Assembly (NCBI GenBank): GCA_965206345.1
Contig: OZ242211.1
Location: 1,338,758-1,402,757, forward strand
Direction of reading: 5' to 3'
DNA: 64,000 bases
Source: Arenicellales bacterium
GTDB taxonomy: Bacteria; Pseudomonadota; Gammaproteobacteria; Arenicellales; JAJDZL01
Positions 1 to 64,000 of this stretch are shown piece after piece. The notes beneath the pieces were generated by a model. That model searched no databases and was not told the origin of the DNA. It saw only the letters and a list, made by a program, of their open reading frames with translations. Numbering within the stretch: position 1 is the stretch's first letter; each line of letters begins with the position of its first letter. The translations under genes and the position numbers were made by a program.

Positions 1-432
1 TCTGTATACTGGGGTGCGGCCCTGGTCCTTTGGCTCGCTAGCCATCGGACTTAGGCCGCACCTACTTCTTCGTCACTTTGCGTCACTCTACAGTGAACTC
101 TTGGTGTCCATCTACTTGATTTAAAAAAAGTTTATATCAATTATGAGCACCAATCAGTTACATTGCTGAACACGCACACTTTCCCAGAAAATTCTTGTAA
201 AACCACTTCACAAGCCAAGATAACGGCATCAGGCCAATCGTTAACAACATCGGTGGTCATCTGCATTTTCAGACTCCAATGTCTTGCGTACAAAAGAAAT
301 CCGAACGTTAAAATGACAAAATATAAGTGTCATTAAGTTCCTCTTGCAATTCAAGAACCCGTAATTAGTGTGTTTGAGACCCACTTTTGAGAACACATCT
401 CATCTATTCCAAATTGAAAATACAACCTGACT

Positions 433-1068
433 GTGGTCCTGCCTAATTCATACAGAATTATTGTTGGGTTGCTATTAGCGCTCCTTGTGAGTAATACCAG
501 CTTCGGCAACACCATTCGTCTGGTTGCAATAGGTGACAGCCTGATTGCAGGCTACGGTCTACCTGTAGAGGACGGATTTGTTTCACAACTGGAGAAAGCA
601 CTAAAGGCGAGGTCATTTGATGTACAAATTTTCAACGCTGGCGTATCTGGCGATACAACGAGTGGTGGCCTTGCACGAATTGACTGGGTACTGACAGACG
701 ACTACTCCGGCGTCATCTTGCATTTAGGGCACAATGATGCCTTTCGTGGAATTGCTGTCGAGCAGGTGCGTAGCAACATGAACAAACTGATTGCGAACAT
801 CAAGCAGCGCGGGCTGCCGATTGTCATGTCTGGTGCAATGGCACCTAGAAACCTGGGACCCGACTATTACCTTGAATTTGATTTGATATTTCCAGATTTG
901 GCAGAAAAATACGACCTGCTTTTCTACCCATTTTTTCTAGATGGTGTCGCTACCGACCCGGGTCTGAACCAAGGTGATGGCATTCACCCAAACAAGGACG
1001 GCGTTGCCTTCATTGTGGAACGAATCGTTCCCTATGTGGAACAACTGATTCATCAGGTTTCTGAATAA
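433..1068 (+). CDS. tesA: SGNH/GDSL hydrolase, TesA-like arylesterase/lysophospholipase L1 (secreted)
   Basis: N-terminal signal-like hydrophobic segment. SGNH blocks are present: GDSLIAGYG, GVSGDTT, GHND and DGIHP. GTG start taken from the ORF track. Confidence 0.75.
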   Translation: MVLPNSYRIIVGLLLALLVSNTSFGNTIRLVAIGDSLIAGYGLPVEDGFVSQLEKALKARSFDVQIFNAGVSGDTTSGGLARIDWVLTDDYSGVILHLGHNDAFRGIAVEQVRSNMNKLIANIKQRGLPIVMSGAMAPRNLGPDYYLEFDLIFPDLAEKYDLLFYPFFLDGVATDPGLNQGDGIHPNKDGVAFIVERIVPYVEQLIHQVSE

Positions 1069-1180
1069 TTCAAGGTCAAAATCTGTTCGCGGCGAATGAA
1101 ATTAAAAGTTTGAGTCATATAATAAACACGACGTTCAGCCACCTTGCGAATTTGCTCGCTCAAACCAGCCAAAGTTCAAA

Positions 1181-1513
1181 ATGTATTTCTTTTTCGATCG
1201 TATTCGATTGTCCGTCTATTTGTTGATCGCTGCATTGATTGGTTCCCTGCTTTTGCTATCAGGTTGCGGTGGACAAAGTGAGGAGACCGCTGCAGGCCCA
1301 CCTATTCCAGATTCACCCAGGGCTTATCAGGGTACTGGAACACCAATTCGACTTTTTGGAGCGGGCGGCACGCGCTCCAGGCCTGGTGCTGATGACCCTG
1401 AGTATCAGGAATACCTACTCTGGAAAGAGTGGAAGGAATACCAGCGCTACAGGGAATTCTTGGAGTCGCAGGGCAGAGACGGCATCAATTCCGGTCAAAC
1501 GGAAAACGAATAA
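1181..1513 (+). CDS. small lipoprotein, unknown function
   Basis: Signal peptide ending in the lipobox LLLSGC. The C-terminal half has an aromatic/charged motif, EYLLWKEWKEYQRYREFLE. No recognisable family. Confidence 0.5.
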   Translation: MYFFFDRIRLSVYLLIAALIGSLLLLSGCGGQSEETAAGPPIPDSPRAYQGTGTPIRLFGAGGTRSRPGADDPEYQEYLLWKEWKEYQRYREFLESQGRDGINSGQTENE

Positions 1514-1863
1514 TCTGCGCTAAGGCTGCCATCCTTCTATCGGGGGAATGACCAGAATATCACAATTCGGTCTGAAGGAGACTGAATCGTGATCTCTTAA
1601 GTATATGAAGTTATTTTGTTTCTCTGAAATATGCATCTCTCAAAATAGCTTCAGCAAGATGATTCGGAATAATGTCAATAAACACACCTTCTCTCAGTTC
1701 CATTCTATTCAGCTGAGATGATCGACGACAAGAATTAGCAGTCGGCTTCTAACCGATTGGTTTCTTCTCCTTTCATTTCATCACGATCCAGTGGCCTTGT
1801 AAGTATTTCATCTTGTGCATCTGTGCTTTTGATCCAGCCGAAATGTTCTTTCACAACCTCCAC

Positions 1864-3021
1864 TCAAACAGACAAGCGCTCGTAGATGATCAGCAAAATA
1901 CCCTGAGCGGCTTCCTGACGCTTCTCAGGTTCCAGCTCAGAATTTGTGCCCACAACTGAAACTTCGGTCATTTCACCCCGCCTCTTGACTAGCACTTCGT
2001 ACTCGTACTGGTCTGGCACCACAACGTCCGCAGGCCTCCAAAACCGCCACCTGAATCTTTTCTTCTTTTTGTCTTTTGTACTTTCAGCAAAGCTGACGTA
2101 GTAAACGCCTTCGCTTCGATTAATGTCCTCAATACCTGCACCGGCACCTTGTAATGTCCGACCTACTTTTACCCAGACAGTCTCAAATCTCTCTCCTAAC
2201 AAGATGCTCTGTTGACCATCGGCTCCCTGAATTAGCCGTTTGTCAACAGAAGCCGACCCAGAATCGCCATAAGCTTGCTCCTCGGCCTCAAAGTGCGCCA
2301 GCAGATAAAATCGCAAACGCTGGAAAAACTCCTGACCTGCTGTTGGATTGACCTCTATATCCAAATCAGAAAGGCCGCTGATCTCTGTTTGGTTAGATCC
2401 AACGGAATGGACCTGAACTTTATCTACACTTCCGGAAAATTCTCTAAGAAGTAAACGGTCCAGAAACTTCCTGCTTTGCTTGACACCGGTATTAGCGACC
2501 AAAATGATTCGGTCAGCATTATTTATTTCAAGGACAAAAACATTCATATCAGCCAATACAGATGGCAATATGTTCCAGACTACGTCTGCATTTTCATGGA
2601 CCAATAATCGAAGGGTCTCGGCCTCCCTGTCTTCGATCACCAAGACCTTAAAGATACCTTCACCACTAAGTCTGGCGGTTTGAAACTCTAGTTCAGACAA
2701 TCCAACGCCTTCAATCTGATCCTTGTAATTCTTGTATTCTTCAAACTCAAGCCAAAGCTGATAGGCCCTTAACTGTTCCGGACCCAGATCTGGTGGTGCC
2801 GAAGGGTCAGATTCAATTTCACCAGGTACAACAAATTGTTCCGGTTCCGGCAACGGCGACAGACCAGGGGGAACTTCCAAAGGGTCTGAAAGCCTTGCAC
2901 CCGGTAGCAGAGAAACCTCCCTACCGCCAAACTCCGCACAGCCGACAATCAGCAAGGCACTGGTGAATATCGATATAAATATTTGATATCGTTTAGTTTT
3001 CAGTTGAGATGTATCAGTCAT
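1864..3021 (-). CDS. BamC (NlpB)-like outer-membrane lipoprotein
   Basis: Lipobox LLIVGC. Two helix-grip-like segments resemble E. coli BamC: VVWNILPSVLADMNVFV versus LWPQVVSVLQAKNYTI, and FETVWVKVGRTLQGAGAGIEDINRSEGVYYVSF versus [33 protein letters not shown]. The comparison was made from memory, not by alignment. Confidence 0.45.
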   Translation of the reverse strand: MTDTSQLKTKRYQIFISIFTSALLIVGCAEFGGREVSLLPGARLSDPLEVPPGLSPLPEPEQFVVPGEIESDPSAPPDLGPEQLRAYQLWLEFEEYKNYKDQIEGVGLSELEFQTARLSGEGIFKVLVIEDREAETLRLLVHENADVVWNILPSVLADMNVFVLEINNADRIILVANTGVKQSRKFLDRLLLREFSGSVDKVQVHSVGSNQTEISGLSDLDIEVNPTAGQEFFQRLRFYLLAHFEAEEQAYGDSGSASVDKRLIQGADGQQSILLGERFETVWVKVGRTLQGAGAGIEDINRSEGVYYVSFAESTKDKKKKRFRWRFWRPADVVVPDQYEYEVLVKRRGEMTEVSVVGTNSELEPEKRQEAAQGILLIIYERLSV

Positions 3022-3072
3022 TACAGTGACCCTTCTAGTTCAGCAATTCAGCAGCAGTGTTTGACAAACCCA

Positions 3073-3936
3073 TCAGCCAATACGTTCCAGGACGCCATCC
3101 AGTTCGTCCAAGTTTTGATAATTGATCTTAATGTGCCCTTTGCCCTTTCGATCATGAATGGTAACTTTTGCCGCCAGTCGTTCGGATAACTTGCGTTCAA
3201 GATTTAATATATCGGCATCGACCTTGTTTGGTTGCTGCGCGCCTCTCGTCGATTTTCGTTTGTGCCAGTTCTTGACCAGGTCTTCGGTTTTGCGTACCGA
3301 CAGCAACTTGGATATTACAATTCTAGCTGCCTCGATTTGGTCCTGGTCGCTCAGTGCTAACAGCACCTTCGCGTGTCCTGCTTCAATCTGACTCTGAGCA
3401 AGCATATTAAATACTGGTTGTGTAAGGCTTAGCAAACGGATTAGATTGGTTACCGACGCTCGGGATAATCCGACACTGGAGGCAATTTCAGCGTGTGTCA
3501 TGCCAAATTCATCAATGAGGCGTTTCAGAAGTCGCGCAATTTCGGTGACATTGAGATCTTCTCGTTGAATATTTTCGATCAGCGCCAAAGCCATCGCATC
3601 CTGATCTGCAATTGATCGCACGATAACCGGTACTTCATGTTGCGCCGCCATCTGTGCTGCACGCCAACGCCTCTCGCCAGTGATGATGTCGTATTGATTA
3701 CCATCCGATGCGCGAACGACTATGGGCTGAATAATGCCGTGCGCAATAATTGAATCAGCGAGTTCCCGGATTGAGGATTCGCTAAATTGCGTACGAGGCT
3801 GAAAGGGCCCAGGCCGCAGCCTTTCGATCGCAATCATCTCGATACCACCGGGACCGGACTCAGAAGACGCGAGATTGGGTTCGACTGAGCCAAGCAATGC
3901 ATCCAGACCGCGACCCAGTTTGTCGCGGCTTGTCAT
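3073..3936 (-). CDS. parB: chromosome partitioning protein ParB (Spo0J)
   Basis: ParB box GERRWRAA and an HTH segment (THAEIASSVGLSRASVTNLIRLL). Overlaps the parA stop by 4 nt. Confidence 0.95.
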   Translation of the reverse strand: MTSRDKLGRGLDALLGSVEPNLASSESGPGGIEMIAIERLRPGPFQPRTQFSESSIRELADSIIAHGIIQPIVVRASDGNQYDIITGERRWRAAQMAAQHEVPVIVRSIADQDAMALALIENIQREDLNVTEIARLLKRLIDEFGMTHAEIASSVGLSRASVTNLIRLLSLTQPVFNMLAQSQIEAGHAKVLLALSDQDQIEAARIVISKLLSVRKTEDLVKNWHKRKSTRGAQQPNKVDADILNLERKLSERLAAKVTIHDRKGKGHIKINYQNLDELDGVLERIG

Positions 3937-4700
3937 ATGCCTGACTCCTGATTCAGCAACTCACCTGCGAATGCCATATAAGCCGTTGTTCCTAAACAGT
4001 TATTATCGTATTCAAGGACAGACAATCCGTGACTGGATGCCTCAGCAAGCCGCACATTTCTCGGAATTATCGTTCGGTACAGTTGAGCATCAAAGTGTGT
4101 CTTCAACTGATCAGACACTTCGCGGCTTAATTTATTTCGCGTGTCATACATGGTTCTGAGAATGCCATTCAGTTTAAGGTCAGGATTGAAATTGCGCTGC
4201 ACCGTTTTGATTGTAGAAAGTAGTTCAACAAGGCCTTGCAGTGCAAAATATTCACACTGTGTAGGAACAATTACACTGTCAGCAGCAACCATTGCATTGA
4301 TAACCACAATATTCAGGGATGGAGGGCAATCCAACAGAATCCAATTATATTCCTTGCGTACGCTGCTTAGCGAATCCCTGAGTTGGAACTCGCGTCGCTT
4401 TACAGTAATCAACTCGACTTGAGCGCCGGCGAGATCCCTATTCGCAGGAACAATGTCAAAACCCGCTTCATTGGAAACGATTGCATCTTCCATAGATTTG
4501 AGACCCAGCAAGGCTCCATACACGCCGCGTTGGCCGTCTATCGGATCAATTCCAACCCCCGTAGTCAAATTGGCCTGCGGATCCAGATCTATCGCCAATA
4601 CCTTGCGCTTGGCTTTGGCAAGCATGGCTGCAACATTGATCGCCGTTGTCGTTTTGCCGACACCACCTTTCTGACTCGCAACTGCGATTACGCTGGTCAC
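3933..4700 (-). CDS. parA: chromosome partitioning ATPase ParA (Soj)
   Basis: Deviant Walker A KGGVGKTT, plus DCPPSL. Conserved position upstream of parB. Confidence 0.95.
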   Translation of the reverse strand: MTSVIAVASQKGGVGKTTTAINVAAMLAKAKRKVLAIDLDPQANLTTGVGIDPIDGQRGVYGALLGLKSMEDAIVSNEAGFDIVPANRDLAGAQVELITVKRREFQLRDSLSSVRKEYNWILLDCPPSLNIVVINAMVAADSVIVPTQCEYFALQGLVELLSTIKTVQRNFNPDLKLNGILRTMYDTRNKLSREVSDQLKTHFDAQLYRTIIPRNVRLAEASSHGLSVLEYDNNCLGTTAYMAFAGELLNQESGI

Positions 4701-4710
4701 GATTCAATCC

Positions 4711-5334
4711 TTACGAATGAACTGGGTGTTTCAATATGACGCAGTGCCGATCGCTATCAAGGTAGGGCACATCGACTTTTTTAACTTCCACTCGACATGG
4801 AGATTTGAGCGATGCGAGTTCCGCCTCAGGACTTTTCCCCTTCATCGCAATCACCCGGCCACTCTTGGACAATACTGGCAACGCAAATTCCGCAATCGCA
4901 GATAGTGAACCAAGACTCCTGACCAACGCAGTGTCGAAACCGCCTCTGGAGGAATAATTCTGAATACGCTGGTGAACAACCTCAACATTAGCAAATCCAA
5001 ATTTAGCGATGGCATGACGCAGAAACTGCACTTTTTTACCTTTTGCATCGAGCAACACTAACTGAAATTTCGGCCTCACCAAAGCCACCGCAATGCCTGG
5101 AAATCCCGCACCGCTGCCAATATCAATAATACGTTGGCCCTGGATGTGTTCAACGATCGCCAGACTATCTAAAAAGTGTTTAATTACAACACCTTCCAAT
5201 GTACGAATCGCTGTTAGATTCATGCGTAGATTCCACCTGAGCAGTAGTTCGGAATACGCTATGGCGCACTCAATCTGTCCTTCGGTCAAATCCAGTGACA
5301 TCAGCGACGATGCTTGCCGCAACCGGGTTGCCAT
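4711..5334 (-). CDS. rsmG: 16S rRNA (guanine527-N7)-methyltransferase RsmG (GidB)
   Basis: LLLRWNLRMNLTAIR and the SAM motif IDIGSGAGFPG. Sits downstream of mnmG. The ORF track starts at 5424 (237 aa). I prefer the ATG at 5334 (207 aa) because it matches the family length. The start is uncertain. Confidence 0.85.
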   Translation of the reverse strand: MATRLRQASSLMSLDLTEGQIECAIAYSELLLRWNLRMNLTAIRTLEGVVIKHFLDSLAIVEHIQGQRIIDIGSGAGFPGIAVALVRPKFQLVLLDAKGKKVQFLRHAIAKFGFANVEVVHQRIQNYSSRGGFDTALVRSLGSLSAIAEFALPVLSKSGRVIAMKGKSPEAELASLKSPCRVEVKKVDVPYLDSDRHCVILKHPVHS

Positions 5335-5440
5335 AGTGACACGCTCATCGCTTGCACTGGCCTGCTCCCAATCCTGCCGGGCCCGCCGTTCTGAGGTTTC
5401 AGTAAGTTCCGCTGAACGGACCATATTCCAAAGTTTGCCG

Positions 5441-7336
5441 CTAGGTCACCGGCTCGGATTTTTGCATGGCCTCTCTTTTCAGGTGTACGGCCAGAGCCGA
5501 AACCGCAGCTGGCGTAATACCAGGTATTCTGGATGCAAGACCTAAATTCTGCGGACGATGCCGGTCCAACTTCTGCCGCACCTCATTCGACAGCCCATGA
5601 ACCCTGAAATAGTCAATGGCTGAGGGTAGATCGACACTTTCCAGCTTCATTGTTTTACGAAGCGCCGTTTTTTGGCGCTCAATGTAGCCTTCATAACGCG
5701 CTTCTATTTCAAGCTGTTCCTGTACTGAACGGTCAGTAACCGGATTACCGGCACCTGGAAGCTGCATTATTGCATCGTAGTTCACTTCGGGATCTCTGAG
5801 TAGGGCATACAGGGTTGCTTCACTAGTCAACGCACGACCCATGATTTTTTCGCTTACCGCCTGTGTTTCAGCCGTTGGCGTCACTTTAACAGCCTCAAGG
5901 CGGGAACGTTCACTCTCAAGCAAATTACGCTTGGCGCTGAATATATCCCAGCGTCGGTTATCAACCAGCCCAAGTTCACGCCCTATTTCGGTCAAACGAA
6001 GGTCTGCATTGTCTTCACGCAACAGCAGTCGATTCTCTGCCCGCGAGGTAAACATACGATAGGGTTCATCGGCACCTTTCGTCACCAGATCGTCGATAAG
6101 CACTCCAATATAGGCCTGATCTCGTCTAGGCCACCATGTCTCCAGATTCTGAGCCTGTCGGGAGGCATTAAGTCCCGCAATCAAACCCTGGCACGCAGCT
6201 TCTTCATAGCCAGTTGTACCGTTGATCTGGCCTGCGAAAAAAAGTCCGCCAAGAACTTTCGTTTCGAGACTGGGATGCAGGTCCCGAGGGTCCAAAAAGT
6301 CGTACTCAATTGCATAACCCGGACGGGTGATCACTGCACTTTCAAAGCCTTCGATGGATTTGACAAAGTCACACTGTGCTTCGAATGGCAGGCTGGTTGA
6401 AATTCCGTTTGGATAAATTTCATATGAATCAAGGCCTTCGGGCTCTACAAAAATTTGATGAGAGGAGCGATCCGCAAATCGAACCACCTTGTCCTCGACT
6501 GACGGACAGTAGCGCGGTCCTATGGAGTCTATAACACCACCGTACATCGCCGATTCATGTAAATGTTTGCGAATGATGTCGTGCGTCTTTTCGTTGGTGC
6601 GTGCGATATAGCAGGATATCTGACGCGGATGCTCATCAACCGAGCCGATAAACGAAAATACCAGCGTTGGCTGATCGCCAGGCTGCTCAATCAGCCTTGA
6701 ATAATCAATGGTTCGACCATCAATGCGGGGAGGCGTACCGGTTTTTAGACGTTCCACGTGGAACATCATGTCTCGCAGCCTAGTAGCCAGCCGATTCGAC
6801 GGCGCATCGCCGGCACGGCCACCACTTCGCTGCTGAAGGCCGACATGCAAAACACCGCCTAGAAAAGTGCCTGTCGCGAGTACCACACTTCGAGCGTTGA
6901 TTCGAACACCAAATCGGGTAACCACGCCCGTCACACGATCACCATCGACCACCAGATCATCCACTTCCTGCTGAAAAAAAGTCAGATTATCCTGTTCTTC
7001 CAACATCTTTCGAACAGCTGATCGGTAAAGCGATCGGTCTGTCTGGGCTCTCGTGGCACGTACAGCCGGACCTTTTCGAATATTTAACCGACGAAACTGA
7101 ATCCCGCTACGATCAGTCGCATGCGCCATAAGACCGCCCAATGCATCGATTTCACGAACGATGTGCCCCTTGCCGATTCCGCCAATGGCTGGATTGCAGG
7201 ACATTTGTCCAATGGTCTCAATGTTTTGGGTCAATAGCAGTGTACGACTGCCTGTCCGGGCTGCGGCCATTGCGGCTTCAGCACCAGCATGACCGCCGCC
7301 CACAACAACGACGTCGTAGTTCATCATTGACGGCAT
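5441..7336 (-). CDS. mnmG: tRNA uridine 5-carboxymethylaminomethyl modification enzyme MnmG (GidA)
   Basis: FAD motif [15 protein letters not shown]. About 630 aa and family-typical throughout. The ATG at 7336 is preceded by AGGAG 6 nt upstream, so the ORF-track start at 7390 is probably an over-extension. Confidence 0.96.
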
Positions 7337-7525
7337 GACGCTACTCCTGCCTCGGATAAGGGCGCAACACACCCCAGACGCGCAGTACAAGCGCCTTGAA
7401 TATTGCTGAACGTGTATTTAGTCATGTAGACGCGGTCTGTTAAGTGATGCACAGATGCTTGAATTTAGGACGTTAAGTGCCTATTCTGCAGGTCTTGCGG
7501 TCGAATTGGCAATTCGGACTGTGCA

Positions 7526-7534
7526 TTATCCACC
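7526..7534 (+). promoter_or_regulatory. single DnaA-box-like 9-mer TTATCCACC (8/9 to TTATCCACA) upstream of mnmG
   Basis: Read directly from the sequence. It is an isolated box and the 340-bp intergenic region contains only one GATC. Confidence 0.3.
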
Positions 7535-7731
7535 AAATTCACTTCTCTGAATGCTTCAATTTCGCTTTGGATCACCCAATAGAGTCACGCATACGCTCTT
7601 TACCTGCCACAAAATTTTCTCAGGCAAAAGTCCTGTAATTGCGAAATAAAAACTTCATTAGTCTTTATTATCAATAACTTATGAATATATCAGTATTGAT
7701 TTGGCCACACTGAAGATGATGCTTCAGTCTG

Positions 7732-10632
7732 TCATTGATTGGAATAGTAGTCGTATTTCGACTGAATGTGTTGAGTAAAGGCCCAGGCCTCAGAAAAAGT
7801 CAACCTGTCTTCATCAGGAAAAATTATTCTGGTGTAAAGGCCCTCAGACCGTTCGCTTTTAAGGCGGGTCAATACTCCTTCAAGCTCCTCGCGTGACACT
7901 TGAACTGCAGCAGCCTCACCTGGCAACCTATAGCGAAATACGTTTTCACCTTCAAGTGACTTGTTAAATATCACATCGACAACATAGCGGTTAGCTGGAC
8001 TTCGTGCAGGTCGCAGTAGAATTTGACGCTCCTCCTGAAGTTCGACAATCTCACTTTGAAGCTGTTCAACTTCACCACTTCTCGATGTCAGTGCGGTTTG
8101 CAGATTGGCCAATTCGGTTAGCCGCTGCTGATAGGCCTCACGCAATTCGGCAATTTCGTGGTCGCTTTTCACACCCGTCTCAAATAACTCTTCTTTCTCT
8201 GTCTGCAGGCTTTCAATCTTTTCATCCCGAGACTTTAAATCGGCACTCAATTGCGCCATAACAGTTTGCAGAGTTTCAAACTGCTGTTGCCGATCTGCCT
8301 GCAGCCTGCGACTGTAGTCAAGCTCCCGCAGCAACTCTTCATTTTCGATTGTTATCTGCTGTATCGTCCGCTCAAGTTCCACCAGTTGCTGTTGCTGTTG
8401 GGCTATTCGGTCCTGGTTCTGTGTTCTTTCTGTTAGTAATTGATCTATTTGACTTTTTGACTCATCGCTGGAGGTGTTTAGTGCACTGACTTCGTCACTT
8501 AGTGTGGCAACTTTCGCATTAAGAGAATTGATCTTTTCGTTACGCTCCTGTAGATCCAATCTCAAAGAACTGATCATTTCAACTGCGGACACCATCTGTT
8601 CCTGTAACCGCGCCAGACTACGCTCGTTTTCAATGAATTCCGACTCCATGCGATCAAGCTCAGCTAAACGTTCTGTGTAAAGTGCCTGTAGCGCAACAAG
8701 TTCCTGTTTCTGGCTTTCAATGGTCTGCGTACTTTGTACCTCAGATTCAGTCAGACGAGCGATGTCGGCCTTCTGGCTTTCACTCAAGGCTGCACTGGCC
8801 AGTCGAACCTTCTGTAATTCCTCCAACGCTGTTTTAAGCTCCGACTGAGTTCGAACCAGGTCCCGGTCACTCTCTATAAACTCAGCTTCAACTCGATTCA
8901 ACTCTACAAGCCTTTCATCGTATAGCGCCTGTAGCGATGTAAGTTCCTGCTTCTGACGTTCGATAGTCAGCGCGCTTTGCGTCTCAGACTCAGTCAGTCT
9001 CGCTATGTCAGCCTGCTGAGTCTCGCTCAACGCCGCACTGGTAATTTTCACCTGCTGCAGTTGACTCAACACATCATCTAACTGCGATTTAGTTCGAGCC
9101 AGTTCGCGCTCTCGGTCGAGAAAACTCTCCTCTATTTGATTGAGTTCCGCCAAGCGTTCAGCGTACAGTGCCTGTAGCGATGCTAGCTCCTGCTGCTGAC
9201 GTTCGATAACTAGCGCACTTTGTGTCTCAGACTCAGTCAGTCTCGCTATGTCAGCCTGTTGAGTCTCACTTAGTGCCGCACTTGATAACCTCACTTGCTG
9301 TAAATCTCTCAACGCTCGAACCAATTCGGACTTGGTTCGTACCAGTTCGCGCTCCTGTTCAAGGAATTGCGCTTCTGCTTGAGTGAGTTCTGTAAGCTGT
9401 TCGGCCTGTATAACCTGCAAAGACGCAAGTTCCTGCTGCTGGGATTCAATGATGCGTCCACTCTCCACCTGGCTCACCTCCAAGGCTTCAATTTCGTCCA
9501 GCAATCCGACTTGTGCTTCAGTTAACTGAGCCACCTGGTCTGATTTAGCGGTCAGTTGACGCTCAATATCGGAAATTTCAGCAGCGCGCTGTGTCAATGT
9601 TTCGCGCAACTGTGCCTGTGACTCCTGTTGGCGCTCAATAGTCAACCCCTGTTCCAATCTAACGGCTTCCAATTGCTCCACAACACCCTGCAGCTGCGCA
9701 CTGGCAAGCTTCAAACTCTGGATTTCATCCTCTCGACTGACCAGACCGGTGCGAAGCTCCTCCACCGCCGCAAGACTCTCGCTATATGCCTGTTCCAGTT
9801 CTTCTAACTCAGTCAATCGCTCTGCCAACTCGGCACTCTGCTGCTGAGTAGCCTCAGATAAAGCCGCAATCTGTTCGTCCTTCAAGCCTGATTCAGCGAT
9901 CAAATCTTGAATCTTGACTTCGCTTTCTGCTCTGACCTTTTCAAGTACTGCAATCTGATTGCGCTGTTCTGCTTCAAGTGCCTGTAGATCGGCCAGAGTA
10001 AGACGCAACTCTTCCACTTCGCTACTTCGCTGACTCAAATGCTCTTCCAGAGCCGCCAACTGGTTCTGCTTATCAAGAAGTCCGGCTTGTAGCGCTTCCA
10101 GTTCCACCGTTCGTGATTGAATCAACGAATTCAACTCAGTTATGGTAAGGTTCATCGAACTGACTCGTTCTGTCAGCTGATCGCGCTGGCCTCGAATCTC
10201 CTGAAGGCTTTTGGTTAAGCTACTGACTTCAGCGTCAAGCTGCTGTTGGACCTGATAGAGTTCAGCAGTTTCAATTTCAAGTTCAGATATTCGGGCGCCA
10301 CGTTCTATTGACAATTTCTCAAGTTCTGCCTTTTGAAACTCTGTCAGGTTAAGCTGCTCTTTGGTTTGTTCAACAATTTCAGCAAGATAAGCGGCTCTCT
10401 CACGCAAAGACTCAGTTTCCATCATCGCCTGGCTACGCGCCTCAGAAGCGAGTTCCATATCTTGACCTAACTGGATATTACGCAGCATGAAAATTACCGC
10501 CGCCATGAGAAATATCATCACAATAACCATCATGATGTCAGTGAATGATGGCCAGATACTGTCGTCAGAATGACTGCTTTCAGTGGCGCGGTGAACGCGC
10601 AGGTCAACGAAGCCGCCAGAGTTCCCCGTCAT
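7732..10632 (-). CDS. ExbD/TolR/MotB-like single-pass membrane protein with a giant (~820 aa) coiled-coil stalk and a small C-terminal alpha/beta domain
   Basis: N-terminal TM WPSFTDIMMVIVMIFLMAAV closely resembles the E. coli ExbD TM TPFIDVMLVLLIIFMVAAP, including the essential Asp (D32 here, codon 10537-10539). Residues ~55-870 are heptad-like and Q/E/L-rich, with 81-aa tandem repeats. The last ~95 aa (RYVVDVIFNK...LYTRIIFPDEDRLTFSEAWAFTQHIQ) are reminiscent of the ExbD/TolR periplasmic domain. No OmpA-like peptidoglycan-binding motif is present. Confidence 0.8.
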   Translation of the reverse strand: MTGNSGGFVDLRVHRATESSHSDDSIWPSFTDIMMVIVMIFLMAAVIFMLRNIQLGQDMELASEARSQAMMETESLRERAAYLAEIVEQTKEQLNLTEFQKAELEKLSIERGARISELEIETAELYQVQQQLDAEVSSLTKSLQEIRGQRDQLTERVSSMNLTITELNSLIQSRTVELEALQAGLLDKQNQLAALEEHLSQRSSEVEELRLTLADLQALEAEQRNQIAVLEKVRAESEVKIQDLIAESGLKDEQIAALSEATQQQSAELAERLTELEELEQAYSESLAAVEELRTGLVSREDEIQSLKLASAQLQGVVEQLEAVRLEQGLTIERQQESQAQLRETLTQRAAEISDIERQLTAKSDQVAQLTEAQVGLLDEIEALEVSQVESGRIIESQQQELASLQVIQAEQLTELTQAEAQFLEQERELVRTKSELVRALRDLQQVRLSSAALSETQQADIARLTESETQSALVIERQQQELASLQALYAERLAELNQIEESFLDRERELARTKSQLDDVLSQLQQVKITSAALSETQQADIARLTESETQSALTIERQKQELTSLQALYDERLVELNRVEAEFIESDRDLVRTQSELKTALEELQKVRLASAALSESQKADIARLTESEVQSTQTIESQKQELVALQALYTERLAELDRMESEFIENERSLARLQEQMVSAVEMISSLRLDLQERNEKINSLNAKVATLSDEVSALNTSSDESKSQIDQLLTERTQNQDRIAQQQQQLVELERTIQQITIENEELLRELDYSRRLQADRQQQFETLQTVMAQLSADLKSRDEKIESLQTEKEELFETGVKSDHEIAELREAYQQRLTELANLQTALTSRSGEVEQLQSEIVELQEERQILLRPARSPANRYVVDVIFNKSLEGENVFRYRLPGEAAAVQVSREELEGVLTRLKSERSEGLYTRIIFPDEDRLTFSEAWAFTQHIQSKYDYYSNQ
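8560..9480. repeat. ~3.8 tandem copies of a 243-bp (81-aa) coding repeat inside the coiled-coil gene
   Basis: The string tcaga(c/t)tcagtcag recurs at 8741, 8984 and 9227, an exact 243-nt spacing. The protein unit is LSETQQADIARLTESETQSALVIERQQQELASLQALYAERLAELNQIEESFLDRERELARTKSQLDDVLSQLQQVKITSAA. Confidence 0.9.
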
Positions 10633-10651
10633 AACGGTTGGACCTTAGCTC

Positions 10652-11578
10652 CTAGTCAGAATTGGAATCGTCCCGCAAACGGAAACCAGCTCGCAGAATG
10701 CCCCGAATGTCACTGAGCAAATGCATGTTCTGTTCGTTGAGCTTTTCAAAGTTGTCCAGCATCTCCTTTTGCGCAACACCGAGGGACTGAATTTGATTGA
10801 TGAAGGAATTGAACTTGTCGATCGTCTCAACCGTGCTGGCCAGCATTTCACTCAATGCCTGCTCTGGAGAACGGGTTGCAACCTGATAGCGTGGAATCAT
10901 CTGGGTTGCGGTCTCATGCTCTACCCAGCCCAGGATGTAAGACTGGGTGTCGAGTAATTTAAGGTAAAAATACCCGAACAGAAAATACGACACAATCGCG
11001 GTCATCGTAGTTGAGAGTGCAGTCGACATACCATGAATAACAATATCAATACCGCTTAAACTCTCTGTTGCCGAGATTGCCGTCGATGCGCCAAGCAGTG
11101 CCACTGTCAGCGATACAATCGTACCAAAGACACCCGCCAAAATTAGAATGTTATTGATAAATTTGACAAAACTTGTCTTGCTCGTCTCTCTGGCGAGCAA
11201 CGTTGAAGCCAGCGCATTGTGATTGATTTCGGTTCGTGCTCTGAAAAATCCAGCAATGGTCCAATAACGCTGTCCAATGATGGAATCTTTTGGCAGTACA
11301 TCTCCTATATCTTCTTCTCTTCCGGACGCGACGGCGTTTGAAAAAGCATTTATTGCGATTTCTTCATTCCGGTAGTGAAGAAAAAGATGAATCATCCGCC
11401 CCATCCCAACCAAAAACAATGCCAGAATTGCGCCATTGATCACCCATCCAACTCTGGTGAGTTGATTTTCAATATACAAATCCGACAGATAGTCGAATTG
11501 CCATATAACGGCGACAATAAGAAGAGCCAGAACAACGGCTATCTGGATCAAAATTCGCTCTGATTGGTTTTTTCGCAT
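10652..11578 (-). CDS. MotA/TolQ/ExbB-family proton-channel-like membrane protein
   Basis: Four predicted TM helices. Family-like motifs are ILILAGVFGTIVSL (compare LLGLLGTVxG) and MSTALSTTMTAIVSYFLF (compare ALxTTxxGLxxAIP). There is a ~100-aa C-terminal soluble extension. The gene lies 19 nt upstream of the ExbD-like gene. Confidence 0.7.
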   Translation of the reverse strand: MRKNQSERILIQIAVVLALLIVAVIWQFDYLSDLYIENQLTRVGWVINGAILALFLVGMGRMIHLFLHYRNEEIAINAFSNAVASGREEDIGDVLPKDSIIGQRYWTIAGFFRARTEINHNALASTLLARETSKTSFVKFINNILILAGVFGTIVSLTVALLGASTAISATESLSGIDIVIHGMSTALSTTMTAIVSYFLFGYFYLKLLDTQSYILGWVEHETATQMIPRYQVATRSPEQALSEMLASTVETIDKFNSFINQIQSLGVAQKEMLDNFEKLNEQNMHLLSDIRGILRAGFRLRDDSNSD

Positions 11579-11650
11579 TTTTGCACAGATGGTGGGCTTG
11601 TTCCATTAAGGAGTATTCAAATAGTTTACTCTCAATTCAATGAATTCGCT

Positions 11651-13033
11651 CTATTTCCCGATACAAAAGCTGGCAAATATTTCACCTAGCAGTTCATCGG
11701 CTGATCGAGTTCCAACAATTTTGCCAAGCTCATCCATTGCATCTCGCAAATCCTGCGCCGCCAGTTCTCCAGATTTATTTTCACTGAGCGCAGTATGTGC
11801 ATTGACAACATATCTAAGCGCATTCTCAATCGCCTCAAGGTGCCGCCTTCGCGCAAGAAACATACCTTCATCACTTGCGGTAATACCAGCAAACTTCCGA
11901 ATGTGACTGCGAATCGCATCAATACCGAGTGCATTCTTAGCGGATATTGTGACCTCATTCGCCTGACATCCCGTTGGAGATGGAACAAAAGAATCATCAA
12001 GATCTATTTTATTCCACACAATCAACAATTTAGACTCTTCTATTTTGCCGAGATTACCCCGATCTGTGTCGCTGATGTCTTGCGTAATGTCAATCAGATA
12101 CAGTACGAGGTCTGCATCGCTGATGCTTTGCCAAGCTCGTGATATACCTTCCTGTTCGACGGGATTGTCACTAACTCGAAGACCAGCAGTATCCGTTATG
12201 CGAACCGCTAGGCCTTCAATGTCAACGACAAGATCCACTGTATCCCGGGTGGTTCCTGCATAGGGTGTCACGATTGAACGCTCAAGACCAGCGAGCTGGT
12301 TTAGCAGGCTGGATTTCCCGGCATTGGGTAACCCCGCGATGACGACTTCTATCCCCTCGCGCATCACCTTTCCCCGCTCTGCAGCATTCAGCAGATCAGC
12401 GAGCTCACTTCTAATCCCAACCACTGACGTGATCAGTTGCTGATCATCTAGGAAATCAATCTCTTCGTCCGGAAAATCGATGGCAGATTCAACATAGATT
12501 CGCAGATTCTGCAGCTGATCCATTATTCGAGATACTTTGTAGGAAAAGTCTCCCTTTAGCGAACGCAGTGCACATCGTGCTGCAGCTTCTGTCGAACTGT
12601 TGATCAAGTCGACAACCGCCTCAGCCTGGGCGAGGTCAATTTTCGAATTCAAAAATGCGCGGCGGGTAAATTCCCCAGGTTCAGCAGTGCGAGCGCCTAA
12701 ATCGAGGACCCTTGCCAACAGCATACCAAGCACCACCGGGCCGCCATGACACTGAAATTCAACAACGTCTTCGCCAGTATAGGAGTTAGGTGCTGGAAAA
12801 AAGAGCAACACTCCCCGATCAATTTCGCCACCCTCGCCATCGTAAAAGATACGATAGCCAGCGTTTCTCGGTGGCGGAACCGAGCTACTCAGACGGGCTG
12901 CGATTGCTACTGAATTGGGCCCGGAAAGACGGACAATTCCAATGCCACCCACGCCAGCGGGTGTTGATATGGCAGCAATCGTATCGGTATCACCACCATC
13001 TATTCCGCGATCAGTTTGCGGGTGATATACCAC
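11651..13033 (-). CDS. mnmE: tRNA modification GTPase MnmE (TrmE)
   Basis: DTIAAISTP at the N-terminus, G1 motif GLPNAGKSSLLN and the C-terminal CIGK. GTG start overlapping the end of yidC. Confidence 0.95.
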   Translation of the reverse strand: MVYHPQTDRGIDGGDTDTIAAISTPAGVGGIGIVRLSGPNSVAIAARLSSSVPPPRNAGYRIFYDGEGGEIDRGVLLFFPAPNSYTGEDVVEFQCHGGPVVLGMLLARVLDLGARTAEPGEFTRRAFLNSKIDLAQAEAVVDLINSSTEAAARCALRSLKGDFSYKVSRIMDQLQNLRIYVESAIDFPDEEIDFLDDQQLITSVVGIRSELADLLNAAERGKVMREGIEVVIAGLPNAGKSSLLNQLAGLERSIVTPYAGTTRDTVDLVVDIEGLAVRITDTAGLRVSDNPVEQEGISRAWQSISDADLVLYLIDITQDISDTDRGNLGKIEESKLLIVWNKIDLDDSFVPSPTGCQANEVTISAKNALGIDAIRSHIRKFAGITASDEGMFLARRRHLEAIENALRYVVNAHTALSENKSGELAAQDLRDAMDELGKIVGTRSADELLGEIFASFCIGK

Positions 13034-14697
13034 TGCTGTGCAATTGAAAGGATGTTATTGACCAGCCAGTAAAGCACAAGTCCGGAAGGAAACCAAAGGA
13101 AAAAGACTGTAAAAACGATAGGCAGTGCCATCATGATGTTTTTCTGCATTGCATCCAGAGGAGTTGGATTCAGGAATTGCTGGGCAAACATGGAAGCGCC
13201 CATCAGAACTGGCAACACATAAAAGGGATCTGAGCGGGAAAGATCCGTCAACCAAAAAATAAACGGTGCCTGTCGAAGTTCCACACTTTCCAGCAACACC
13301 CAGTAGAGCGCAATGAACACTGGAATTTGTATCAGGATCGGCAAACAGCCTCCCAAAGGATTGATCTTCTCTTTCTTGTAGATCTGCATCATTTCCTGGT
13401 TCAGCTTCTGCTTGTCATCACCGTATCTCTCCTTAAGTGTCTTAAGGCGCGGCTGTAATTTTTTCATTCTCGCCATCGATTTGTAGCTGGCTGCTGACAG
13501 CGGATAAAAGACAATCTTGACCAGTAAAGTCAGAGCGATGATGGAAAATCCCCAGTTTTGAATAAAGTCGTTGATTTTGTCCAGAATCCAGAATAGCGGC
13601 GATGAAACAGGCGTGAGCCAACCATAATCGACAGTCAGAATCAGACCCTCGGCCGGGTCCTTGATCCGGTCTTGTTCTTTGGGACCCACATAAAGTCGGG
13701 TGTTGATCGCCCCGACTGAGTCATTGGCAACCGTCAATGGGCTCTGCGATATGTACCCGATCTGGTAGCGCAAATTTGCACCGTGCCCGTCCAGCGGCCC
13801 CGTATAGAATCGATAGGGGGCATTTTCTTCAGGCAGCCATGCGGTCACAAAATAGTGCTGCAGCATGGCAACCCACCCCGACTGGGTTAGAAATTCAGGT
13901 CGTTCATTTCGAATTTCTTTGAAATCAACCTTATCGTACTTGTCTTCCGGGGTATAGATGGCTGCACCTTGATAACTTGGCAGCGCTCTAAGGAAAAGGA
14001 AGCCTTCGCCATCAGGCTGATGTTCGGTGGCTACATACTGCCCATAGTCATATCCTTGCCATTCACGACCACTCTTGTTTGAAATTTGATATTCAATATC
14101 AATTAAGTAACTGTCGCGGTGAAAGGTAAACAGTTTGGTGTACTCGACTCCATCAGGCGATTCCCAGTGCAATGGAACTTCGATGAAGTCTTCCCCCGTG
14201 CCCAATGTATATGACTGCGATTCTGCTTGAAATTGAGTCTTGTGATTTGGAAATTCAAAATCATTTCCGACTAACCCAGATTGTGCGATTAGGACTTCAG
14301 GCGGCTGATCTTTAAGCAGTCTGAACGGCACATCCGGCATCTCAACTTCAACTGGGTATTGAATCAAACGAGTGTCTTTTAACTGTGCGCCGAGTGTATC
14401 GATCTTGACCTTAAGCAGATCAGTCTCTACAGCTACGATTGTGCCTGATTCATTTGATTCAGTCGGTAGAACAGTTTGAGGAAGTGGAGTGGCGGATGAA
14501 TCTGGCGCCTGAGGCATGATTGATGTTTCCGCCTGTGGTCTGGGCTCCGGAGTCTGCGGTAATTCTGCATCGACTACCGATTCAGTCGGGAGCGTATTAA
14601 TTTGCGGTGTACTTCGAAAATCAACCCATGCCTGCCAGATCAGCAGCAGAATCAAACCTAGCGAAATTGCCAGAAGCGCGCGGCGAAAATCCATCAT
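13000..14697 (-). CDS. yidC: membrane protein insertase YidC
   Basis: N-terminal TM, a large periplasmic domain, and the conserved core [22 protein letters not shown]. Conserved position. Confidence 0.96.
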
Positions 14698-14921
14698 TTC
14701 TGTTCAGTCGTTCCTGGAACCGGATCATAGCCACCCGCATTCCACGGATGACAGCGTCCAATCCGGCGTAGCGCATACCAGCTACCCTTAAGGGCACCGT
14801 GTTTTTCGATTGCTTGCAACGCGTAGCTTGAACAGGTTGGATAAAAACGGCAACTTGGCGGCATCAGAGGGCTGATCGCATAACGATAGAACTTCACTGC
14901 AAAAATGAACAATCGTTTCAT
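14694..14921 (-). CDS. yidD: membrane protein insertion efficiency factor YidD
   Basis: [11 protein letters not shown] motif. 75 aa. 4-nt overlaps with both rnpA and yidC. Confidence 0.9.
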
Positions 14922-15280
14922 GATTCCAGTTTTCTTAACAGCTTGACAACACTTCCAGACAACTCATCATTAGTCGCGGATTCGCATATGCGATGAGCGA
15001 TAACAATCAAGTCCATGTTTTTCAGTTTATGCCGATTCAGTCTGAACGCTTCGCGTAGTTGGCGTTTGATACGATTGCGGTTGACAGCTTTTCGCGACAC
15101 CCGGCGGGAAACAATGATTCCGATCCTCGAATCAGACTGATCGTGCTTGTATCGAACCAGTATGCGGAAATGGCGATTTGAGACTTTTTTATGCTGACTG
15201 AAGACTGCCCTAAATTGTGCAGAACCTGTCAATCTGCAACGTTTTGGGAATTGAAATTCTAACTTTTGAATTTCATGCAC
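14918..15280 (-). CDS. rnpA: ribonuclease P protein component
   Basis: Basic 120-aa protein ([19 protein letters not shown]) in the conserved slot between rpmH and yidD. GTG start. Confidence 0.9.
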
Positions 15281-15407
15281 TTAGACGTGAACGACCCTTG
15301 GCTCGGCGTGAATTGATCACTGCGCGTCCGCCACGTGTACGCATCCGTGCTCTAAACCCGTGCTTGCGCTTTCGTTTTAAGTTGCTTGGCTGAAAGGTGC
15401 GTTTCAT
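15273..15407 (-). CDS. rpmH: 50S ribosomal protein L34
   Basis: Not in the ORF track because it is under 60 aa. My own translation of the minus strand gives [44 protein letters not shown] (44 aa), the canonical L34 sequence. It overlaps the rnpA start by 8 nt. Confidence 0.95.
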
Positions 15408-15722
15408 AGTAACTAACTGGCTTCAATATACACAAAAGAGGCTTGACGACTACCGGCTGAGGTCGCAACATCTGCTTCAGTCATCCGCAAAATCGAATGG
15501 AAAATTATAGCAAACGAAAATTTTGTTAACTGAGTGAAAATTACCAAAACCGCAAGTGTATTATTATTGTAAGATAGCAGTTCACGATTCGATACACCTT
15601 GTGCGGTTGGCTATGCCCTGCAAGGTATGGAATTGAAACGAAAATAAAAAAATTCAGCCTCGCTTCGTCACTCTTAAAAGGTTGTCGAACATTACTTGAA
15701 GGAGCATTTGAGCCATATTCCG

Positions 15723-17078
15723 ATGGTACCCTTGAATCTCTGGGAGAGCATCTTAGAACAGCTGGAGCAGGAGGTTAGTGAAAAAGACCGCCACGCTTGG
15801 CTGCGTACATTGAGTGCCGATTCAGAAAACGGTGTACTGGTGCTTAGGGCGCCAAATGCTTACGTCAAATCCGGCATTGAATCCAAGTGGCTGAATAGAA
15901 TAACTGAGTTAGCCTGTGCTTACCAGGGCGACCGTGTTGCAGTGAAGATCGAATTGGAATCAGGAAACGATTCTTCGCATCGTAAACGGTCCAGACCAAG
16001 TAATACCACCAGCAAATCGAAAGGCCCGAAAAAACTGCCGTACGGATTCAGTCAGTTAGACCCCGCCTTCACTTTTGAACAACACATTGTTGGCGAATCA
16101 AATCAACTCGCAAGATCTGCTGCAGAGGCGGCGAGCAGAGACCCTGGTCAAAGGGAATACAACCCGCTGTTCATTTACGGTACGGTTGGAATTGGCAAGA
16201 CGCATTTGATGCAGGCGGCGGGGCACGCACTGGAATCGAATTTTCCGAATGCGAAGGTTGGATACGTTAACGCCCAAAATTTCGTGCAGCACACCATACA
16301 GGCCATCATGCAACGCAACAATAACGCTGCTGAGCGAATGAAGGCCGCCTACCGAGAACTGGATGCGTTGCTGATTGATGACATACATCTGTTTTCCGGC
16401 GGTGAATCTTCCCAGAGCGAGTTTCTGCAAACATTCAATTTGCTGCTTGAAGGTGGTAAACAGGTGATTTTAACCAGCGATAAGTTTGCAAGAGAGCTTG
16501 TTCATGTTGAAGAACGCATTACTTCCAGATTGAGCCAGGGTTTGACCGTTCGAATCAGGCAGCCAGAATTGGAAACCCGAATTGCGATTTTGGAAACCAA
16601 GGCTAGATTGCGATCGATTACGTTAGCACCCGAAGTATTGAGATATTTAGCAGACAACATCACTGCCAGTGTCCGGGAACTCGAAGGCGCTCTCAACAAG
16701 CTGACAGCCACACACCGCCTCACCGGGAAAGACATAACGGTTGGATTTGTCAGGGAACAGCTGGCAGATTTTCTGGAATTTGATGCGCGACCGATCACTG
16801 TAGAATTCATACAACAAACTGTGTCACACTTTTATGGAATCAGACATTCAGACATGCTCTCCAGCAATAGACGAGGCGATCTGGTTTCAGCGCGCCACGT
16901 TGCTATGAGCCTAGCGCGGGAGTTCACCAATTACAGCCTGCCAGAGATCGGCAAAGCTTTCGGAGGCAGAAATCATGGAACGATCATTCATGCACAAAAG
17001 AGAGTCAAAGCGCGCATGAGAGAAGACAGGCGATTCAGGGAAGAATACGAAAACCTGCAGGATCAATTCAGGCGGTGA
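15723..17078 (+). CDS. dnaA: chromosomal replication initiator protein DnaA
   Basis: Walker A GTVGIGKTHL, a box VII-type region, and the C-terminal DNA-binding domain (SARHVAMSLAREFTNYSLPEIGKAFGGRNHGTIIHAQKRV). The ORF track begins at TTG 15696. ATG 15723 (MVPLNLWESILEQL...) fits the family N-terminus better. Confidence 0.96.
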   Translation: MVPLNLWESILEQLEQEVSEKDRHAWLRTLSADSENGVLVLRAPNAYVKSGIESKWLNRITELACAYQGDRVAVKIELESGNDSSHRKRSRPSNTTSKSKGPKKLPYGFSQLDPAFTFEQHIVGESNQLARSAAEAASRDPGQREYNPLFIYGTVGIGKTHLMQAAGHALESNFPNAKVGYVNAQNFVQHTIQAIMQRNNNAAERMKAAYRELDALLIDDIHLFSGGESSQSEFLQTFNLLLEGGKQVILTSDKFARELVHVEERITSRLSQGLTVRIRQPELETRIAILETKARLRSITLAPEVLRYLADNITASVRELEGALNKLTATHRLTGKDITVGFVREQLADFLEFDARPITVEFIQQTVSHFYGIRHSDMLSSNRRGDLVSARHVAMSLAREFTNYSLPEIGKAFGGRNHGTIIHAQKRVKARMREDRRFREEYENLQDQFRR

Positions 17079-17304
17079 TCGATCAGTTCAACTATTCCGG
17101 ATGCGACTTCCCGTAAATTATCTCGACGTCTGTCAAACATAGAATTTGCGCTAGTTTCGCATGAGCCTGAAGTGGCTTTCCTGACTCGCTGTTTCGATGG
17201 AATGGTTAAGCATCAGTTCCGACGATCTTTTATCCCGTTTTGTGTTTGAATTTCAACGGAAATTCATCAATTGACAAGGATTGGGTGTATAATTTGCGAA
17301 CAAA

Positions 17305-17384
17305 TGTGAATAACTCGATACGGATTTTGTTCAAGTTGAAATCCATCCACATTCTTCCACAGTTTCTTCACCATTTTCTTCACA
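17305..17384. promoter_or_regulatory. cluster of DnaA-box-like 9-mers in the dnaA-dnaN spacer
   Basis: The boxes are TGTGAATAA (17305-17313, 8/9 to the reverse box TGTGGATAA), CCATCCACA (17343-17351), TCTTCCACA (17353-17361), TTCTTCACC (17364-17372) and TTCTTCACA (17376-17384). The last four are spaced 10-12 bp apart in the same orientation. An AT-rich stretch follows (17400-17483), and a TATAAT lies at 17288-17293. Confidence 0.45.
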
Positions 17385-17492
17385 GATTTTTGCTCTCTAT
17401 CTCATTGATAATAGGTGAGTATTGAGGTTTTTGACACAATTTGCAAGCCTAACAAAAAAAGAAAACATTTATAAACAACTTTATTGGTTACC

Positions 17493-18689
17493 ATGCAATT
17501 CCTGATTGAAAAAGATGCGATTATCGATCCTTTGACCCGAGTTTCGTCCGTCATTGATTCCGGTCCAACAATTCCAATCCTGTCGCAGGTTTTGATTGAA
17601 ACAAATAGTGATGGTATTCGCCTGTGGGGTTCCAACATTGATATGGAAGCCAGCGAGCGAATTGTCGATGTCGATGTCGCTGCTGAAGGCAGGTTTGTCT
17701 GCTCTGCACAGTTGTTGCTGGAGTATTGTCGCCGTCAGCGAAATGGCAGTCGTCTGAGCTTTTTTCGTAGCAACAGAGATTTGGTGGTTGAGAATATTGA
17801 TACGACTGCAATGGGCACTCCGCCCGAAGCCAATGGGGATGCATCGGAGGATTTTAAGAATGCATTTACCGAAACATTGCTGGATCCGGACGATTTTCCA
17901 TACCTTAGTGTTGGTGAAGATGAGTGGGCACTACAGTTTGATATTGATCGGTTTGCGTTGCGTAGCATTCTCAAGCGGACGGAGCATGCAATGGGCCAAA
18001 ACGAACCGCGTATGTATTTGAATTCCACTTTATTGGAGGTTTCGAATACCTCAGTACGCGCAGTCACCACTGACAGCCATCGCTTGGCAATCAGTGAAAC
18101 GAACCTGGATACAGAAATTGGCGATGCATTTTTTCGACATCGTGCCGTGCTACCGCGGAAAACTGCGCTTGAACTCAGCAAGGTTCTGGGAACCTTGACT
18201 TCAAGAGTTACGGTAAAGATCAAGAACACACACATTCAGGTATCGACACCTTACTACTCTTTTACTTCAAAACTGCTGGAAGGTGCATTTCCAGATTGGC
18301 GTGCGGCTGTACCCGGGGATCTGGACCTGGCGTTTCGTGCAAACCGAGAGGAACTTGCCAATGGCTTGAGGACGGTCGGTATTCTCGGTATGTCGCAGCG
18401 GGATGCAAACAAATCGCGAATTGCGGCCAAAGTAGAAGTGAGCGGCGGTAGACTGGATATTCGAGCCGACGTTGTTCAGAAGAAAGTTGAACACACAATG
18501 AATGTGGAAGAGAATGTGGAAAAACACGTGTTCCAGATCAATTACCGATACCTGTTAGACGCGCTCGACGCAATGCCTGATTGCGAGAACGCCGATGTGT
18601 ATTTGCGGGATACCCAATCCGCCTGCCATGTAAAGTTTCCTGAAGATGAATCAACCAGTTTTCTGGTTATGCTGCTGAAAGACAGTTAG
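17493..18689 (+). CDS. dnaN: DNA polymerase III beta sliding clamp (divergent)
   Basis: Conserved position. Recognisable blocks are PTIPILSQVLIE, MYLNSTLLE, TTDSHRLA, SKLLEGAFPDW and FLVMLL at the C-terminus. About 30 aa longer than E. coli DnaN, with an acidic insert (ENIDTTAMGTPPEANGDASEDF...). The ORF track starts at TTG 17484. I prefer ATG 17493. Confidence 0.85.
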   Translation: MQFLIEKDAIIDPLTRVSSVIDSGPTIPILSQVLIETNSDGIRLWGSNIDMEASERIVDVDVAAEGRFVCSAQLLLEYCRRQRNGSRLSFFRSNRDLVVENIDTTAMGTPPEANGDASEDFKNAFTETLLDPDDFPYLSVGEDEWALQFDIDRFALRSILKRTEHAMGQNEPRMYLNSTLLEVSNTSVRAVTTDSHRLAISETNLDTEIGDAFFRHRAVLPRKTALELSKVLGTLTSRVTVKIKNTHIQVSTPYYSFTSKLLEGAFPDWRAAVPGDLDLAFRANREELANGLRTVGILGMSQRDANKSRIAAKVEVSGGRLDIRADVVQKKVEHTMNVEENVEKHVFQINYRYLLDALDAMPDCENADVYLRDTQSACHVKFPEDESTSFLVMLLKDS

Positions 18690-18787
18690 TGCTCGCAACA
18701 GCAGCAAAATAATTCAGTAACTTTCGTTTGTGCTAGATGCGTTCGCCAGCCAATCCAACGCATTCAACACAGCATTCATTGGATAAG

Positions 18788-21238
18788 ATGACAGAAAACA
18801 AAAACAACGGAAGTTCTTACGGAGCCGAAAACATAAAGGTTTTACGCGGCTTGGAACCGGTCCGTAAACGTCCTGGTATGTACATTGGTGACACTGACGA
18901 CGGAACCGGTTTGCATCACATGGTGACCGAAGTTGTTGACAACTCGATTGATGAGGTTTTGCAGGGATTTTGCGATCGGATTGCTGTCACTATACATGCA
19001 GACGGAGCGGTTTCCGTTGAAGATAACGGTCGAGGCATTCCGACCGATATCGTCAAAGAAGGCGGGCCAAACGGTGAAGATATGCCCGGCGCAACAGTTG
19101 TGATGACGGTCCTGCACGCTGGTGGAAAATTTGACGAAGAGTCGTACAGTGCTGCAGGAGGCTTGCATGGTGTTGGCGTATCTGTGGTGAATGCACTTTC
19201 GGAAAAGCTGTACATGACTATCCACCGGGAAGGCGAAGTTCACTATCAGGAATTCGCCGATGGGGAACCCGTCGAACCGATTCGGGTAACAGGTCAATCC
19301 GACAAAACCGGAACCACGATCCTTTTCAAACCGTCGGACAAGTACTTCAGCGATACTGAATTTCATTATGAGATCATTCATCAGCGGTTACGGGAGCTGG
19401 CTTATCTGAATTCTGGCATTCATATTGAACTCTACGATGAGCGTGACGGGCGCCGAGAGGTCATGAAAAACGATGGTGGCATCGTACAGTATGTAGCCGA
19501 TCTGAATCATTCGCGCGACCCGATTAACCAAGACGTGATTTCGTTGTCTGGTGAACGGGACGGCGTGGTTGTTAACGCAGCTTTGCAGTGGTGCAATAAC
19601 TATTACCAGGATAATTCCCGAAGCTACACGAATAATATCTATCAACGCGATGGTGGCACCCATACAACAGGTTTTCGCAAGGGTTTAACAACAACAATCA
19701 CCGCGTATATGGACGATTTGGGTATCGGCAAGAAAATTTCAGTGAATGGAGACGATATTCGCGAAGGCTTGACATCGATTCTGTCGGTTAGGGTGAGCGA
19801 TCCCAAATTCTCCTCTCAGACAAAGGACAAACTGGTATCCTCATCTGTCGAAAGCGCAGTGCGACAAGTGGTTTCCCAGGGCCTGAATGAGTTTCTGGTA
19901 GAAAACCCCAGAATCGCTCGTATGATTTGTGATAAAGCCGTTCACGCAGCCGCGGTTCGCGAGCGCGCACAACAGGCACGAAAAGCCGCTCGAAAGAATG
20001 GCTTTGAGTCAACCACCCTGCCAGGGAAACTGGCAGATTGTCAGGAGCAGGACCCGGCACTCAGTGAATTATTCCTGGTTGAGGGCGAATCCGCTGGTGG
20101 TTCGGCCAAGCAGGCTCGAGATCGAAAATACCAAGCGATTCTACCCCTTAAAGGCAAAATTCTTAATGTGCAGAAAGCATCGATTGACAAGATTGTGGCG
20201 TCTGAAGAAATTCAAACACTGATTGCTGCACTAGGAACTGGTGTTGACAATGATTTTGAAATCGAAAATTTGCGCTATCACCGCATCATCATCATGACTG
20301 ATGCAGATATCGACGGCTCTCACATTCGCACCTTGCTACTGACGTTTTTCTTCAACAAAATGCGTCGTCTAATCGAAGACGGGCACCTATATATCGCGCA
20401 GCCACCGCTGTACAAAGCGAAGTATAAAAAGTCGGAAAAGTATCTGAGCGATGATGGTGAACTGGATGACTATGTGCTGGAGAATGCACTGTTGGATGCA
20501 AAAGTCGAACTGATGAATGGTTCAGACAGTGCCGCGATCGTGCTTGAAAAGGAAGCGCTTGAAAAACTCTGCCAGACTCGAATTGATGCTCGACTGGCAA
20601 CCGAAAAACTATCAAATCGCAACATTGACCCCCGGGTGCTTTCTGTCCTAAGTAAGCTGCAGCCACTTGATCCGGATAAATTCGGTGATCAGGCTTACCT
20701 TGAATCATTCGCGGAAAAGATCTCAGAAGCATTGGAAGACGAACGCGGTGATTATTCTGTCGAGGTCATTCCTGCAGAAGGGGAAGAGCCTGAAGCTGGC
20801 TACCATATTAAGTTTGTTAGAGAACACATGGGAAGCCGTAGAGAGTCTTTGATTGACAGATTGATTGTGAGCTCATCCAGCTATAAGCTGATGACTGCCT
20901 TGGCTAATGAAATGCACAAGCACGATGTGTCGGCAGTTATTGCTCAGCGTGGTACAAAATCCGCCAAACATGTTGATCTGACCGAGGCAGTCGACTGGCT
21001 GATGCAGGATGCCCGCAAGGGAATGACCATTCAGCGCTACAAGGGCCTCGGTGAAATGAACGCAGATCAGTTGCGCGATACCACCATGGATATGAGTGAG
21101 CGCTTGTTGCGAAAGGTCAAGATCGAAGACATAGATGGCACCGACGAGACTTTTGAAATTTTAATGGGTGACAAGGTGCCGCCTCGGCGTGAGTTCATTG
21201 AAACCAAGGCCCTCTCGGCAAAAAATATCGATATCTAG
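18788..21238 (+). CDS. gyrB: DNA gyrase subunit B
   Basis: RKRPGMYIGD, LVEGESAGGSA, PLKGKILNV and IMTDADIDGSHI. MTENKNNGSSYGAENIKVL at ATG 18788 matches the family N-terminus, so the ORF-track start at 18737 is probably an over-extension. Confidence 0.96.
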   Translation: MTENKNNGSSYGAENIKVLRGLEPVRKRPGMYIGDTDDGTGLHHMVTEVVDNSIDEVLQGFCDRIAVTIHADGAVSVEDNGRGIPTDIVKEGGPNGEDMPGATVVMTVLHAGGKFDEESYSAAGGLHGVGVSVVNALSEKLYMTIHREGEVHYQEFADGEPVEPIRVTGQSDKTGTTILFKPSDKYFSDTEFHYEIIHQRLRELAYLNSGIHIELYDERDGRREVMKNDGGIVQYVADLNHSRDPINQDVISLSGERDGVVVNAALQWCNNYYQDNSRSYTNNIYQRDGGTHTTGFRKGLTTTITAYMDDLGIGKKISVNGDDIREGLTSILSVRVSDPKFSSQTKDKLVSSSVESAVRQVVSQGLNEFLVENPRIARMICDKAVHAAAVRERAQQARKAARKNGFESTTLPGKLADCQEQDPALSELFLVEGESAGGSAKQARDRKYQAILPLKGKILNVQKASIDKIVASEEIQTLIAALGTGVDNDFEIENLRYHRIIIMTDADIDGSHIRTLLLTFFFNKMRRLIEDGHLYIAQPPLYKAKYKKSEKYLSDDGELDDYVLENALLDAKVELMNGSDSAAIVLEKEALEKLCQTRIDARLATEKLSNRNIDPRVLSVLSKLQPLDPDKFGDQAYLESFAEKISEALEDERGDYSVEVIPAEGEEPEAGYHIKFVREHMGSRRESLIDRLIVSSSSYKLMTALANEMHKHDVSAVIAQRGTKSAKHVDLTEAVDWLMQDARKGMTIQRYKGLGEMNADQLRDTTMDMSERLLRKVKIEDIDGTDETFEILMGDKVPPRREFIETKALSAKNIDI

Positions 21239-21261
21239 ATTCGATACTCGGATTCCCGCTC

Positions 21262-21639
21262 CTAGTGTAGCGTTTGCTTCGCAGACAGTACAAAAAGTGG
21301 AATTGTGGCATCAAACTGTGCGCCGTCATCGGCAATCATCTGGTAGCTTCCTTCCATCGTACCGACCGGTGTCTCAAGTACGGTTCCGCTGGTGTACTGG
21401 TAAGACTCTCCAGGCATGAGGTGCGGCTGTTCACCAACGACGCCATCGCCGCGTACCTCCTGTACCCGTTCATCACTGTCCTTAACGATCCAGTGACGTC
21501 GAAGGAGTTGCGCGCCAACCCTACCATAGTTGGTAATGGTGATGGTATAGGCAAATACAAAGCGATCTTCGTTTGGACTGGAACGGTGATCAAGATAGTG
21601 CGTTTCAACGCTCACATGAATGTCGTAGTCATCGGCCAT
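21262..21639 (-). CDS. apaG: ApaG (DUF525) protein
   Basis: 125 aa. FVFAYTITITNYG...LLRRHWIVKD...GEQPHLMPGESYQYTSG is typical of ApaG. Confidence 0.85.
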   Translation of the reverse strand: MADDYDIHVSVETHYLDHRSSPNEDRFVFAYTITITNYGRVGAQLLRRHWIVKDSDERVQEVRGDGVVGEQPHLMPGESYQYTSGTVLETPVGTMEGSYQMIADDGAQFDATIPLFVLSAKQTLH

Positions 21640-21675
21640 TGCAGTAGTTCCCTGATGATTTTGTTCGTACCGTTT

Positions 21676-22842
21676 CTAATTGCTCTGTGAATTTTGTTCC
21701 GAAGCCTGAACTCTCATGTTTCGATAGCAACTCTGATGATAGTCAGCATCACCAAACAAGAGACCGAGTGTGAAAACTCGCTTAAGGTAGTGTCCAACAG
21801 GCATTTCATCCATCATTCCCATTGCGCCATGCAACTGCACCGCTTCTTCAGCATTGAGCAGTGCCGAGTTCGCGATTTCGCACTTGGCCGCTGAGATAAT
21901 CATATCCTGTTGTGTTTCGTTTTCGGACTCGATCGCACGCGCCGCTTCACGGCGCATTGATTCAGCTAGTTGACAGCGCATGAACATATCGACCATGCGG
22001 TGCTGAAGTGCTTGAAAGGAACTGAGGTGTTTTCCAAATTGCTGACGCGTTTTTAGATACTCCAGGGTCATTTCAAATGTCACTTCCATTGCACCCACAA
22101 GTTCAGCACATATGGATGCGTTCGCATATCTTACGGCACGTTTGACGATTGGTAGTGTTTCCTGACCGTGAAGCAGAACCTGTTTTCTGTTAACTTCAAC
22201 GTCTCTGAGTAGCACATCGGACATTCTCCCGCCGTCGTGTGTATGATGATGAGTCATTGCGACGCCCTTCTGATCGACTGGTACCAGACAGAGAGAACAA
22301 TTGGCATTCTTAGGTTCAGCTTCATTACGCGCTAAAACCAATAGTTCCGACGCAACGTTGCCGTACAGAACTGCGGTTTTCGTACCATTCAAAACGATAC
22401 GATCGTCATTTTCACTCGCTGTTGTCGCAATGTTATCAAGATCATAGCGGACCTGAGCTTCATAAAGCGCCGGCGATACGATGGCTCCACCTGTACCGAT
22501 TCCGTCGAGAGTTTCAGTGCGTAGTGGTTCACGCTCAGATTCCTCAATGATTTTCGTCGAGACAAGCGCGCTTCCAAGAAATGGGTTGATGAATAACGAT
22601 CGACCAAATTCTTTCGCAAGCGTTGAAACCAAAGCCATGTCTCCGCCCAATCCTCCAAAGTCTGTCGACATCGGCAAAAGCATCCAACCGAGTTCAGCCA
22701 TCTCTTCCCACTGCCGGGTTGAGTACCCTGGTTCTTCATGGATGATTTTTTGGCGCGCCTCGAAGCTGTAGTGGTGGTCGAGAAACCGTCTGGCGGAGTC
22801 CTCAATTAGCGATTGCTGTTCGTGCAGGGCTGTGTCTGTCAT
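21676..22842 (-). CDS. acyl-CoA dehydrogenase family protein (downstream partner)
   Basis: ACAD-like length and C-terminal helical domain (QLHGAMGMMDEMPVGHYLKR). Its start overlaps the upstream ACAD stop as TAATG. Confidence 0.8.
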   Translation of the reverse strand: MTDTALHEQQSLIEDSARRFLDHHYSFEARQKIIHEEPGYSTRQWEEMAELGWMLLPMSTDFGGLGGDMALVSTLAKEFGRSLFINPFLGSALVSTKIIEESEREPLRTETLDGIGTGGAIVSPALYEAQVRYDLDNIATTASENDDRIVLNGTKTAVLYGNVASELLVLARNEAEPKNANCSLCLVPVDQKGVAMTHHHTHDGGRMSDVLLRDVEVNRKQVLLHGQETLPIVKRAVRYANASICAELVGAMEVTFEMTLEYLKTRQQFGKHLSSFQALQHRMVDMFMRCQLAESMRREAARAIESENETQQDMIISAAKCEIANSALLNAEEAVQLHGAMGMMDEMPVGHYLKRVFTLGLLFGDADYHQSCYRNMRVQASEQNSQSN

Positions 22843-24044
22843 TACGACAGCCCAAGTTCCGCTTTGGCAATAATGTTGCGCTGAATTTCGTTTGAACCCG
22901 AATAAATGGGAGTCTTTCGATAGTTGAAGTAATTCCTGGTGGCATCTCCAACTTGATAGAGGTTGTCAACTTGAAGTTCGGTGCCACCACGAGCGATATC
23001 AATTGCTGCGAAGTGGGCACTGGCTTCTGCAGTCAGGCGAAAGACATCCGACTGAATTTCAGTACCGCGAATTTTTAGCAGTGAAGCACCAGTGTCTACC
23101 GATTCAGCCCTCTGGTCACCAAGCAGCAAGCGCCTTTCAGTCATTTCCAGTGCATGTAGGGAACGTTCAATTTTGCAGTAGCGCTCGGCAAAATCTACGT
23201 TGTCGATCAATCGCACACCACCTGCAACGGGTGCGAACGCCAACTCTGTAAGCCGCTTCATACTGGCTTTGGTTCGAGATACCTCTGCAGTACCGAAGCG
23301 TTCCAGACTCAATAGATATTTGCCGATTTCCCAACCTTGTCCGGGTACACCAACAACGTTTTCTTTGGGAACTCGCACTTGATCGAAGAACACCTGGTTG
23401 ACCTCGTGGGTATCTTCAAAAATTGTGAGAGGCCGAATCGTTACCCCGGGCGAAGAAAGATCAATCATCAGGAACGAGATGCCCTGTTGCTTGCGTTCAC
23501 CACCGCCAGAGCGAAATAGTCCGAAAATCCAATCAGCGAGATGCGCATCACTGGTCCAAATTTTGGAGCCATTGATGACATACTCGTCTCCATCTTCTGT
23601 CATTCGGCACTGCAAAGAGGCGAGGTCGGAACCGGAATCAGGTTCCGAAAAACCCTGGCACCAAAAAATGTTGCCTTCGAGAATGTCCGGTAAAACGTGT
23701 TGTTTTTGTTCCTCGGTTCCATACTTGAATAGCGTTGGTCCTAGCATTCCGACACCATAAATCATCAAGCGCGGTGCATCATTCAAAGACAGTTCCTGTT
23801 CAAAAATATATTGCTGCTCATCGCTCCAACCCGGGCCACCATGGTGCTCTGGCCAAGAAGGACAGCACCAGCCGCCCTGATTGCGCAAAATTCGATGCCA
23901 GCGTACTTGAGCCTCTCGTGGCAGATCCATACGTTCGCAGGCAACCATCTGCCGAATATCATCGGGCAGGTTTTTCTGAATGAACTGCCGAACCGTCAGT
24001 CGAAATGCTTCAAGTTCCGGGGTGAACTGAGGAGTGATTAACAT
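22842..24044 (-). CDS. acyl-CoA dehydrogenase family protein (upstream partner)
   Basis: ACAD middle-domain motif WCQGFSEPDSGSDLASL...INGSKIWTS, and the C-terminal IYSGSNEIQRNIIA. Confidence 0.85.
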   Translation of the reverse strand: MLITPQFTPELEAFRLTVRQFIQKNLPDDIRQMVACERMDLPREAQVRWHRILRNQGGWCCPSWPEHHGGPGWSDEQQYIFEQELSLNDAPRLMIYGVGMLGPTLFKYGTEEQKQHVLPDILEGNIFWCQGFSEPDSGSDLASLQCRMTEDGDEYVINGSKIWTSDAHLADWIFGLFRSGGGERKQQGISFLMIDLSSPGVTIRPLTIFEDTHEVNQVFFDQVRVPKENVVGVPGQGWEIGKYLLSLERFGTAEVSRTKASMKRLTELAFAPVAGGVRLIDNVDFAERYCKIERSLHALEMTERRLLLGDQRAESVDTGASLLKIRGTEIQSDVFRLTAEASAHFAAIDIARGGTELQVDNLYQVGDATRNYFNYRKTPIYSGSNEIQRNIIAKAELGLS

Positions 24045-24127
24045 ACAGGCTTTTCGAACGTTTGTACTTGGAAATTTCTGTTGAATTCATTCAATTTTAT
24101 ATCAGCGATGGGGTTGGTTTATGAACC

Positions 24128-25300
24128 CTAGAGTTTCGAAATCAGATGGTAAATCCGTTCACACGCCAATTGCAGGTTTTGGTCCGACTCGCCAATATTC
24201 ATTCTAAGTATGCCTTCCCCACTCGGTCCAAATGCTGTGCAAGGTAATAGTGCGACATCGTATTCATTGAGCAGCTGCCAAGCAAATTCGTTGCCATCAA
24301 TTCCCAGGTCTCTAATGTCGAATGTAACGAACATGCCGACGTTTGATCCGCGTATGATCACCCCTGAAATTTCACTCAATTTGGAAATGACCCAGTTTCG
24401 TTTGCGGTTGATTTCATTTCGTATTGTCCCTTCAATATCCTCTGATCGCGCCAGAGCTGTACTGGCGGCATCCTGGGTAAAAGGGGGCAGACCATAACTC
24501 ATGCAGAGCGACAGACTAAACAGTTTTTCGATCAGTGGTTCGCTGGCTATAACCCAGCCCACGCGCCAGCCGGTCATGCGGTGAGATTTTGAGACGCTGG
24601 AGACGGTTACACAATGTTCGAATGCGCCAGGCAGTGCCGCGGGCGAACGAAAGGTGCCGGGTTCGGGGAAAAAGGCGTAAACTTCATCGGAAATCAGCCA
24701 GATGCCTTTGTCCTTACATAAATTGACGAGATCGACAATGAGCCTTTCTGGATAAACCATGCCTGACGGGTTATGTGGCGAATTAATTAGAATTGCGCGA
24801 GTTTTATCCGTAATTCTGCTGGAAACATCATCAATTGATGGTAAAAAGTTATTTTCCGGACGTGTTGGTACTGCTGAAATTGCAGCTCCGCCAACTGAAA
24901 GTGTGGCTGGATAAGTTGCGTAGTAGGGTTCGATCAGAATCGCTTCATCACCTTTTTCCAGGAGGCACAGTGATGTCGCAAATAAAGCGTTCTGAGCACC
25001 AGACATGATGGAAACATTGGATGCTGAGACAGATTTGCCCCAAAGTTTTGTATAACGAGCCGCTACTGATTCACGCAGGTGCAGTTCTCCACCAATTTCG
25101 CTATAGTGATGCCGTCCATTGTTCAGACTACCAACCGCGGCTTCAAGCACAGCCGTTGGTGTGGATTCAAGCATTTCCTGTCCGATTGAGAGAATAATCA
25201 CGTTTTCACCATTCAATTGGCGACTCGCTGCTGCGTAGTGAATTTCCCAAGCATCTGAGCCAGGCCCGTCAACGCGGTCAGTGAGGCTGGCAAACTTCAT
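24128..25300 (-). CDS. pyridoxal-phosphate-dependent aminotransferase, class I/II
   Basis: PHNPSG and the PLP-lysine block SSVSKSHRMTGWRVGW. 390 aa. Confidence 0.85.
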   Translation of the reverse strand: MKFASLTDRVDGPGSDAWEIHYAAASRQLNGENVIILSIGQEMLESTPTAVLEAAVGSLNNGRHHYSEIGGELHLRESVAARYTKLWGKSVSASNVSIMSGAQNALFATSLCLLEKGDEAILIEPYYATYPATLSVGGAAISAVPTRPENNFLPSIDDVSSRITDKTRAILINSPHNPSGMVYPERLIVDLVNLCKDKGIWLISDEVYAFFPEPGTFRSPAALPGAFEHCVTVSSVSKSHRMTGWRVGWVIASEPLIEKLFSLSLCMSYGLPPFTQDAASTALARSEDIEGTIRNEINRKRNWVISKLSEISGVIIRGSNVGMFVTFDIRDLGIDGNEFAWQLLNEYDVALLPCTAFGPSGEGILRMNIGESDQNLQLACERIYHLISKL

Positions 25301-25480
25301 GTGTTGGTTCCATCGATTAAAAAAATTACGTTAACTTAAATATAAAAGGGGAATTATGTACTTTCGTTGGCTAGTGTGGTAGCGATTAAAAATTGATATG
25401 TCATTTATTTGATGACCTTTGTCAACTGAAGCACATAATTTCCTTGCACCGCATTGTTCTGTGTAATTGAATACGCTTTT

Positions 25481-26713
25481 ATGAATTTTGAAAGAATTAG
25501 CCGACCTGTTGCAGGGATGAAGGACCTGCTTCGTGACATCGGTGGTACCTATCTGGGTACCGCAACGGTCGCATTTCTTTTTTCAGCGACGGGACCCACT
25601 GCCATCATTATTTCAGTGGGTCTGGGCGGAGGTCTGACGCAAGCCGAAATCGGTTCTTGGCTCTTTGCCGGTTGCGTTTTCAGCGGTATTATCACCATCG
25701 GATTCTCGCTTGCATATCGGCAGCCACTCAGTTTTGCCTGGACAATTCCCGGAACAGTGCTGCTTGCATCAGCATTTAATCACTTGAGTTTTGCTGAGAT
25801 TATTGGTGCTTACTGGGCAACCGCGTTGCTGTTGACTGTGATCGGCGTGTCTGGAGGGGTCGGTAAAGCCATGCGCTATGTACCGATGTCTGTTGTGCTA
25901 GCCATGGTAGCCGGTATATTTCTGCAGTTTGGTCTTGACTTGGTTTTGGCATTTGAAAGTGAACTGCTGCTTTCTGCCGTGATGGTCTTGGCATATTTGG
26001 GAACAGTACTGGTTCCAGGCTTGAGCGCGCGCGTGCCGCCAGTGGTAATGACCCTGATTGCCGGCATAGTCGTCGTTCTAATGACCGGCAATTTCACAAC
26101 GGATCAGGAGATGGTTCAGTGGGTTGCATTACCTGCTTTTCAGATGCCACAGTTCAATCAACAGTCGATTTTCGAGTTGGTTGTGCCGTTGGCGGTGACA
26201 GTGCTGGTTGCACAAAATGCTCAAGGCATTGCGGTACTGATTAGCGGTGGTCACAAGCCGCCAGTCAACAACATGACTTTGGCCTGTGGTTTGGGTTCTG
26301 GGTTGTGTGCGTTGTTCGGTGCGGTTTCGATGTGTGTCACTGGACCATCCAACGCAGTGCTGGTAAGCGCTGGTAAACAGGATCGCCAATACACAGCAGG
26401 CGTGATGTTTGGGGTGATGAATATTCTGTTCGGCATTATGGCGTTTGTCGCAACCTGGTTGATTCTTAAGTTACCGCCAGAGTTTATAGCCGTATTGGCC
26501 GGTCTGGCTCTCTTACCGGTTTTGCTGCGAGCTTTTGTCGTCGCTTTTTCAAGTAATTTTCAGATGAGTGCACTGATTACCCTGCTGGTTACGGTGTCTG
26601 ATATTTCGATATGGAATATCGGTGCGCCATTTTGGGGATTGGTGATTGGCATGGGCGTTGCCATCCTGATTGATCGGGAAGACTGGCGCGAGCACATGGC
26701 ACAAGATCGTTAG
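25481..26713 (+). CDS. benE: BenE-family benzoate/H+ symporter-like membrane transporter
   Basis: Polytopic membrane protein of ~410 aa. The N-terminal region (LRDIGGTYLGTATVAFLFSATGPTAIIISVG) is typical of the BenE family. ATG 25481 is preferred over the ORF-track TTG at 25454. Confidence 0.7.
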   Translation: MNFERISRPVAGMKDLLRDIGGTYLGTATVAFLFSATGPTAIIISVGLGGGLTQAEIGSWLFAGCVFSGIITIGFSLAYRQPLSFAWTIPGTVLLASAFNHLSFAEIIGAYWATALLLTVIGVSGGVGKAMRYVPMSVVLAMVAGIFLQFGLDLVLAFESELLLSAVMVLAYLGTVLVPGLSARVPPVVMTLIAGIVVVLMTGNFTTDQEMVQWVALPAFQMPQFNQQSIFELVVPLAVTVLVAQNAQGIAVLISGGHKPPVNNMTLACGLGSGLCALFGAVSMCVTGPSNAVLVSAGKQDRQYTAGVMFGVMNILFGIMAFVATWLILKLPPEFIAVLAGLALLPVLLRAFVVAFSSNFQMSALITLLVTVSDISIWNIGAPFWGLVIGMGVAILIDREDWREHMAQDR

Positions 26714-26789
26714 AAGAGGTTCAACTTGTCATCACATAACTATGCTGATGGGGTTATGGCAGCTGGATTTGGAAGTAAGGGGGACGGGC

Positions 26790-26866
26790 TGGTGGCTATG
26801 GGTGGACTCGAACCACCGACTTCGGCATTATGAGTGCCGCGCTCTAACCGACTGAGCTACATAGCC
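26790..26866 (-). tRNA. tRNA-Met (anticodon CAT), elongator type
   Basis: The reverse complement reads GGCTATGTAGCTCAGTCGGTTAGAGCGCGGCACTCATAATGCCGAAGTCGGTGGTTCGAGTCCACCCATAGCCACCA. It folds as a cloverleaf with a 7-bp acceptor stem, a CTCATAA anticodon loop, a GGTTCGAGTCC T-arm and an encoded CCA. It is very similar to E. coli metT as I remember it. An Ile2 (lysidine) identity cannot be formally excluded. Confidence 0.9.
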
Positions 26867-27122
26867 ACTTGTGGCAATCATGATTGGTCTGCATTTTCCA
26901 TCAATGAAACGGATCATATTTTCTGCTGGCAGACTCGAAAAAGAAGATTTTATCAATTGACATTGAAGCCGACCGCAGAATTTTCGATTTCGAGTCAATG
27001 AAGGCAGTGGATTCAATATGAAATTGTACCGATTGGCACACACATCGTGTTAGCAGAACTTTAACATCATAAAATAAAACGACACAATGCTTCTTCTACT
27101 GGCTTAAACAAAGATAAAACCC

Positions 27123-27890
27123 GTGAAAATTTGCACCTGGAACGTCAATTCCCTAAAGGTACGTCTTGAGCACCTAAAGACCTGGTCTCAGCAAACAGAC
27201 CAAGACGTAGTCTGTCTTCAGGAAACCAAAACGATGGATGATGCGTTTCCGGTCGATCCGATCATTGAAGCGGGATACAACGTGAGTTTTTTCGGCCAGA
27301 AGACCTATAACGGTGTGGCAATTCTCGCCAAAGGAGAGATAGGAGACATTGTCCGCGGAATTCCAGAGTATGAAGATCAACAGCGACGTGTTATTGCTGC
27401 ATCAGTAAATGGGGTTCGAATCATCAATCTCTACGTGCCAAATGGACAGTCAGTCGGATCTGAAAAGTATCAATACAAGCTGGAGTGGTTTGCGCACCTG
27501 AAAGAATTCGTCCAGCAGGAAATCGATCAGCATAGCAAGCTGGTCATTGTTGGGGATTTCAATATTGCACCAGAGGACATTGATGTTCACGACCCGGAAG
27601 TCTGGGAAGGAAAGATACTCTGCAGTGAGCCGGAGCGACAGCAGTACAGGGATCTGATCGCAATGGGATTGATTGATGCGTTTCGTTTGTTTGAACAACC
27701 GGAGCGGAGTTTTTCCTGGTGGGACTATCGGGCAGCGGGGTTCCGTCGAGATTTGGGACTGCGAATTGACCTGATTCTGATCAGTGAAGCACTGCGTGAC
27801 AGTTGCAGCCGTTGTGTTATCGACAAAGAGCCGCGCAAGTGGGAGCGGCCTTCCGATCATACGCCCGTATGGGCAGAATTCAATCTGTAA
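27123..27890 (+). CDS. xthA: exodeoxyribonuclease III
   Basis: WNVNSL, QETK, GDFNIAP and PSDHTPV motifs. GTG start. Confidence 0.92.
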   Translation: MKICTWNVNSLKVRLEHLKTWSQQTDQDVVCLQETKTMDDAFPVDPIIEAGYNVSFFGQKTYNGVAILAKGEIGDIVRGIPEYEDQQRRVIAASVNGVRIINLYVPNGQSVGSEKYQYKLEWFAHLKEFVQQEIDQHSKLVIVGDFNIAPEDIDVHDPEVWEGKILCSEPERQQYRDLIAMGLIDAFRLFEQPERSFSWWDYRAAGFRRDLGLRIDLILISEALRDSCSRCVIDKEPRKWERPSDHTPVWAEFNL

Positions 27891-27904
27891 GTGCCTAAGG
27901 GCAG

Positions 27905-28762
27905 CTAGCCGTTTCGTCCCTCAGTTACACGGTCTAGATCAGCCAGGTCTTTGAATGTGCTACAGGCCTTAAGGCCATTCGATTCGAAAAGATTACGTAC
28001 TGCATTGCCCTGATCGCTGCCATGTTCGACAATCAGCCAGCCCCCTGGTTTGAGATATTTCCGAATACCGCTCACAATGCTCCGAATTGATTCCAGGCCA
28101 TCAGATCCGCCAATTAATGCCACTGGTGGTTCGAAGCTCATAAATTTGTCTGCAAGGCATTGATCATCACTGGCGATGTAAGGGGGATTGGAAACAATAA
28201 TGTCGAATCTGCGATTCGGCAGCGCCTCTGTCCAACTGCCGCAACAAAAACTGACGTTGTCAAGTTCTAATGCTTTGCAATTCTGTTTCGCTACTTCAAG
28301 TGCATCGGCTGAGATGTCAGTTACGACCAGATGTGCCGCAGCAACTTCGGATGCGATCGCAAGTGCAATGCATCCCGATCCGGTGCCGAGGTCGGCCAAT
28401 TTAGGACTCTCTATGGATTGACAGTGAAATAATGCCCGCTCAACAACGAGTTCAGTCTCTGGCCGCGGGACTAAAGTTGCGGGGCTGACCTGAAGGTCAA
28501 TGGTCCAGAATGCTTTGGACTTCGTTATGTACGCAATCGGTTCGCCAGCCAGTCGACGCTGCAGCAGGTGTTCAAAATCTTCGGCCGGGATTGATCCAAG
28601 TTCTGCTGAGTCAAGAACTTCCAGCAGATTGCGATTGACTGAAAGTGCAGCGCACAGCAGCAGGTCTGCGTCCAGTGCCGCTGTGTCCGTTTTTTCGTTG
28701 AGCAACGCCCTAGCCGCCTGCCGAGCATTGCCAATCGTCTTTACCGTAGAAAGGTAGTTCAC
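27905..28762 (-). CDS. prmC: release factor glutamine N5-methyltransferase PrmC (HemK)
   Basis: SAM motif [10 protein letters not shown] and the NPPY motif. 4-nt overlap with prfA. Confidence 0.9.
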
Positions 28763-29847
28763 TGAAATGCATTCATATCAGCCATCAGACTGGCCTGATA
28801 CTCAGTTGTCAAATGATCAATGATAGGCTGAATGTCGCCGGCTAGCAGTCCGTCGAGCCGATTGAGCGTTAATTTGATTCGGTGGTCGGTTACCCGGTTC
28901 TCTGGAAAGTTGTAGGTCCGAATTCGCTCTGAGCGGTCTCCGCTACCGACCAGACGTCTTCGCTCTTCAGATTCCTGTTCCTGCTGTTTTTGAATTTCAG
29001 CCTGAAGCAGGCGCGCACGCAGCATTGCCATTGCCCTTGCCCGGTTCTGATGCTGTGAACGCTCGTCTTGACACTCAACCACAACTCCGGTCGGCATGTG
29101 AGTGATGCGAACGGCAGAGTCCGTACGGTTGACGTGTTGACCGCCAGCTCCGGACGCGCGATAGGTGTCGACCCGCAAATCCTGTGGATCGATGGAGACA
29201 TCATCAATTTTGTCAGCTTCAGGCAAAACCGCAACGGTGCACGCAGAGGTGTGAATGCGCCCCTTAGCTTCTGTTTTGGGAACCCGTTGAACACGGTGTG
29301 TGCCAGACTCGAACTTTAACTTTGAATAGGCACCTTTGCCGACCACCCGCATAACGACCACCTTGAATCCGCCGTGTTCGCCTTCATGTTGGCTGACAGT
29401 TTCGCTGGTCCAGCCTTGATTCTTGACATAAATCTGGTACATTCGATACAGGTCACCTGCAAAAATTGCAGCTTCATCGCCGCCTGTGCCAGCGCGAATT
29501 TCAAGAAAGAGGTTGCGGTTGTCGTTTGGGTCGCGTGGAAGGAGAAGGTTCTGAATTTTGCTGAGTGTCGCATCAAGACGTTCTTGAATATCGACAACTT
29601 CTTCAGCAGCGACGGTCTGAATTTGGGGGTCTGGGTCGTTCAGAAGTGACTCCACTTCTTCGAGTTCCGTTTCCAGATCTCGGAATTTTCCATATGATTC
29701 TACGACCTCTGAAATTTCAGACTGTTCAATCGACAACTCGCGCAACCGGTCAGGGCGCTGAACAATCTCAGGGTCTGACAGTTGTTCATTGAGTGTCTCA
29801 TGTCGTTTAATGAGAACCTCAAGTTTTTCTCTCAACGTGTCTTTCAT
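28759..29847 (-). CDS. prfA: peptide chain release factor 1
   Basis: GGQ motif (SGAGGQHVN) and a PxT tripeptide region (RVQRVPKTE). 362 aa. Confidence 0.96.
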
Positions 29848-30162
29848 TAGAACAATGATAGCAAGGCCGCAGACTATGTTTTTCAGTGGCCTGAAGTGGG
29901 CGGCAAATCGTCGGTGGGGTGTTTTGAAACTGATGAGACCGACAGCACTATCATTATAATGTAATTGAATGAGTCAACGACAAGACGGCAATGAGCAAAG
30001 ACCAGTTTGGCAAGACAAACTGAATGGGGTTCCATGTCGTGGATTGCAACTTTTGACAATTCATTTAAGCGGACTTGCTACGGTGCAATTTGGCGCTGGT
30101 TACCGCGCCAGGACAACTTCTCTCGCTGCTGCTTTTTGATAACTTTTCCAACTTTTAACATT

Positions 30163-31887
30163 ATGTGTAGACCAGTATTGCGCCTTACTCTGGCAACGCT
30201 TATTCTGAGTGCGTTTATTTTGAGTGGCTGTGCTGCAACTCAGCCTACGGCAGATGGTACAGATGCACAAGGAACCGCTGAAGCCGAAGACTTGCGTCTT
30301 GCACCACCGGTCGATCTTTCTGCGGAGATTTTGCACCAGTTTCTGATCTCAGAACTCGCTTACTATCGAAATGACGTCTTAACTTCAATTGAAATTCTTG
30401 AGAAGCTGGCGTTTGAAACGAACGATCCTCGTATTGCCGAAATCGCCTCGCTCCGTGCAATCGGCAATCAGCAGTATGATGTCGCCTCCAATACCACAGA
30501 CCTGTGGGTCATGCTTAGTCCGGATTCTGCAGAGGCATGGTTTTCCAACGCCGTATCGATGATTGCGACACAGCGATATGATGAGGCAGTCGAAGGATTT
30601 CAGAATAATTTGGATTTATCAACTGATCCTGATCGGGCCAAATTTCAGAGGGTCAGTCGTTCACTAAGCGGCAGCGTGGATCCGAATTTAGCCTTTGATC
30701 TGTTTGACAGAATCATTTCTGAATTTCCTGAGAGCATATTCGGTCGCCTGTACTCGATTGAACTTGCAGTAACTGCTGAAAAAGACGAAGAATTGATCGA
30801 TCAGTTGATTACCGAAGGGCTGGCGATGGCACCCAAGTCCGATGACATGGCATCAGCCAAGTTTTTCGTTGAAATTCGACGTGGCGCTGTATCTGAGGCA
30901 GTGGAATTTGCAAAGAAATTTCTGTCCCGCAATCCCGACTCCCACAATCTTCGGCATCACTACGCCCGTCATCTGGCTGGTGAAGGGCTGTACCGCGAAG
31001 CGATCAAACAGTATGAGATGCTCACGGATGCTGAATCGCTATACATGCAAGGAACCTTGCACGAACAGGCAAACTTTCCAGAGTTATCGCGAGACAAATT
31101 CCTAGCGTTTCATAAACTAGAACCCGAAAATCAACGGGTTCTTATTAATCTTGCGGAACTGGCTCTTGAGAGGAAAGATTTCGAAGAAGCGGGTGTATGG
31201 ATCAGTCGAATCACTAATCGTAATCTTGGATTCAGCAGGGATTTACTCACCGCAAAGTACATTGCAGGAATACGCAACATTGATGAGGCGGTCGCATTGC
31301 TGGAAGAACATCCGACGGAAAGTCAGCAGGAACGGATTCGAATCATTTTAGTCGTTGAAGATTTGTATCGAAATGACGGCCGGTTTGACAATGCGTTTTC
31401 CGTGCTTGAAGCCGGGCTGGAGGAGTTTCCTGGCAATACCACTTTACTGCTCGCAAAAAGCTATACCGCCGCTGAATTGAACCTGATTGATCAGGTGGAA
31501 ATAACGGTCAATGCAATTCTTGCCCAGCAACCTGACAATGCGTTGGCGCTCAATGCATTGGGGTATACGCTGATTGATCAAACGGACCGGTTGGAAGAGG
31601 GAACGGATTACATCGCGAAGGCACTGGAGATTAAACCGAACGACCCCTTTATTTTGGACAGCATGGGCTGGGCGCATTTCAAAATGGGCAACTTCGAGGA
31701 CGCAATTGAGTTTTTGAGTGTCGCACTCTCTCGCCGGGACGATCCAGTCATGGCGGCCCATTTGGGCGAAGTGTACTGGACAATTGGACGCACCCAGAAA
31801 GCCAGACAACTTTGGGATGATGCGCGCAAGAAATCGCCCGAAAATGAAATCCTTATCGAGACAATTGAACGATTGACCAGCCAATGA
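30163..31887 (+). CDS. TPR-repeat lipoprotein (conserved upstream partner of lolB-ispE)
   Basis: ATG 30163 gives MCRPVLRLTLATLILSAFILSGC, a signal peptide plus lipobox. Multiple TPR-like repeats follow (e.g. ALNALGYTLIDQ..., GWAHFKMGNFEDAIEFL). The ORF-track start at 30007 adds 52 non-signal residues. 4-nt overlap with lolB. Confidence 0.75.
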   Translation: MCRPVLRLTLATLILSAFILSGCAATQPTADGTDAQGTAEAEDLRLAPPVDLSAEILHQFLISELAYYRNDVLTSIEILEKLAFETNDPRIAEIASLRAIGNQQYDVASNTTDLWVMLSPDSAEAWFSNAVSMIATQRYDEAVEGFQNNLDLSTDPDRAKFQRVSRSLSGSVDPNLAFDLFDRIISEFPESIFGRLYSIELAVTAEKDEELIDQLITEGLAMAPKSDDMASAKFFVEIRRGAVSEAVEFAKKFLSRNPDSHNLRHHYARHLAGEGLYREAIKQYEMLTDAESLYMQGTLHEQANFPELSRDKFLAFHKLEPENQRVLINLAELALERKDFEEAGVWISRITNRNLGFSRDLLTAKYIAGIRNIDEAVALLEEHPTESQQERIRIILVVEDLYRNDGRFDNAFSVLEAGLEEFPGNTTLLLAKSYTAAELNLIDQVEITVNAILAQQPDNALALNALGYTLIDQTDRLEEGTDYIAKALEIKPNDPFILDSMGWAHFKMGNFEDAIEFLSVALSRRDDPVMAAHLGEVYWTIGRTQKARQLWDDARKKSPENEILIETIERLTSQ

Positions 31888-32519
31888 TCGCGCGGCTGGC
31901 ACTGGTCGCTGTTTTGGTGATGACGGGATGCTCAACGCAGAATGTCAATTATTCATTCGATCCAGCGATTCTTGACTCACATCTAAGCACTCTAGATTTA
32001 CTTGACAGCTGGGATATTCGAGGGCGTCTTAGTGTTCGTACAGACAAAGGTGGACACATTGGTCGAATAGCGTGGGCGCGTAGCGGTACCAATCACCAGA
32101 TTGACATCTACGGCAGCCTGGGATCAGGTCATATTCGAATCGTTGTCGATCCCCGCGAGGCTGTGTTAACTGACTCGGATGGCTGGATATCGGTCGGCGC
32201 CAACGCTCAAAGTGTTCTCGATGTTTACCTCGGTTGGCGATTTCCAGTGACTGAAATGGAAAGCTGGATTCTCGGTAAGGCTTACCCCTATTCATCTGCT
32301 GAGCAGAAGTGGGATACATCCGGCCACGTCGTTGAGATTGAGCAGGAGGGATGGCAGGTCGTGTTTTTGGAGTACGACACATTTGACGGCTACGATCTTC
32401 CGACTCGTTATCGAATTTTTGCAAGTGATGATCTTCAGCAGGAAATGGCGGAACAGCGGCCTCAAGCGGAGGTGCCGAGTCAAATCAGGCTGGTGATCAA
32501 CTCTTGGTCACTTAACTGA
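31884..32519 (+). CDS. lolB: outer-membrane lipoprotein LolB
   Basis: Lipobox LVMTGC. ~210 aa. Conserved position immediately upstream of ispE. Confidence 0.75.
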   Translation: MIARLALVAVLVMTGCSTQNVNYSFDPAILDSHLSTLDLLDSWDIRGRLSVRTDKGGHIGRIAWARSGTNHQIDIYGSLGSGHIRIVVDPREAVLTDSDGWISVGANAQSVLDVYLGWRFPVTEMESWILGKAYPYSSAEQKWDTSGHVVEIEQEGWQVVFLEYDTFDGYDLPTRYRIFASDDLQQEMAEQRPQAEVPSQIRLVINSWSLN

Positions 32520-32538
32520 CAACACTGAGAGTTTCAGA

Positions 32539-33345
32539 ATGTTGACTCGGCTTGCACCTGCCAAAATCAACTTGTTTCTGCACGTTACGGGTCGATTCGA
32601 TGATGGATATCACGAATTGCAAACCGCTTACCATCTGATCGACTGGTGTGATGAAATTGAATTTGAACTCACCAGTGACGGAAGCATTGGCCGAGGCAGG
32701 GACATTGAAGGCGTTGAGGAAGCGAACGATATTACCGTCCTCGCCGCTCGCAAGCTAAGGTCCCGTTTCCCGGGTTCTGAAGGTGTGATGATTCGTTGTA
32801 ACAAGCACATTCCAATCGGTGCAGGTCTTGGTGGCGGTAGCTCCGATGGCGCGACGACTCTGCTTGCGCTGAACGAATTGTGGGAGTTAGGAGCCGAACT
32901 CGGCCAATTAGCTGAAATAGGCCTAGAGCTCGGAGCGGATGTACCCGTTTTTATATTCGGAAAAAATGCATGGGCGGAAGGTAGAGGCGAAATTCTGTCC
33001 GGCGTTTCAGTCAACGAACAGCTCTACCTTGTTGTCTACCCTGGTTTCTCAGTATCGACAGCACGAGTTTTTGAGGCGTTCCACGGAGTTCCTTATACGG
33101 AGAAAATTGACAATGAACAATTTTCTACGGGTGACACAGTGAATGATCTTGAGGCAATCACATGTACTCTGTATCCTGAGGTGCGTACGCTGATTGACTT
33201 TCTGAAGCAATGGGGGTTGACTCGAATGACGGGTTCCGGCAGCGCCGCGTTTATGCCAATTCAGAGTCGCGAGTTTGGTGAATCCATAATTGCAGAATTG
33301 CCTGCAGCCTGGATTGGACGTGTGTGTTTAGGTCAGGCGAGTTGA
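32539..33345 (+). CDS. ispE: 4-diphosphocytidyl-2-C-methyl-D-erythritol kinase
   Basis: APAKINLFLHV and the GHMP kinase motif PIGAGLGGGSSDGA. Confidence 0.9.
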   Translation: MLTRLAPAKINLFLHVTGRFDDGYHELQTAYHLIDWCDEIEFELTSDGSIGRGRDIEGVEEANDITVLAARKLRSRFPGSEGVMIRCNKHIPIGAGLGGGSSDGATTLLALNELWELGAELGQLAEIGLELGADVPVFIFGKNAWAEGRGEILSGVSVNEQLYLVVYPGFSVSTARVFEAFHGVPYTEKIDNEQFSTGDTVNDLEAITCTLYPEVRTLIDFLKQWGLTRMTGSGSAAFMPIQSREFGESIIAELPAAWIGRVCLGQAS

Positions 33346-33364
33346 TACCTGCGTCTAAATTAGG

Positions 33365-33919
33365 TTAAACGGCTGGTGATGAATTTGCCGGTTCATTTGC
33401 CCAGAGTCGTTTGGTGACGACAAAATAGGGCAATATCAGAAACAGGGCTGAAATCAGCTTTACCGCATAATCGCCAATCGACCAGCCTACCCAGGGGAGA
33501 CCAGTGCCAGCAAATGCGATGCTGTAGAAAATGACTGTGTCAACAGTTGAGGCGATGCTGGATGAAATAAGCGGAGCGTGCCACCAGTTTTTGTGACGCA
33601 GTCGATCGAAGATGCCGATATTCGTGAGCTGGCCAATGATAAATGCGCTGCCTGAAGCTGCCGCGATACGCGGTGTGGCGAGCCAGAAAGACAACACAAC
33701 GGCTACAGCAAACCCAACGTAAGCGACCTTCCGAGCTCGTTCTGCACCGAGTCTCCTATTGATCAGGTCGGTAATGAAGAAGGTGATGGGAAAGCTGAAA
33801 TGCCCCCACGTTAACCAGTCGTTAATAGGATAGCCGACCAGAATGTTTGAGGCTGTAATGACTGCCGCCATCGCGACAATCCCTAGAATTAGAGAACGAA
33901 CTAGGCCGGTCTGACTCAA
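33365..33919 (-). CDS. YhhQ/VUT-family queuosine-precursor transporter-like membrane protein
   Basis: FSFPITFFITDLINRRLGAERARKV resembles the YhhQ signature (YPLTFLITD...YG). Polytopic, 184 aa. Confidence 0.65.
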   Translation of the reverse strand: MSQTGLVRSLILGIVAMAAVITASNILVGYPINDWLTWGHFSFPITFFITDLINRRLGAERARKVAYVGFAVAVVLSFWLATPRIAAASGSAFIIGQLTNIGIFDRLRHKNWWHAPLISSSIASTVDTVIFYSIAFAGTGLPWVGWSIGDYAVKLISALFLILPYFVVTKRLWANEPANSSPAV

Positions 33920-33943
33920 GATCGCTTTCCCTCACTCCTCAAG

Positions 33944-34810
33944 TTATTCGACAGCCGGCATTTCATCAACGAGAAACTGCGGATCCAAACGGGCAGAGAA
34001 TAAATTGATACGCCAGTCCAAGTGTGGTCCAGTACTACGTCCAGATGAACCAACCGTACCAATCACCTGGTTTTTCTTGACGTAGCCACCAACTTCAACC
34101 AGAATTTTGTCCATGTGCAAAAATGCTGATGAAAGACCGTGTCCGTGATCTATTATCATGGTGGCGCCGGAAAAGAACATGTCTGGGTGTGCAACAGTTA
34201 CCACACCACCTGCCGGCGCGCGAACCAGTGTTCCAGTTGGTGCATGAATGTCGATGCCGTAATGAGGCCTGCGCGGCTCACCATTCAGAATACGCTGGCT
34301 GCCATAGACTCCTGTGATGATGCCGTGAACAGGCCAGTCAAATTCATCAAGAAAATCGAGCCTGGGATCGTCAATATTGCGCGCTTTTTTGACTAGTGCA
34401 GAATCCTTTGCAATACGTTCATAGTCTTCTTCTGACGGTGTTACTTTGCTCGGTGGAATTCCATCTATACGCTGGATTTGATAACTTCGGGGGCTAATTT
34501 CAATGGTGCTCGTATATGCTGACCCGTCCGGATGTTCAACGACCAACTGCCAGCTGAGCTTTGCGTCGCGCCCAAATCCAATTAAAAAATTTCCAGCATC
34601 TGAAACCCGAACATTTTGCTTGTCGATCAATACTGTCGAACCGGGTTCGGTGTTTCCAAACAGTAATCCACCTTGGGTGAAGTTCCCCTTGAGTTGTGCG
34701 CCGCGGTTGATGCTCGAACCCGAATCAGCCCATAGTGCTGTGCTGGCAATAAAGTACAGCAGACCGACTGCAACTACATGTACAAGGCATCTTCCCATTA
34801 ATTGATTCAT
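33944..34810 (-). CDS. M23-family metallopeptidase (secreted)
   Basis: Signal peptide. HYGIDIHAPTGT and GSSGRSTGPHLDW (HxxxD / HxH-type zinc ligand blocks). Confidence 0.85.
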   Translation of the reverse strand: MNQLMGRCLVHVVAVGLLYFIASTALWADSGSSINRGAQLKGNFTQGGLLFGNTEPGSTVLIDKQNVRVSDAGNFLIGFGRDAKLSWQLVVEHPDGSAYTSTIEISPRSYQIQRIDGIPPSKVTPSEEDYERIAKDSALVKKARNIDDPRLDFLDEFDWPVHGIITGVYGSQRILNGEPRRPHYGIDIHAPTGTLVRAPAGGVVTVAHPDMFFSGATMIIDHGHGLSSAFLHMDKILVEVGGYVKKNQVIGTVGSSGRSTGPHLDWRINLFSARLDPQFLVDEMPAVE

Positions 34811-36192
34811 GATGCAAGCATTAGGGTTTTGAGGTCTTCCGGATTGCTCGAAATCCGCCGATAGCGTTCGGGAAGATCAATAATCTCCCGCAGCTGTTTA
34901 GGTATGGGTACTTCAATATTGAGCGTCTGCTCAATTGTTTCAGGAAATTTAGCCGGATGAGCTGTCGCTACAACCATAACCGGTGGTTCCAAACCACTTT
35001 CAGCCTGATTGACCGCATTCAACGCCACAGCGGAATGTGGATCGACAATTTCACCGGTATCTGAGTAGTGTCGAGCAATAGTCTCGCAAGTCTGTTCATC
35101 ATTGACCCGATAGGCACTGAAATGTTTGCGAGATTGCATCAGCTTGTCCTTTTCGATTTTGAAATTGCCAGTTTTTGTTAAATTCTGCATTAGGTTGTCG
35201 ACACGGTGACCATCGCGATCATACAGCTCAAAAAGATATCGTTCGAAATTACTGGAGACTTCGATATCCATGCTGGGTGTAATGGTTTGCTTGACACCGA
35301 GTTTTGTCATCTCTCCACTTTCAAAAAAGCGCGTTAGTATGTCATTAGCATTTGAACAGACCAGAAGTTTACCCATGGGCAAACCCATTTTGGAAGCTGT
35401 CCAGGCAGCGAATACATTTCCGAAGTTCCCTGTTGGAACTGCGAAGCTGACCTTGGTGTTTAAAGCGCCGATCTTGAGAACTGCATAGAAGTAATAGGCA
35501 ACCTGAGCTGATATTCGGCCCCAATTTATTGAGTTAACCGCACCAAGCACGTAGCGCCTTTGAACTTCGCGATCACCGAAGATGGTTTTGACTATCGCTT
35601 GACAGTCATCAAATGTACCATTAACGGCGTAGTTGAAGATATTTGAGTCTTGATTGGTGGTCATCTGGCGGCGCTGCATCATGGAAACCCGCTGAAATGG
35701 GTGCAACATGTAAAGGTCAATTGTGTCGCGCCCTGCTACCGCGCTGATAGCTGCTGAGCCTGTATCGCCCGAGGTGGCACCAACAACGGTCAGGTGCTCA
35801 CCGCGCTTTCGAAGACTCCAATCCATAACCCTGCCGAGAAACTGAAGTGCGTAATCCTTAAAGGAAAGCGTAGGACCATGAAAGAGTTCCATCATGTAGA
35901 CGCCAGATCGAATCTCTCGAATGGGGGCAATTTCAGGGTGACTGAAATTGGCATACGCATCCGTGACAATCTGATTGAGCTGGTCCCGCGGCACACTGTC
36001 ACCAGCGAACTTCCGCAGCACCTCCAGCACCACTTCACAATACGATTTGCCGATTAAAGACTTTAATTCGTGGTGATCGAATTTTGGCCACTCAGCTGGG
36101 ACATAAAGACCGCCATCCGGTGCAAGCCCACAGGTTGCAGCCTGCTCGAAATCAAGCTCTGGGCTCTGAGACCGCGTACTGATGTATTTCAT
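34807..36192 (-). CDS. thrC: threonine synthase (long form)
   Basis: PLP-lysine block FHGPTLSFKD, then ATSGDTGSAA. 461 aa. Confidence 0.92.
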   Translation of the reverse strand: MKYISTRSQSPELDFEQAATCGLAPDGGLYVPAEWPKFDHHELKSLIGKSYCEVVLEVLRKFAGDSVPRDQLNQIVTDAYANFSHPEIAPIREIRSGVYMMELFHGPTLSFKDYALQFLGRVMDWSLRKRGEHLTVVGATSGDTGSAAISAVAGRDTIDLYMLHPFQRVSMMQRRQMTTNQDSNIFNYAVNGTFDDCQAIVKTIFGDREVQRRYVLGAVNSINWGRISAQVAYYFYAVLKIGALNTKVSFAVPTGNFGNVFAAWTASKMGLPMGKLLVCSNANDILTRFFESGEMTKLGVKQTITPSMDIEVSSNFERYLFELYDRDGHRVDNLMQNLTKTGNFKIEKDKLMQSRKHFSAYRVNDEQTCETIARHYSDTGEIVDPHSAVALNAVNQAESGLEPPVMVVATAHPAKFPETIEQTLNIEVPIPKQLREIIDLPERYRRISSNPEDLKTLMLAS

Positions 36193-36605
36193 TTAAGCGT
36201 TTTCTTTGAATCTAGGCGTCTTCAGGAGAGGGGAAGTTAATGTAATGAGCAATGACATCACTAGACCTCACGAGCCTGAGAGCTCTGGTGCACAGCAAAT
36301 TTAAATTTTACCGTATCGCAGCATGAGTTTAGACAACCACTAATACACGATTAGGTGCGGTTATGTTGCGTTGCGTTTTCGTCAATTCGCATTTACATTG
36401 CGCCAATTTAACAGATATTCAACTGGCAAGGTACGATAAAGGCAGAGCTAAAAAACGGACACCGAACTTTTTGATGTCGATTAATTACATTAAAAACAAT
36501 AAGATAACAACCAATATATAGCGATCACAGCGCTTTAGCCCACACTATCACGAAAGTAGGCCGTATTGAATAAAAAGCAGCTTTTAACTTCGATTCACAA
36601 TCGCC

Positions 36606-37262
36606 ATGATTTTCAACTACGCATTTAATCCTGCGGCAGCGACTGATGGATTTGCAGGGGCAGCAGTTGCGGCAGCCATCCGTTTTGGTGTGGCGCGAGG
36701 TGTTTTCTCAAATGAATCCGGACTTGGATCAGCGGCAATCGCCCATGCCGCAGCACGAACCAACAATCCGGTTAGACAAGGCATCATCGCAATGCTCGGA
36801 ACATTTATTGATACGCTCGTGGTCTGCACCATGACAGCACTGGTGATTTTGACATCTGGTGCATGGACGCTGATCGCTCCAGAAGGTGGCGGTTACACCG
36901 GTGCGGTACTAACCTCTCAAGCTTTCGATGTCAGCATTGGTGGCGGTCAGTACATCGTAACTGTTGTGCTGGTAGTGTTCGCATTCACCACCATTTTGGG
37001 CTGGTCTTATTATGGCGAACGATGCTGGCAGTATCTGTTCTCAGAAAAAAGCGTGATGATTTATAGAGCATTTTGGGTACTGGCGGCACTTTCGTTTGCC
37101 AACGTGAAAGTCGATTTCGTGTGGAATCTATCTGATACGTTGAATGGACTGATGGCCATACCAAACCTGATTGGATTGCTATTGTTGGCGATTACTTTGA
37201 AGAGCAGGGTACGCCGTTATCACGGACTAAACTACCAAAAGCATAACAGCTTTTATCTCTGA
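36606..37262 (+). pseudogene. 5'-truncated remnant of an alanine/glycine:cation symporter (AGCS/AlsT family)
   Basis: The 218 aa correspond only to the C-terminal half of the family (GVFSNESGLGSAAIAHAAARTNNPVRQGIIAMLGTFIDTLVVCT...). An in-frame stop lies 18 nt upstream. Only ~410 bp of AT-rich non-coding DNA separates it from thrC, whereas the missing N-terminal half would need roughly 700 bp. Confidence 0.6.
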
Positions 37263-37270
37263 ATCTAATC

Positions 37271-37308
37271 TGGCGGTTTGCTCTACAGCAGGCTGCCAGG
37301 TTTTTTCT
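37271..37308 (+). terminator. weak hairpin + T-run after the alsT remnant
   Basis: ggcgg...ctgcc stem followed by aggttttttc. Short stem and long loop. Lies between convergent genes. Confidence 0.3.
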
Positions 37309-37344
37309 TTCACTTACAAACAGAACAGGCTTAATTTATTGAAC

Positions 37345-38571
37345 TTAGTTCCTTGGCCAGTTGAGTGCGTGTGAAGCGAACGCTGATGGCGCAACCACGT
37401 TGTATTGACCATCTTGAATTTGGCGTAGCACCATTGGCTTCGCTATATTGTTTCCAGCTTCTGAAAACTTGATCTGACCGTAGAAAGTTGAGAAATTCGT
37501 TTCAGTCAGTGCATCGCGTACAGCTTCTTTATCAAGTGTTCCGGCGCGTTCAAACGCATCTTTGAATACATAAACGGCTGCCGAAGCCTGAGCGGTTTGG
37601 TATGGGACCGTCTTTTCGGCGTATTCCGGGTAGGCTGCCTTGAATTCCTGATCGTAATTTGCGGCGGTTCCAAAGATTTCATCGCCATAAGCCAGCGTTT
37701 CTGCCCACTGTGTCGCGCACAGAAGGTCGTTGGCGGCTTCGCCGAAATTTCCAACTACATCAGCTGCTTCGCAGTGCGTAATGGCGATCATCGGGACATT
37801 CACGTTTTGTTCTTCAATTTGTCGGACAGCAGTGGCAGCTCCTTTTGAATACCCACTGACTATCAATACGTCTGGTTTCAGCAATATCACCTTGGTCAGA
37901 ATTGCGCTCATGTCAGAGAGGTCTCGCGGCAACTGCTCATCAACAACGATCTGCATGCCATATTTGCTTGCATCCTCGAGCACACCAGCCCGGATATCCA
38001 GTGAAAATGGATCATTTCCAACAGCAACAGCAACTTTGACATCATTGGTAGCCATACCGGTTTCTTCTGCTTTTTCAGCAGCGAGCGCAATCGCAGAGGC
38101 CAGATACTGTTCAGATGTCGAAAGTACTGCGAACAGGTACCTGTATCCCTGGTTAAACAAAGAACGACTGGCACCTTCAGCTTCGACCATGGGAATCTGA
38201 AATTTTTCAGTCACTGGCGCGATTGCTTTCGTCAAACCTGAAGAATATGGTCCAAGCATATACTGAACTTTGTCCTGGTTGATCAATCGCTCGGCAAGTG
38301 TTGCGCCACGATCGCCCTTCGATTCATCATCGTAGTAGATGACACTGAAGTTGTAGCATTCGTCGCCGATTTTGACGCCACCAGATTCTTTGATCTTTTG
38401 AATCGCAAATTCATAACCGTTCTTGGTATGTACACCATTGGTTGCATATTTGCCGGTCAGTGAGATTGCTGATCCAAGTACCAACTCCTTACACTCAGCC
38501 TGTGCCGCTGAATTTGCAAAAAACAATGCAATGCTGGTTAAAAACAGACCCAGCACTTTTTTCACTTTCAT
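37345..38571 (-). CDS. periplasmic ABC-transporter substrate-binding protein (LivK/branched-chain amino acid-type), orphan
   Basis: Signal peptide. GSAISLTGKYATNGVHTKNGYEFAI is typical of type-1 periplasmic binding proteins. No adjacent permease or ATPase genes. Confidence 0.8.
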   Translation of the reverse strand: MKVKKVLGLFLTSIALFFANSAAQAECKELVLGSAISLTGKYATNGVHTKNGYEFAIQKIKESGGVKIGDECYNFSVIYYDDESKGDRGATLAERLINQDKVQYMLGPYSSGLTKAIAPVTEKFQIPMVEAEGASRSLFNQGYRYLFAVLSTSEQYLASAIALAAEKAEETGMATNDVKVAVAVGNDPFSLDIRAGVLEDASKYGMQIVVDEQLPRDLSDMSAILTKVILLKPDVLIVSGYSKGAATAVRQIEEQNVNVPMIAITHCEAADVVGNFGEAANDLLCATQWAETLAYGDEIFGTAANYDQEFKAAYPEYAEKTVPYQTAQASAAVYVFKDAFERAGTLDKEAVRDALTETNFSTFYGQIKFSEAGNNIAKPMVLRQIQDGQYNVVAPSAFASHALNWPRN

Positions 38572-39031
38572 GCCCTAAACCTCCTAGGGTTGTAAGCATT
38601 AGGCCATTGGCCTGCTGTGGATGAACAAAAAGTAGTGTTCAATATACCAAAGGGATGTCTGACGCACGGGAGGCATGTCGACACAGTAACTGACAAAAAT
38701 TTCATATTTAGAAATCAAACTCAGGGAATCGACGTATAGTAATTGCTGTCAATGATCGTTAAATGCAAGAACTGATCATAAGTCAACAAAAGCAAACAGT
38801 TTACCAGTCAATCAATGGTTTAGAGATTCACATCGGCATGAATATAGAACTGTGCGAGCGCTAAATTTACACAGCCAATGCGGTCTGAATCGTAGGCTGG
38901 TTGTGAGTCTGCGACTTCATGCAGTTAGATAAATCGAGAACCTTGAAGTCCCTTTCTTTTACCGCTGATCTGCACCAATTCAGTAGCTTAAATCGATTGA
39001 AATTTCCCTGATGTAGGGTGATGCGATTGAA

Positions 39032-39490
39032 TTACTGCTTTCCAGTCAGTGAGATGCGTCGTCCAATCCAGTCGGGATGATCTGTTTCCACTGCATTCTG
39101 TAGCATGTTCTGTGTGGCATCCGGCATCGGAGCGGTGCGTGATTCGCGTGTATTGTAGTGAAGCATAATCATTTCACCCGTTGCACAGATGTTACCGCTT
39201 ACAACCATCATATGGGCACACCAGATTTTCTTTGGATCAAATCCGAGAATTATGGTTTCAACATCTAGATGAGCTGGTTTTCTGACTTCGTTGACGTAGC
39301 GAACGTGTGTCTCCAGTGTGTACAGCGCACAGCCTGTCTCGTCAAAGTAAGGAACGCCAATCTCAAAATGTTCCTGCATGGCCCAATTGGCATTCGTGAA
39401 CGGAACCAGATAATATGCTTCGTTCAAGTGGCCATAAGCATCAAGCCAACCGTCTTGCAGAGGTTCGGAATGAAAGTTAAATGTCTTCAC
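39032..39490 (-). CDS. hotdog-fold thioesterase (4HBT/YbgC-like)
   Basis: 152 aa. DAYGHLNEAYYLVPF resembles the 4HBT catalytic N-terminal block. Confidence 0.55.
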   Translation of the reverse strand: MKTFNFHSEPLQDGWLDAYGHLNEAYYLVPFTNANWAMQEHFEIGVPYFDETGCALYTLETHVRYVNEVRKPAHLDVETIILGFDPKKIWCAHMMVVSGNICATGEMIMLHYNTRESRTAPMPDATQNMLQNAVETDHPDWIGRRISLTGKQ

Positions 39491-39671
39491 GCGGATGTCT
39501 CCCGAATTTGAATTAGTATTGCAAAAATATAACCCGAATGCACTTACGACTGGTGTGGGATAATGGTATGAAGGCAGATACGCAAAGCAATTGCGTTTTT
39601 GGTTTTTGACTTGTTGTGGAAACTGATTAGATTAAGGGCAACGGCACCATAAAGCCTTACAGGAGGCACAA

Positions 39672-40409
39672 ATGTCCGCTTCATTGAGAGTGATTGTATT
39701 GCAGCATATCGCATGCGAGCATCCTGGTATATTTCGCCGGTTTATGGAAGAAGACGGAATTCAGTGGGATCCAATTGAATTGGATGAAGGTGAAACAATT
39801 CCAGATCTCGCGCCTTACGATGCGATGGTATCCATGGGCGGCCCGATGGATGTCTGGCAGGAAGACGAGTTTCCATGGTTGGCCCGCGAGAAGGAGGCGA
39901 TTCATGAAGCAGTTCGTGTACGAAAAATGCCCTTTTTGGGGGTGTGTCTGGGACACCAGCTGCTTGCTGAAGCTGCAGGCGGCTCGGTAGGACTTGCTAA
40001 CACGCCAGAAGTTGGAATGCTGGATGTCGAGTTGACACCAGATGCCGCAGACCATCCACTGATGTACAGCCTTCCTGGCAAATTCAAAACACTACAGTGG
40101 CATGGTGCTGAAGTCAAAACATTACCAGACGATGCTTCAGTGCTAATGTCTTCTCCTGTATGCCCGATTCAATCTTTCGCGGTCGGGCAGGCTGCGCTTG
40201 GCATTCAGTTCCATGTTGAAACCGGGCCGAATACGATTGATGAGTGGAATGCGGTGCCGGAATACGAGGCAGCCCTGCGCAAGACTTTCGGTGATAACGG
40301 TGCAGTGGATCTGAAGAAAAAAGCCGAAGAATATGAAACGGAATTGTCAGCAACAGCCGGCAAATTGTACCGAAACTGGGCTAGTACGCTGTTAAAAGCG
40401 AGCAAATAG
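39672..40409 (+). CDS. class I glutamine amidotransferase-like protein
   Basis: Nucleophile elbow FLGVCLGHQLL, followed by HVE. Confidence 0.8.
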   Translation: MSASLRVIVLQHIACEHPGIFRRFMEEDGIQWDPIELDEGETIPDLAPYDAMVSMGGPMDVWQEDEFPWLAREKEAIHEAVRVRKMPFLGVCLGHQLLAEAAGGSVGLANTPEVGMLDVELTPDAADHPLMYSLPGKFKTLQWHGAEVKTLPDDASVLMSSPVCPIQSFAVGQAALGIQFHVETGPNTIDEWNAVPEYEAALRKTFGDNGAVDLKKKAEEYETELSATAGKLYRNWASTLLKASK

Positions 40410-40453
40410 CTTTAATTGATCGATTCCTTTACCGGTTGTTAGTCGTCTATCGA

Positions 40454-41668
40454 TCAAACTGATTTGTTTCTAAGCAGTACTTTTGCAATTCGGCGCTTGC
40501 CAACCTGAAACACATGTGATGCACCGGCCGGTATCAACATCCTTGAGTCGTTGACGCGCTCACCATCGATTCGAACAGCTCCTTGTCGGACGAGCCGATG
40601 TGCGTCAGAGGTTGAGTCGACGAGATTTGAATCTTTAAGCAGGTTGGCCAATGCAATATTCCCTTGGATGATGTCCAGAATCTGTTCATCAACGTCATCG
40701 GGAACTCCGCCTTTCTGGAATTGCGCGATAAACGCCTCATGTGCCCTTTTCGCATCGGTTGCAGAATGAAAGCGTTCTACAAGCTCCTGGGCAAGCAGGA
40801 ATTTGACATCGCGCGGATTAAGGCCGTCGGCAACCTGCTGCTTGAGAGTGTTGATTTCGTTAACCGTGCGTGCACTAATCAATTCAAAGTAGCGCCACAT
40901 CAAGTCGTCTGAAATTGACATGATCTTGCCGTAAATCTCACCAGGCGGTTCGTTGATGCCGATGTAGTTGTTCAGTGACTTTGACATCTTTTTGACACCA
41001 TCGAGTCCTTCCAGGATGGGTACCGTGATGACAATCTGAGGTGGTTGCGAATAGTTCTTTTGCAACTCTCTGCCGACCAGCAGATTGAACTTCTGGTCGG
41101 TGCCCCCTAGCTCGACATCCGAGCGAAGTGCAACAGAGTCATATCCCTGAACTAGAGGATAAAGAAATTCGTGTATGGCGATAGACTGCTGGTTACTGAA
41201 ACGAGTCTTGAAATCATCCCTTTCCAGCATTCTGGCGACGGTGTGTTGTGCCGCGAGTCGGATCATCATACTGGCGCCTTGATTTTCGAACCATTCAGAG
41301 TTGAATCGAACGATTGTTTTGTCTGGATCAAGTACCTTAAATACCTGCTCCTTATAGGTTGAGGCATTAGCGTTGATTTCTTCTTCGGTCATTGGCGGGC
41401 GAGTCGCTGATTTACCGGAAGGGTCGCCAATTCTACCGGTAAAGTCACCGATCAGGAAAGTGACTTTGTGGTCGAGTTGCTGAAACTGACGCATTTTTTC
41501 GAGTAGCACGACGTGTCCCAGATGCAAATCAGGCGCTGTAGGGTCAAAACCCGCTTTGACGTTTAACGGTCTATCCAGTTTAAGCCGTTCAATGAGTTCT
41601 GATTCAAGCAGAATTTCGTCGGTTCCGCGGCTGATCAGACTGAGGTGTTCTTCGAGTGAATAGGACAA
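40454..41668 (-). CDS. tyrS: tyrosine--tRNA ligase
   Basis: HLGH and KMSKS motifs, plus a C-terminal S4-like domain. Confidence 0.95.
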
Positions 41669-42071
41669 TGCGTAAATCCTTATCTGAAAGTTTGGTGTGA
41701 ATAGATAGACACAAGGTGAGTGACAAATGAAATTTTATTGCGAATTACTGTGCTGTGTTTGGGGATTCCTGATGGTATGCGACTTAAGTTGTACGCATAT
41801 GGTGGGATGGTTGTGAGTCACCTACTCCGCTTGCTTGTGCAGAAAAAAGGGATGATTTCTATGCGCCGTCAACCACATCACTATCTCGGTTGTTTTTGGC
41901 TGCGATATCTGTTGATTAAATATTGATCTAGAAGGTGGCGGTTTGAGCGAAAGAAGCGAAACGTGGTAAAAAAACTCTACTCTTATCTGCCAGACTGTCG
42001 AAATTTGTCGTGCCCGCAACTTGAGGATTTCATAAAGTGCATGCTATTTGATGCGAAGAATTTCCCCGCCA

Positions 42072-42221
42072 ATGCGGAAGTTGTTTAGGGTTGATAACGA
42101 GAGCGCTGAAAAGCCACCGATTGAAATAAAGACGGCAAACCGGCTTGAGCGGTTGCTTGGATTGAATTCGGGTTTCTGGACTAATGTGATAAGAAAATCA
42201 CCAACTTCGATAAGGAGATAA
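42072..42221 (+). pseudogene. possible remnant of an XRE/HigA-type antitoxin (C-terminal half only)
   Basis: My translation gives MRKLFRVDNESAEKPPIEIKTANRLERLLGLNSGFWTNVIRKSPTSIRR. The segment PIEIKTANRLERLLGLNSGFWTNV resembles the HigA consensus (K)R(x)IT(x)(x)(x)ALRL(x)(x)(x)FG(x)S(x)(x)FW(x)N(L). No intact N-terminal helix and no toxin gene were found. Confidence 0.3.
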
Positions 42222-42411
42222 ATCGAAGTTCATTGCTGAATTTTGTCGACATACCATAGTGAGAGGAACCTCAATTTTTGCCTCAAACCAGTTGGTTTTC
42301 ATACAGACTATAATTGAGCGAAAAGTCTTTGCTGAATTGACAGGCAAAATCGCAACTTTGCGAGCTTCTGGGGATAGAACTATAACAACGCTTTGCCAGT
42401 GCTGATTTCCA

Positions 42412-45400
42412 ATGAATAACAACTACGACAGCAAGGAGAACTATGCAGGTCGCCATTCAACGAGCTCACCTGCTAGTGATTGGCAGCGTGCAGTTCCATT
42501 CGACGTTCAAAATGACACGCCGCTCAAAGGATTAATTTATTTCACAGTCTTTACAGCGCTCTCGTTATCAATTCTGGCTTTTGCGCTGGTCCCTCAACTG
42601 AGGGTCGACGATAAAAACTTCAATTCTATAACTGGAATTGCCCCGCCAGTTTCACAGGCTATCACCAAAGAAGCGACACCTGCATCTGAAGCGGCGCAAA
42701 ATATCGAGTTAGAGACTGACGCACAGGATGGTGGCAACCCAGTTAATATTTTGGAGCAGACGGTCCAAACTGATAGTGAGCTAGACCAGCCATTGGGACT
42801 CACCTCTTCAGCGATGGAACTGACTACAGCTGAAACTAGCGGATCAGCGAAAGAGACAGAAAGTACCGGCGAACAAGTCAGTGTTCAGGAGCCAGTAGAT
42901 GTGTCTGCTACCGGACCCGCACAACTTCCAGAACCACCTGACCCCGCGTTGGAGTTGGCAACGACCGAATCAAGTGAAGAACTTGCACCAGAGACAGACC
43001 CTCAACTCTCTTTTGAATTGAGAAATCATACCGAAGAGGTGATCGAAGTCACTGAAACGCCTGTTCAACCATCCGAGCCGATGACTCTGCTTACAACTGA
43101 ACTGGCTGCACTTACAGATTTTGATGCAGAACATCAGAATCTTCCCGAGTCAATCAGTGATTTCGAATCGACAGCCTCTGTTGGACAAGCGCCGGTTCAA
43201 CAAGCCGAATTGACCGTAGTAGAGCCGCGGTCACTTGAGACGGAGTTAGCCCAGGTTGACGAATCGGAAACGGATCGTCAAAGTCTTGAAGAGCTGGTCG
43301 TGCCTGTCGAGTCGGTGTTACAGGTTGAAACAGAGCACGGACAACAGGTTGAACAGATGCAGCCCGAGTTGGCCGTTGTTATCGATTCTGAAATTGATGC
43401 TCAACAATCCGGTGGACCAGCAAGTAACCAAAAGTCGCCGGAATTCACTGTAACAGATTCGGACCAAGGTTCCAGGCCGCTGCAATCAGCCACAACTGAA
43501 ATAGCTCAGATTGCTGCAATGAGGGATATCCAGCAAAGCCATGTTGAACCGGTCAACGACACTGAATCTAGTGCTCGCATCGATGAAGAGTCAGTCGAAC
43601 AGCCCAAGCTAGCTGTTCCGGTACTGGAACAGCTTGCAACTGAACTGGTTGCTATTACAGACTTTGATGCAGAAAACCGGAATCTTCCCGAGCCAATCAG
43701 TGATATCGAATCGGCAGCATATGTTGAAGAAGCACCGGTCCAACAATTCGAATTGGCTATGCTTGAACCGGAGTCACTTGAGACGGAGCTGGCGCAAGTT
43801 GCTGAATCAGTCACAGATGGCCAAACTTTTGACGAACTGGCCGTGTCCGCCGAGTCGGAGGTGCAGTTTGTAGCAGAGCACGAGCAGCAGGTCGAACAGA
43901 TTCAGGCCGAAATAGCCGTTGTTTCAGGTGCTGGTAAGGATGCTCAAAATTCCAGTGAACCGGTAAACGAGCGCGAGGAACCGGAATCCATAGAAATGGA
44001 GCAGGACCAAGGTTTCAGTGAACTGCAGCCAGATACGACTCAATTGGCTCGGACTGCTGAAGTTGATGTTGCCCAGCAAAGTCACATTGAGCCGATCAGC
44101 AACACCGAATCCGTTGCCCGCATCGGTGAAGAGTTAGTTGACCAATCACAGCCAGCTGTACCGGTACTGGAACCGCTTACAACTGAACTGGCTGCACTTA
44201 CAGATTTTGATGCAGAAATCCAGAACTTTCCCGAGTCAGTCCGCGATATCGAATTTGCGGATTATGTTGGAGAATGGTTTGTATCAGGACCGGCGCTGCT
44301 TGAGACGGAGCTGGCAAAAGCTGCTGAATCAGTGGCCGATGATCAAAGGCTTGTCGAACCGGTTCTGCCCGCTGAGTTGGTGGTACAGGTTGAAGTAGAG
44401 CACGAACAACAGGCTGAACAGATTCAGCCCGAATTGAACATCGTTTCAGTTCTGGCCAAAGAGGCACAAGATCCTGGTGAATTGGCAAGCAGTCGCGAGG
44501 CACCGGAATTCATTGAAGCAGAATTGGACCAAAGTCTCGGTGAACTGCAGCCAGCCACGACTCAATTGGCTCGGGCCACTGAAGTAGATGTTGCCCAGCA
44601 AAGTCACATTGAGCCGATCAGCAACACTGAACCTTTCGCCCGTATCGGAGAAGGATCAGCTGGCCAGTCCCAACCTGTCGAACCAACGGTGGAACCGGTT
44701 GAGACTGATTTGGCTGAAACTACTGAGTCGGAGACGGGCGACGAGGGCGTTGGTGGACCGATTAGCGATTACGAACAGGCGCTTCAGCTTGATCAACAGC
44801 CTAATCAACAGACACAGCCAGACGTTACCGTGCTCGAACCCGTATCGGGTGAAGAAAAGTTGGTACCAACCGGAGTAGCCGAGCCAGTCATTCTGCTGTC
44901 CACCGACCTTGAGTCTCTAGCGAACGCACCTGTGGTTTTAACTGAGTCGATTGTTCGTCCTGGTGATTCACTGTCGTCCATATTCAATCGTAATAACCTG
45001 TCCTACAAAATTGCCCAAAGGCTGATTAGTGCACCGGGCAGCAAACCAATCTCTGTGCTGTATCCACGCGACCATTTTAAGTTCGTCTGGAGTAACAACA
45101 AACTGCTTGGCATTGAACTTCGTCGTAAAAATAAACTTTCGCTAATGGCAACTTACGATGGAAGACAGTTTTCCGTTATCAATATCAGAGAGGCCCGACG
45201 CGCTGGTACGATTGTGAAGTTGTTGAAGCAGGAAATTGATTCCGTAGAACGTGAAGATCTGATTGACTATGAGACTCAATACGCAAAACTAAAGAGTACA
45301 AATTTGAAGTGGAGCACCATCACTGTAAAAAAAGGTGATGCATTGAGCAAAATTTTCAGACGTACTGGCCTTTCTGCAGTTGAAGCTATTGCTGTTGCAG

Positions 45401-46434
45401 GCTACCCCGGTAATGAGTGGTTGGCCACCGGTTTGAAACCAGGACAGGAGATGAATATTGCAAAGTCTGAGGAGGGGAAATTTGCAATCCTAGAGGTTCC
45501 TGAGAAGGGAACAGCAAAAGTTCGGCTTGTTTTTCCAGTGGAAGACGGATTCTTCGCAGGTTTTAAAATGATCAAGGCTGAAGTTCAGGAACACTATGCC
45601 TGTGCAGAAGTTGAGAGCAGTCTTTATACTGCAGGATATGCGATCAATATTCCTAGAGAAGTAATGGACGAATTTGTATCGTTGTTTGAATCGCGTTTTG
45701 ACTTCAGCCGACAGTTACAACAGGATGATCAATTCTGCGTCATTTATGATCGTGAATACATCAAGGGTAAGCCTTTAAAGGAAATCAAAATTAAAGCGGG
45801 ATCTCTGATTCAGGAAAACGCTGAGTTGCGCGCCTTCCGGCACGTTGATGATGATCACAGGGTTGCCTACTATGACAGCGAGGGTTTGAACATGCAGGGA
45901 CACTTCCTGCGGTCACCAATCAAGTCTGCAAGAGTAGTTTCAAATTACAGTAAAAGACGCTACCACCCGGTGCTGAAAACCAATCGGCCCCATCTTGGTG
46001 TTGACTATGGCGCCAGAACTGGAACTCCAATTCGGTCGACTGCAACCGGACAGGTCATTAAACGTGGATGGTCCGGCGGTTATGGCAAAATGATCGTTGT
46101 TCAACACGGCAGCAAATATCGTACGCTTTATGCCCACATGTCACGCTATGCTGACGGCACCTCGGTTGGTAGCTACGTCAAGCAAGGGCAGGTGATTGGT
46201 TACGTCGGTTCAACCGGCCTGTCTACGGGTCCGCATTTACACTATGAATTTCATGTAAATGGTAGACATCGCGATCCGTTGCAATATGACATGCCAAAAG
46301 GCCAGCCCATTCCAGAACAATACAAAGTCACCTTTCAATCAGTAGTCGACGAATTCAGCAAACGTCTGGTAAGTATTGATTCACCACAGGTTGAGTACCG
46401 TCCCTCAACTGTCCAAACTGCGAGCAGCCAGTAA
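42412..46434 (+). CDS. MepM/YebA-like murein endopeptidase (OapA/LysM-like + M23) with an ~800-aa acidic repeat insertion
   Basis: N-terminal TM (LIYFTVFTALSLSILAFALVP). A highly acidic (E/D/Q-rich) repeat region follows, then VRPGDSLSSIF and ITVKKGDALSKIF LysM/OapA-like segments. The C-terminal M23 core is HLGVDYGARTGTPI...GSTGLSTGPHLHYEF. The tyrS / M23 peptidase / anmK synteny matches Pseudomonas. Confidence 0.85.
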   Translation: MNNNYDSKENYAGRHSTSSPASDWQRAVPFDVQNDTPLKGLIYFTVFTALSLSILAFALVPQLRVDDKNFNSITGIAPPVSQAITKEATPASEAAQNIELETDAQDGGNPVNILEQTVQTDSELDQPLGLTSSAMELTTAETSGSAKETESTGEQVSVQEPVDVSATGPAQLPEPPDPALELATTESSEELAPETDPQLSFELRNHTEEVIEVTETPVQPSEPMTLLTTELAALTDFDAEHQNLPESISDFESTASVGQAPVQQAELTVVEPRSLETELAQVDESETDRQSLEELVVPVESVLQVETEHGQQVEQMQPELAVVIDSEIDAQQSGGPASNQKSPEFTVTDSDQGSRPLQSATTEIAQIAAMRDIQQSHVEPVNDTESSARIDEESVEQPKLAVPVLEQLATELVAITDFDAENRNLPEPISDIESAAYVEEAPVQQFELAMLEPESLETELAQVAESVTDGQTFDELAVSAESEVQFVAEHEQQVEQIQAEIAVVSGAGKDAQNSSEPVNEREEPESIEMEQDQGFSELQPDTTQLARTAEVDVAQQSHIEPISNTESVARIGEELVDQSQPAVPVLEPLTTELAALTDFDAEIQNFPESVRDIEFADYVGEWFVSGPALLETELAKAAESVADDQRLVEPVLPAELVVQVEVEHEQQAEQIQPELNIVSVLAKEAQDPGELASSREAPEFIEAELDQSLGELQPATTQLARATEVDVAQQSHIEPISNTEPFARIGEGSAGQSQPVEPTVEPVETDLAETTESETGDEGVGGPISDYEQALQLDQQPNQQTQPDVTVLEPVSGEEKLVPTGVAEPVILLSTDLESLANAPVVLTESIVRPGDSLSSIFNRNNLSYKIAQRLISAPGSKPISVLYPRDHFKFVWSNNKLLGIELRRKNKLSLMATYDGRQFSVINIREARRAGTIVKLLKQEIDSVEREDLIDYETQYAKLKSTNLKWSTITVKKGDALSKIFRRTGLSAVEAIAVAGYPGNEWLATGLKPGQEMNIAKSEEGKFAILEVPEKGTAKVRLVFPVEDGFFAGFKMIKAEVQEHYACAEVESSLYTAGYAINIPREVMDEFVSLFESRFDFSRQLQQDDQFCVIYDREYIKGKPLKEIKIKAGSLIQENAELRAFRHVDDDHRVAYYDSEGLNMQGHFLRSPIKSARVVSNYSKRRYHPVLKTNRPHLGVDYGARTGTPIRSTATGQVIKRGWSGGYGKMIVVQHGSKYRTLYAHMSRYADGTSVGSYVKQGQVIGYVGSTGLSTGPHLHYEFHVNGRHRDPLQYDMPKGQPIPEQYKVTFQSVVDEFSKRLVSIDSPQVEYRPSTVQTASSQ
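43060..44700. repeat. three tandem ~522-543-bp (174-181 aa) coding repeats in the mepM-like gene
   Basis: ttacaga(t/c)tttgatgcagaa recurs at 43112, 43655 and 44198, a 543-nt spacing. gcccagcaaagtcacattgagccgatcagcaacac recurs at 44071 and 44593, a 522-nt spacing, because the third unit has a 21-nt deletion. Confidence 0.9.
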
Positions 46435-46476
46435 CAGTCAGTTGAGTGTTTTTGCTGCTGTTCCAGCAAATATTTG

Positions 46477-47589
46477 ATGGACACCCTATTTGCCGGACTG
46501 ATGTCTGGCACCAGTCTGGATGGAGTTGATGCTGTCCTCGCTTCATTTGATTCTGATCAACGTGTCAAGATTATCAATTCAGAATTTCTTCCATATCCGA
46601 AGACATTTCGAAAAAAACTGCTTGAGCTAATCAATGACCCTCATTCAGACAAGGTATTTATTCGAGAAATTGATGTTGAGCTGGGTGAACTGTATGCACA
46701 GGCCGCTCTAAAGCTAACGGCTGAACATCAACAATCTCATGTGCGGGCAATTGGTTGTCATGGCCAGACAATTTTGCACCGACCCGATGCTGATCCGCCA
46801 TTTACCTGGCAGGCAGGTGATCCAAAGACGCTTGCACAATTGACCGGTATTGCGGTTGTCAGTGACTTTCGTAGCGCTGATATGAACCATGGCGGTCAAG
46901 GCGCACCACTGGCACCAGCGTTTCATCAGTATGCCTTTAGCACGGAAAAAGAAGCGATTGCAGTTGTCAATATCGGTGGTATCGCTAATGTTACTTACCT
47001 TCCTGCTGATAAAAGCGAACCCGTTGTCGGATTTGACACTGGCCCTGGCAACACACTATCAGATCGATGGGTCCAGATGTGCAAAGGCGATTCCTATGAC
47101 AGGAATGGAAGCTGGGCGTGTTCAGCGACCCTCAATGAGTCACTGCTTGCATCATTTTTAAAGGATCGGTACTTTAGTGAGCCGCCACCGAAGAGTTTGG
47201 ATACGCGTTATTTCAATGTTGATTGGCTAAAGAGAAAACTCGATGCAGTGACTGATCGAAAACAGGACACAGCAGTGATACAAAGTACGATTGCCGCATT
47301 CACCGCTGATTCGATTTGGCTTGGAATCAAAAAATGGATTCCCGATGTACGGCGTCTCGTTCTCTGTGGCGGAGGCACACACAACCTTGCAATGGTTGGG
47401 CGCCTGGTGCAAATAACAGGTCTTGAGGTGTCAACATCCCAAGAATTCGGAGTATCGCCTGACGATGTAGAAGCATGTGCGTTTGCCTGGCTGGCGCATC
47501 AGCGAATAAACGGTTTTCCAGCCAACCTTCCATCCGTCACGGGCGCATCGCACAGAGTTTTGCTCGGGTCGATAACCAACCCTGACTGA
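46477..47589 (+). CDS. anmK: anhydro-N-acetylmuramic acid kinase
   Basis: GLMSGTSLDGVD N-terminal motif. ~370 aa. The ORF-track TTG at 46474 is one codon upstream of the ATG. Confidence 0.92.
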   Translation: MDTLFAGLMSGTSLDGVDAVLASFDSDQRVKIINSEFLPYPKTFRKKLLELINDPHSDKVFIREIDVELGELYAQAALKLTAEHQQSHVRAIGCHGQTILHRPDADPPFTWQAGDPKTLAQLTGIAVVSDFRSADMNHGGQGAPLAPAFHQYAFSTEKEAIAVVNIGGIANVTYLPADKSEPVVGFDTGPGNTLSDRWVQMCKGDSYDRNGSWACSATLNESLLASFLKDRYFSEPPPKSLDTRYFNVDWLKRKLDAVTDRKQDTAVIQSTIAAFTADSIWLGIKKWIPDVRRLVLCGGGTHNLAMVGRLVQITGLEVSTSQEFGVSPDDVEACAFAWLAHQRINGFPANLPSVTGASHRVLLGSITNPD

Positions 47590-47592
47590 GTG

Positions 47593-47625
47593 AGTTTGAC
47601 TGCCGTAGGGTTCAGCAGTCAAACT
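47593..47625. terminator. perfect 11-bp-stem hairpin between convergent anmK and the GS-like gene
   Basis: agtttgactgc / cgtagggttca / gcagtcaaact. There is no flanking T-run on either strand, so intrinsic-terminator function is uncertain. Confidence 0.4.
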
Positions 47626-47669
47626 ATCGTCGTGCAACTGGCTTATTGCGTCAAAGGATGTAAGACCAA

Positions 47670-48977
47670 TCAGCAATCTAGCGTATTGGCACGCTCCCAG
47701 TTGGAAACTTCGGCGCAGTACTGATTCCAGTTCTGCAGTTTCAATTTGCAGTAGCTATTGATGTTGTCAGCACCAAGTGAATTTAGAAGCACCTTGTTGG
47801 ACTCGGTCAGTCGAATGGCATCCAGCAGATTCAGTGGTAGTTTCTTGACATCGCCAGCCAGTTCAGGATTGGCATACATGTCATTGTCCAGTCTCTGACC
47901 CGGGTCGCGATTATTCTGAATGCCATCAAGTCCGGCCGCTGCGATTCCAGCTTGCAACAGGTAAGGATTCGCTGAACCATCCATCAAACGTAATTCGAAA
48001 CGTCCAGCATCAGGAATTCGAATCATGTGTGTTCGATTGTTTCCGGTATAGGTAACTGAGTTGGGTGACCAGGAAGCGCCTGAACGGGTTCGTGCGGCAT
48101 TGATCCTCTTGTAGCTATTGACAGTTGGATTAAATATTGAACACAGCGCTTCTGCACTGTGAATGATGCCGCCCAAAAACTTGTAGGCCAGTTCGGATAG
48201 TCCCATTTCCTCAGATTCGTCAAGAAACAGATTTTTACTTCCATCGGCATTCCACACCGAGACATGTGCGTGACAACCATTACCAGTCAAATCAACAAAA
48301 GGTTTCGGCATAAATGTTGCGCGCTCACCATTGCGCTCAGCGATTGTCTTTACCATGAACTTGAAGAAGGTATGCTGATCTGCTGTCGTCAGGGCGTCGC
48401 TGTAGTCCCAATTCATCTCAAACTGGCCGTTGGCGTCTTCGTGGTCGTTCTGGTAAGGTCCCCAGCCAAGTTCGACCATTGCATCGCAGATTTCACTGAC
48501 GATGTGATATTTTCTGAGTAGCGAAGACTGGTCGTAGCAAGGTTTCTCCTGGGAGTCCAGCGAGTCATTGATATCATCGCCACTTGCGTTGATCAGCATG
48601 TATTCGCATTCCACTCCAGTTTTCATCACATGACCGTTTTCGGCGAACTTGGCGATCTGTCGCTTTAGCATGACGCGTGGACACTGCTCCACTTCAGCGC
48701 CGCTCATCCACAAATCTGCGGCCAGCCATCCGATTTCACGGTTCCATGGCAGTATGATGAGACTGTTGGGGTCGGGAATTGCGAGCATGTCAGGGTCTGC
48801 GGGAGTCATGTCCAGCCAGGTTGCGAATCCGGCGAACCCGGCGCCGTCTTCCTGCATACCACCAATTGCGGCAGCAGGCACAAGTTTTGCACGAAGTACT
48901 CCAAACAGGTCAACGAAACTAATCAAGAAATACTTGATTGATTCTTCTTTTGCGACTTTTGCAAGATCTGTCGGCAT
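47670..48977 (-). CDS. gmaS: glutamine synthetase-family protein, gamma-glutamylmethylamide synthetase (GmaS/GlnT)-like
   Basis: GS catalytic-domain blocks (TGNGCHAHVSVW, NSYKRI...SWSPN, RIPDAGRFELRLMDGSANPYL). 435 aa. Last gene of an mgsABC-like cluster. Confidence 0.7.
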   Translation of the reverse strand: MPTDLAKVAKEESIKYFLISFVDLFGVLRAKLVPAAAIGGMQEDGAGFAGFATWLDMTPADPDMLAIPDPNSLIILPWNREIGWLAADLWMSGAEVEQCPRVMLKRQIAKFAENGHVMKTGVECEYMLINASGDDINDSLDSQEKPCYDQSSLLRKYHIVSEICDAMVELGWGPYQNDHEDANGQFEMNWDYSDALTTADQHTFFKFMVKTIAERNGERATFMPKPFVDLTGNGCHAHVSVWNADGSKNLFLDESEEMGLSELAYKFLGGIIHSAEALCSIFNPTVNSYKRINAARTRSGASWSPNSVTYTGNNRTHMIRIPDAGRFELRLMDGSANPYLLQAGIAAAGLDGIQNNRDPGQRLDNDMYANPELAGDVKKLPLNLLDAIRLTESNKVLLNSLGADNINSYCKLKLQNWNQYCAEVSNWERANTLDC

Positions 48978-49110
48978 CTTTCAACCTCCTAAAATGTGAT
49001 TGGTGCTCACGTAAACAATCAATCAGACTGTTCAGCCTGATTCACATTATCGTGAGCAGGTCAAACTCAAAAATCTCTGTTGTACACCCACAACGAATTG
49101 CTCAAATGGT

Positions 49111-50433
49111 CTACGTTCCAGGAATCCAACTGGTTCCGGCAAGCGGCACTTTTGCCATAGCCGCTGCTTCTACTGTTAAAGCGACCATGTCCTCTGGTTC
49201 CAAATTCTGGACATGGCTCTTACCGCAGGCTCTTGCCAGTGTCTGTAGTTCGAGCACCATTGTGGAAAGGTAATTCCTAAGCCACCTCGATCCCTGCTCG
49301 GGTCGAAGACGCGCTTCGAGTTCAGGATCCTGGGTGGTAATTCCGACTGGACACTGTCCAGTGTGGCAATGATGACAGCACCCTGGCAAAGTACCGAGTT
49401 TTTCATAATCCTCAAGATAAACCGGTCGATTGCAGCCAAGCGCAACCATTGCCGCGCTGCCGATTGAAACAGCATCAGCCCCGAGAGCCAAAGCCTTGGC
49501 AACATCGGCGCCACTTCGAACGCCTCCCGACACGATCAACTGAACCTTACGATGCATATCGAGTTCAACGAGTGCATCGACGGCCTGTCGCACTGCGGGA
49601 AGAGTCGGAATTCCAACGTGTTCGATAAAAACATCCTGTGTTGCTGCAGTACCGCCTTGCATACCATCAAGCACAATAGCATCGGCTCCTGCCTTGATGG
49701 CCAGTGCAACATCAAACTGAACGCGGGTGGCACCGATTTTGATCAGAATTGGAATTTTCCAGTCAGTGATTTCTCTAAGTTCTTGAACTTTAATTTCGAG
49801 ATCATCAGGCCCGGTCCAGTCCGGGTGACGGCATGCGCTTCGTTGATCAATGCCAACTGGTAAATCACGCATTCCGGCAACCCGTTCGGTAATTTTCTGA
49901 CCCAGCAGCATGCCACCGCCACCAGGTTTTGCACCTTGCCCGACGACCACTTCCAGTGCGTCAGCGCGGCGTACATCATCCGGGTTTAGTCCGTACCTTG
50001 AAGGCAGAACCTGATAAATCAGTGTTTTTGATGAAAGTCGCTCTTCATCTGTCATTCCGCCATCACCTGTGGTGGTACTAGTTCCCATCTGGGTGGCTGC
50101 CAGTCCAATTGACTCTTTCGCGTTTGCACCGAGCGCGCCAAAACTCATACCAGCGATGGTAATCGGAATTTTAAGATCCAAGGGCTGCTTTGCAAACCGG
50201 TCGCCAATCACCACATTGGTATCACAGCGTTCGCGGTACCCTTCGAGCGGGTAGCGCGACATAGATGCACCTAAGAACAACAGATCGTCAAACGTCGGAA
50301 TTGATCGTTTCGCACCAAATCCACGGATTTCATAGACACCCTGATCAGCAGCTCGATGGATTTCTGCAAGCACATGGTCAGGGAACGTCGACGAGGGCCG
50401 AAGCACCCGGGAGTCAAAATTCTGACGTTTCAT
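49111..50433 (-). CDS. mgsC: FMN-binding glutamate-synthase-family protein (N-methylglutamate synthase subunit C / GlxD-like)
   Basis: GQGAKPGGGGML and the SGGVRSGADVAKALALGAD FMN/TIM-barrel blocks of GltB domain 2. ATG 50433 lies 1 nt after the mgsB-like stop, so the ORF-track start at 50490 is probably an over-extension. Confidence 0.75.
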   Translation of the reverse strand: MKRQNFDSRVLRPSSTFPDHVLAEIHRAADQGVYEIRGFGAKRSIPTFDDLLFLGASMSRYPLEGYRERCDTNVVIGDRFAKQPLDLKIPITIAGMSFGALGANAKESIGLAATQMGTSTTTGDGGMTDEERLSSKTLIYQVLPSRYGLNPDDVRRADALEVVVGQGAKPGGGGMLLGQKITERVAGMRDLPVGIDQRSACRHPDWTGPDDLEIKVQELREITDWKIPILIKIGATRVQFDVALAIKAGADAIVLDGMQGGTAATQDVFIEHVGIPTLPAVRQAVDALVELDMHRKVQLIVSGGVRSGADVAKALALGADAVSIGSAAMVALGCNRPVYLEDYEKLGTLPGCCHHCHTGQCPVGITTQDPELEARLRPEQGSRWLRNYLSTMVLELQTLARACGKSHVQNLEPEDMVALTVEAAAMAKVPLAGTSWIPGT

Positions 50434-50434
50434 T

Positions 50435-51112
50435 TCAGATGGTATCAGCGTTGTCGATATGAAAGTTATAGAGTGTCCGTGCCGAGCCATAGCGGCGGAA
50501 TTCCGCAGCTGAATAATGAAGTCCGGCGTTCTGTAACATGTCCTGAAGCTCGCTTTGGTGATCAGGCGTCATTTCTTTTTCGATGCAGTCTGAACCGAGA
50601 CTGTCAATTTCACCGCGAACAAAAATATGCGCTTCATAAATTGAATCACCGAGGTTGCCACCGCAGTCACCGCATACGACAAGTCTACCAGACTGTGCCA
50701 TGAATGCACCAAAGTGACCGATGGAGCCGCCTACGACAATATTTATGCCTTTCATCGAAATACCACAGCGCGAACTGGTATTGCCCTTGATCACAAGCAG
50801 GCCTCCATGACCTGAGGCGCCTGCATACTGCGAGGCGTTGCCATCTACGACAACCCGTCCAGACATCATGTTTTCAGCGAGCCCTGGCCCGGCGTTGCCG
50901 GCGATATGAATACTAGCACTTTTGTTCATTCCAGCACAGTAATATCCCACGTGGCCGTCGATGGTCACGTCAATTGGATCGGTCAGCCCGACGGCAACAG
51001 AATGCGTACCCTTGGGATGGGCGATGACAAATTCTTCACCTTCCTTTCTGTCGGAATGATGCAGAGCTGCGTTGATCTCCCGCAGCGATTGGGTGGCCAA
51101 ATCAAGCTGCAT
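50435..51112 (-). CDS. mgsB: GXGXG-motif (GltB C-terminal domain) protein (N-methylglutamate synthase subunit B / GlxC-like)
   Basis: Repeated beta-helix glycine motifs (GNAGPGLAENM, GASGHGGLLVIKGN, GGSIGHFGAFM). ATG 51112 (MQLDLATQSLREIN...) overlaps the mgsA-like stop by 11 nt. Confidence 0.75.
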   Translation of the reverse strand: MQLDLATQSLREINAALHHSDRKEGEEFVIAHPKGTHSVAVGLTDPIDVTIDGHVGYYCAGMNKSASIHIAGNAGPGLAENMMSGRVVVDGNASQYAGASGHGGLLVIKGNTSSRCGISMKGINIVVGGSIGHFGAFMAQSGRLVVCGDCGGNLGDSIYEAHIFVRGEIDSLGSDCIEKEMTPDHQSELQDMLQNAGLHYSAAEFRRYGSARTLYNFHIDNADTI

Positions 51113-52031
51113 TTTGATCTCCGGCTTCAGATTCACTACGCTCCCAGCTGTAAATCTGTGCAGGAGCGGGCTCCCAAATATTGGAGTGCTTTGCATCTGG
51201 CAGGCGGGCTATGGCACGATATTCCGATGACATTGCTACCCAGTCATCATTTTCTGCGAGCACCGCTGGCTTGCAGGCAATTGGATCGCGCAGCACTGAA
51301 AACCCGTTACTTGAGCCGATGGCAAACGTGTAAAAACCGTCGAGGTCGCGGATGGCAGACTTGAGAGCGTCGACTACTGATTCACCGAGTGACAGTCGCC
51401 AAGTCAGGTAACCTGCAGCCACTTCACTGTCATTGTCAGTTTGAAACTGGCCGCCTTGTCTGGTAAGGTAATTTCTGAGACGGTTGTGATTTGACAGTGA
51501 GCCATTATGGACCAGGCACAGGTCAAGACCTGTGGAAAATGGGTGAGAGTGCTCTGTGGTCACCGCACTTTCAGTTGCCATACGGGTGTGCGCAACGGCG
51601 TGTGTGCCAGAGAAGTTCTTAAACCCGAATCGCTCAGCAACAGCTTTCGGATGCCCCATTTCCTTGTAAATTTCGATTGACTCACCGACACTCATTATGC
51701 GCAGTTCCGGCCAATTGCTGCGTATCCAGCGCTCGATTTCATCGACTGGTGCTGAGCTTGTCAAAATGGCATGGCTGGCATGTATTTCAAGATCAAATTC
51801 AAGGTCAAATGCCTGGCTGACTTGAGCCGTCCGTGTCGGCCAGTCTTCATCTGAACTGGCACTGAATAGCGATACTTTAGAGCCTCCCTTAGGTGCCGGA
51901 TTTCGGTAAATTGCGACGCCTGCACTGTCAGGTCCACGGTCACCCATTTCCTCGAGCATGTCTGAGACGAACTCACCAAGCCGCGATTCTAGTTCAGGTT
52001 TCTTTAGATATAGACCAACAATTCCGCACAT
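51102..52031 (-). CDS. mgsA: class II (Ntn) glutamine amidotransferase-like protein (N-methylglutamate synthase subunit A / GlxB-like)
   Basis: N-terminal MCGIVG nucleophile, and HTRMATES...HPF. Confidence 0.75.
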   Translation of the reverse strand: MCGIVGLYLKKPELESRLGEFVSDMLEEMGDRGPDSAGVAIYRNPAPKGGSKVSLFSASSDEDWPTRTAQVSQAFDLEFDLEIHASHAILTSSAPVDEIERWIRSNWPELRIMSVGESIEIYKEMGHPKAVAERFGFKNFSGTHAVAHTRMATESAVTTEHSHPFSTGLDLCLVHNGSLSNHNRLRNYLTRQGGQFQTDNDSEVAAGYLTWRLSLGESVVDALKSAIRDLDGFYTFAIGSSNGFSVLRDPIACKPAVLAENDDWVAMSSEYRAIARLPDAKHSNIWEPAPAQIYSWERSESEAGDQNAA

Positions 52032-52275
52032 GATTATCTGAAAACACCACTGATTTGAACGGGAATACTGTACCGTTGCTGCCCTTGAACACCAGATAGA
52101 AAGTGCTAAATTCTATCTTAAATTAAGCAGTCGAACGACACTAAACGGGAGATTTCAGGCAATTTGAAGGGAACCGATTCAGGCGAAGAATTATCCAGGC
52201 GTCAATGCGTCCGAGGATATAACATTTGGGAGACTTTACAGTCTTTAACCATCAATTCGCACGACTTTATCCGCC

Positions 52276-52908
52276 ATGAATTTTATTGACGAAAAAATTG
52301 AAGCTTATGCTGAAACACATTCAGAACGGTCGTCTGATCTGGTAATAGAAATTCACGACTGGACGGTTGAAAATTCCGACATGTCAAGAATGCTGTCCGG
52401 TGGACTACAAGCAGCTGTTCTCAGGCTTCTGGCGCGCAGTGTCGGAGCAAAGCGTGCGCTGGAAATAGGGATGTTTACCGGCTATTCTGCACTGGCAGTT
52501 GCCGAGGTTTTGCCGCAAGATGGCGAGTTAGTCACACTCGACATTGATCCGGACAGTGAGGCGATTGCTCGGAATTTCTTTGGTCGCAGTCCTCACGGAA
52601 GCAAAATAAAAATCAGGATCGGACATGCACTGGATGTCATTCCCAGTCTTGATGGGTCCTTCGATATGGTATATATCGATGCCGACAAAGTGAACTACAT
52701 TCGGTACTATGAAGCAGTCATGCCGCTGGTTTCAGGCGGTGGTTTGATTATTGCCGACAATGTGCTCTGGAGCGGTGAGGTATTAAATCCCGAAGGTGAG
52801 TCGGCTGTGGCACTTGCCGAATTCAATCGGCACGTTTTGGGGGATGCACGCGTCACCAACACCTTGCTGCCAATTCGCGATGGTCTAATGGTCGCACGCA
52901 AGAATTGA
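52276..52908 (+). CDS. class I SAM-dependent O-methyltransferase (family 3, caffeoyl-CoA OMT/YrrM-like)
   Basis: LEIGMFTGYSALAVA and YIDADKVNY motifs. Confidence 0.8.
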   Translation: MNFIDEKIEAYAETHSERSSDLVIEIHDWTVENSDMSRMLSGGLQAAVLRLLARSVGAKRALEIGMFTGYSALAVAEVLPQDGELVTLDIDPDSEAIARNFFGRSPHGSKIKIRIGHALDVIPSLDGSFDMVYIDADKVNYIRYYEAVMPLVSGGGLIIADNVLWSGEVLNPEGESAVALAEFNRHVLGDARVTNTLLPIRDGLMVARKN

Positions 52909-53214
52909 TCCGCCAAGTAGCTCTGAATATGCGGGGTTCGCAGGTTCTTCCAGCGCTCGCTGAGCGAGACTGACCCAGTCAGCGACCGATGTGCATTCGG
53001 ATTTAAGGTCTTCTATTTCTTGCCTATTCGGCATGGAAATTGTGAAAAATAATGCTGAAACAGGTTATTATTGTTCACCATTAGGAGACTGTCCTCTCAA
53101 TTGACCGGTTCAAAGCTACCGAATCGGTTTTCCAAAATCAATCGCTGCTGATACGCAGACTCAGTCTGCGTCAGTACTAATATGTTCCAATTCTGATTCA
53201 GGCGGAGGCATTCT

Positions 53215-54228
53215 ATGAAAATCTGTATTGTTGGTGCAGGGTCAATGGGTGGCATGATGGGTGTGAAGCTTCACAATTTAGGTGAAGAGGTAACGCTGAT
53301 CGCCCGAGGCCCACATCTTGCAGCAATTCAGGCGAATAACGGCATCAAACTCATTATGAATGATGGGACCGAAGAGTTCGCAGAAGGGGTTGCAGCGACT
53401 GATGACATCCGTTCAGTCGGACGTCAGGATTTGGTAATTCTGGCAGTAAAAGCTCATCAGATTGCACCAATAGTCGATGACGTAAATTCTTTACTGGGTG
53501 AAGATTCTGTGCTGCTGACCATTCAGAATGGCATTCTTTGGTGGTACTTTCAGTTGCATGGCGGCGAATTCGATAACCATGTATTGCAGACTATCGACCC
53601 GAACGGCAAACTTAGTTCAACGCTTGATCCACGAAATATTATTGGTTCGATTTCCTATCCAGCGGCGGAAATCAGCGCCCCTGGGGAAATTACGCACATC
53701 GAGGGTCTTCGGATGCCGATTGGGGAGATTGATGGTGTTGAAAAAGATAGGACCAGGGAGCTGGCAGATCTTTTGACTCGCGCGGGCTTCAAGTCACCAA
53801 TTCTTGAAAGCATTCGAGCTGAGACTTGGTTGAAGGTGCTCGGAAACCTGAGCTTTAACCCGGTCAGTGCTTTGGCTCATGCAACATTGGAGGACATCTG
53901 TCGCTACGATCCCTCGCGCGACTTGATTGACAATATGATGACAGAATGTCGCGAAGTTGCGCATCGTTTAGGTATTGAGATTCGGTTGTCCAATGAGCGC
54001 CGAATAGCAGGTGCTGAAAGAGTCGGCAAGCATAAGACCTCAATGTTACAGGACATTGAAGTCGGAAAAGCGCTTGAGCTTGAAGGGCTGATCGGTGCGG
54101 TGATCGAAATGGCGCAAATGACAGGTAAAGAGGTGCCATACATTGAAGCAGTCTATGCCATGATCAGACTTTTAGATCATACTGTGCAGACTGAGCGTGT
54201 GTACGTCAAGGCCCAGCGGCTTGACTAA
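53215..54228 (+). CDS. 2-dehydropantoate 2-reductase (PanE/ApbA family)
   Basis: Rossmann motif KICIVGAGSMGG, and the KTSMLQD family block. Confidence 0.8.
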   Translation: MKICIVGAGSMGGMMGVKLHNLGEEVTLIARGPHLAAIQANNGIKLIMNDGTEEFAEGVAATDDIRSVGRQDLVILAVKAHQIAPIVDDVNSLLGEDSVLLTIQNGILWWYFQLHGGEFDNHVLQTIDPNGKLSSTLDPRNIIGSISYPAAEISAPGEITHIEGLRMPIGEIDGVEKDRTRELADLLTRAGFKSPILESIRAETWLKVLGNLSFNPVSALAHATLEDICRYDPSRDLIDNMMTECREVAHRLGIEIRLSNERRIAGAERVGKHKTSMLQDIEVGKALELEGLIGAVIEMAQMTGKEVPYIEAVYAMIRLLDHTVQTERVYVKAQRLD

Positions 54229-54767
54229 GTGAAAATTCGTAACTGAGAACTAGGCTGACAGGAAGTCAGTTAATTTAGAACTACCCCATAGCAGATCACG
54301 TGCGAGAGATGATCCGCGCGGATTCCTAGGGCAAATTCGTGATGGGATCATTTTTGATGTAGCGCAATCTGATCCAGATGTGCCGTCTAATATTCAGATT
54401 ATTGTAGAAGACAACCACGTACGCGGTTGCTGGAATCTGATCTGTTCAAATTTCCGCTCTGTTGGAGCAGGTCCGCTAGCCGAATTGCGGGTATCGTCTC
54501 AGCCAGATCAAGTGCAGTCAACCGACAGTTTTACTGCAACGAAAAATTTAAAACAGCAAGTCGAACCACAACAAAGTAATCCTTCTACCGTCAGTCCTTA
54601 ACTATTTTTCCTAGCGACTTCTGTTCGGAGGACTTATTGGATTTGGAGGTGCAGGTGGAGCCGGTGGAGGTGGCGGTTTTGCCGTGTGTGGTGGTTTTGG
54701 AGACATACCATGATCTCCTGGTTGTCTACTTGGCGGGGGATTTGGTGCTTTTACCATGACTCTCTCG

Positions 54768-55382
54768 TTAATTTTGGCTTTGTTCGGATATCGGGACAAA
54801 TTCAACAATTTGAACATCAATCACCGGAACCAGTAAAGAAATTACACTTTCCCTGTATTTACTGTTGGTATTCATTTTACTCTCTTCTATCCATTCTGCT
54901 TCTTCCAAGTGAAAGTGCCCCTCTGCAGGTCTGCTTGGCCATTCGGTCGGCCAACCATAAACTCTTCGACCGTCATACAAGTGAAGCACTACGTACGATC
55001 TTTCGTGCTGGGAAAATGCGGAATACCACTCAGAAGAGTATGTGTTTTCTTTTGTGATTTTTAGTATTCGAAAAAGTCTATGTGGCCAATCGTGATTGAT
55101 GCAAATAGCAGCGAATATTCCCAAAACAATTGCAAAAAGTGCCGCCAACCATGCCAGACTGCCGTATGTATCTTGTTGAGTTGGCGCTATAGATGGAACC
55201 ATCGCCTGTACTATCGGCATTATTGACTGAACAATAAATGTAAAAATTAAGGCGAGGATTGTCCTTTCGAATGAGTTAGGTTTTGAATGGGAGATCAGCG
55301 AATAGAATATTGCGGCAGCTATGAATCCAGGTAGCAGAAACAATAGAAGTTCAAGCAGCGTGCTGGGGATTTGTGAAAACAT
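54768..55382 (-). CDS. hypothetical membrane protein (N-terminal 3-4 TM + soluble C-terminal domain)
   Basis: Hydrophobic N-terminal half and a W/Y-rich C-terminal domain (YSSEWYSAF...VYGWPTEWPS). No family recognised with confidence. Lies in a low-density, AT-richer patch. Confidence 0.45.
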   Translation of the reverse strand: MFSQIPSTLLELLLFLLPGFIAAAIFYSLISHSKPNSFERTILALIFTFIVQSIMPIVQAMVPSIAPTQQDTYGSLAWLAALFAIVLGIFAAICINHDWPHRLFRILKITKENTYSSEWYSAFSQHERSYVVLHLYDGRRVYGWPTEWPSRPAEGHFHLEEAEWIEESKMNTNSKYRESVISLLVPVIDVQIVEFVPISEQSQN

Positions 55383-55579
55383 AGAGAGTTACAAAAAAAT
55401 TATTCAGGTCCGAGAAAAGTAAACATTCTGATGTGTTTTACGATTATTTTACAGCCGTCATCCCAAGTTTATAATTCCCAAAACCAAGGACTCTTTTGTT
55501 GTAGCGGAAAATTGTAATATTGGATGATTCTCTGTATAAGATACTGTTCAAACCGAATATCAATTGAGGCTTGGAAATA

Positions 55580-56308
55580 ATGCCAAGGAAGGGTTTCTCG
55601 TTGTACGCTCCGTTTGCAGCAGTGGGCTGTTGCCTTTTTCTTTTTTCCTCTTCCGCTAGTACCAAAGATCTAATGGAGTGTGTTCAATCAGTTGACCATA
55701 GCTTTGAAGGACAGCTACTTACTGAAGAAGAAAAGTATCAAATTCTGCTGCAGCGATTGGCAGATGACCAGATTCGCTTTGAAGAATGCCTCCAAATCAA
55801 CATCAGTGCCGCCAGGGACGGCGGTGGTGCGTCAGGAGGTGGAAGCGGCGGTACAAATTCAAGTGCAACAGCTGGTGGAGGTCAACTCAAAGGACAGAGT
55901 ACAGATGGCAGTCAGACCTTTGCTACTGCGTTGGAATCAATTTCTGCATCGGGAGTTCAGGGTACGGAATTGCCGGAGCCTGAAAATCAGATTACGGGAT
56001 TGGGCGAACCCGAAAATGAACCTGCCGAATTGTCTGATTTCGAAAATCAGGACGGACTTTCTCCGGCAATATTGAATGAAATTACACCAGGTGGTGTAGC
56101 AAGCGGTGGAAATAGAGTGCTTTCAAACGGCATGCAACCAGAGGAGCTGGAAGTTTCAGACAACGATGCAATTTTACTGAGCCAAATACTGGCGGCCGCT
56201 AACGCTGAACAGGACCCTGACAAGAAAAAGAAACTGATGGAAGAGTACCGTAGAATGAGATCAGGCAATAGCGGTGAAACCGCCGTAGCTGCAGGAGGGC
56301 AGCAATGA
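55580..56308 (+). CDS. secreted Gly/Ser-rich acidic protein, unknown function (first gene of the candidate operon)
   Basis: ATG 55580 gives MPRKGFSLYAPFAAVGCCLFLFSSSAS, a signal peptide. There is a low-complexity GGGASGGGSGG tract. The stop overlaps the next start (ATGA at 56305-56308). Confidence 0.5.
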   Translation: MPRKGFSLYAPFAAVGCCLFLFSSSASTKDLMECVQSVDHSFEGQLLTEEEKYQILLQRLADDQIRFEECLQINISAARDGGGASGGGSGGTNSSATAGGGQLKGQSTDGSQTFATALESISASGVQGTELPEPENQITGLGEPENEPAELSDFENQDGLSPAILNEITPGGVASGGNRVLSNGMQPEELEVSDNDAILLSQILAAANAEQDPDKKKKLMEEYRRMRSGNSGETAVAAGGQQ

Positions 56309-57540
56309 TGCTAACGAGAATTACTTCAATCGCACTACTGACAATTTTTTCGCTGTACCTTGCCGCTTGTGGCGGAACATCCGCGGTAGTTAGCTCCTCG
56401 ACCGCGCCAAAAACACCGTTTGGGATCAGCTTGGAACATTCACCCAATAATCAAGGTTGGAGCGAACAATATACAGGTGTGCGCCTTGATGTCATTGTGC
56501 CGTTGTTTGACCCCAACATACCCTCTGATCCTGACGACTATGAAAAGGAAGGCATTTGGCCGGAATTGCGTCGCACCGAAGCCATTCGCTTCTCCGTGAG
56601 CCTGTCGGATGAAATTAAAGCAACTGGTGCATTTAACGGCGTGCGCGTAACGCCGGACGTTGCGGTTAGCGGCGATCTTTTTGTTTCGGGCAAAATCCTC
56701 GAATCAAATGGCGAAGATATCAAGATCGAAGTGCAAGTGCATGACATCAGCGGCAAAAGATGGATGAAGCGGACTTATAAACATCGCGTGAAGGAGTATC
56801 ACTGGCAAAGTAGTCGCACCAGTGCTACGGATCCGTACAATCCAGTGTTCAAAAAGGCTGCCACCGACATTGTGAAACTTCTGAAGAAAAAATCTTCTGA
56901 AGAACTTGCTGATATCCGAGCGACTTCTCAGCTTCAGTTTGCTGCCACTCTTTCACCCGACGCATTTGCACAACATCTCGAAGTCAAAAACAATCGAGTA
57001 AAACTCGTTTCATTACCAGCAGTGAATGATCCATTACTGGTTCGAGCCAATGGAATGCGAGTGCAGGATGCGCTTTTCATGGATGATATGCAAAAACACT
57101 ACACAGGGTTTGTCCGTACAACCAATGCCAGTTACATTAACTGGCAGCAGCATAGTATGGAAGCTGCAAAGGCCCAGCGTGAAGCGGAAGGAAGGGCCAA
57201 TGCCCAGGCTATTGGTGGATTTTTGCTGCTTCTTGGTGCTGCGGCAATTGCTGACGACAGTAGCGGCGACACCGGCGCCGCTCTGGCAGCAACCGCCGTG
57301 GCAGTTGGTGGCATTTCAATGCTGCAAAACAGCTTTGCCGCAAATAGTGAGAGTAAATACCATCACGATATTCTGGTAGAGCATGGCGAATCGTTTAATC
57401 GCGAGGTTGAACCCAAAGTGATCCTGGTCGAAGGACATAAACTTGAAATTCGAGGCAGTGTTGTCACCCAATATCAAAAGTGGCGGGAAACTCTAAAACT
57501 GCTCCACGAACATGAATCTCCACCGCCGGTGCAACTCTAA
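56305..57540 (+). CDS. lipoprotein with a C-terminal hydrophobic Gly/Ala-rich segment, unknown function
   Basis: Lipobox LYLAACGG. A beta-rich middle part (DLFVSGKILESNGEDIKIEVQVHDISGKRW). A hydrophobic stretch, AIGGFLLLLGAAAIA...ALAATAVAVGGISML. Confidence 0.6.
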   Translation: MMLTRITSIALLTIFSLYLAACGGTSAVVSSSTAPKTPFGISLEHSPNNQGWSEQYTGVRLDVIVPLFDPNIPSDPDDYEKEGIWPELRRTEAIRFSVSLSDEIKATGAFNGVRVTPDVAVSGDLFVSGKILESNGEDIKIEVQVHDISGKRWMKRTYKHRVKEYHWQSSRTSATDPYNPVFKKAATDIVKLLKKKSSEELADIRATSQLQFAATLSPDAFAQHLEVKNNRVKLVSLPAVNDPLLVRANGMRVQDALFMDDMQKHYTGFVRTTNASYINWQQHSMEAAKAQREAEGRANAQAIGGFLLLLGAAAIADDSSGDTGAALAATAVAVGGISMLQNSFAANSESKYHHDILVEHGESFNREVEPKVILVEGHKLEIRGSVVTQYQKWRETLKLLHEHESPPPVQL

Positions 57541-57611
57541 TCGGTCATCGTGCAAGCGACGCTCAGGATAAGTTCGTGATGCGGTAACTTGTAAATCAGA
57601 TCTGAGGTAAG

Positions 57612-59108
57612 ATGCCTGTCATGCACAGCAGCCAATCAGCAGGTGTCAAATTACTGAAACACGTTGTTCCCACCGTATTGAGCTTTTTCCTGTTCTGTGG
57701 TTTAGCAGATTCAGTCAGTTCCGATTTGCAGGTTGTTTCATCAATCACGCAGCCAAACGTTGAAAGCAAAACCAGCGACCAAGTTTTTCGCGACGATAAC
57801 CGCACAGATCACTCGTTAAGTCAGGACGATGCGATAGTCATTGGAGTTATCACGCAAACTTCATCTGACAGTCAACAATCAGAATCTAAACACTACAAAC
57901 AAATGCTTGCCCGCGTGGATGAAGCATTGACAGCGTGGGAAATAAGACGGTCAATTGTTCCAGGTTTTGATCAAAGTCTTGAGTTCATTCTTACCAGTCG
58001 GGGTAAGGCAGAAGCGGCTTTTTTTGACGTCGATTATCCGGAAGCGATTCGTCTCATAGAGCAGGTACTTGCTGAAGTCGAATACATTTTTCAGCTGGAG
58101 GAAGATTTCTATTACATCAATCTGAAAATCGCAATCAGTGCGTTTGAGGCGGAAGATGTCGAAGGCGCACAGGACGCCATCACTTTGGCACTCGCCTTGC
58201 GCCCCAACAACAAAGAGGCAGAATTTTGGCAGCAGCAGATTATTCAGTTGCCGGAATTGATTGCTGCCAGGCAGGTTGCCATTGAAGCACGCAATGAAGG
58301 TCGATTGCAGGATGAAATTGATGCACTTTATCGTGTTCTGAAAATTAAGCCTAACGAAGAAGAGGTGAAGACACGCATTGAAGCAGCAAATCGCGAGTTA
58401 CAGGACCAACGATTCAAACGCGCAATTGACGAAGGGCGTCAAGCACTGTCCAATCAGGATGTGGAAAAGGCGAGAAATGCACTAGCAAACGCTCAACGAT
58501 TTAAACCATCGCATCCGGAAATCTCGCGACTGAAACAAAGTATTGAAGAACTGGTCCGTGATCTTGAAGTGGCAAAACTGATTGAGGCTGCTGCAAATGG
58601 CGCAATTCAGGATGACTGGCTCGCTGTTCAGCAGAGCCTTGAGCTGGCGTTAAAGCTTAACCCGAATCTGAGTGATGCGATCGAGGGCCGAATTCTAGCC
58701 AAGAGCATCATTGACGCACAGTCTAAATTTGATGACTATTTGGCCAGATCACATCGGCTGAGTTCCAAAAATATTGTCGATGCCGTACGTAAGGAACTAG
58801 AGGAAGCCCAAGTGTTGCTGAAATACAGTCCACGCTTGCGAACAGCTGTCAGTGAACTTGAAGTTGAAGTGGTTAAGTGGCAAACAGAAGTGCCTGTGCG
58901 CGTGATCTCTGATGGCAAAACGCACATCATAGTGCGCAGGGTTGGCATTATCGGAGCAGTTCGCGATCGGGAGATTATGCTCAAACCCGGAACCTACCGA
59001 TTTGAGGGAACAAGGAGAGGGTATCGAAACAAGTTGGTGGAGGTAAAAGTTCCACCGTATGCTAATGAAGTTACCGAAGTAACGGTTATCTGCGATGAGC
59101 GGGTTTAA
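57612..59108 (+). CDS. secreted TPR-like/helical-repeat protein with a C-terminal PEGA-like beta domain
   Basis: Signal peptide (VVPTVLSFFLFCGLADS). Helical repeats (AITLALALRPNNKEAEFW..., ALELALKLNPNLSDAIEG). C-terminal VRVISDGKTHIIVRRVG...LKPGTYRFEGTRRGYRNKLVEVKV. 14-nt overlap with the next gene. Confidence 0.65.
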   Translation: MPVMHSSQSAGVKLLKHVVPTVLSFFLFCGLADSVSSDLQVVSSITQPNVESKTSDQVFRDDNRTDHSLSQDDAIVIGVITQTSSDSQQSESKHYKQMLARVDEALTAWEIRRSIVPGFDQSLEFILTSRGKAEAAFFDVDYPEAIRLIEQVLAEVEYIFQLEEDFYYINLKIAISAFEAEDVEGAQDAITLALALRPNNKEAEFWQQQIIQLPELIAARQVAIEARNEGRLQDEIDALYRVLKIKPNEEEVKTRIEAANRELQDQRFKRAIDEGRQALSNQDVEKARNALANAQRFKPSHPEISRLKQSIEELVRDLEVAKLIEAAANGAIQDDWLAVQQSLELALKLNPNLSDAIEGRILAKSIIDAQSKFDDYLARSHRLSSKNIVDAVRKELEEAQVLLKYSPRLRTAVSELEVEVVKWQTEVPVRVISDGKTHIIVRRVGIIGAVRDREIMLKPGTYRFEGTRRGYRNKLVEVKVPPYANEVTEVTVICDERV

Positions 59109-61116
59109 GGACCTTTTAGACAAGGCACAGCGCGCCCGTCGTCGTCGAATGATGCTGGGCATTGGTGGCGTAGTACTGATTCTATTGATTTCGGCGGGCG
59201 TCTATATCGGCACGGCCGTCATTGATCGAGTGTTTGTCGCTGTTGCACCAAATGAAGCGGTCGACATTGCACAATTGGAAATTCTTGATGGTACTGGCTG
59301 GATTTGGAAAGATGAAATTATTGCAGTAAGAGGCCCATTGAAACTACAGGTGTCTGCTGACGGATTCAAACAGGAAGTCTTGACGGTCGGTGATGCGACA
59401 TGGAGACGAGGGCGACTTGATGTGGTGCTAAAGCCACTGCCAGCTACAGTCACAGCAACAACCAAGCCAGAATCGGATGAAGTTCGCTGGTATTTGGATG
59501 GTACGTTGGTATCGGTAGCGGCACAGTTAACTGTCGATGTACCTGCGGGTCAGCACACAATTGAAGCCAGACATCCACATTTTGAACCAACCAGTCAATC
59601 GGTAACTCTTAAGCGCGGCGAGTCGTTTCAGTTGAGTCTTGATCTGAAACCAGTGATGGGTCTAGTTGAGATTACCTCTGCGCCGAGCGGGGCAGAAGTG
59701 TCACTTGATTCTGAAGCGATCGGAAAAGCTCCGCTGCACTTGGAATTGCAAGGCGGTGAGTATGAAATTGCGCTTTCACTCGCTGATCACGATCTGAGAA
59801 AGGATTCGTTTGTCATTTCGTCAAACAATCCTGCTGTGAGCCGGCACTATGAACTGGCAATGAGTAACCGCGAAGTGACATTTATGTTGACGCCGGCTGA
59901 TGGGTCATTGACAGTGGGTGGCAGTTCGGTTGCATCCCGAGAATTCGCAAGAGTTTCGCTACCCGTCAATTCCCGCCAAACCGCCACGTATTCGAAGCCT
60001 GGTTTCAGAACTCAAGAAATAGAATTCGAGGTGAACTCGAACTTTGACAACCAAATCAAAATAGAACTTCAGCCCGTTTACGGAATTGTGGAAGTCAGAT
60101 CAAACCCAACAGCTGATGTCTCTCACAATGGCAAAATCATTGGAAGAACTCCGGTTCTGGTTCGTATGCAGACGCTTCCTCAAACAATTACTGTCAGCCA
60201 GAAAAAATTCTTGCCTGAGACTCGCACGATTACGCCCGTTGAAGGCACAACCCGTGTTTTGGAGGTCAATCTTGTGTCGGAACAAGAACACCGACTAAAA
60301 ACCTCTCCGGATACGTATGTGAACAGCATTGGAATGAAATTCAAACTGTTCAGAGAGGCGGATTACTTCACTATGGGCTCAAAGCCCGGTGAATTAAACA
60401 GCAGACCGAACGAGTTTTATCGTCAGGTCCAGTTGAAAAAACCGTTCTACGCCGGCGTGCACGAAGTAACGATCGAAGCGTTTCAAACATTTATTGGCAG
60501 CAGTTCGACTCCAACCGGCGGTAATCGTCCGATTACTGGAATCAGTTGGAAGGAGGCAGCGCAGTTCAGCAACTGGCTCAGTGAAAAGGAGGGGCTGAGA
60601 ACTGTGTATAGGTTCACGGGTGACGAGTACCTGGGTAGCGATTCGACTGCGGATGGGTACCGGATGTTGACGGAAGCTGAATGGGAGTGGTTGGCCAGAA
60701 AGGCGGGCCGTAATCAGCAAACCATCTTCCCTTGGGGTAACGAGACAATCATTCCTCAAAACTCGGGCAATCTGGCTGATACGACGGCTAAGGGTTCGTT
60801 AGCTGTCTTCATTCCGCAATACGACGACGGCCAGGCAGGCGTGAGTGCGACAGGATTGTTTAAACCTAATCCCGCAGGCATTCATGACTTGACTGGCAAT
60901 GTGAGTGAGTGGACGCATGATGCGTATGACCACACTGTTCCCAGTGGCGATCAGATTGAGCTCGACCCATTCGACACCTCCAATGCCACATATCACACGA
61001 TCAAGGGGTCAAACTGGGCATCGGGTGAAGCAAGTGAACTTCGGGTCGCTTACAGAACGGGCAGTTCAGCAGGCAACGAGAGAACTGGGTTTCGACTTGC
61101 TCGTTATCTGTACTAG
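59095..61116 (+). CDS. single-pass membrane protein with tandem PEGA domains and a C-terminal FGE-sulfatase (SUMF1) domain lacking the catalytic cysteines
   Basis: TM MLGIGGVVLILLISAGVYIGTAV. PEGA units (GLVEITSAPSGAEVSLDSEAIGKAPLHLEL; GIVEVRSNPTADVSHNGKIIGRTPVLVRM). FGE-domain blocks (GMKFKLF..., HEVTIEAFQTF, PITGISWKEAAQFSNWLS, GYRMLTEAEWEWLAR, HDLTGNVSEWTHD, IKGSNWAS...TGFRLARYL). There is no Cys in the region equivalent to the FGE active site. Confidence 0.8.
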   Translation: MSGFKDLLDKAQRARRRRMMLGIGGVVLILLISAGVYIGTAVIDRVFVAVAPNEAVDIAQLEILDGTGWIWKDEIIAVRGPLKLQVSADGFKQEVLTVGDATWRRGRLDVVLKPLPATVTATTKPESDEVRWYLDGTLVSVAAQLTVDVPAGQHTIEARHPHFEPTSQSVTLKRGESFQLSLDLKPVMGLVEITSAPSGAEVSLDSEAIGKAPLHLELQGGEYEIALSLADHDLRKDSFVISSNNPAVSRHYELAMSNREVTFMLTPADGSLTVGGSSVASREFARVSLPVNSRQTATYSKPGFRTQEIEFEVNSNFDNQIKIELQPVYGIVEVRSNPTADVSHNGKIIGRTPVLVRMQTLPQTITVSQKKFLPETRTITPVEGTTRVLEVNLVSEQEHRLKTSPDTYVNSIGMKFKLFREADYFTMGSKPGELNSRPNEFYRQVQLKKPFYAGVHEVTIEAFQTFIGSSSTPTGGNRPITGISWKEAAQFSNWLSEKEGLRTVYRFTGDEYLGSDSTADGYRMLTEAEWEWLARKAGRNQQTIFPWGNETIIPQNSGNLADTTAKGSLAVFIPQYDDGQAGVSATGLFKPNPAGIHDLTGNVSEWTHDAYDHTVPSGDQIELDPFDTSNATYHTIKGSNWASGEASELRVAYRTGSSAGNERTGFRLARYLY

Positions 61117-61220
61117 GCTACGACAACTGGAGGGCGGTACAATGAATGGAGTTGAAAACCACATCCGAAAGTCAGTCCATTGACTAAATTCAGACAATTC
61201 AAAGTAGGAGTGTGCTCAAA

Positions 61221-61388
61221 ATGCTAAGACTAATGGTCGGAAATAAGCACTTCAGGGTGGTGCTGGCGGTGGCGCTTGCTGTTGCGTTGATTGTGTTTGC
61301 ATTTGGATATCACAAAGCTGGTACCGCGCAGAACACAGGACCGCAGATCAGTTTGAATACACCAGTCAGTTTCCCCGGGGATATTTAG
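61221..61388 (+). CDS. small single-TM protein (55 aa), not in the ORF track
   Basis: My translation gives MLRLMVGNKHFRVVLAVALAVALIVFAFGYHKAGTAQNTGPQISLNTPVSFPGDI. AGGAG lies 10 nt upstream. Its TAG stop directly abuts the TTG start of the ExbB-like gene. Confidence 0.4.
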   Translation: MLRLMVGNKHFRVVLAVALAVALIVFAFGYHKAGTAQNTGPQISLNTPVSFPGDI

Positions 61389-62144
61389 TTGAGAGAAGCA
61401 CTGCGTGGTCTGATAATTCTGGCTATTGCGGCAGCGTCGGTCCACACGCTTTATGTACAGTTAATTCGCCCCAGAGCGGAAATTCTAATTGAAGCTGGTG
61501 TGGCAGCCGGGCAGTATGCACCGCGAGATTGGGTTGTAATTCTGAAAGACTGGGAGCAGGAGATTTGCCTGATTCTTGCAATCTACTGTATTGTGGAAAT
61601 AATGATCCGTCTCTACAAACTTTCAAAAGAACAGTATCTTTTCGAAGTTGATTTTGTCGGTCAGGTTGAGTCGGGTGAGACCGATCTCAAGAGCACTTTG
61701 GAGGACCTTGAGACTTTGCCTCGCTCTGTGGGAAAATCTCAGTTGGTAGAGACGCTAAAGGCTTCCATTCGGCGGTATCGGATTACGTCTGATGTGCAGA
61801 ATACCTCCGATGCAATTCAAACCAGTGTTGATGCGGTAGCCATGCGACTTGAAGCAGATAACACAATGCTGCGCTACATGATTTGGGCGATTCCATCAAT
61901 TGGATTTATTGGCACAGTCCGTGGTATTGGGCAGGCGCTTTCGCAAGCCGACCAGGCGTTATCTGGAGACATTTCAGAAATGACTGCCAGCCTTGGCATC
62001 GCGTTTAACTCAACATTCGTCGCTCTGGTGATCAGCATTTTCCTGATGCTGCTTCTCCATTCGCTTCAGCGTGCACAGGACCGGCGCCTGGTCGACATAC
62101 AAAGTTATTGCGAAGAATTTCTCCTGAATCGAATCAGTCAGTAA
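61389..62144 (+). CDS. MotA/TolQ/ExbB-family proton-channel-like membrane protein
   Basis: Family motifs WAIPSIGFIGTVRGIGQAL (compare PxLGLLGTVxGm) and LGIAFNSTFVALVISIFLMLL (compare ALxTTxxGLxxAIP). 251 aa. TTG start from the ORF track. Confidence 0.75.
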   Translation: MREALRGLIILAIAAASVHTLYVQLIRPRAEILIEAGVAAGQYAPRDWVVILKDWEQEICLILAIYCIVEIMIRLYKLSKEQYLFEVDFVGQVESGETDLKSTLEDLETLPRSVGKSQLVETLKASIRRYRITSDVQNTSDAIQTSVDAVAMRLEADNTMLRYMIWAIPSIGFIGTVRGIGQALSQADQALSGDISEMTASLGIAFNSTFVALVISIFLMLLLHSLQRAQDRRLVDIQSYCEEFLLNRISQ

Positions 62145-62160
62145 TTATTGGGATATCTCC

Positions 62161-63228
62161 ATGAAAAGGAGACGACGCGCTCTCGGCAACAACCTTGCAT
62201 TCCTAGATGTGATGGCATGTGGTTTAGGTGCGGCGGTATTGGTTTTTCTGATTGTCAAGCATCACACAGGTGCTGAGCCGATGATTGAAGAGGCCGTATC
62301 TGACGACGGTCAAATTTTGACCATGCTTCGACAGTCCGAAGCAATGCTGGAAGATCAGGTTGAAGCGACTGCCCGACAAATTGAGAATTTGCAGACTCAA
62401 AACGAAGATCGCGAAAATCAGATCGAAGCTCACAAAGCCAAACAGGCTGAGTTGGAGGATTTGCAATTGCAGATCAAAGAGCTGAAGACGAAAAACTCAG
62501 GACTGAAGAAAGAGGTGGTCCGTATTCGTCCGCAGCAAACTGCAGATGTCATTCAGAACAAACAGACAGGCGAAGAGGACTACCTGATTGGGCTCAAAGT
62601 GGAGGGCCGACGAATTGCCATTGTTTTAGATCACAGCGCATCAATGACTGACGAAAAACTGGTTGACATTGTTACACGTAAACTTGGATCAGATGCTGAT
62701 AAACAAAAAGGACCGAAGTGGAATCGCACAGTTCGGGTGGCGCGCTGGCTGTTGGCTAGACTACCGAAGTCCAGTGAGGTAGCAGTCATCGGGTTCAATG
62801 AGAAGGCTAAGTTACTGAATAAAGGTGCCTGGGCTCACAGCAGCGACGCTACTCAGATCAACGGGCTTTTGGCTGAAATTGTCAGCCTTGTTCCGACTGG
62901 TGGAACCAACCTGGAAGCAGGATTGCGTGAGCTGAGAAATTTGAGACCGCAAGCGACCGATATCTATATTGTCACGGATGGACTACCCACGCGAAGCGTA
63001 TCTTCACCAAACCCGATATCCCGCTGTCGAAAAAATGCGACAAAAGTGAGTGGAAAGTGTCGTGTCGTTTTGTTTAACACAGCCATCAAGCATTCGATAC
63101 CTGCCAGAAGCAAAATTAACGTAATTCTGCTTCCGGTCGAAGGTGATCCTGATGCTGGACCACAATTTTGGGGTTTGACTGCCGCGACTGGTGGTTTGCT
63201 GCTGGTTCCAGCGGTGGGTTGGCCATGA
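62161..63228 (+). CDS. ExbD/TolR-like TM helix + coiled coil + von Willebrand factor A (MIDAS) domain protein
   Basis: N-terminus RRRRALGNNLAFLDVMACGLGAAVLVFLIV (compare TolR IVPLLDVLLVLLLIF, conserved Asp = D16, codon 62206-62208). Coiled coil from ~50-125. vWA motifs: IAIVLDHSASM (DxSxS), TGGTNLEAGL and IYIVTDGLPT. Confidence 0.8.
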   Translation: MKRRRRALGNNLAFLDVMACGLGAAVLVFLIVKHHTGAEPMIEEAVSDDGQILTMLRQSEAMLEDQVEATARQIENLQTQNEDRENQIEAHKAKQAELEDLQLQIKELKTKNSGLKKEVVRIRPQQTADVIQNKQTGEEDYLIGLKVEGRRIAIVLDHSASMTDEKLVDIVTRKLGSDADKQKGPKWNRTVRVARWLLARLPKSSEVAVIGFNEKAKLLNKGAWAHSSDATQINGLLAEIVSLVPTGGTNLEAGLRELRNLRPQATDIYIVTDGLPTRSVSSPNPISRCRKNATKVSGKCRVVLFNTAIKHSIPARSKINVILLPVEGDPDAGPQFWGLTAATGGLLLVPAVGWP

Positions 63229-64000
63229 GAAATCGCCGCCGAAGTGGTGAGGGTGAGAGCCTCGCTTTTCTTGATATTGTCACCTGTGGCTTTGGCGCGA
63301 TAGTACTGCTGCTGATCATTACTAAACCGGTACCGGACCACACGGACTTTGCAGAGCAGCAGCGAGACTTAAGTGGTGTTATTGAAACTGGGGGACAGCA
63401 GGTAATCGCATTGCAGGCAAAGTTGCAAAGCCTCCTGACTGAACTTGCGGCAATTCCCGATCCTAGTGAGCATTCAGTTGATCAAGGGCTGAATCAGTCC
63501 CTTTCTGAAGCACGAGATGCGGTTGAGGAATTAAATAGTAGCAACGAGGCGTTGGAGTTAGTCAAAGAGACTCTGATCGCAGCTACGATCACTCAGACAA
63601 CCACACCACAGCAACGTGACCCGGAGGTAGGTGGTATTCCGGTTGACAGTGAGTACGTGATATTTGTAATAGACACCTCAGGCAGCATGATTGAAATCTG
63701 GAATACTGTCATTGATACCATGAACCGAATCATAGATATCCATCCCAAGGTTAAAGGTTTTCAGGTAATTAATGACGACGGCAACTACCTGTTCAAATCA
63801 ACAAAAGGCAAGTGGATACCGGATACCTCAAAGTCCCGAAAGAGGGTCAAAGATGCGTTGAGACACTGGCGAAGCTTTTCAGACAGCAATCCCGTTCAAG
63901 GTTTGGAATCCGCACTTCGTACTTATGGAAGAAAACACGAAAAGTTATCCATATACGTCCTCGGGGATGAATTCACAGGTTCATCTTATGATGAAGTGAT
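63225..64000 (+). CDS. paralogous ExbD/TolR-like TM + coiled coil + vWA domain protein (3'-truncated by the window end)
   Basis: Not in the ORF track because it runs off the end. My translation gives MRNRRRSGEGESLAFLDIVTCGFGAIVLLLII (D17), then a coiled coil, then YVIFVIDTSGSM (DxSxS, D150 at 63672-63674) ... SIYVLGDEFTG. The ATG overlaps the upstream TGA (ATGA). Confidence 0.8.
   Translation, partial: MRNRRRSGEGESLAFLDIVTCGFGAIVLLLIITKPVPDHTDFAEQQRDLSGVIETGGQQVIALQAKLQSLLTELAAIPDPSEHSVDQGLNQSLSEARDAVEELNSSNEALELVKETLIAATITQTTTPQQRDPEVGGIPVDSEYVIFVIDTSGSMIEIWNTVIDTMNRIIDIHPKVKGFQVINDDGNYLFKSTKGKWIPDTSKSRKRVKDALRHWRSFSDSNPVQGLESALRTYGRKHEKLSIYVLGDEFTGSSYDEV

Follow-up and report, generated by a model that had tools for sequence, protein, structure and literature searches.

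Two adjacent genes at the end of the analysed DNA (the window, 64 kb in full) encode the vWA proteins vWA1 and vWA2, which are part of a conserved, self-contained eight-gene envelope cassette present in several phyla (Table 1). The pair probably forms the inner axle of a PMF motor of the MotA/ExbB/TolQ type that departs from the canonical design. An axle role is proposed because both proteins carry an invariant Asp in their TM helix, a channel gene is adjacent, and no canonical ExbD, TolR or MotB is encoded nearby.

Table 1. Genes of the cassette in the window.
Gene	Product	Position	Strand	Length	Source or remark
g1	Secreted protein	55580..56308	+	~242 aa	ORF list; gene call in L001
g2	Lipoprotein	56305..57540	+	411 aa	
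g3	N-terminally membrane-anchored TPR protein	57612..59108	+	498 aa	
g4	N-terminal anchor, PEGA repeats and FGE-sulfatase fold	59095..61116	+	673 aa	
g5	Small protein	61221..61388	+	55 aa	Gene call in L001
g6	MotA/ExbB/TolQ-family channel subunit	61389..62144	+	251 aa	Four predicted TM helices
g7	vWA1	62161..63228	+	355 aa	ORF list
g8	vWA2	63225..64000	+	313 aa when complete	Cut by the window end

Helix, stalk and head of vWA1 and vWA2

The stop codon of vWA1 and the ATG of vWA2 at 63225 overlap as ATGA, which suggests coupled, equimolar expression of the two genes. A metagenome contig (L001) carries an identical vWA1 and a vWA2 that differs only by T72I over the 258 residues inside the window, and this contig supplies the full 313-residue length of vWA2. 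The vWA1 ORF begins with MKRRRRALGNNLAFLDVMACGLGAAVLVFLIV. Its basic tail is followed by a TM helix at residues 12-33 with the invariant positions D16 (codon 62206-62208), C20, G23 and A24, a heptad helix at ~46-121 and a vWA domain at ~145-355 that holds DHSAS at residues 157-161 and a conserved Cys pair, C289/C300. The vWA2 ORF begins with MRNRRRSGEGESLAFLDIVTCGFGAIVLLLII and has the same layout: a basic tail, a helix with invariant D17 (codon 63273-63275), C21, G24 and A25, a helical stalk at ~50-121, and DTSGS at 150-154 (D150-x-S152-x-S154, encoded at 63672-63686). The position of the basic tail in front of the helix and the conserved Cys pair of vWA1 predict a periplasmic location of the vWA domains.

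BLASTP aligned only 31 N-terminal residues of vWA1 and vWA2, with 55% identity and an E value of 7e-9. Comparison of the two family profiles with hhalign extended the match to 240 columns (probability 98.85%, E 4e-17) that span the helix, the stalk and the MIDAS motifs. On this profile alignment vWA1 and vWA2 are distant paralogues, as an earlier note on this DNA had proposed. The Asp is kept in 61/61 aligned homologues, in all 123 evaluable representatives at 50% identity and in 100% of 336 N-termini when both paralogues are pooled. The Asp is thus invariant, and a generic anchor with a non-conserved Asp is not borne out. The TM helix is the most conserved region in vWA1 and in vWA2: pairwise identity is 0.69 and 0.71 in the helix, 0.54 and 0.58 in the vWA domain, and 0.24 and 0.26 in the stalk. 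An arc of ~100 degrees on the helix holds the invariant residues D, C(+4), G(+7), A(+8) and L(+11), and comparison of helix-face conservation with shuffled sequences gave a marginal p = 0.059.

Periodicity analysis of the stalks supports the predicted coiled coil in both paralogues, with heptad periodicity over ~75 residues each. The power at period 3.5 in vWA1 was higher than in all 1000 shuffles, and the power at period 3.6 in vWA2 was equalled in 1/1000. The distance from the Asp to the MIDAS motif is 134-146 residues in vWA1 and 125-138 residues in vWA2. AlphaFold2 was used to build one model per family, and the vWA2 model was led by a 90%-identical sequence (P0122). Confidence is below 50 over vWA1 residues 1-19, 21-23 and 32-49, which is most of the TM region, and moderate over the vWA2 helix (block means 57-72). 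In the vWA1 domain pLDDT is mostly 83-95, with four 10-residue blocks at 59-79; over most of the vWA2 domain it is 66-91.

The vWA1 domain matches Pfam VWA_2 at 35.1 bits (cut-off 27). The vWA2 domain scores 22.7-23.6 bits, below the cut-off of 27, and 22 of 31 family members match VWA_2. Foldseek searches of the PDB returned best E values of 6.8e-8 for the vWA1 model and 6.5e-8 for the vWA2 model, and the top 50 matches of both models are mostly vWA/integrin I-type domains. These matches to solved vWA structures identify the C-terminal domains of both proteins as vWA folds, in agreement with the assignment made from the window sequence. The DxSxS motif, read there as DHSAS in vWA1 and DTSGS in vWA2, is present in 132/132 representatives. 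In vWA1 the MIDAS residues D157, S159, S161, T249 and D273 are all invariant and form a complete predicted site. The vWA2 family keeps D150, S152, S154 and D248 without exception, but in the alignment Glu225 stands at the Thr position, close to the invariant Ser219 and Ser221. The predicted vWA2 MIDAS looks non-canonical because Glu/Ser residues occupy the usual Thr position.

The channel subunit and the relation to ExbD and TolR

The g6 product matches Pfam MotA_ExbB (PF01618) at 59 bits against a cut-off of 22.9. In an alignment with E. coli TolQ and ExbB, T176 and T209 of g6 correspond to TolQ T145/T178 and ExbB T148/T181, and both pore threonines are invariant (80/80). The equivalent of ExbB E176 is not conserved in the g6 family. 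Conservation in g6 peaks in the last two TM helices (0.79), and the gene adjoins the vWA pair in 79 of 80 related loci. The link of g6 to TolQ/ExbB rests on the Pfam match and the MAFFT alignment. A phmmer search of the PDB with the channel protein returned only a match to CydD, which was dismissed as chance. The MotA_ExbB match and the conserved pore threonines support the reading that a channel gene stands beside the vWA pair.

As in ExbD/TolR, each vWA protein starts with a basic, cytoplasmic tail that leads into one TM helix, whose conserved Asp lies close to the cytoplasmic side. The earlier note had aligned these N-termini with the ExbD/TolR TM signature. The invariant Asp and the likeness of the motif stand, with (A/P)F(L/I)DVM in the vWA proteins resembling PFIDVM in E. 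coli ExbD, but the proposed match to the signature has no statistical support. Pfam ExbD (PF02472) gave no match at E<=1 with full-length vWA1 and vWA2 or at E<=10 with their N-termini; as positive controls, E. coli TolR scored 78 bits and ExbD 106 bits. A 40-column helix profile found nothing in the PDB. A helix HMM built from 336 sequences scored E. coli ExbD and TolR at -0.3 bits and ranked them 639 and 659 among the non-family ORFs of an 11,258-sequence database, which is noise. With nothing from these three helix tests (Pfam, PDB profile and helix HMM), the helix has no detectable sequence homology to ExbD/TolR, and membership in the ExbD/TolR family is not claimed. The axle link of the helix to ExbD/TolR is drawn from function and context. 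Unlike ExbD and TolR, the vWA helix has its own invariant C-G-x-G-A motif.

No TolR/ExbD homologue was detected by phmmer among all ORFs of the 80 loci (±10 kb) or of the 64-kb window, and the ExbD domain is absent from every cassette protein. The periplasmic alpha/beta domain of ExbD/TolR is also absent from the vWA proteins. In its place, or in place of the OmpA-like domain when MotB is included in the comparison, stand a coiled coil and a vWA/MIDAS head.

The eight-gene cassette

The vWA1 and vWA2 genes occur together in 80/80 related loci, and both lie next to the MotA-like gene in 79/80. In the g1 product, a signal peptide, an N-domain containing a conserved Cys pair and a Gly/Ser/acidic linker are recognizable, and family alignment reveals a conserved C-terminal motif, NGKxPEDIPxADNDSVLEAQIR...LWNEYRKYKGLP. 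The gene is present in 64/80 loci, upstream and on the same strand every time, and its product has no Pfam or NCBIfam match. The lipoprotein g2 (71/80 loci) has a conserved lipobox, L-x-[GA]-C, with invariant C22; its family profile has no match in Pfam or the PDB and belongs to no known family. TPR matches are weak in the window copy of g3 and clearer in family members (TPR_2 down to 9e-9). The C-terminal domain of g3 is beta-rich and conserved, and the gene is present in 73/80 loci. The g4 product, encoded in 76/80 loci, matches Pfam FGE-sulfatase (2.4e-30) and PEGA (1e-23). Its C-terminal FGE fold is devoid of the catalytic cysteines, with the last 70 residues Cys-free in 73/73 homologues, and its best NCBIfam match is GldK/PorK (TIGR03525) at 70.7 bits, where the cut-off is 350.

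The small protein g5 has a basic N-terminus followed by a hydrophobic helix that is either a signal peptide or an anchor. Its stop codon abuts the g6 start. Its extreme C-terminus, ISLNSP(V/T)SFP(V/G)DI, is near-invariant and follows the pattern ...L-x5-FP-x-DI, with L(-11), F(-5), P(-4), D(-2) and I(-1) invariant. A motif scan found an ORF with this C-terminus in 80 of 82 sources (the 80 related loci, L001 and the window). A homologue search with the 55-residue sequence returned only 9 close relatives, a count set by the word-index limit. The g5 proteins match no consistent Pfam family, and a single sub-threshold match to DUF7311 was confined to the window copy.

The loci come from Gamma-, Alpha- and Zetaproteobacteria, Desulfobacterota, Nitrospirales and Spirochaetales. 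The vWA family comprises ~300 clusters at 50% identity (E<=1e-30), mostly from marine and uncultured bacteria; the named cluster members are Pseudodesulfovibrio and Methylophaga MAGs only. Magnetovibrio blakemorei MV-1, Aestuariispira insulae CECT 8488 and Denitrobaculum tricleocarpae R148 are candidate cultured carriers of the cassette. The cassette lies in varying genomic contexts and retains 41-52% identity across phyla, which suggests its horizontal transfer. No conserved flanking genes were found around it, and a plasmid search with vWA1 gave no match. A promoter/terminator scan placed promoter-like sites at the shuffle background. It counted 16 terminator-like sites compared to 9.0 ± 2.8 in shuffles, none of them at an operon boundary.

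A proposed motor-driven clamp and its alternatives

In the proposed mechanism, a pentamer of the MotA-like protein would take up both vWA helices side by side. Much as in ExbBD, TolQR and MotAB, (de)protonation of the two Asp residues would produce a power stroke or rotation. The two stalks would pair, most likely in a vWA1-vWA2 heterodimer, and hold the heads ~10 nm out in the periplasm. There the MIDAS sites may clamp an acidic residue of a partner, to which the PMF-derived force would be applied. The partner probably comes from the cassette itself, and g1 (secreted), g2 (lipoprotein), g3 (TPR), g4 (PEGA/FGE fold) and the g5 peptide with its Asp-Ile end are the candidates. The suggested 5:2 stoichiometry is taken by analogy and from the AlphaFold 3 models published for a related system (PMC12204202).

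A wider reading, which we offer as a tentative possibility, makes the vWA pair the axle of an undescribed, horizontally mobile eight-gene trans-envelope machine, in which the MotA-like pentamer would turn or pull a heterodimeric axle of Asp helix, coiled coil and vWA head. The MIDAS heads would clamp an invariant acidic element in another product of the cassette, for example the g5 C-terminal ...FP(V/G)-Asp-Ile or the g1 DIPxADNDS, and would pass force to an outer assembly in which the FGE-fold/PEGA protein is joined by the TPR protein and the lipoprotein of the outer membrane. If true, this would be an independently evolved GldKLMN (type IX)-like architecture in Proteobacteria and other phyla, with a role at the surface or in the envelope.

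The same motor could instead run on two homodimeric axles, giving two motor species with different heads that share one channel. Canonical ExbD, TolR and MotB are homodimers, which favors this arrangement, as do the divergence of vWA1 and vWA2 past BLAST detection outside the helix and the stalk lengths, which show no positive correlation between the paralogues (Pearson r = -0.18). Against it, the two genes are adjacent and in the same order in all 80 loci, often overlapping, the two stalks are within ~10 residues of each other in length, and in a published survey most such genes form heterologous pairs, with one Asp modelled in each monomer (PMC12204202). Homodimeric axles are on balance unlikely.

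Placing the vWA proteins outside the channel, as anchored periplasmic adaptors or adhesins that are Bat-like or resemble a side-docked TonB/TolA-type transducer, would leave the conserved Asp to serve helix-helix association or another role. A side-docking class of TM-anchored vWA proteins on TolQR-like motors has been proposed (PMC12204202), the Foldseek matches include 4jdu, a vWA membrane protein related to aerotolerance in Bacteroides, and the helix has no sequence-level link to ExbD/TolR. However, this placement leaves no ExbD/TolR/MotB-like gene on hand to fill the channel, and as read from the sequences the TM helices of the other cassette proteins contain no acidic residue and the vWA helices are free of the SHLS/His motif of side-docking transducers. 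Conservation, too, is highest in the vWA helix and in the channel's pore helices within their respective proteins. A Bat operon was rejected, with the MoxR AAA+ ATPase and DUF58 domains missing from the cassette, and we regard the adaptor role as improbable.

A Zorya-type mobile system for phage defence or conflict, with a MotA-like motor as the sensor of envelope perturbation, is very improbable. It would account for the weak ZorA match of g6 (PADLOC E 2.7e-4, 18 bits; NCBIfam ZorA E 0.51) and for a self-contained cassette whose varying contexts and cross-phylum identity suggest transfer. However, each of the eight products belongs to the envelope or the periplasm, no plasmid copy was found, and nuclease, ATPase and other effector domains are absent. 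PADLOC gave no specific matches in the other seven products and only coiled-coil-type matches for vWA1. Zorya was rejected, with the 18-bit ZorA match standing alone and with no equivalent of ZorB or of ZorC and ZorD (or ZorE). A true T9SS was likewise rejected, at 70.7 versus 350 bits for GldK and with no matches to GldL/M/N.

The preferred reading, a vWA axle inside a MotA-like channel, can be set beside several known motors. It shares with ExbB-ExbD, TolQ-TolR and MotA-MotB a channel with two pore threonines and a single-TM Asp partner encoded directly downstream, and differs from them in having two different axle genes in place of one. The AglR-AglQ/AglS gliding motor of Myxococcus and the PVC-group motors with two tolR-like genes likewise combine one channel with two axle genes and are a precedent for heteromeric axles. 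Unlike vWA1 and vWA2, these axles are ordinary TolR-like proteins that have no vWA heads. The GldK-GldL-GldM-GldN (PorKLMN) system has a similar order of a non-catalytic FGE-fold protein, a motor channel and single-TM proteins with long periplasmic parts, and it uses a PMF motor with a dimeric periplasmic stalk that reaches an outer complex. This likeness is an analogy only; the cassette has no GldL/M/N homology, its motor is of the MotA/ExbB type with an axle Asp, and the host phyla differ. Zorya ZorAB is also a MotAB-like module beyond flagella in a mobile cassette; here the peptidoglycan-binding domain of ZorB and the ZorC/D effectors are absent and the ZorA match is weak.

The closest counterpart is the TPH-vWA motor, a computational prediction with AlphaFold 3 complexes for the Idiomarina loihiensis system (PMC12204202, Mol Biol Evol 2025, section 8, Fig. 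4c-d), and this is the one description of the arrangement in the searchable literature. The window pair fits this predicted kind as a new member by the described features: a TolQ-like gene with no tolR/exbD, a heterologous TM-vWA pair, an Asp in the trans-pore helix, a channel Thr ring, no SHLS motif and a distribution mainly in Proteobacteria (PMC12204202). The main text of that paper makes no mention of MIDAS conservation, a PEGA/FGE-fold protein, a lipoprotein or a small protein with a C-terminal motif (PMC12204202), and the searchable literature holds no description of the eight-gene cassette including g5.

The core idea is therefore already in print as a prediction (PMC12204202). The present analysis adds an independent confirmation, the cassette context and the limits of sequence-only inference. 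MotA/ExbB-type 5:2 motors are the main known route of energy to the periplasm and outer membrane in diderms. These motors are known so far to power the torque of flagella, TonB-dependent import, envelope maintenance by Tol-Pal, gliding/type IX secretion and Zorya defence. An axle with integrin-like, metal-dependent heads would add a mechanically direct output, a motor-driven clamp, and the fixed eight-gene set provides concrete candidate ligands for that clamp and makes the system testable.

Organization and spread of the cassette

The window closes with a tightly packed run of eight genes, g1-g8, that ends in the tandem vWA genes encoding vWA1 and vWA2. An ATGA joins the stop codon of vWA1 to the overlapping start codon of vWA2. 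A metagenome contig (L001) supplies the end of vWA2; its vWA1 is identical, its vWA2 differs at one residue over the 258 residues present in the window, and the genes 3' of vWA2 are unrelated (DUF169, PEPCK). The nearest genomes are Arenicellales (Gammaproteobacteria) MAGs with 93-97% identity.

Coordinates of the cassette genes and of two other features in the window
Feature	Position	Strand	Product
g1	55580-56308	+	Secreted protein
g2	56305-57540	+	Lipoprotein
g3	57612-59108	+	Anchored TPR protein
g4	59095-61116	+	Anchored PEGA + FGE-sulfatase-fold protein
g5	61221-61388	+	55-aa protein
g6	61389-62144	+	MotA/ExbB family
g7	62161-63228	+	vWA1, 355 aa
g8	63225 to window end	+	vWA2, 313 aa in full as read from L001
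Repeat ORF	42412-46434	+	1340 aa, M23 (LytM-type) peptidase-like C-terminal region
Four-gene set	47670-52031	-	Resembles N-methylglutamate pathway set

A scan of a genome collection returned 584 relatives, and gene context was counted in the best 80 of these. The channel gene g6 and the genes for vWA1 and vWA2 lie side by side in 79-80 of these 80 loci, and the order g1-g2-g3-g4-(g5)-g6-g7-g8 is unchanged in every contig of sufficient length. The same 80 loci contain g4 in 76 cases, g3 in 73, g2 in 71 and g1 in 64. Flanking genes are conserved only among close relatives (at most 9 of the 80 loci), and the absence of a widely conserved gene outside the eight indicates that the cassette is self-contained. 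The hosts of the best 80 are Gamma-, Alpha- and Zetaproteobacteria, Desulfocapsaceae, Nitrospirales and one Spirochaetales MAG. Cross-phylum identities of 41-52% for vWA1, coupled with the lack of conserved flanks, suggest that the cassette was transferred horizontally as a unit. Searching 1.84 billion representatives with a profile yielded 297 clusters with E<=1e-30, a number that rises to 692 at E<=1e-10.

BLAST picked up g5 in only 24 of the 80 best related loci; a direct scan located a g5-type ORF of 44-70 aa between g4 and g6 in 80 of 82 sources (the 80 related loci, L001 [8048-8215] and the window). The g6 start directly abuts the g5 stop. The g5 N-terminus is basic and hydrophobic, resembling a signal peptide, and the extreme C-terminus is near-invariant, ISLNSP(V/T)SFP(V/G)DI, in which L, F, P, D and I never vary. 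Searches with g5 gave no consistent known family. Cleavage of g5 would release a periplasmic peptide of ~13-20 residues with an Asp-Ile end.

The g1 product has a Gly/Ser/acidic low-complexity middle; its conserved C-terminal motif, PEDIPxADNDSVLEAQIR...LWNEYRKYKGLP, is acidic. The lipobox of g2 is conserved, and this family has no relative in Pfam or PDB. The TPR protein g3 carries a membrane anchor. In g4 (673 aa), PEGA repeats are joined to the FGE-sulfatase fold. Its last 70 residues, where the catalytic cysteines of FGE would lie, contain zero cysteines in 73 of 73 homologues, so the FGE fold is read as probably a non-catalytic binding module like those of GldK/PorK/GldJ. The top NCBIfam match of g4 is GldK/PorK, with a score far under the cut-off.

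Two features elsewhere in the window were read from translations alone. The 1340-aa ORF has long, acidic, imperfect repeats across its N-terminal two thirds, and the peptidase-like region that follows has the signature HxxxD ... HLHYE. The four neighboring minus-strand genes read as a glutamine-synthetase-like protein, a subunit resembling FMN glutamate synthase, a subunit with a GXGXG domain and an amidotransferase of class II, an arrangement typical of the N-methylglutamate (methylamine utilization) pathway.

vWA1 and vWA2 are anciently related

Both vWA proteins open with a basic tail followed by the helices AFLDVMACGLGAAVLVFLIV and AFLDIVTCGFGAIVLLLII, and DHSAS and DTSGS occupy vWA1 residues 157-161 and vWA2 residues 150-154. 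vWA1 scores 35.1 bits against Pfam VWA_2 (cut-off 27); vWA2 is slightly under the cut-off at 22.7 bits, and 22 of 31 vWA2 homologues match VWA_2. AlphaFold2 models built from family alignments (mean pLDDT 76.6 for vWA1 and 71.9 for vWA2) each consist of one TM helix, a long helical stalk and an alpha/beta domain. Foldseek searches of PDB with both models returned mostly vWA/integrin I-type domains (best E 6.8e-8 and 6.5e-8), including CLCA1, ITIH1, ANTXR2, ArnB and a Bacteroides aerotolerance protein. The long helix spans residues 46-121 in vWA1 and 50-76 plus 83-121 in vWA2, and has a heptad signal with a power of 9.1 at period 3.5 in vWA1, above all 1000 shuffles, and 7.6 at period 3.6 in vWA2, equalled in 1 of 1000. 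These results bear out the earlier description of both proteins in full: tails, helices, DxSxS motifs, coiled coil and vWA fold.

The earlier proposal that the two are paralogues also holds. BLASTP matches vWA1 to vWA2 only over the first 31 residues (55% identity, E 7e-9), and hhalign of the family profiles aligns 240 columns with a probability of 98.85% (E 4e-17), pairing helix with helix, stalk with stalk, DxSxS with DxSxS and TDG with GDE. As judged from these alignments, vWA1 and vWA2 are old paralogues in which the TM helix is the sole strongly shared part. The vWA1 MIDAS is complete and invariant in the family alignment (D157, S159, S161, T249 and D273), whereas in vWA2 DxSxS and the final Asp are retained, with Glu/Ser at the expected Thr position. 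This difference fits an asymmetric pair.

A conserved Asp helix beside a MotA/ExbB-type channel

The helix Asp is kept in 61 of 61 aligned homologues, in 100% of 336 N-termini and in 123 of 123 evaluable representatives of 50%-identity clusters. The latter count leaves out one entry that lacks the N-terminus and eight vWA1 homologues (P0248, P0257, P0265, P0278, P0344, P0366, P0369 and P0378) whose public start is the Met just past the Asp. Such starts, which cut off the tail and the Asp, affect 8 of 132 full-length representatives, meaning that annotation-based surveys would overlook the key residue. Positions F(-2), L(-1), C(+4), G(+5), G(+7), A(+8) and L(+11) relative to the Asp are 93-100% conserved. 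One helical face holds D, C, G(+7), A(+8) and L(+11), a clustering that is marginal by shuffle test (p = 0.059). Pairwise identity in the two proteins is highest in the helix (0.69/0.71), followed by the vWA domain (0.54/0.58) and the stalk (0.24/0.26). This pattern is not that of a generic anchor with a non-conserved Asp.

The earlier note matched the helix to ExbD/TolR; the conserved Asp and a five-residue motif (AFLDVM versus ExbD PFIDVM) stand, but homology was not detectable. Pfam ExbD does not match full-length vWA1 or vWA2 or their N-termini (positive controls: E. coli TolR 78 bits, ExbD 106 bits), and a helix profile search of PDB found nothing. With an HMM of the 336 helices, E. coli ExbD and TolR both score -0.3 bits and rank 639 and 659 among the non-family ORFs of an 11,258-sequence database. 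The locus is not placed in the ExbD/TolR family. Sequence cannot demonstrate that the helix is an ExbD/TolR homologue, so an ExbD/TolR/MotB-like mode of working is argued from architecture and context.

That context is the g6 channel, which scores 59 bits against Pfam MotA_ExbB. Alignment with E. coli TolQ and ExbB places g6 T176 and T209 at TolQ T145/T178 and ExbB T148/T181, the threonines that line the pore. All 80 of 80 homologues keep both, and the position of ExbB E176 shows no such conservation in the same alignment. The last two TM helices are the most conserved part of g6 (0.79). All ORFs of 40 aa or more in the best 80 of 584 related loci (±10 kb) and in the entire window were searched with E. 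coli TolQ, TolR, ExbB and ExbD (phmmer), and none matched at E<=1e-3. An ExbD domain was found in no cassette protein, and direct reading shows that vWA1 and vWA2 are the only single-pass cassette proteins with an acidic residue in the TM helix. vWA1 and vWA2 are tied obligatorily to a channel of the MotA/ExbB type whose pore threonines are intact, and a canonical axle protein is absent from the loci searched.

Proposed mechanism and relation to known systems

The earlier interpretation has partial support: its domain reading and conserved Asp hold, and its heterodimer, stoichiometry and PMF coupling are proposals. The vWA1 and vWA2 helices would fill the pore of a g6 pentamer, with movement powered by proton flow via the Asp/Thr sites. 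Paired ~75-residue stalks would carry the vWA heads ~10 nm into the periplasm, where the predicted MIDAS sites may grip a partner, probably a further product of the cassette, by an acidic residue. The acidic g1 C-terminal motif is a further candidate ligand. A vWA1-vWA2 heterodimer, as suggested earlier, is favored by the invariable co-occurrence of the two proteins, their overlapping genes and their similar stalk lengths (Asp-to-MIDAS distances of 134-146 residues in vWA1 and 125-138 in vWA2). The stalk lengths do not covary (r = -0.18), which makes two separate homodimeric motors a possible alternative to the favored heterodimer.

TM-tethered vWA genes that closely co-occur with tolQ homologues, without tolR/exbD, have been described (Mol Biol Evol 2025, PMC12204202). 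They are mainly heterologous pairs with a conserved Asp on a "trans-pore helix" that sits within a Thr ring in AlphaFold 3 models; their function is stated to be unknown, with no phenotypes. The window locus is matched to that family by its described features, all of which it has. The core model is already in print as a prediction. The text of that paper makes no mention of MIDAS, PEGA, the sulfatase fold or the small protein, and a description of the arrangement was found nowhere else in the literature searched. Gene order and logic resemble gldK-L-M-N by analogy only. Domain and family searches of the cassette proteins rejected the Bat operon, Zorya and T9SS as identities for the locus. The locus is a further case of a recently predicted kind, and its constant set of eight genes and the conserved C-terminus of g5 are new, testable handles on it.
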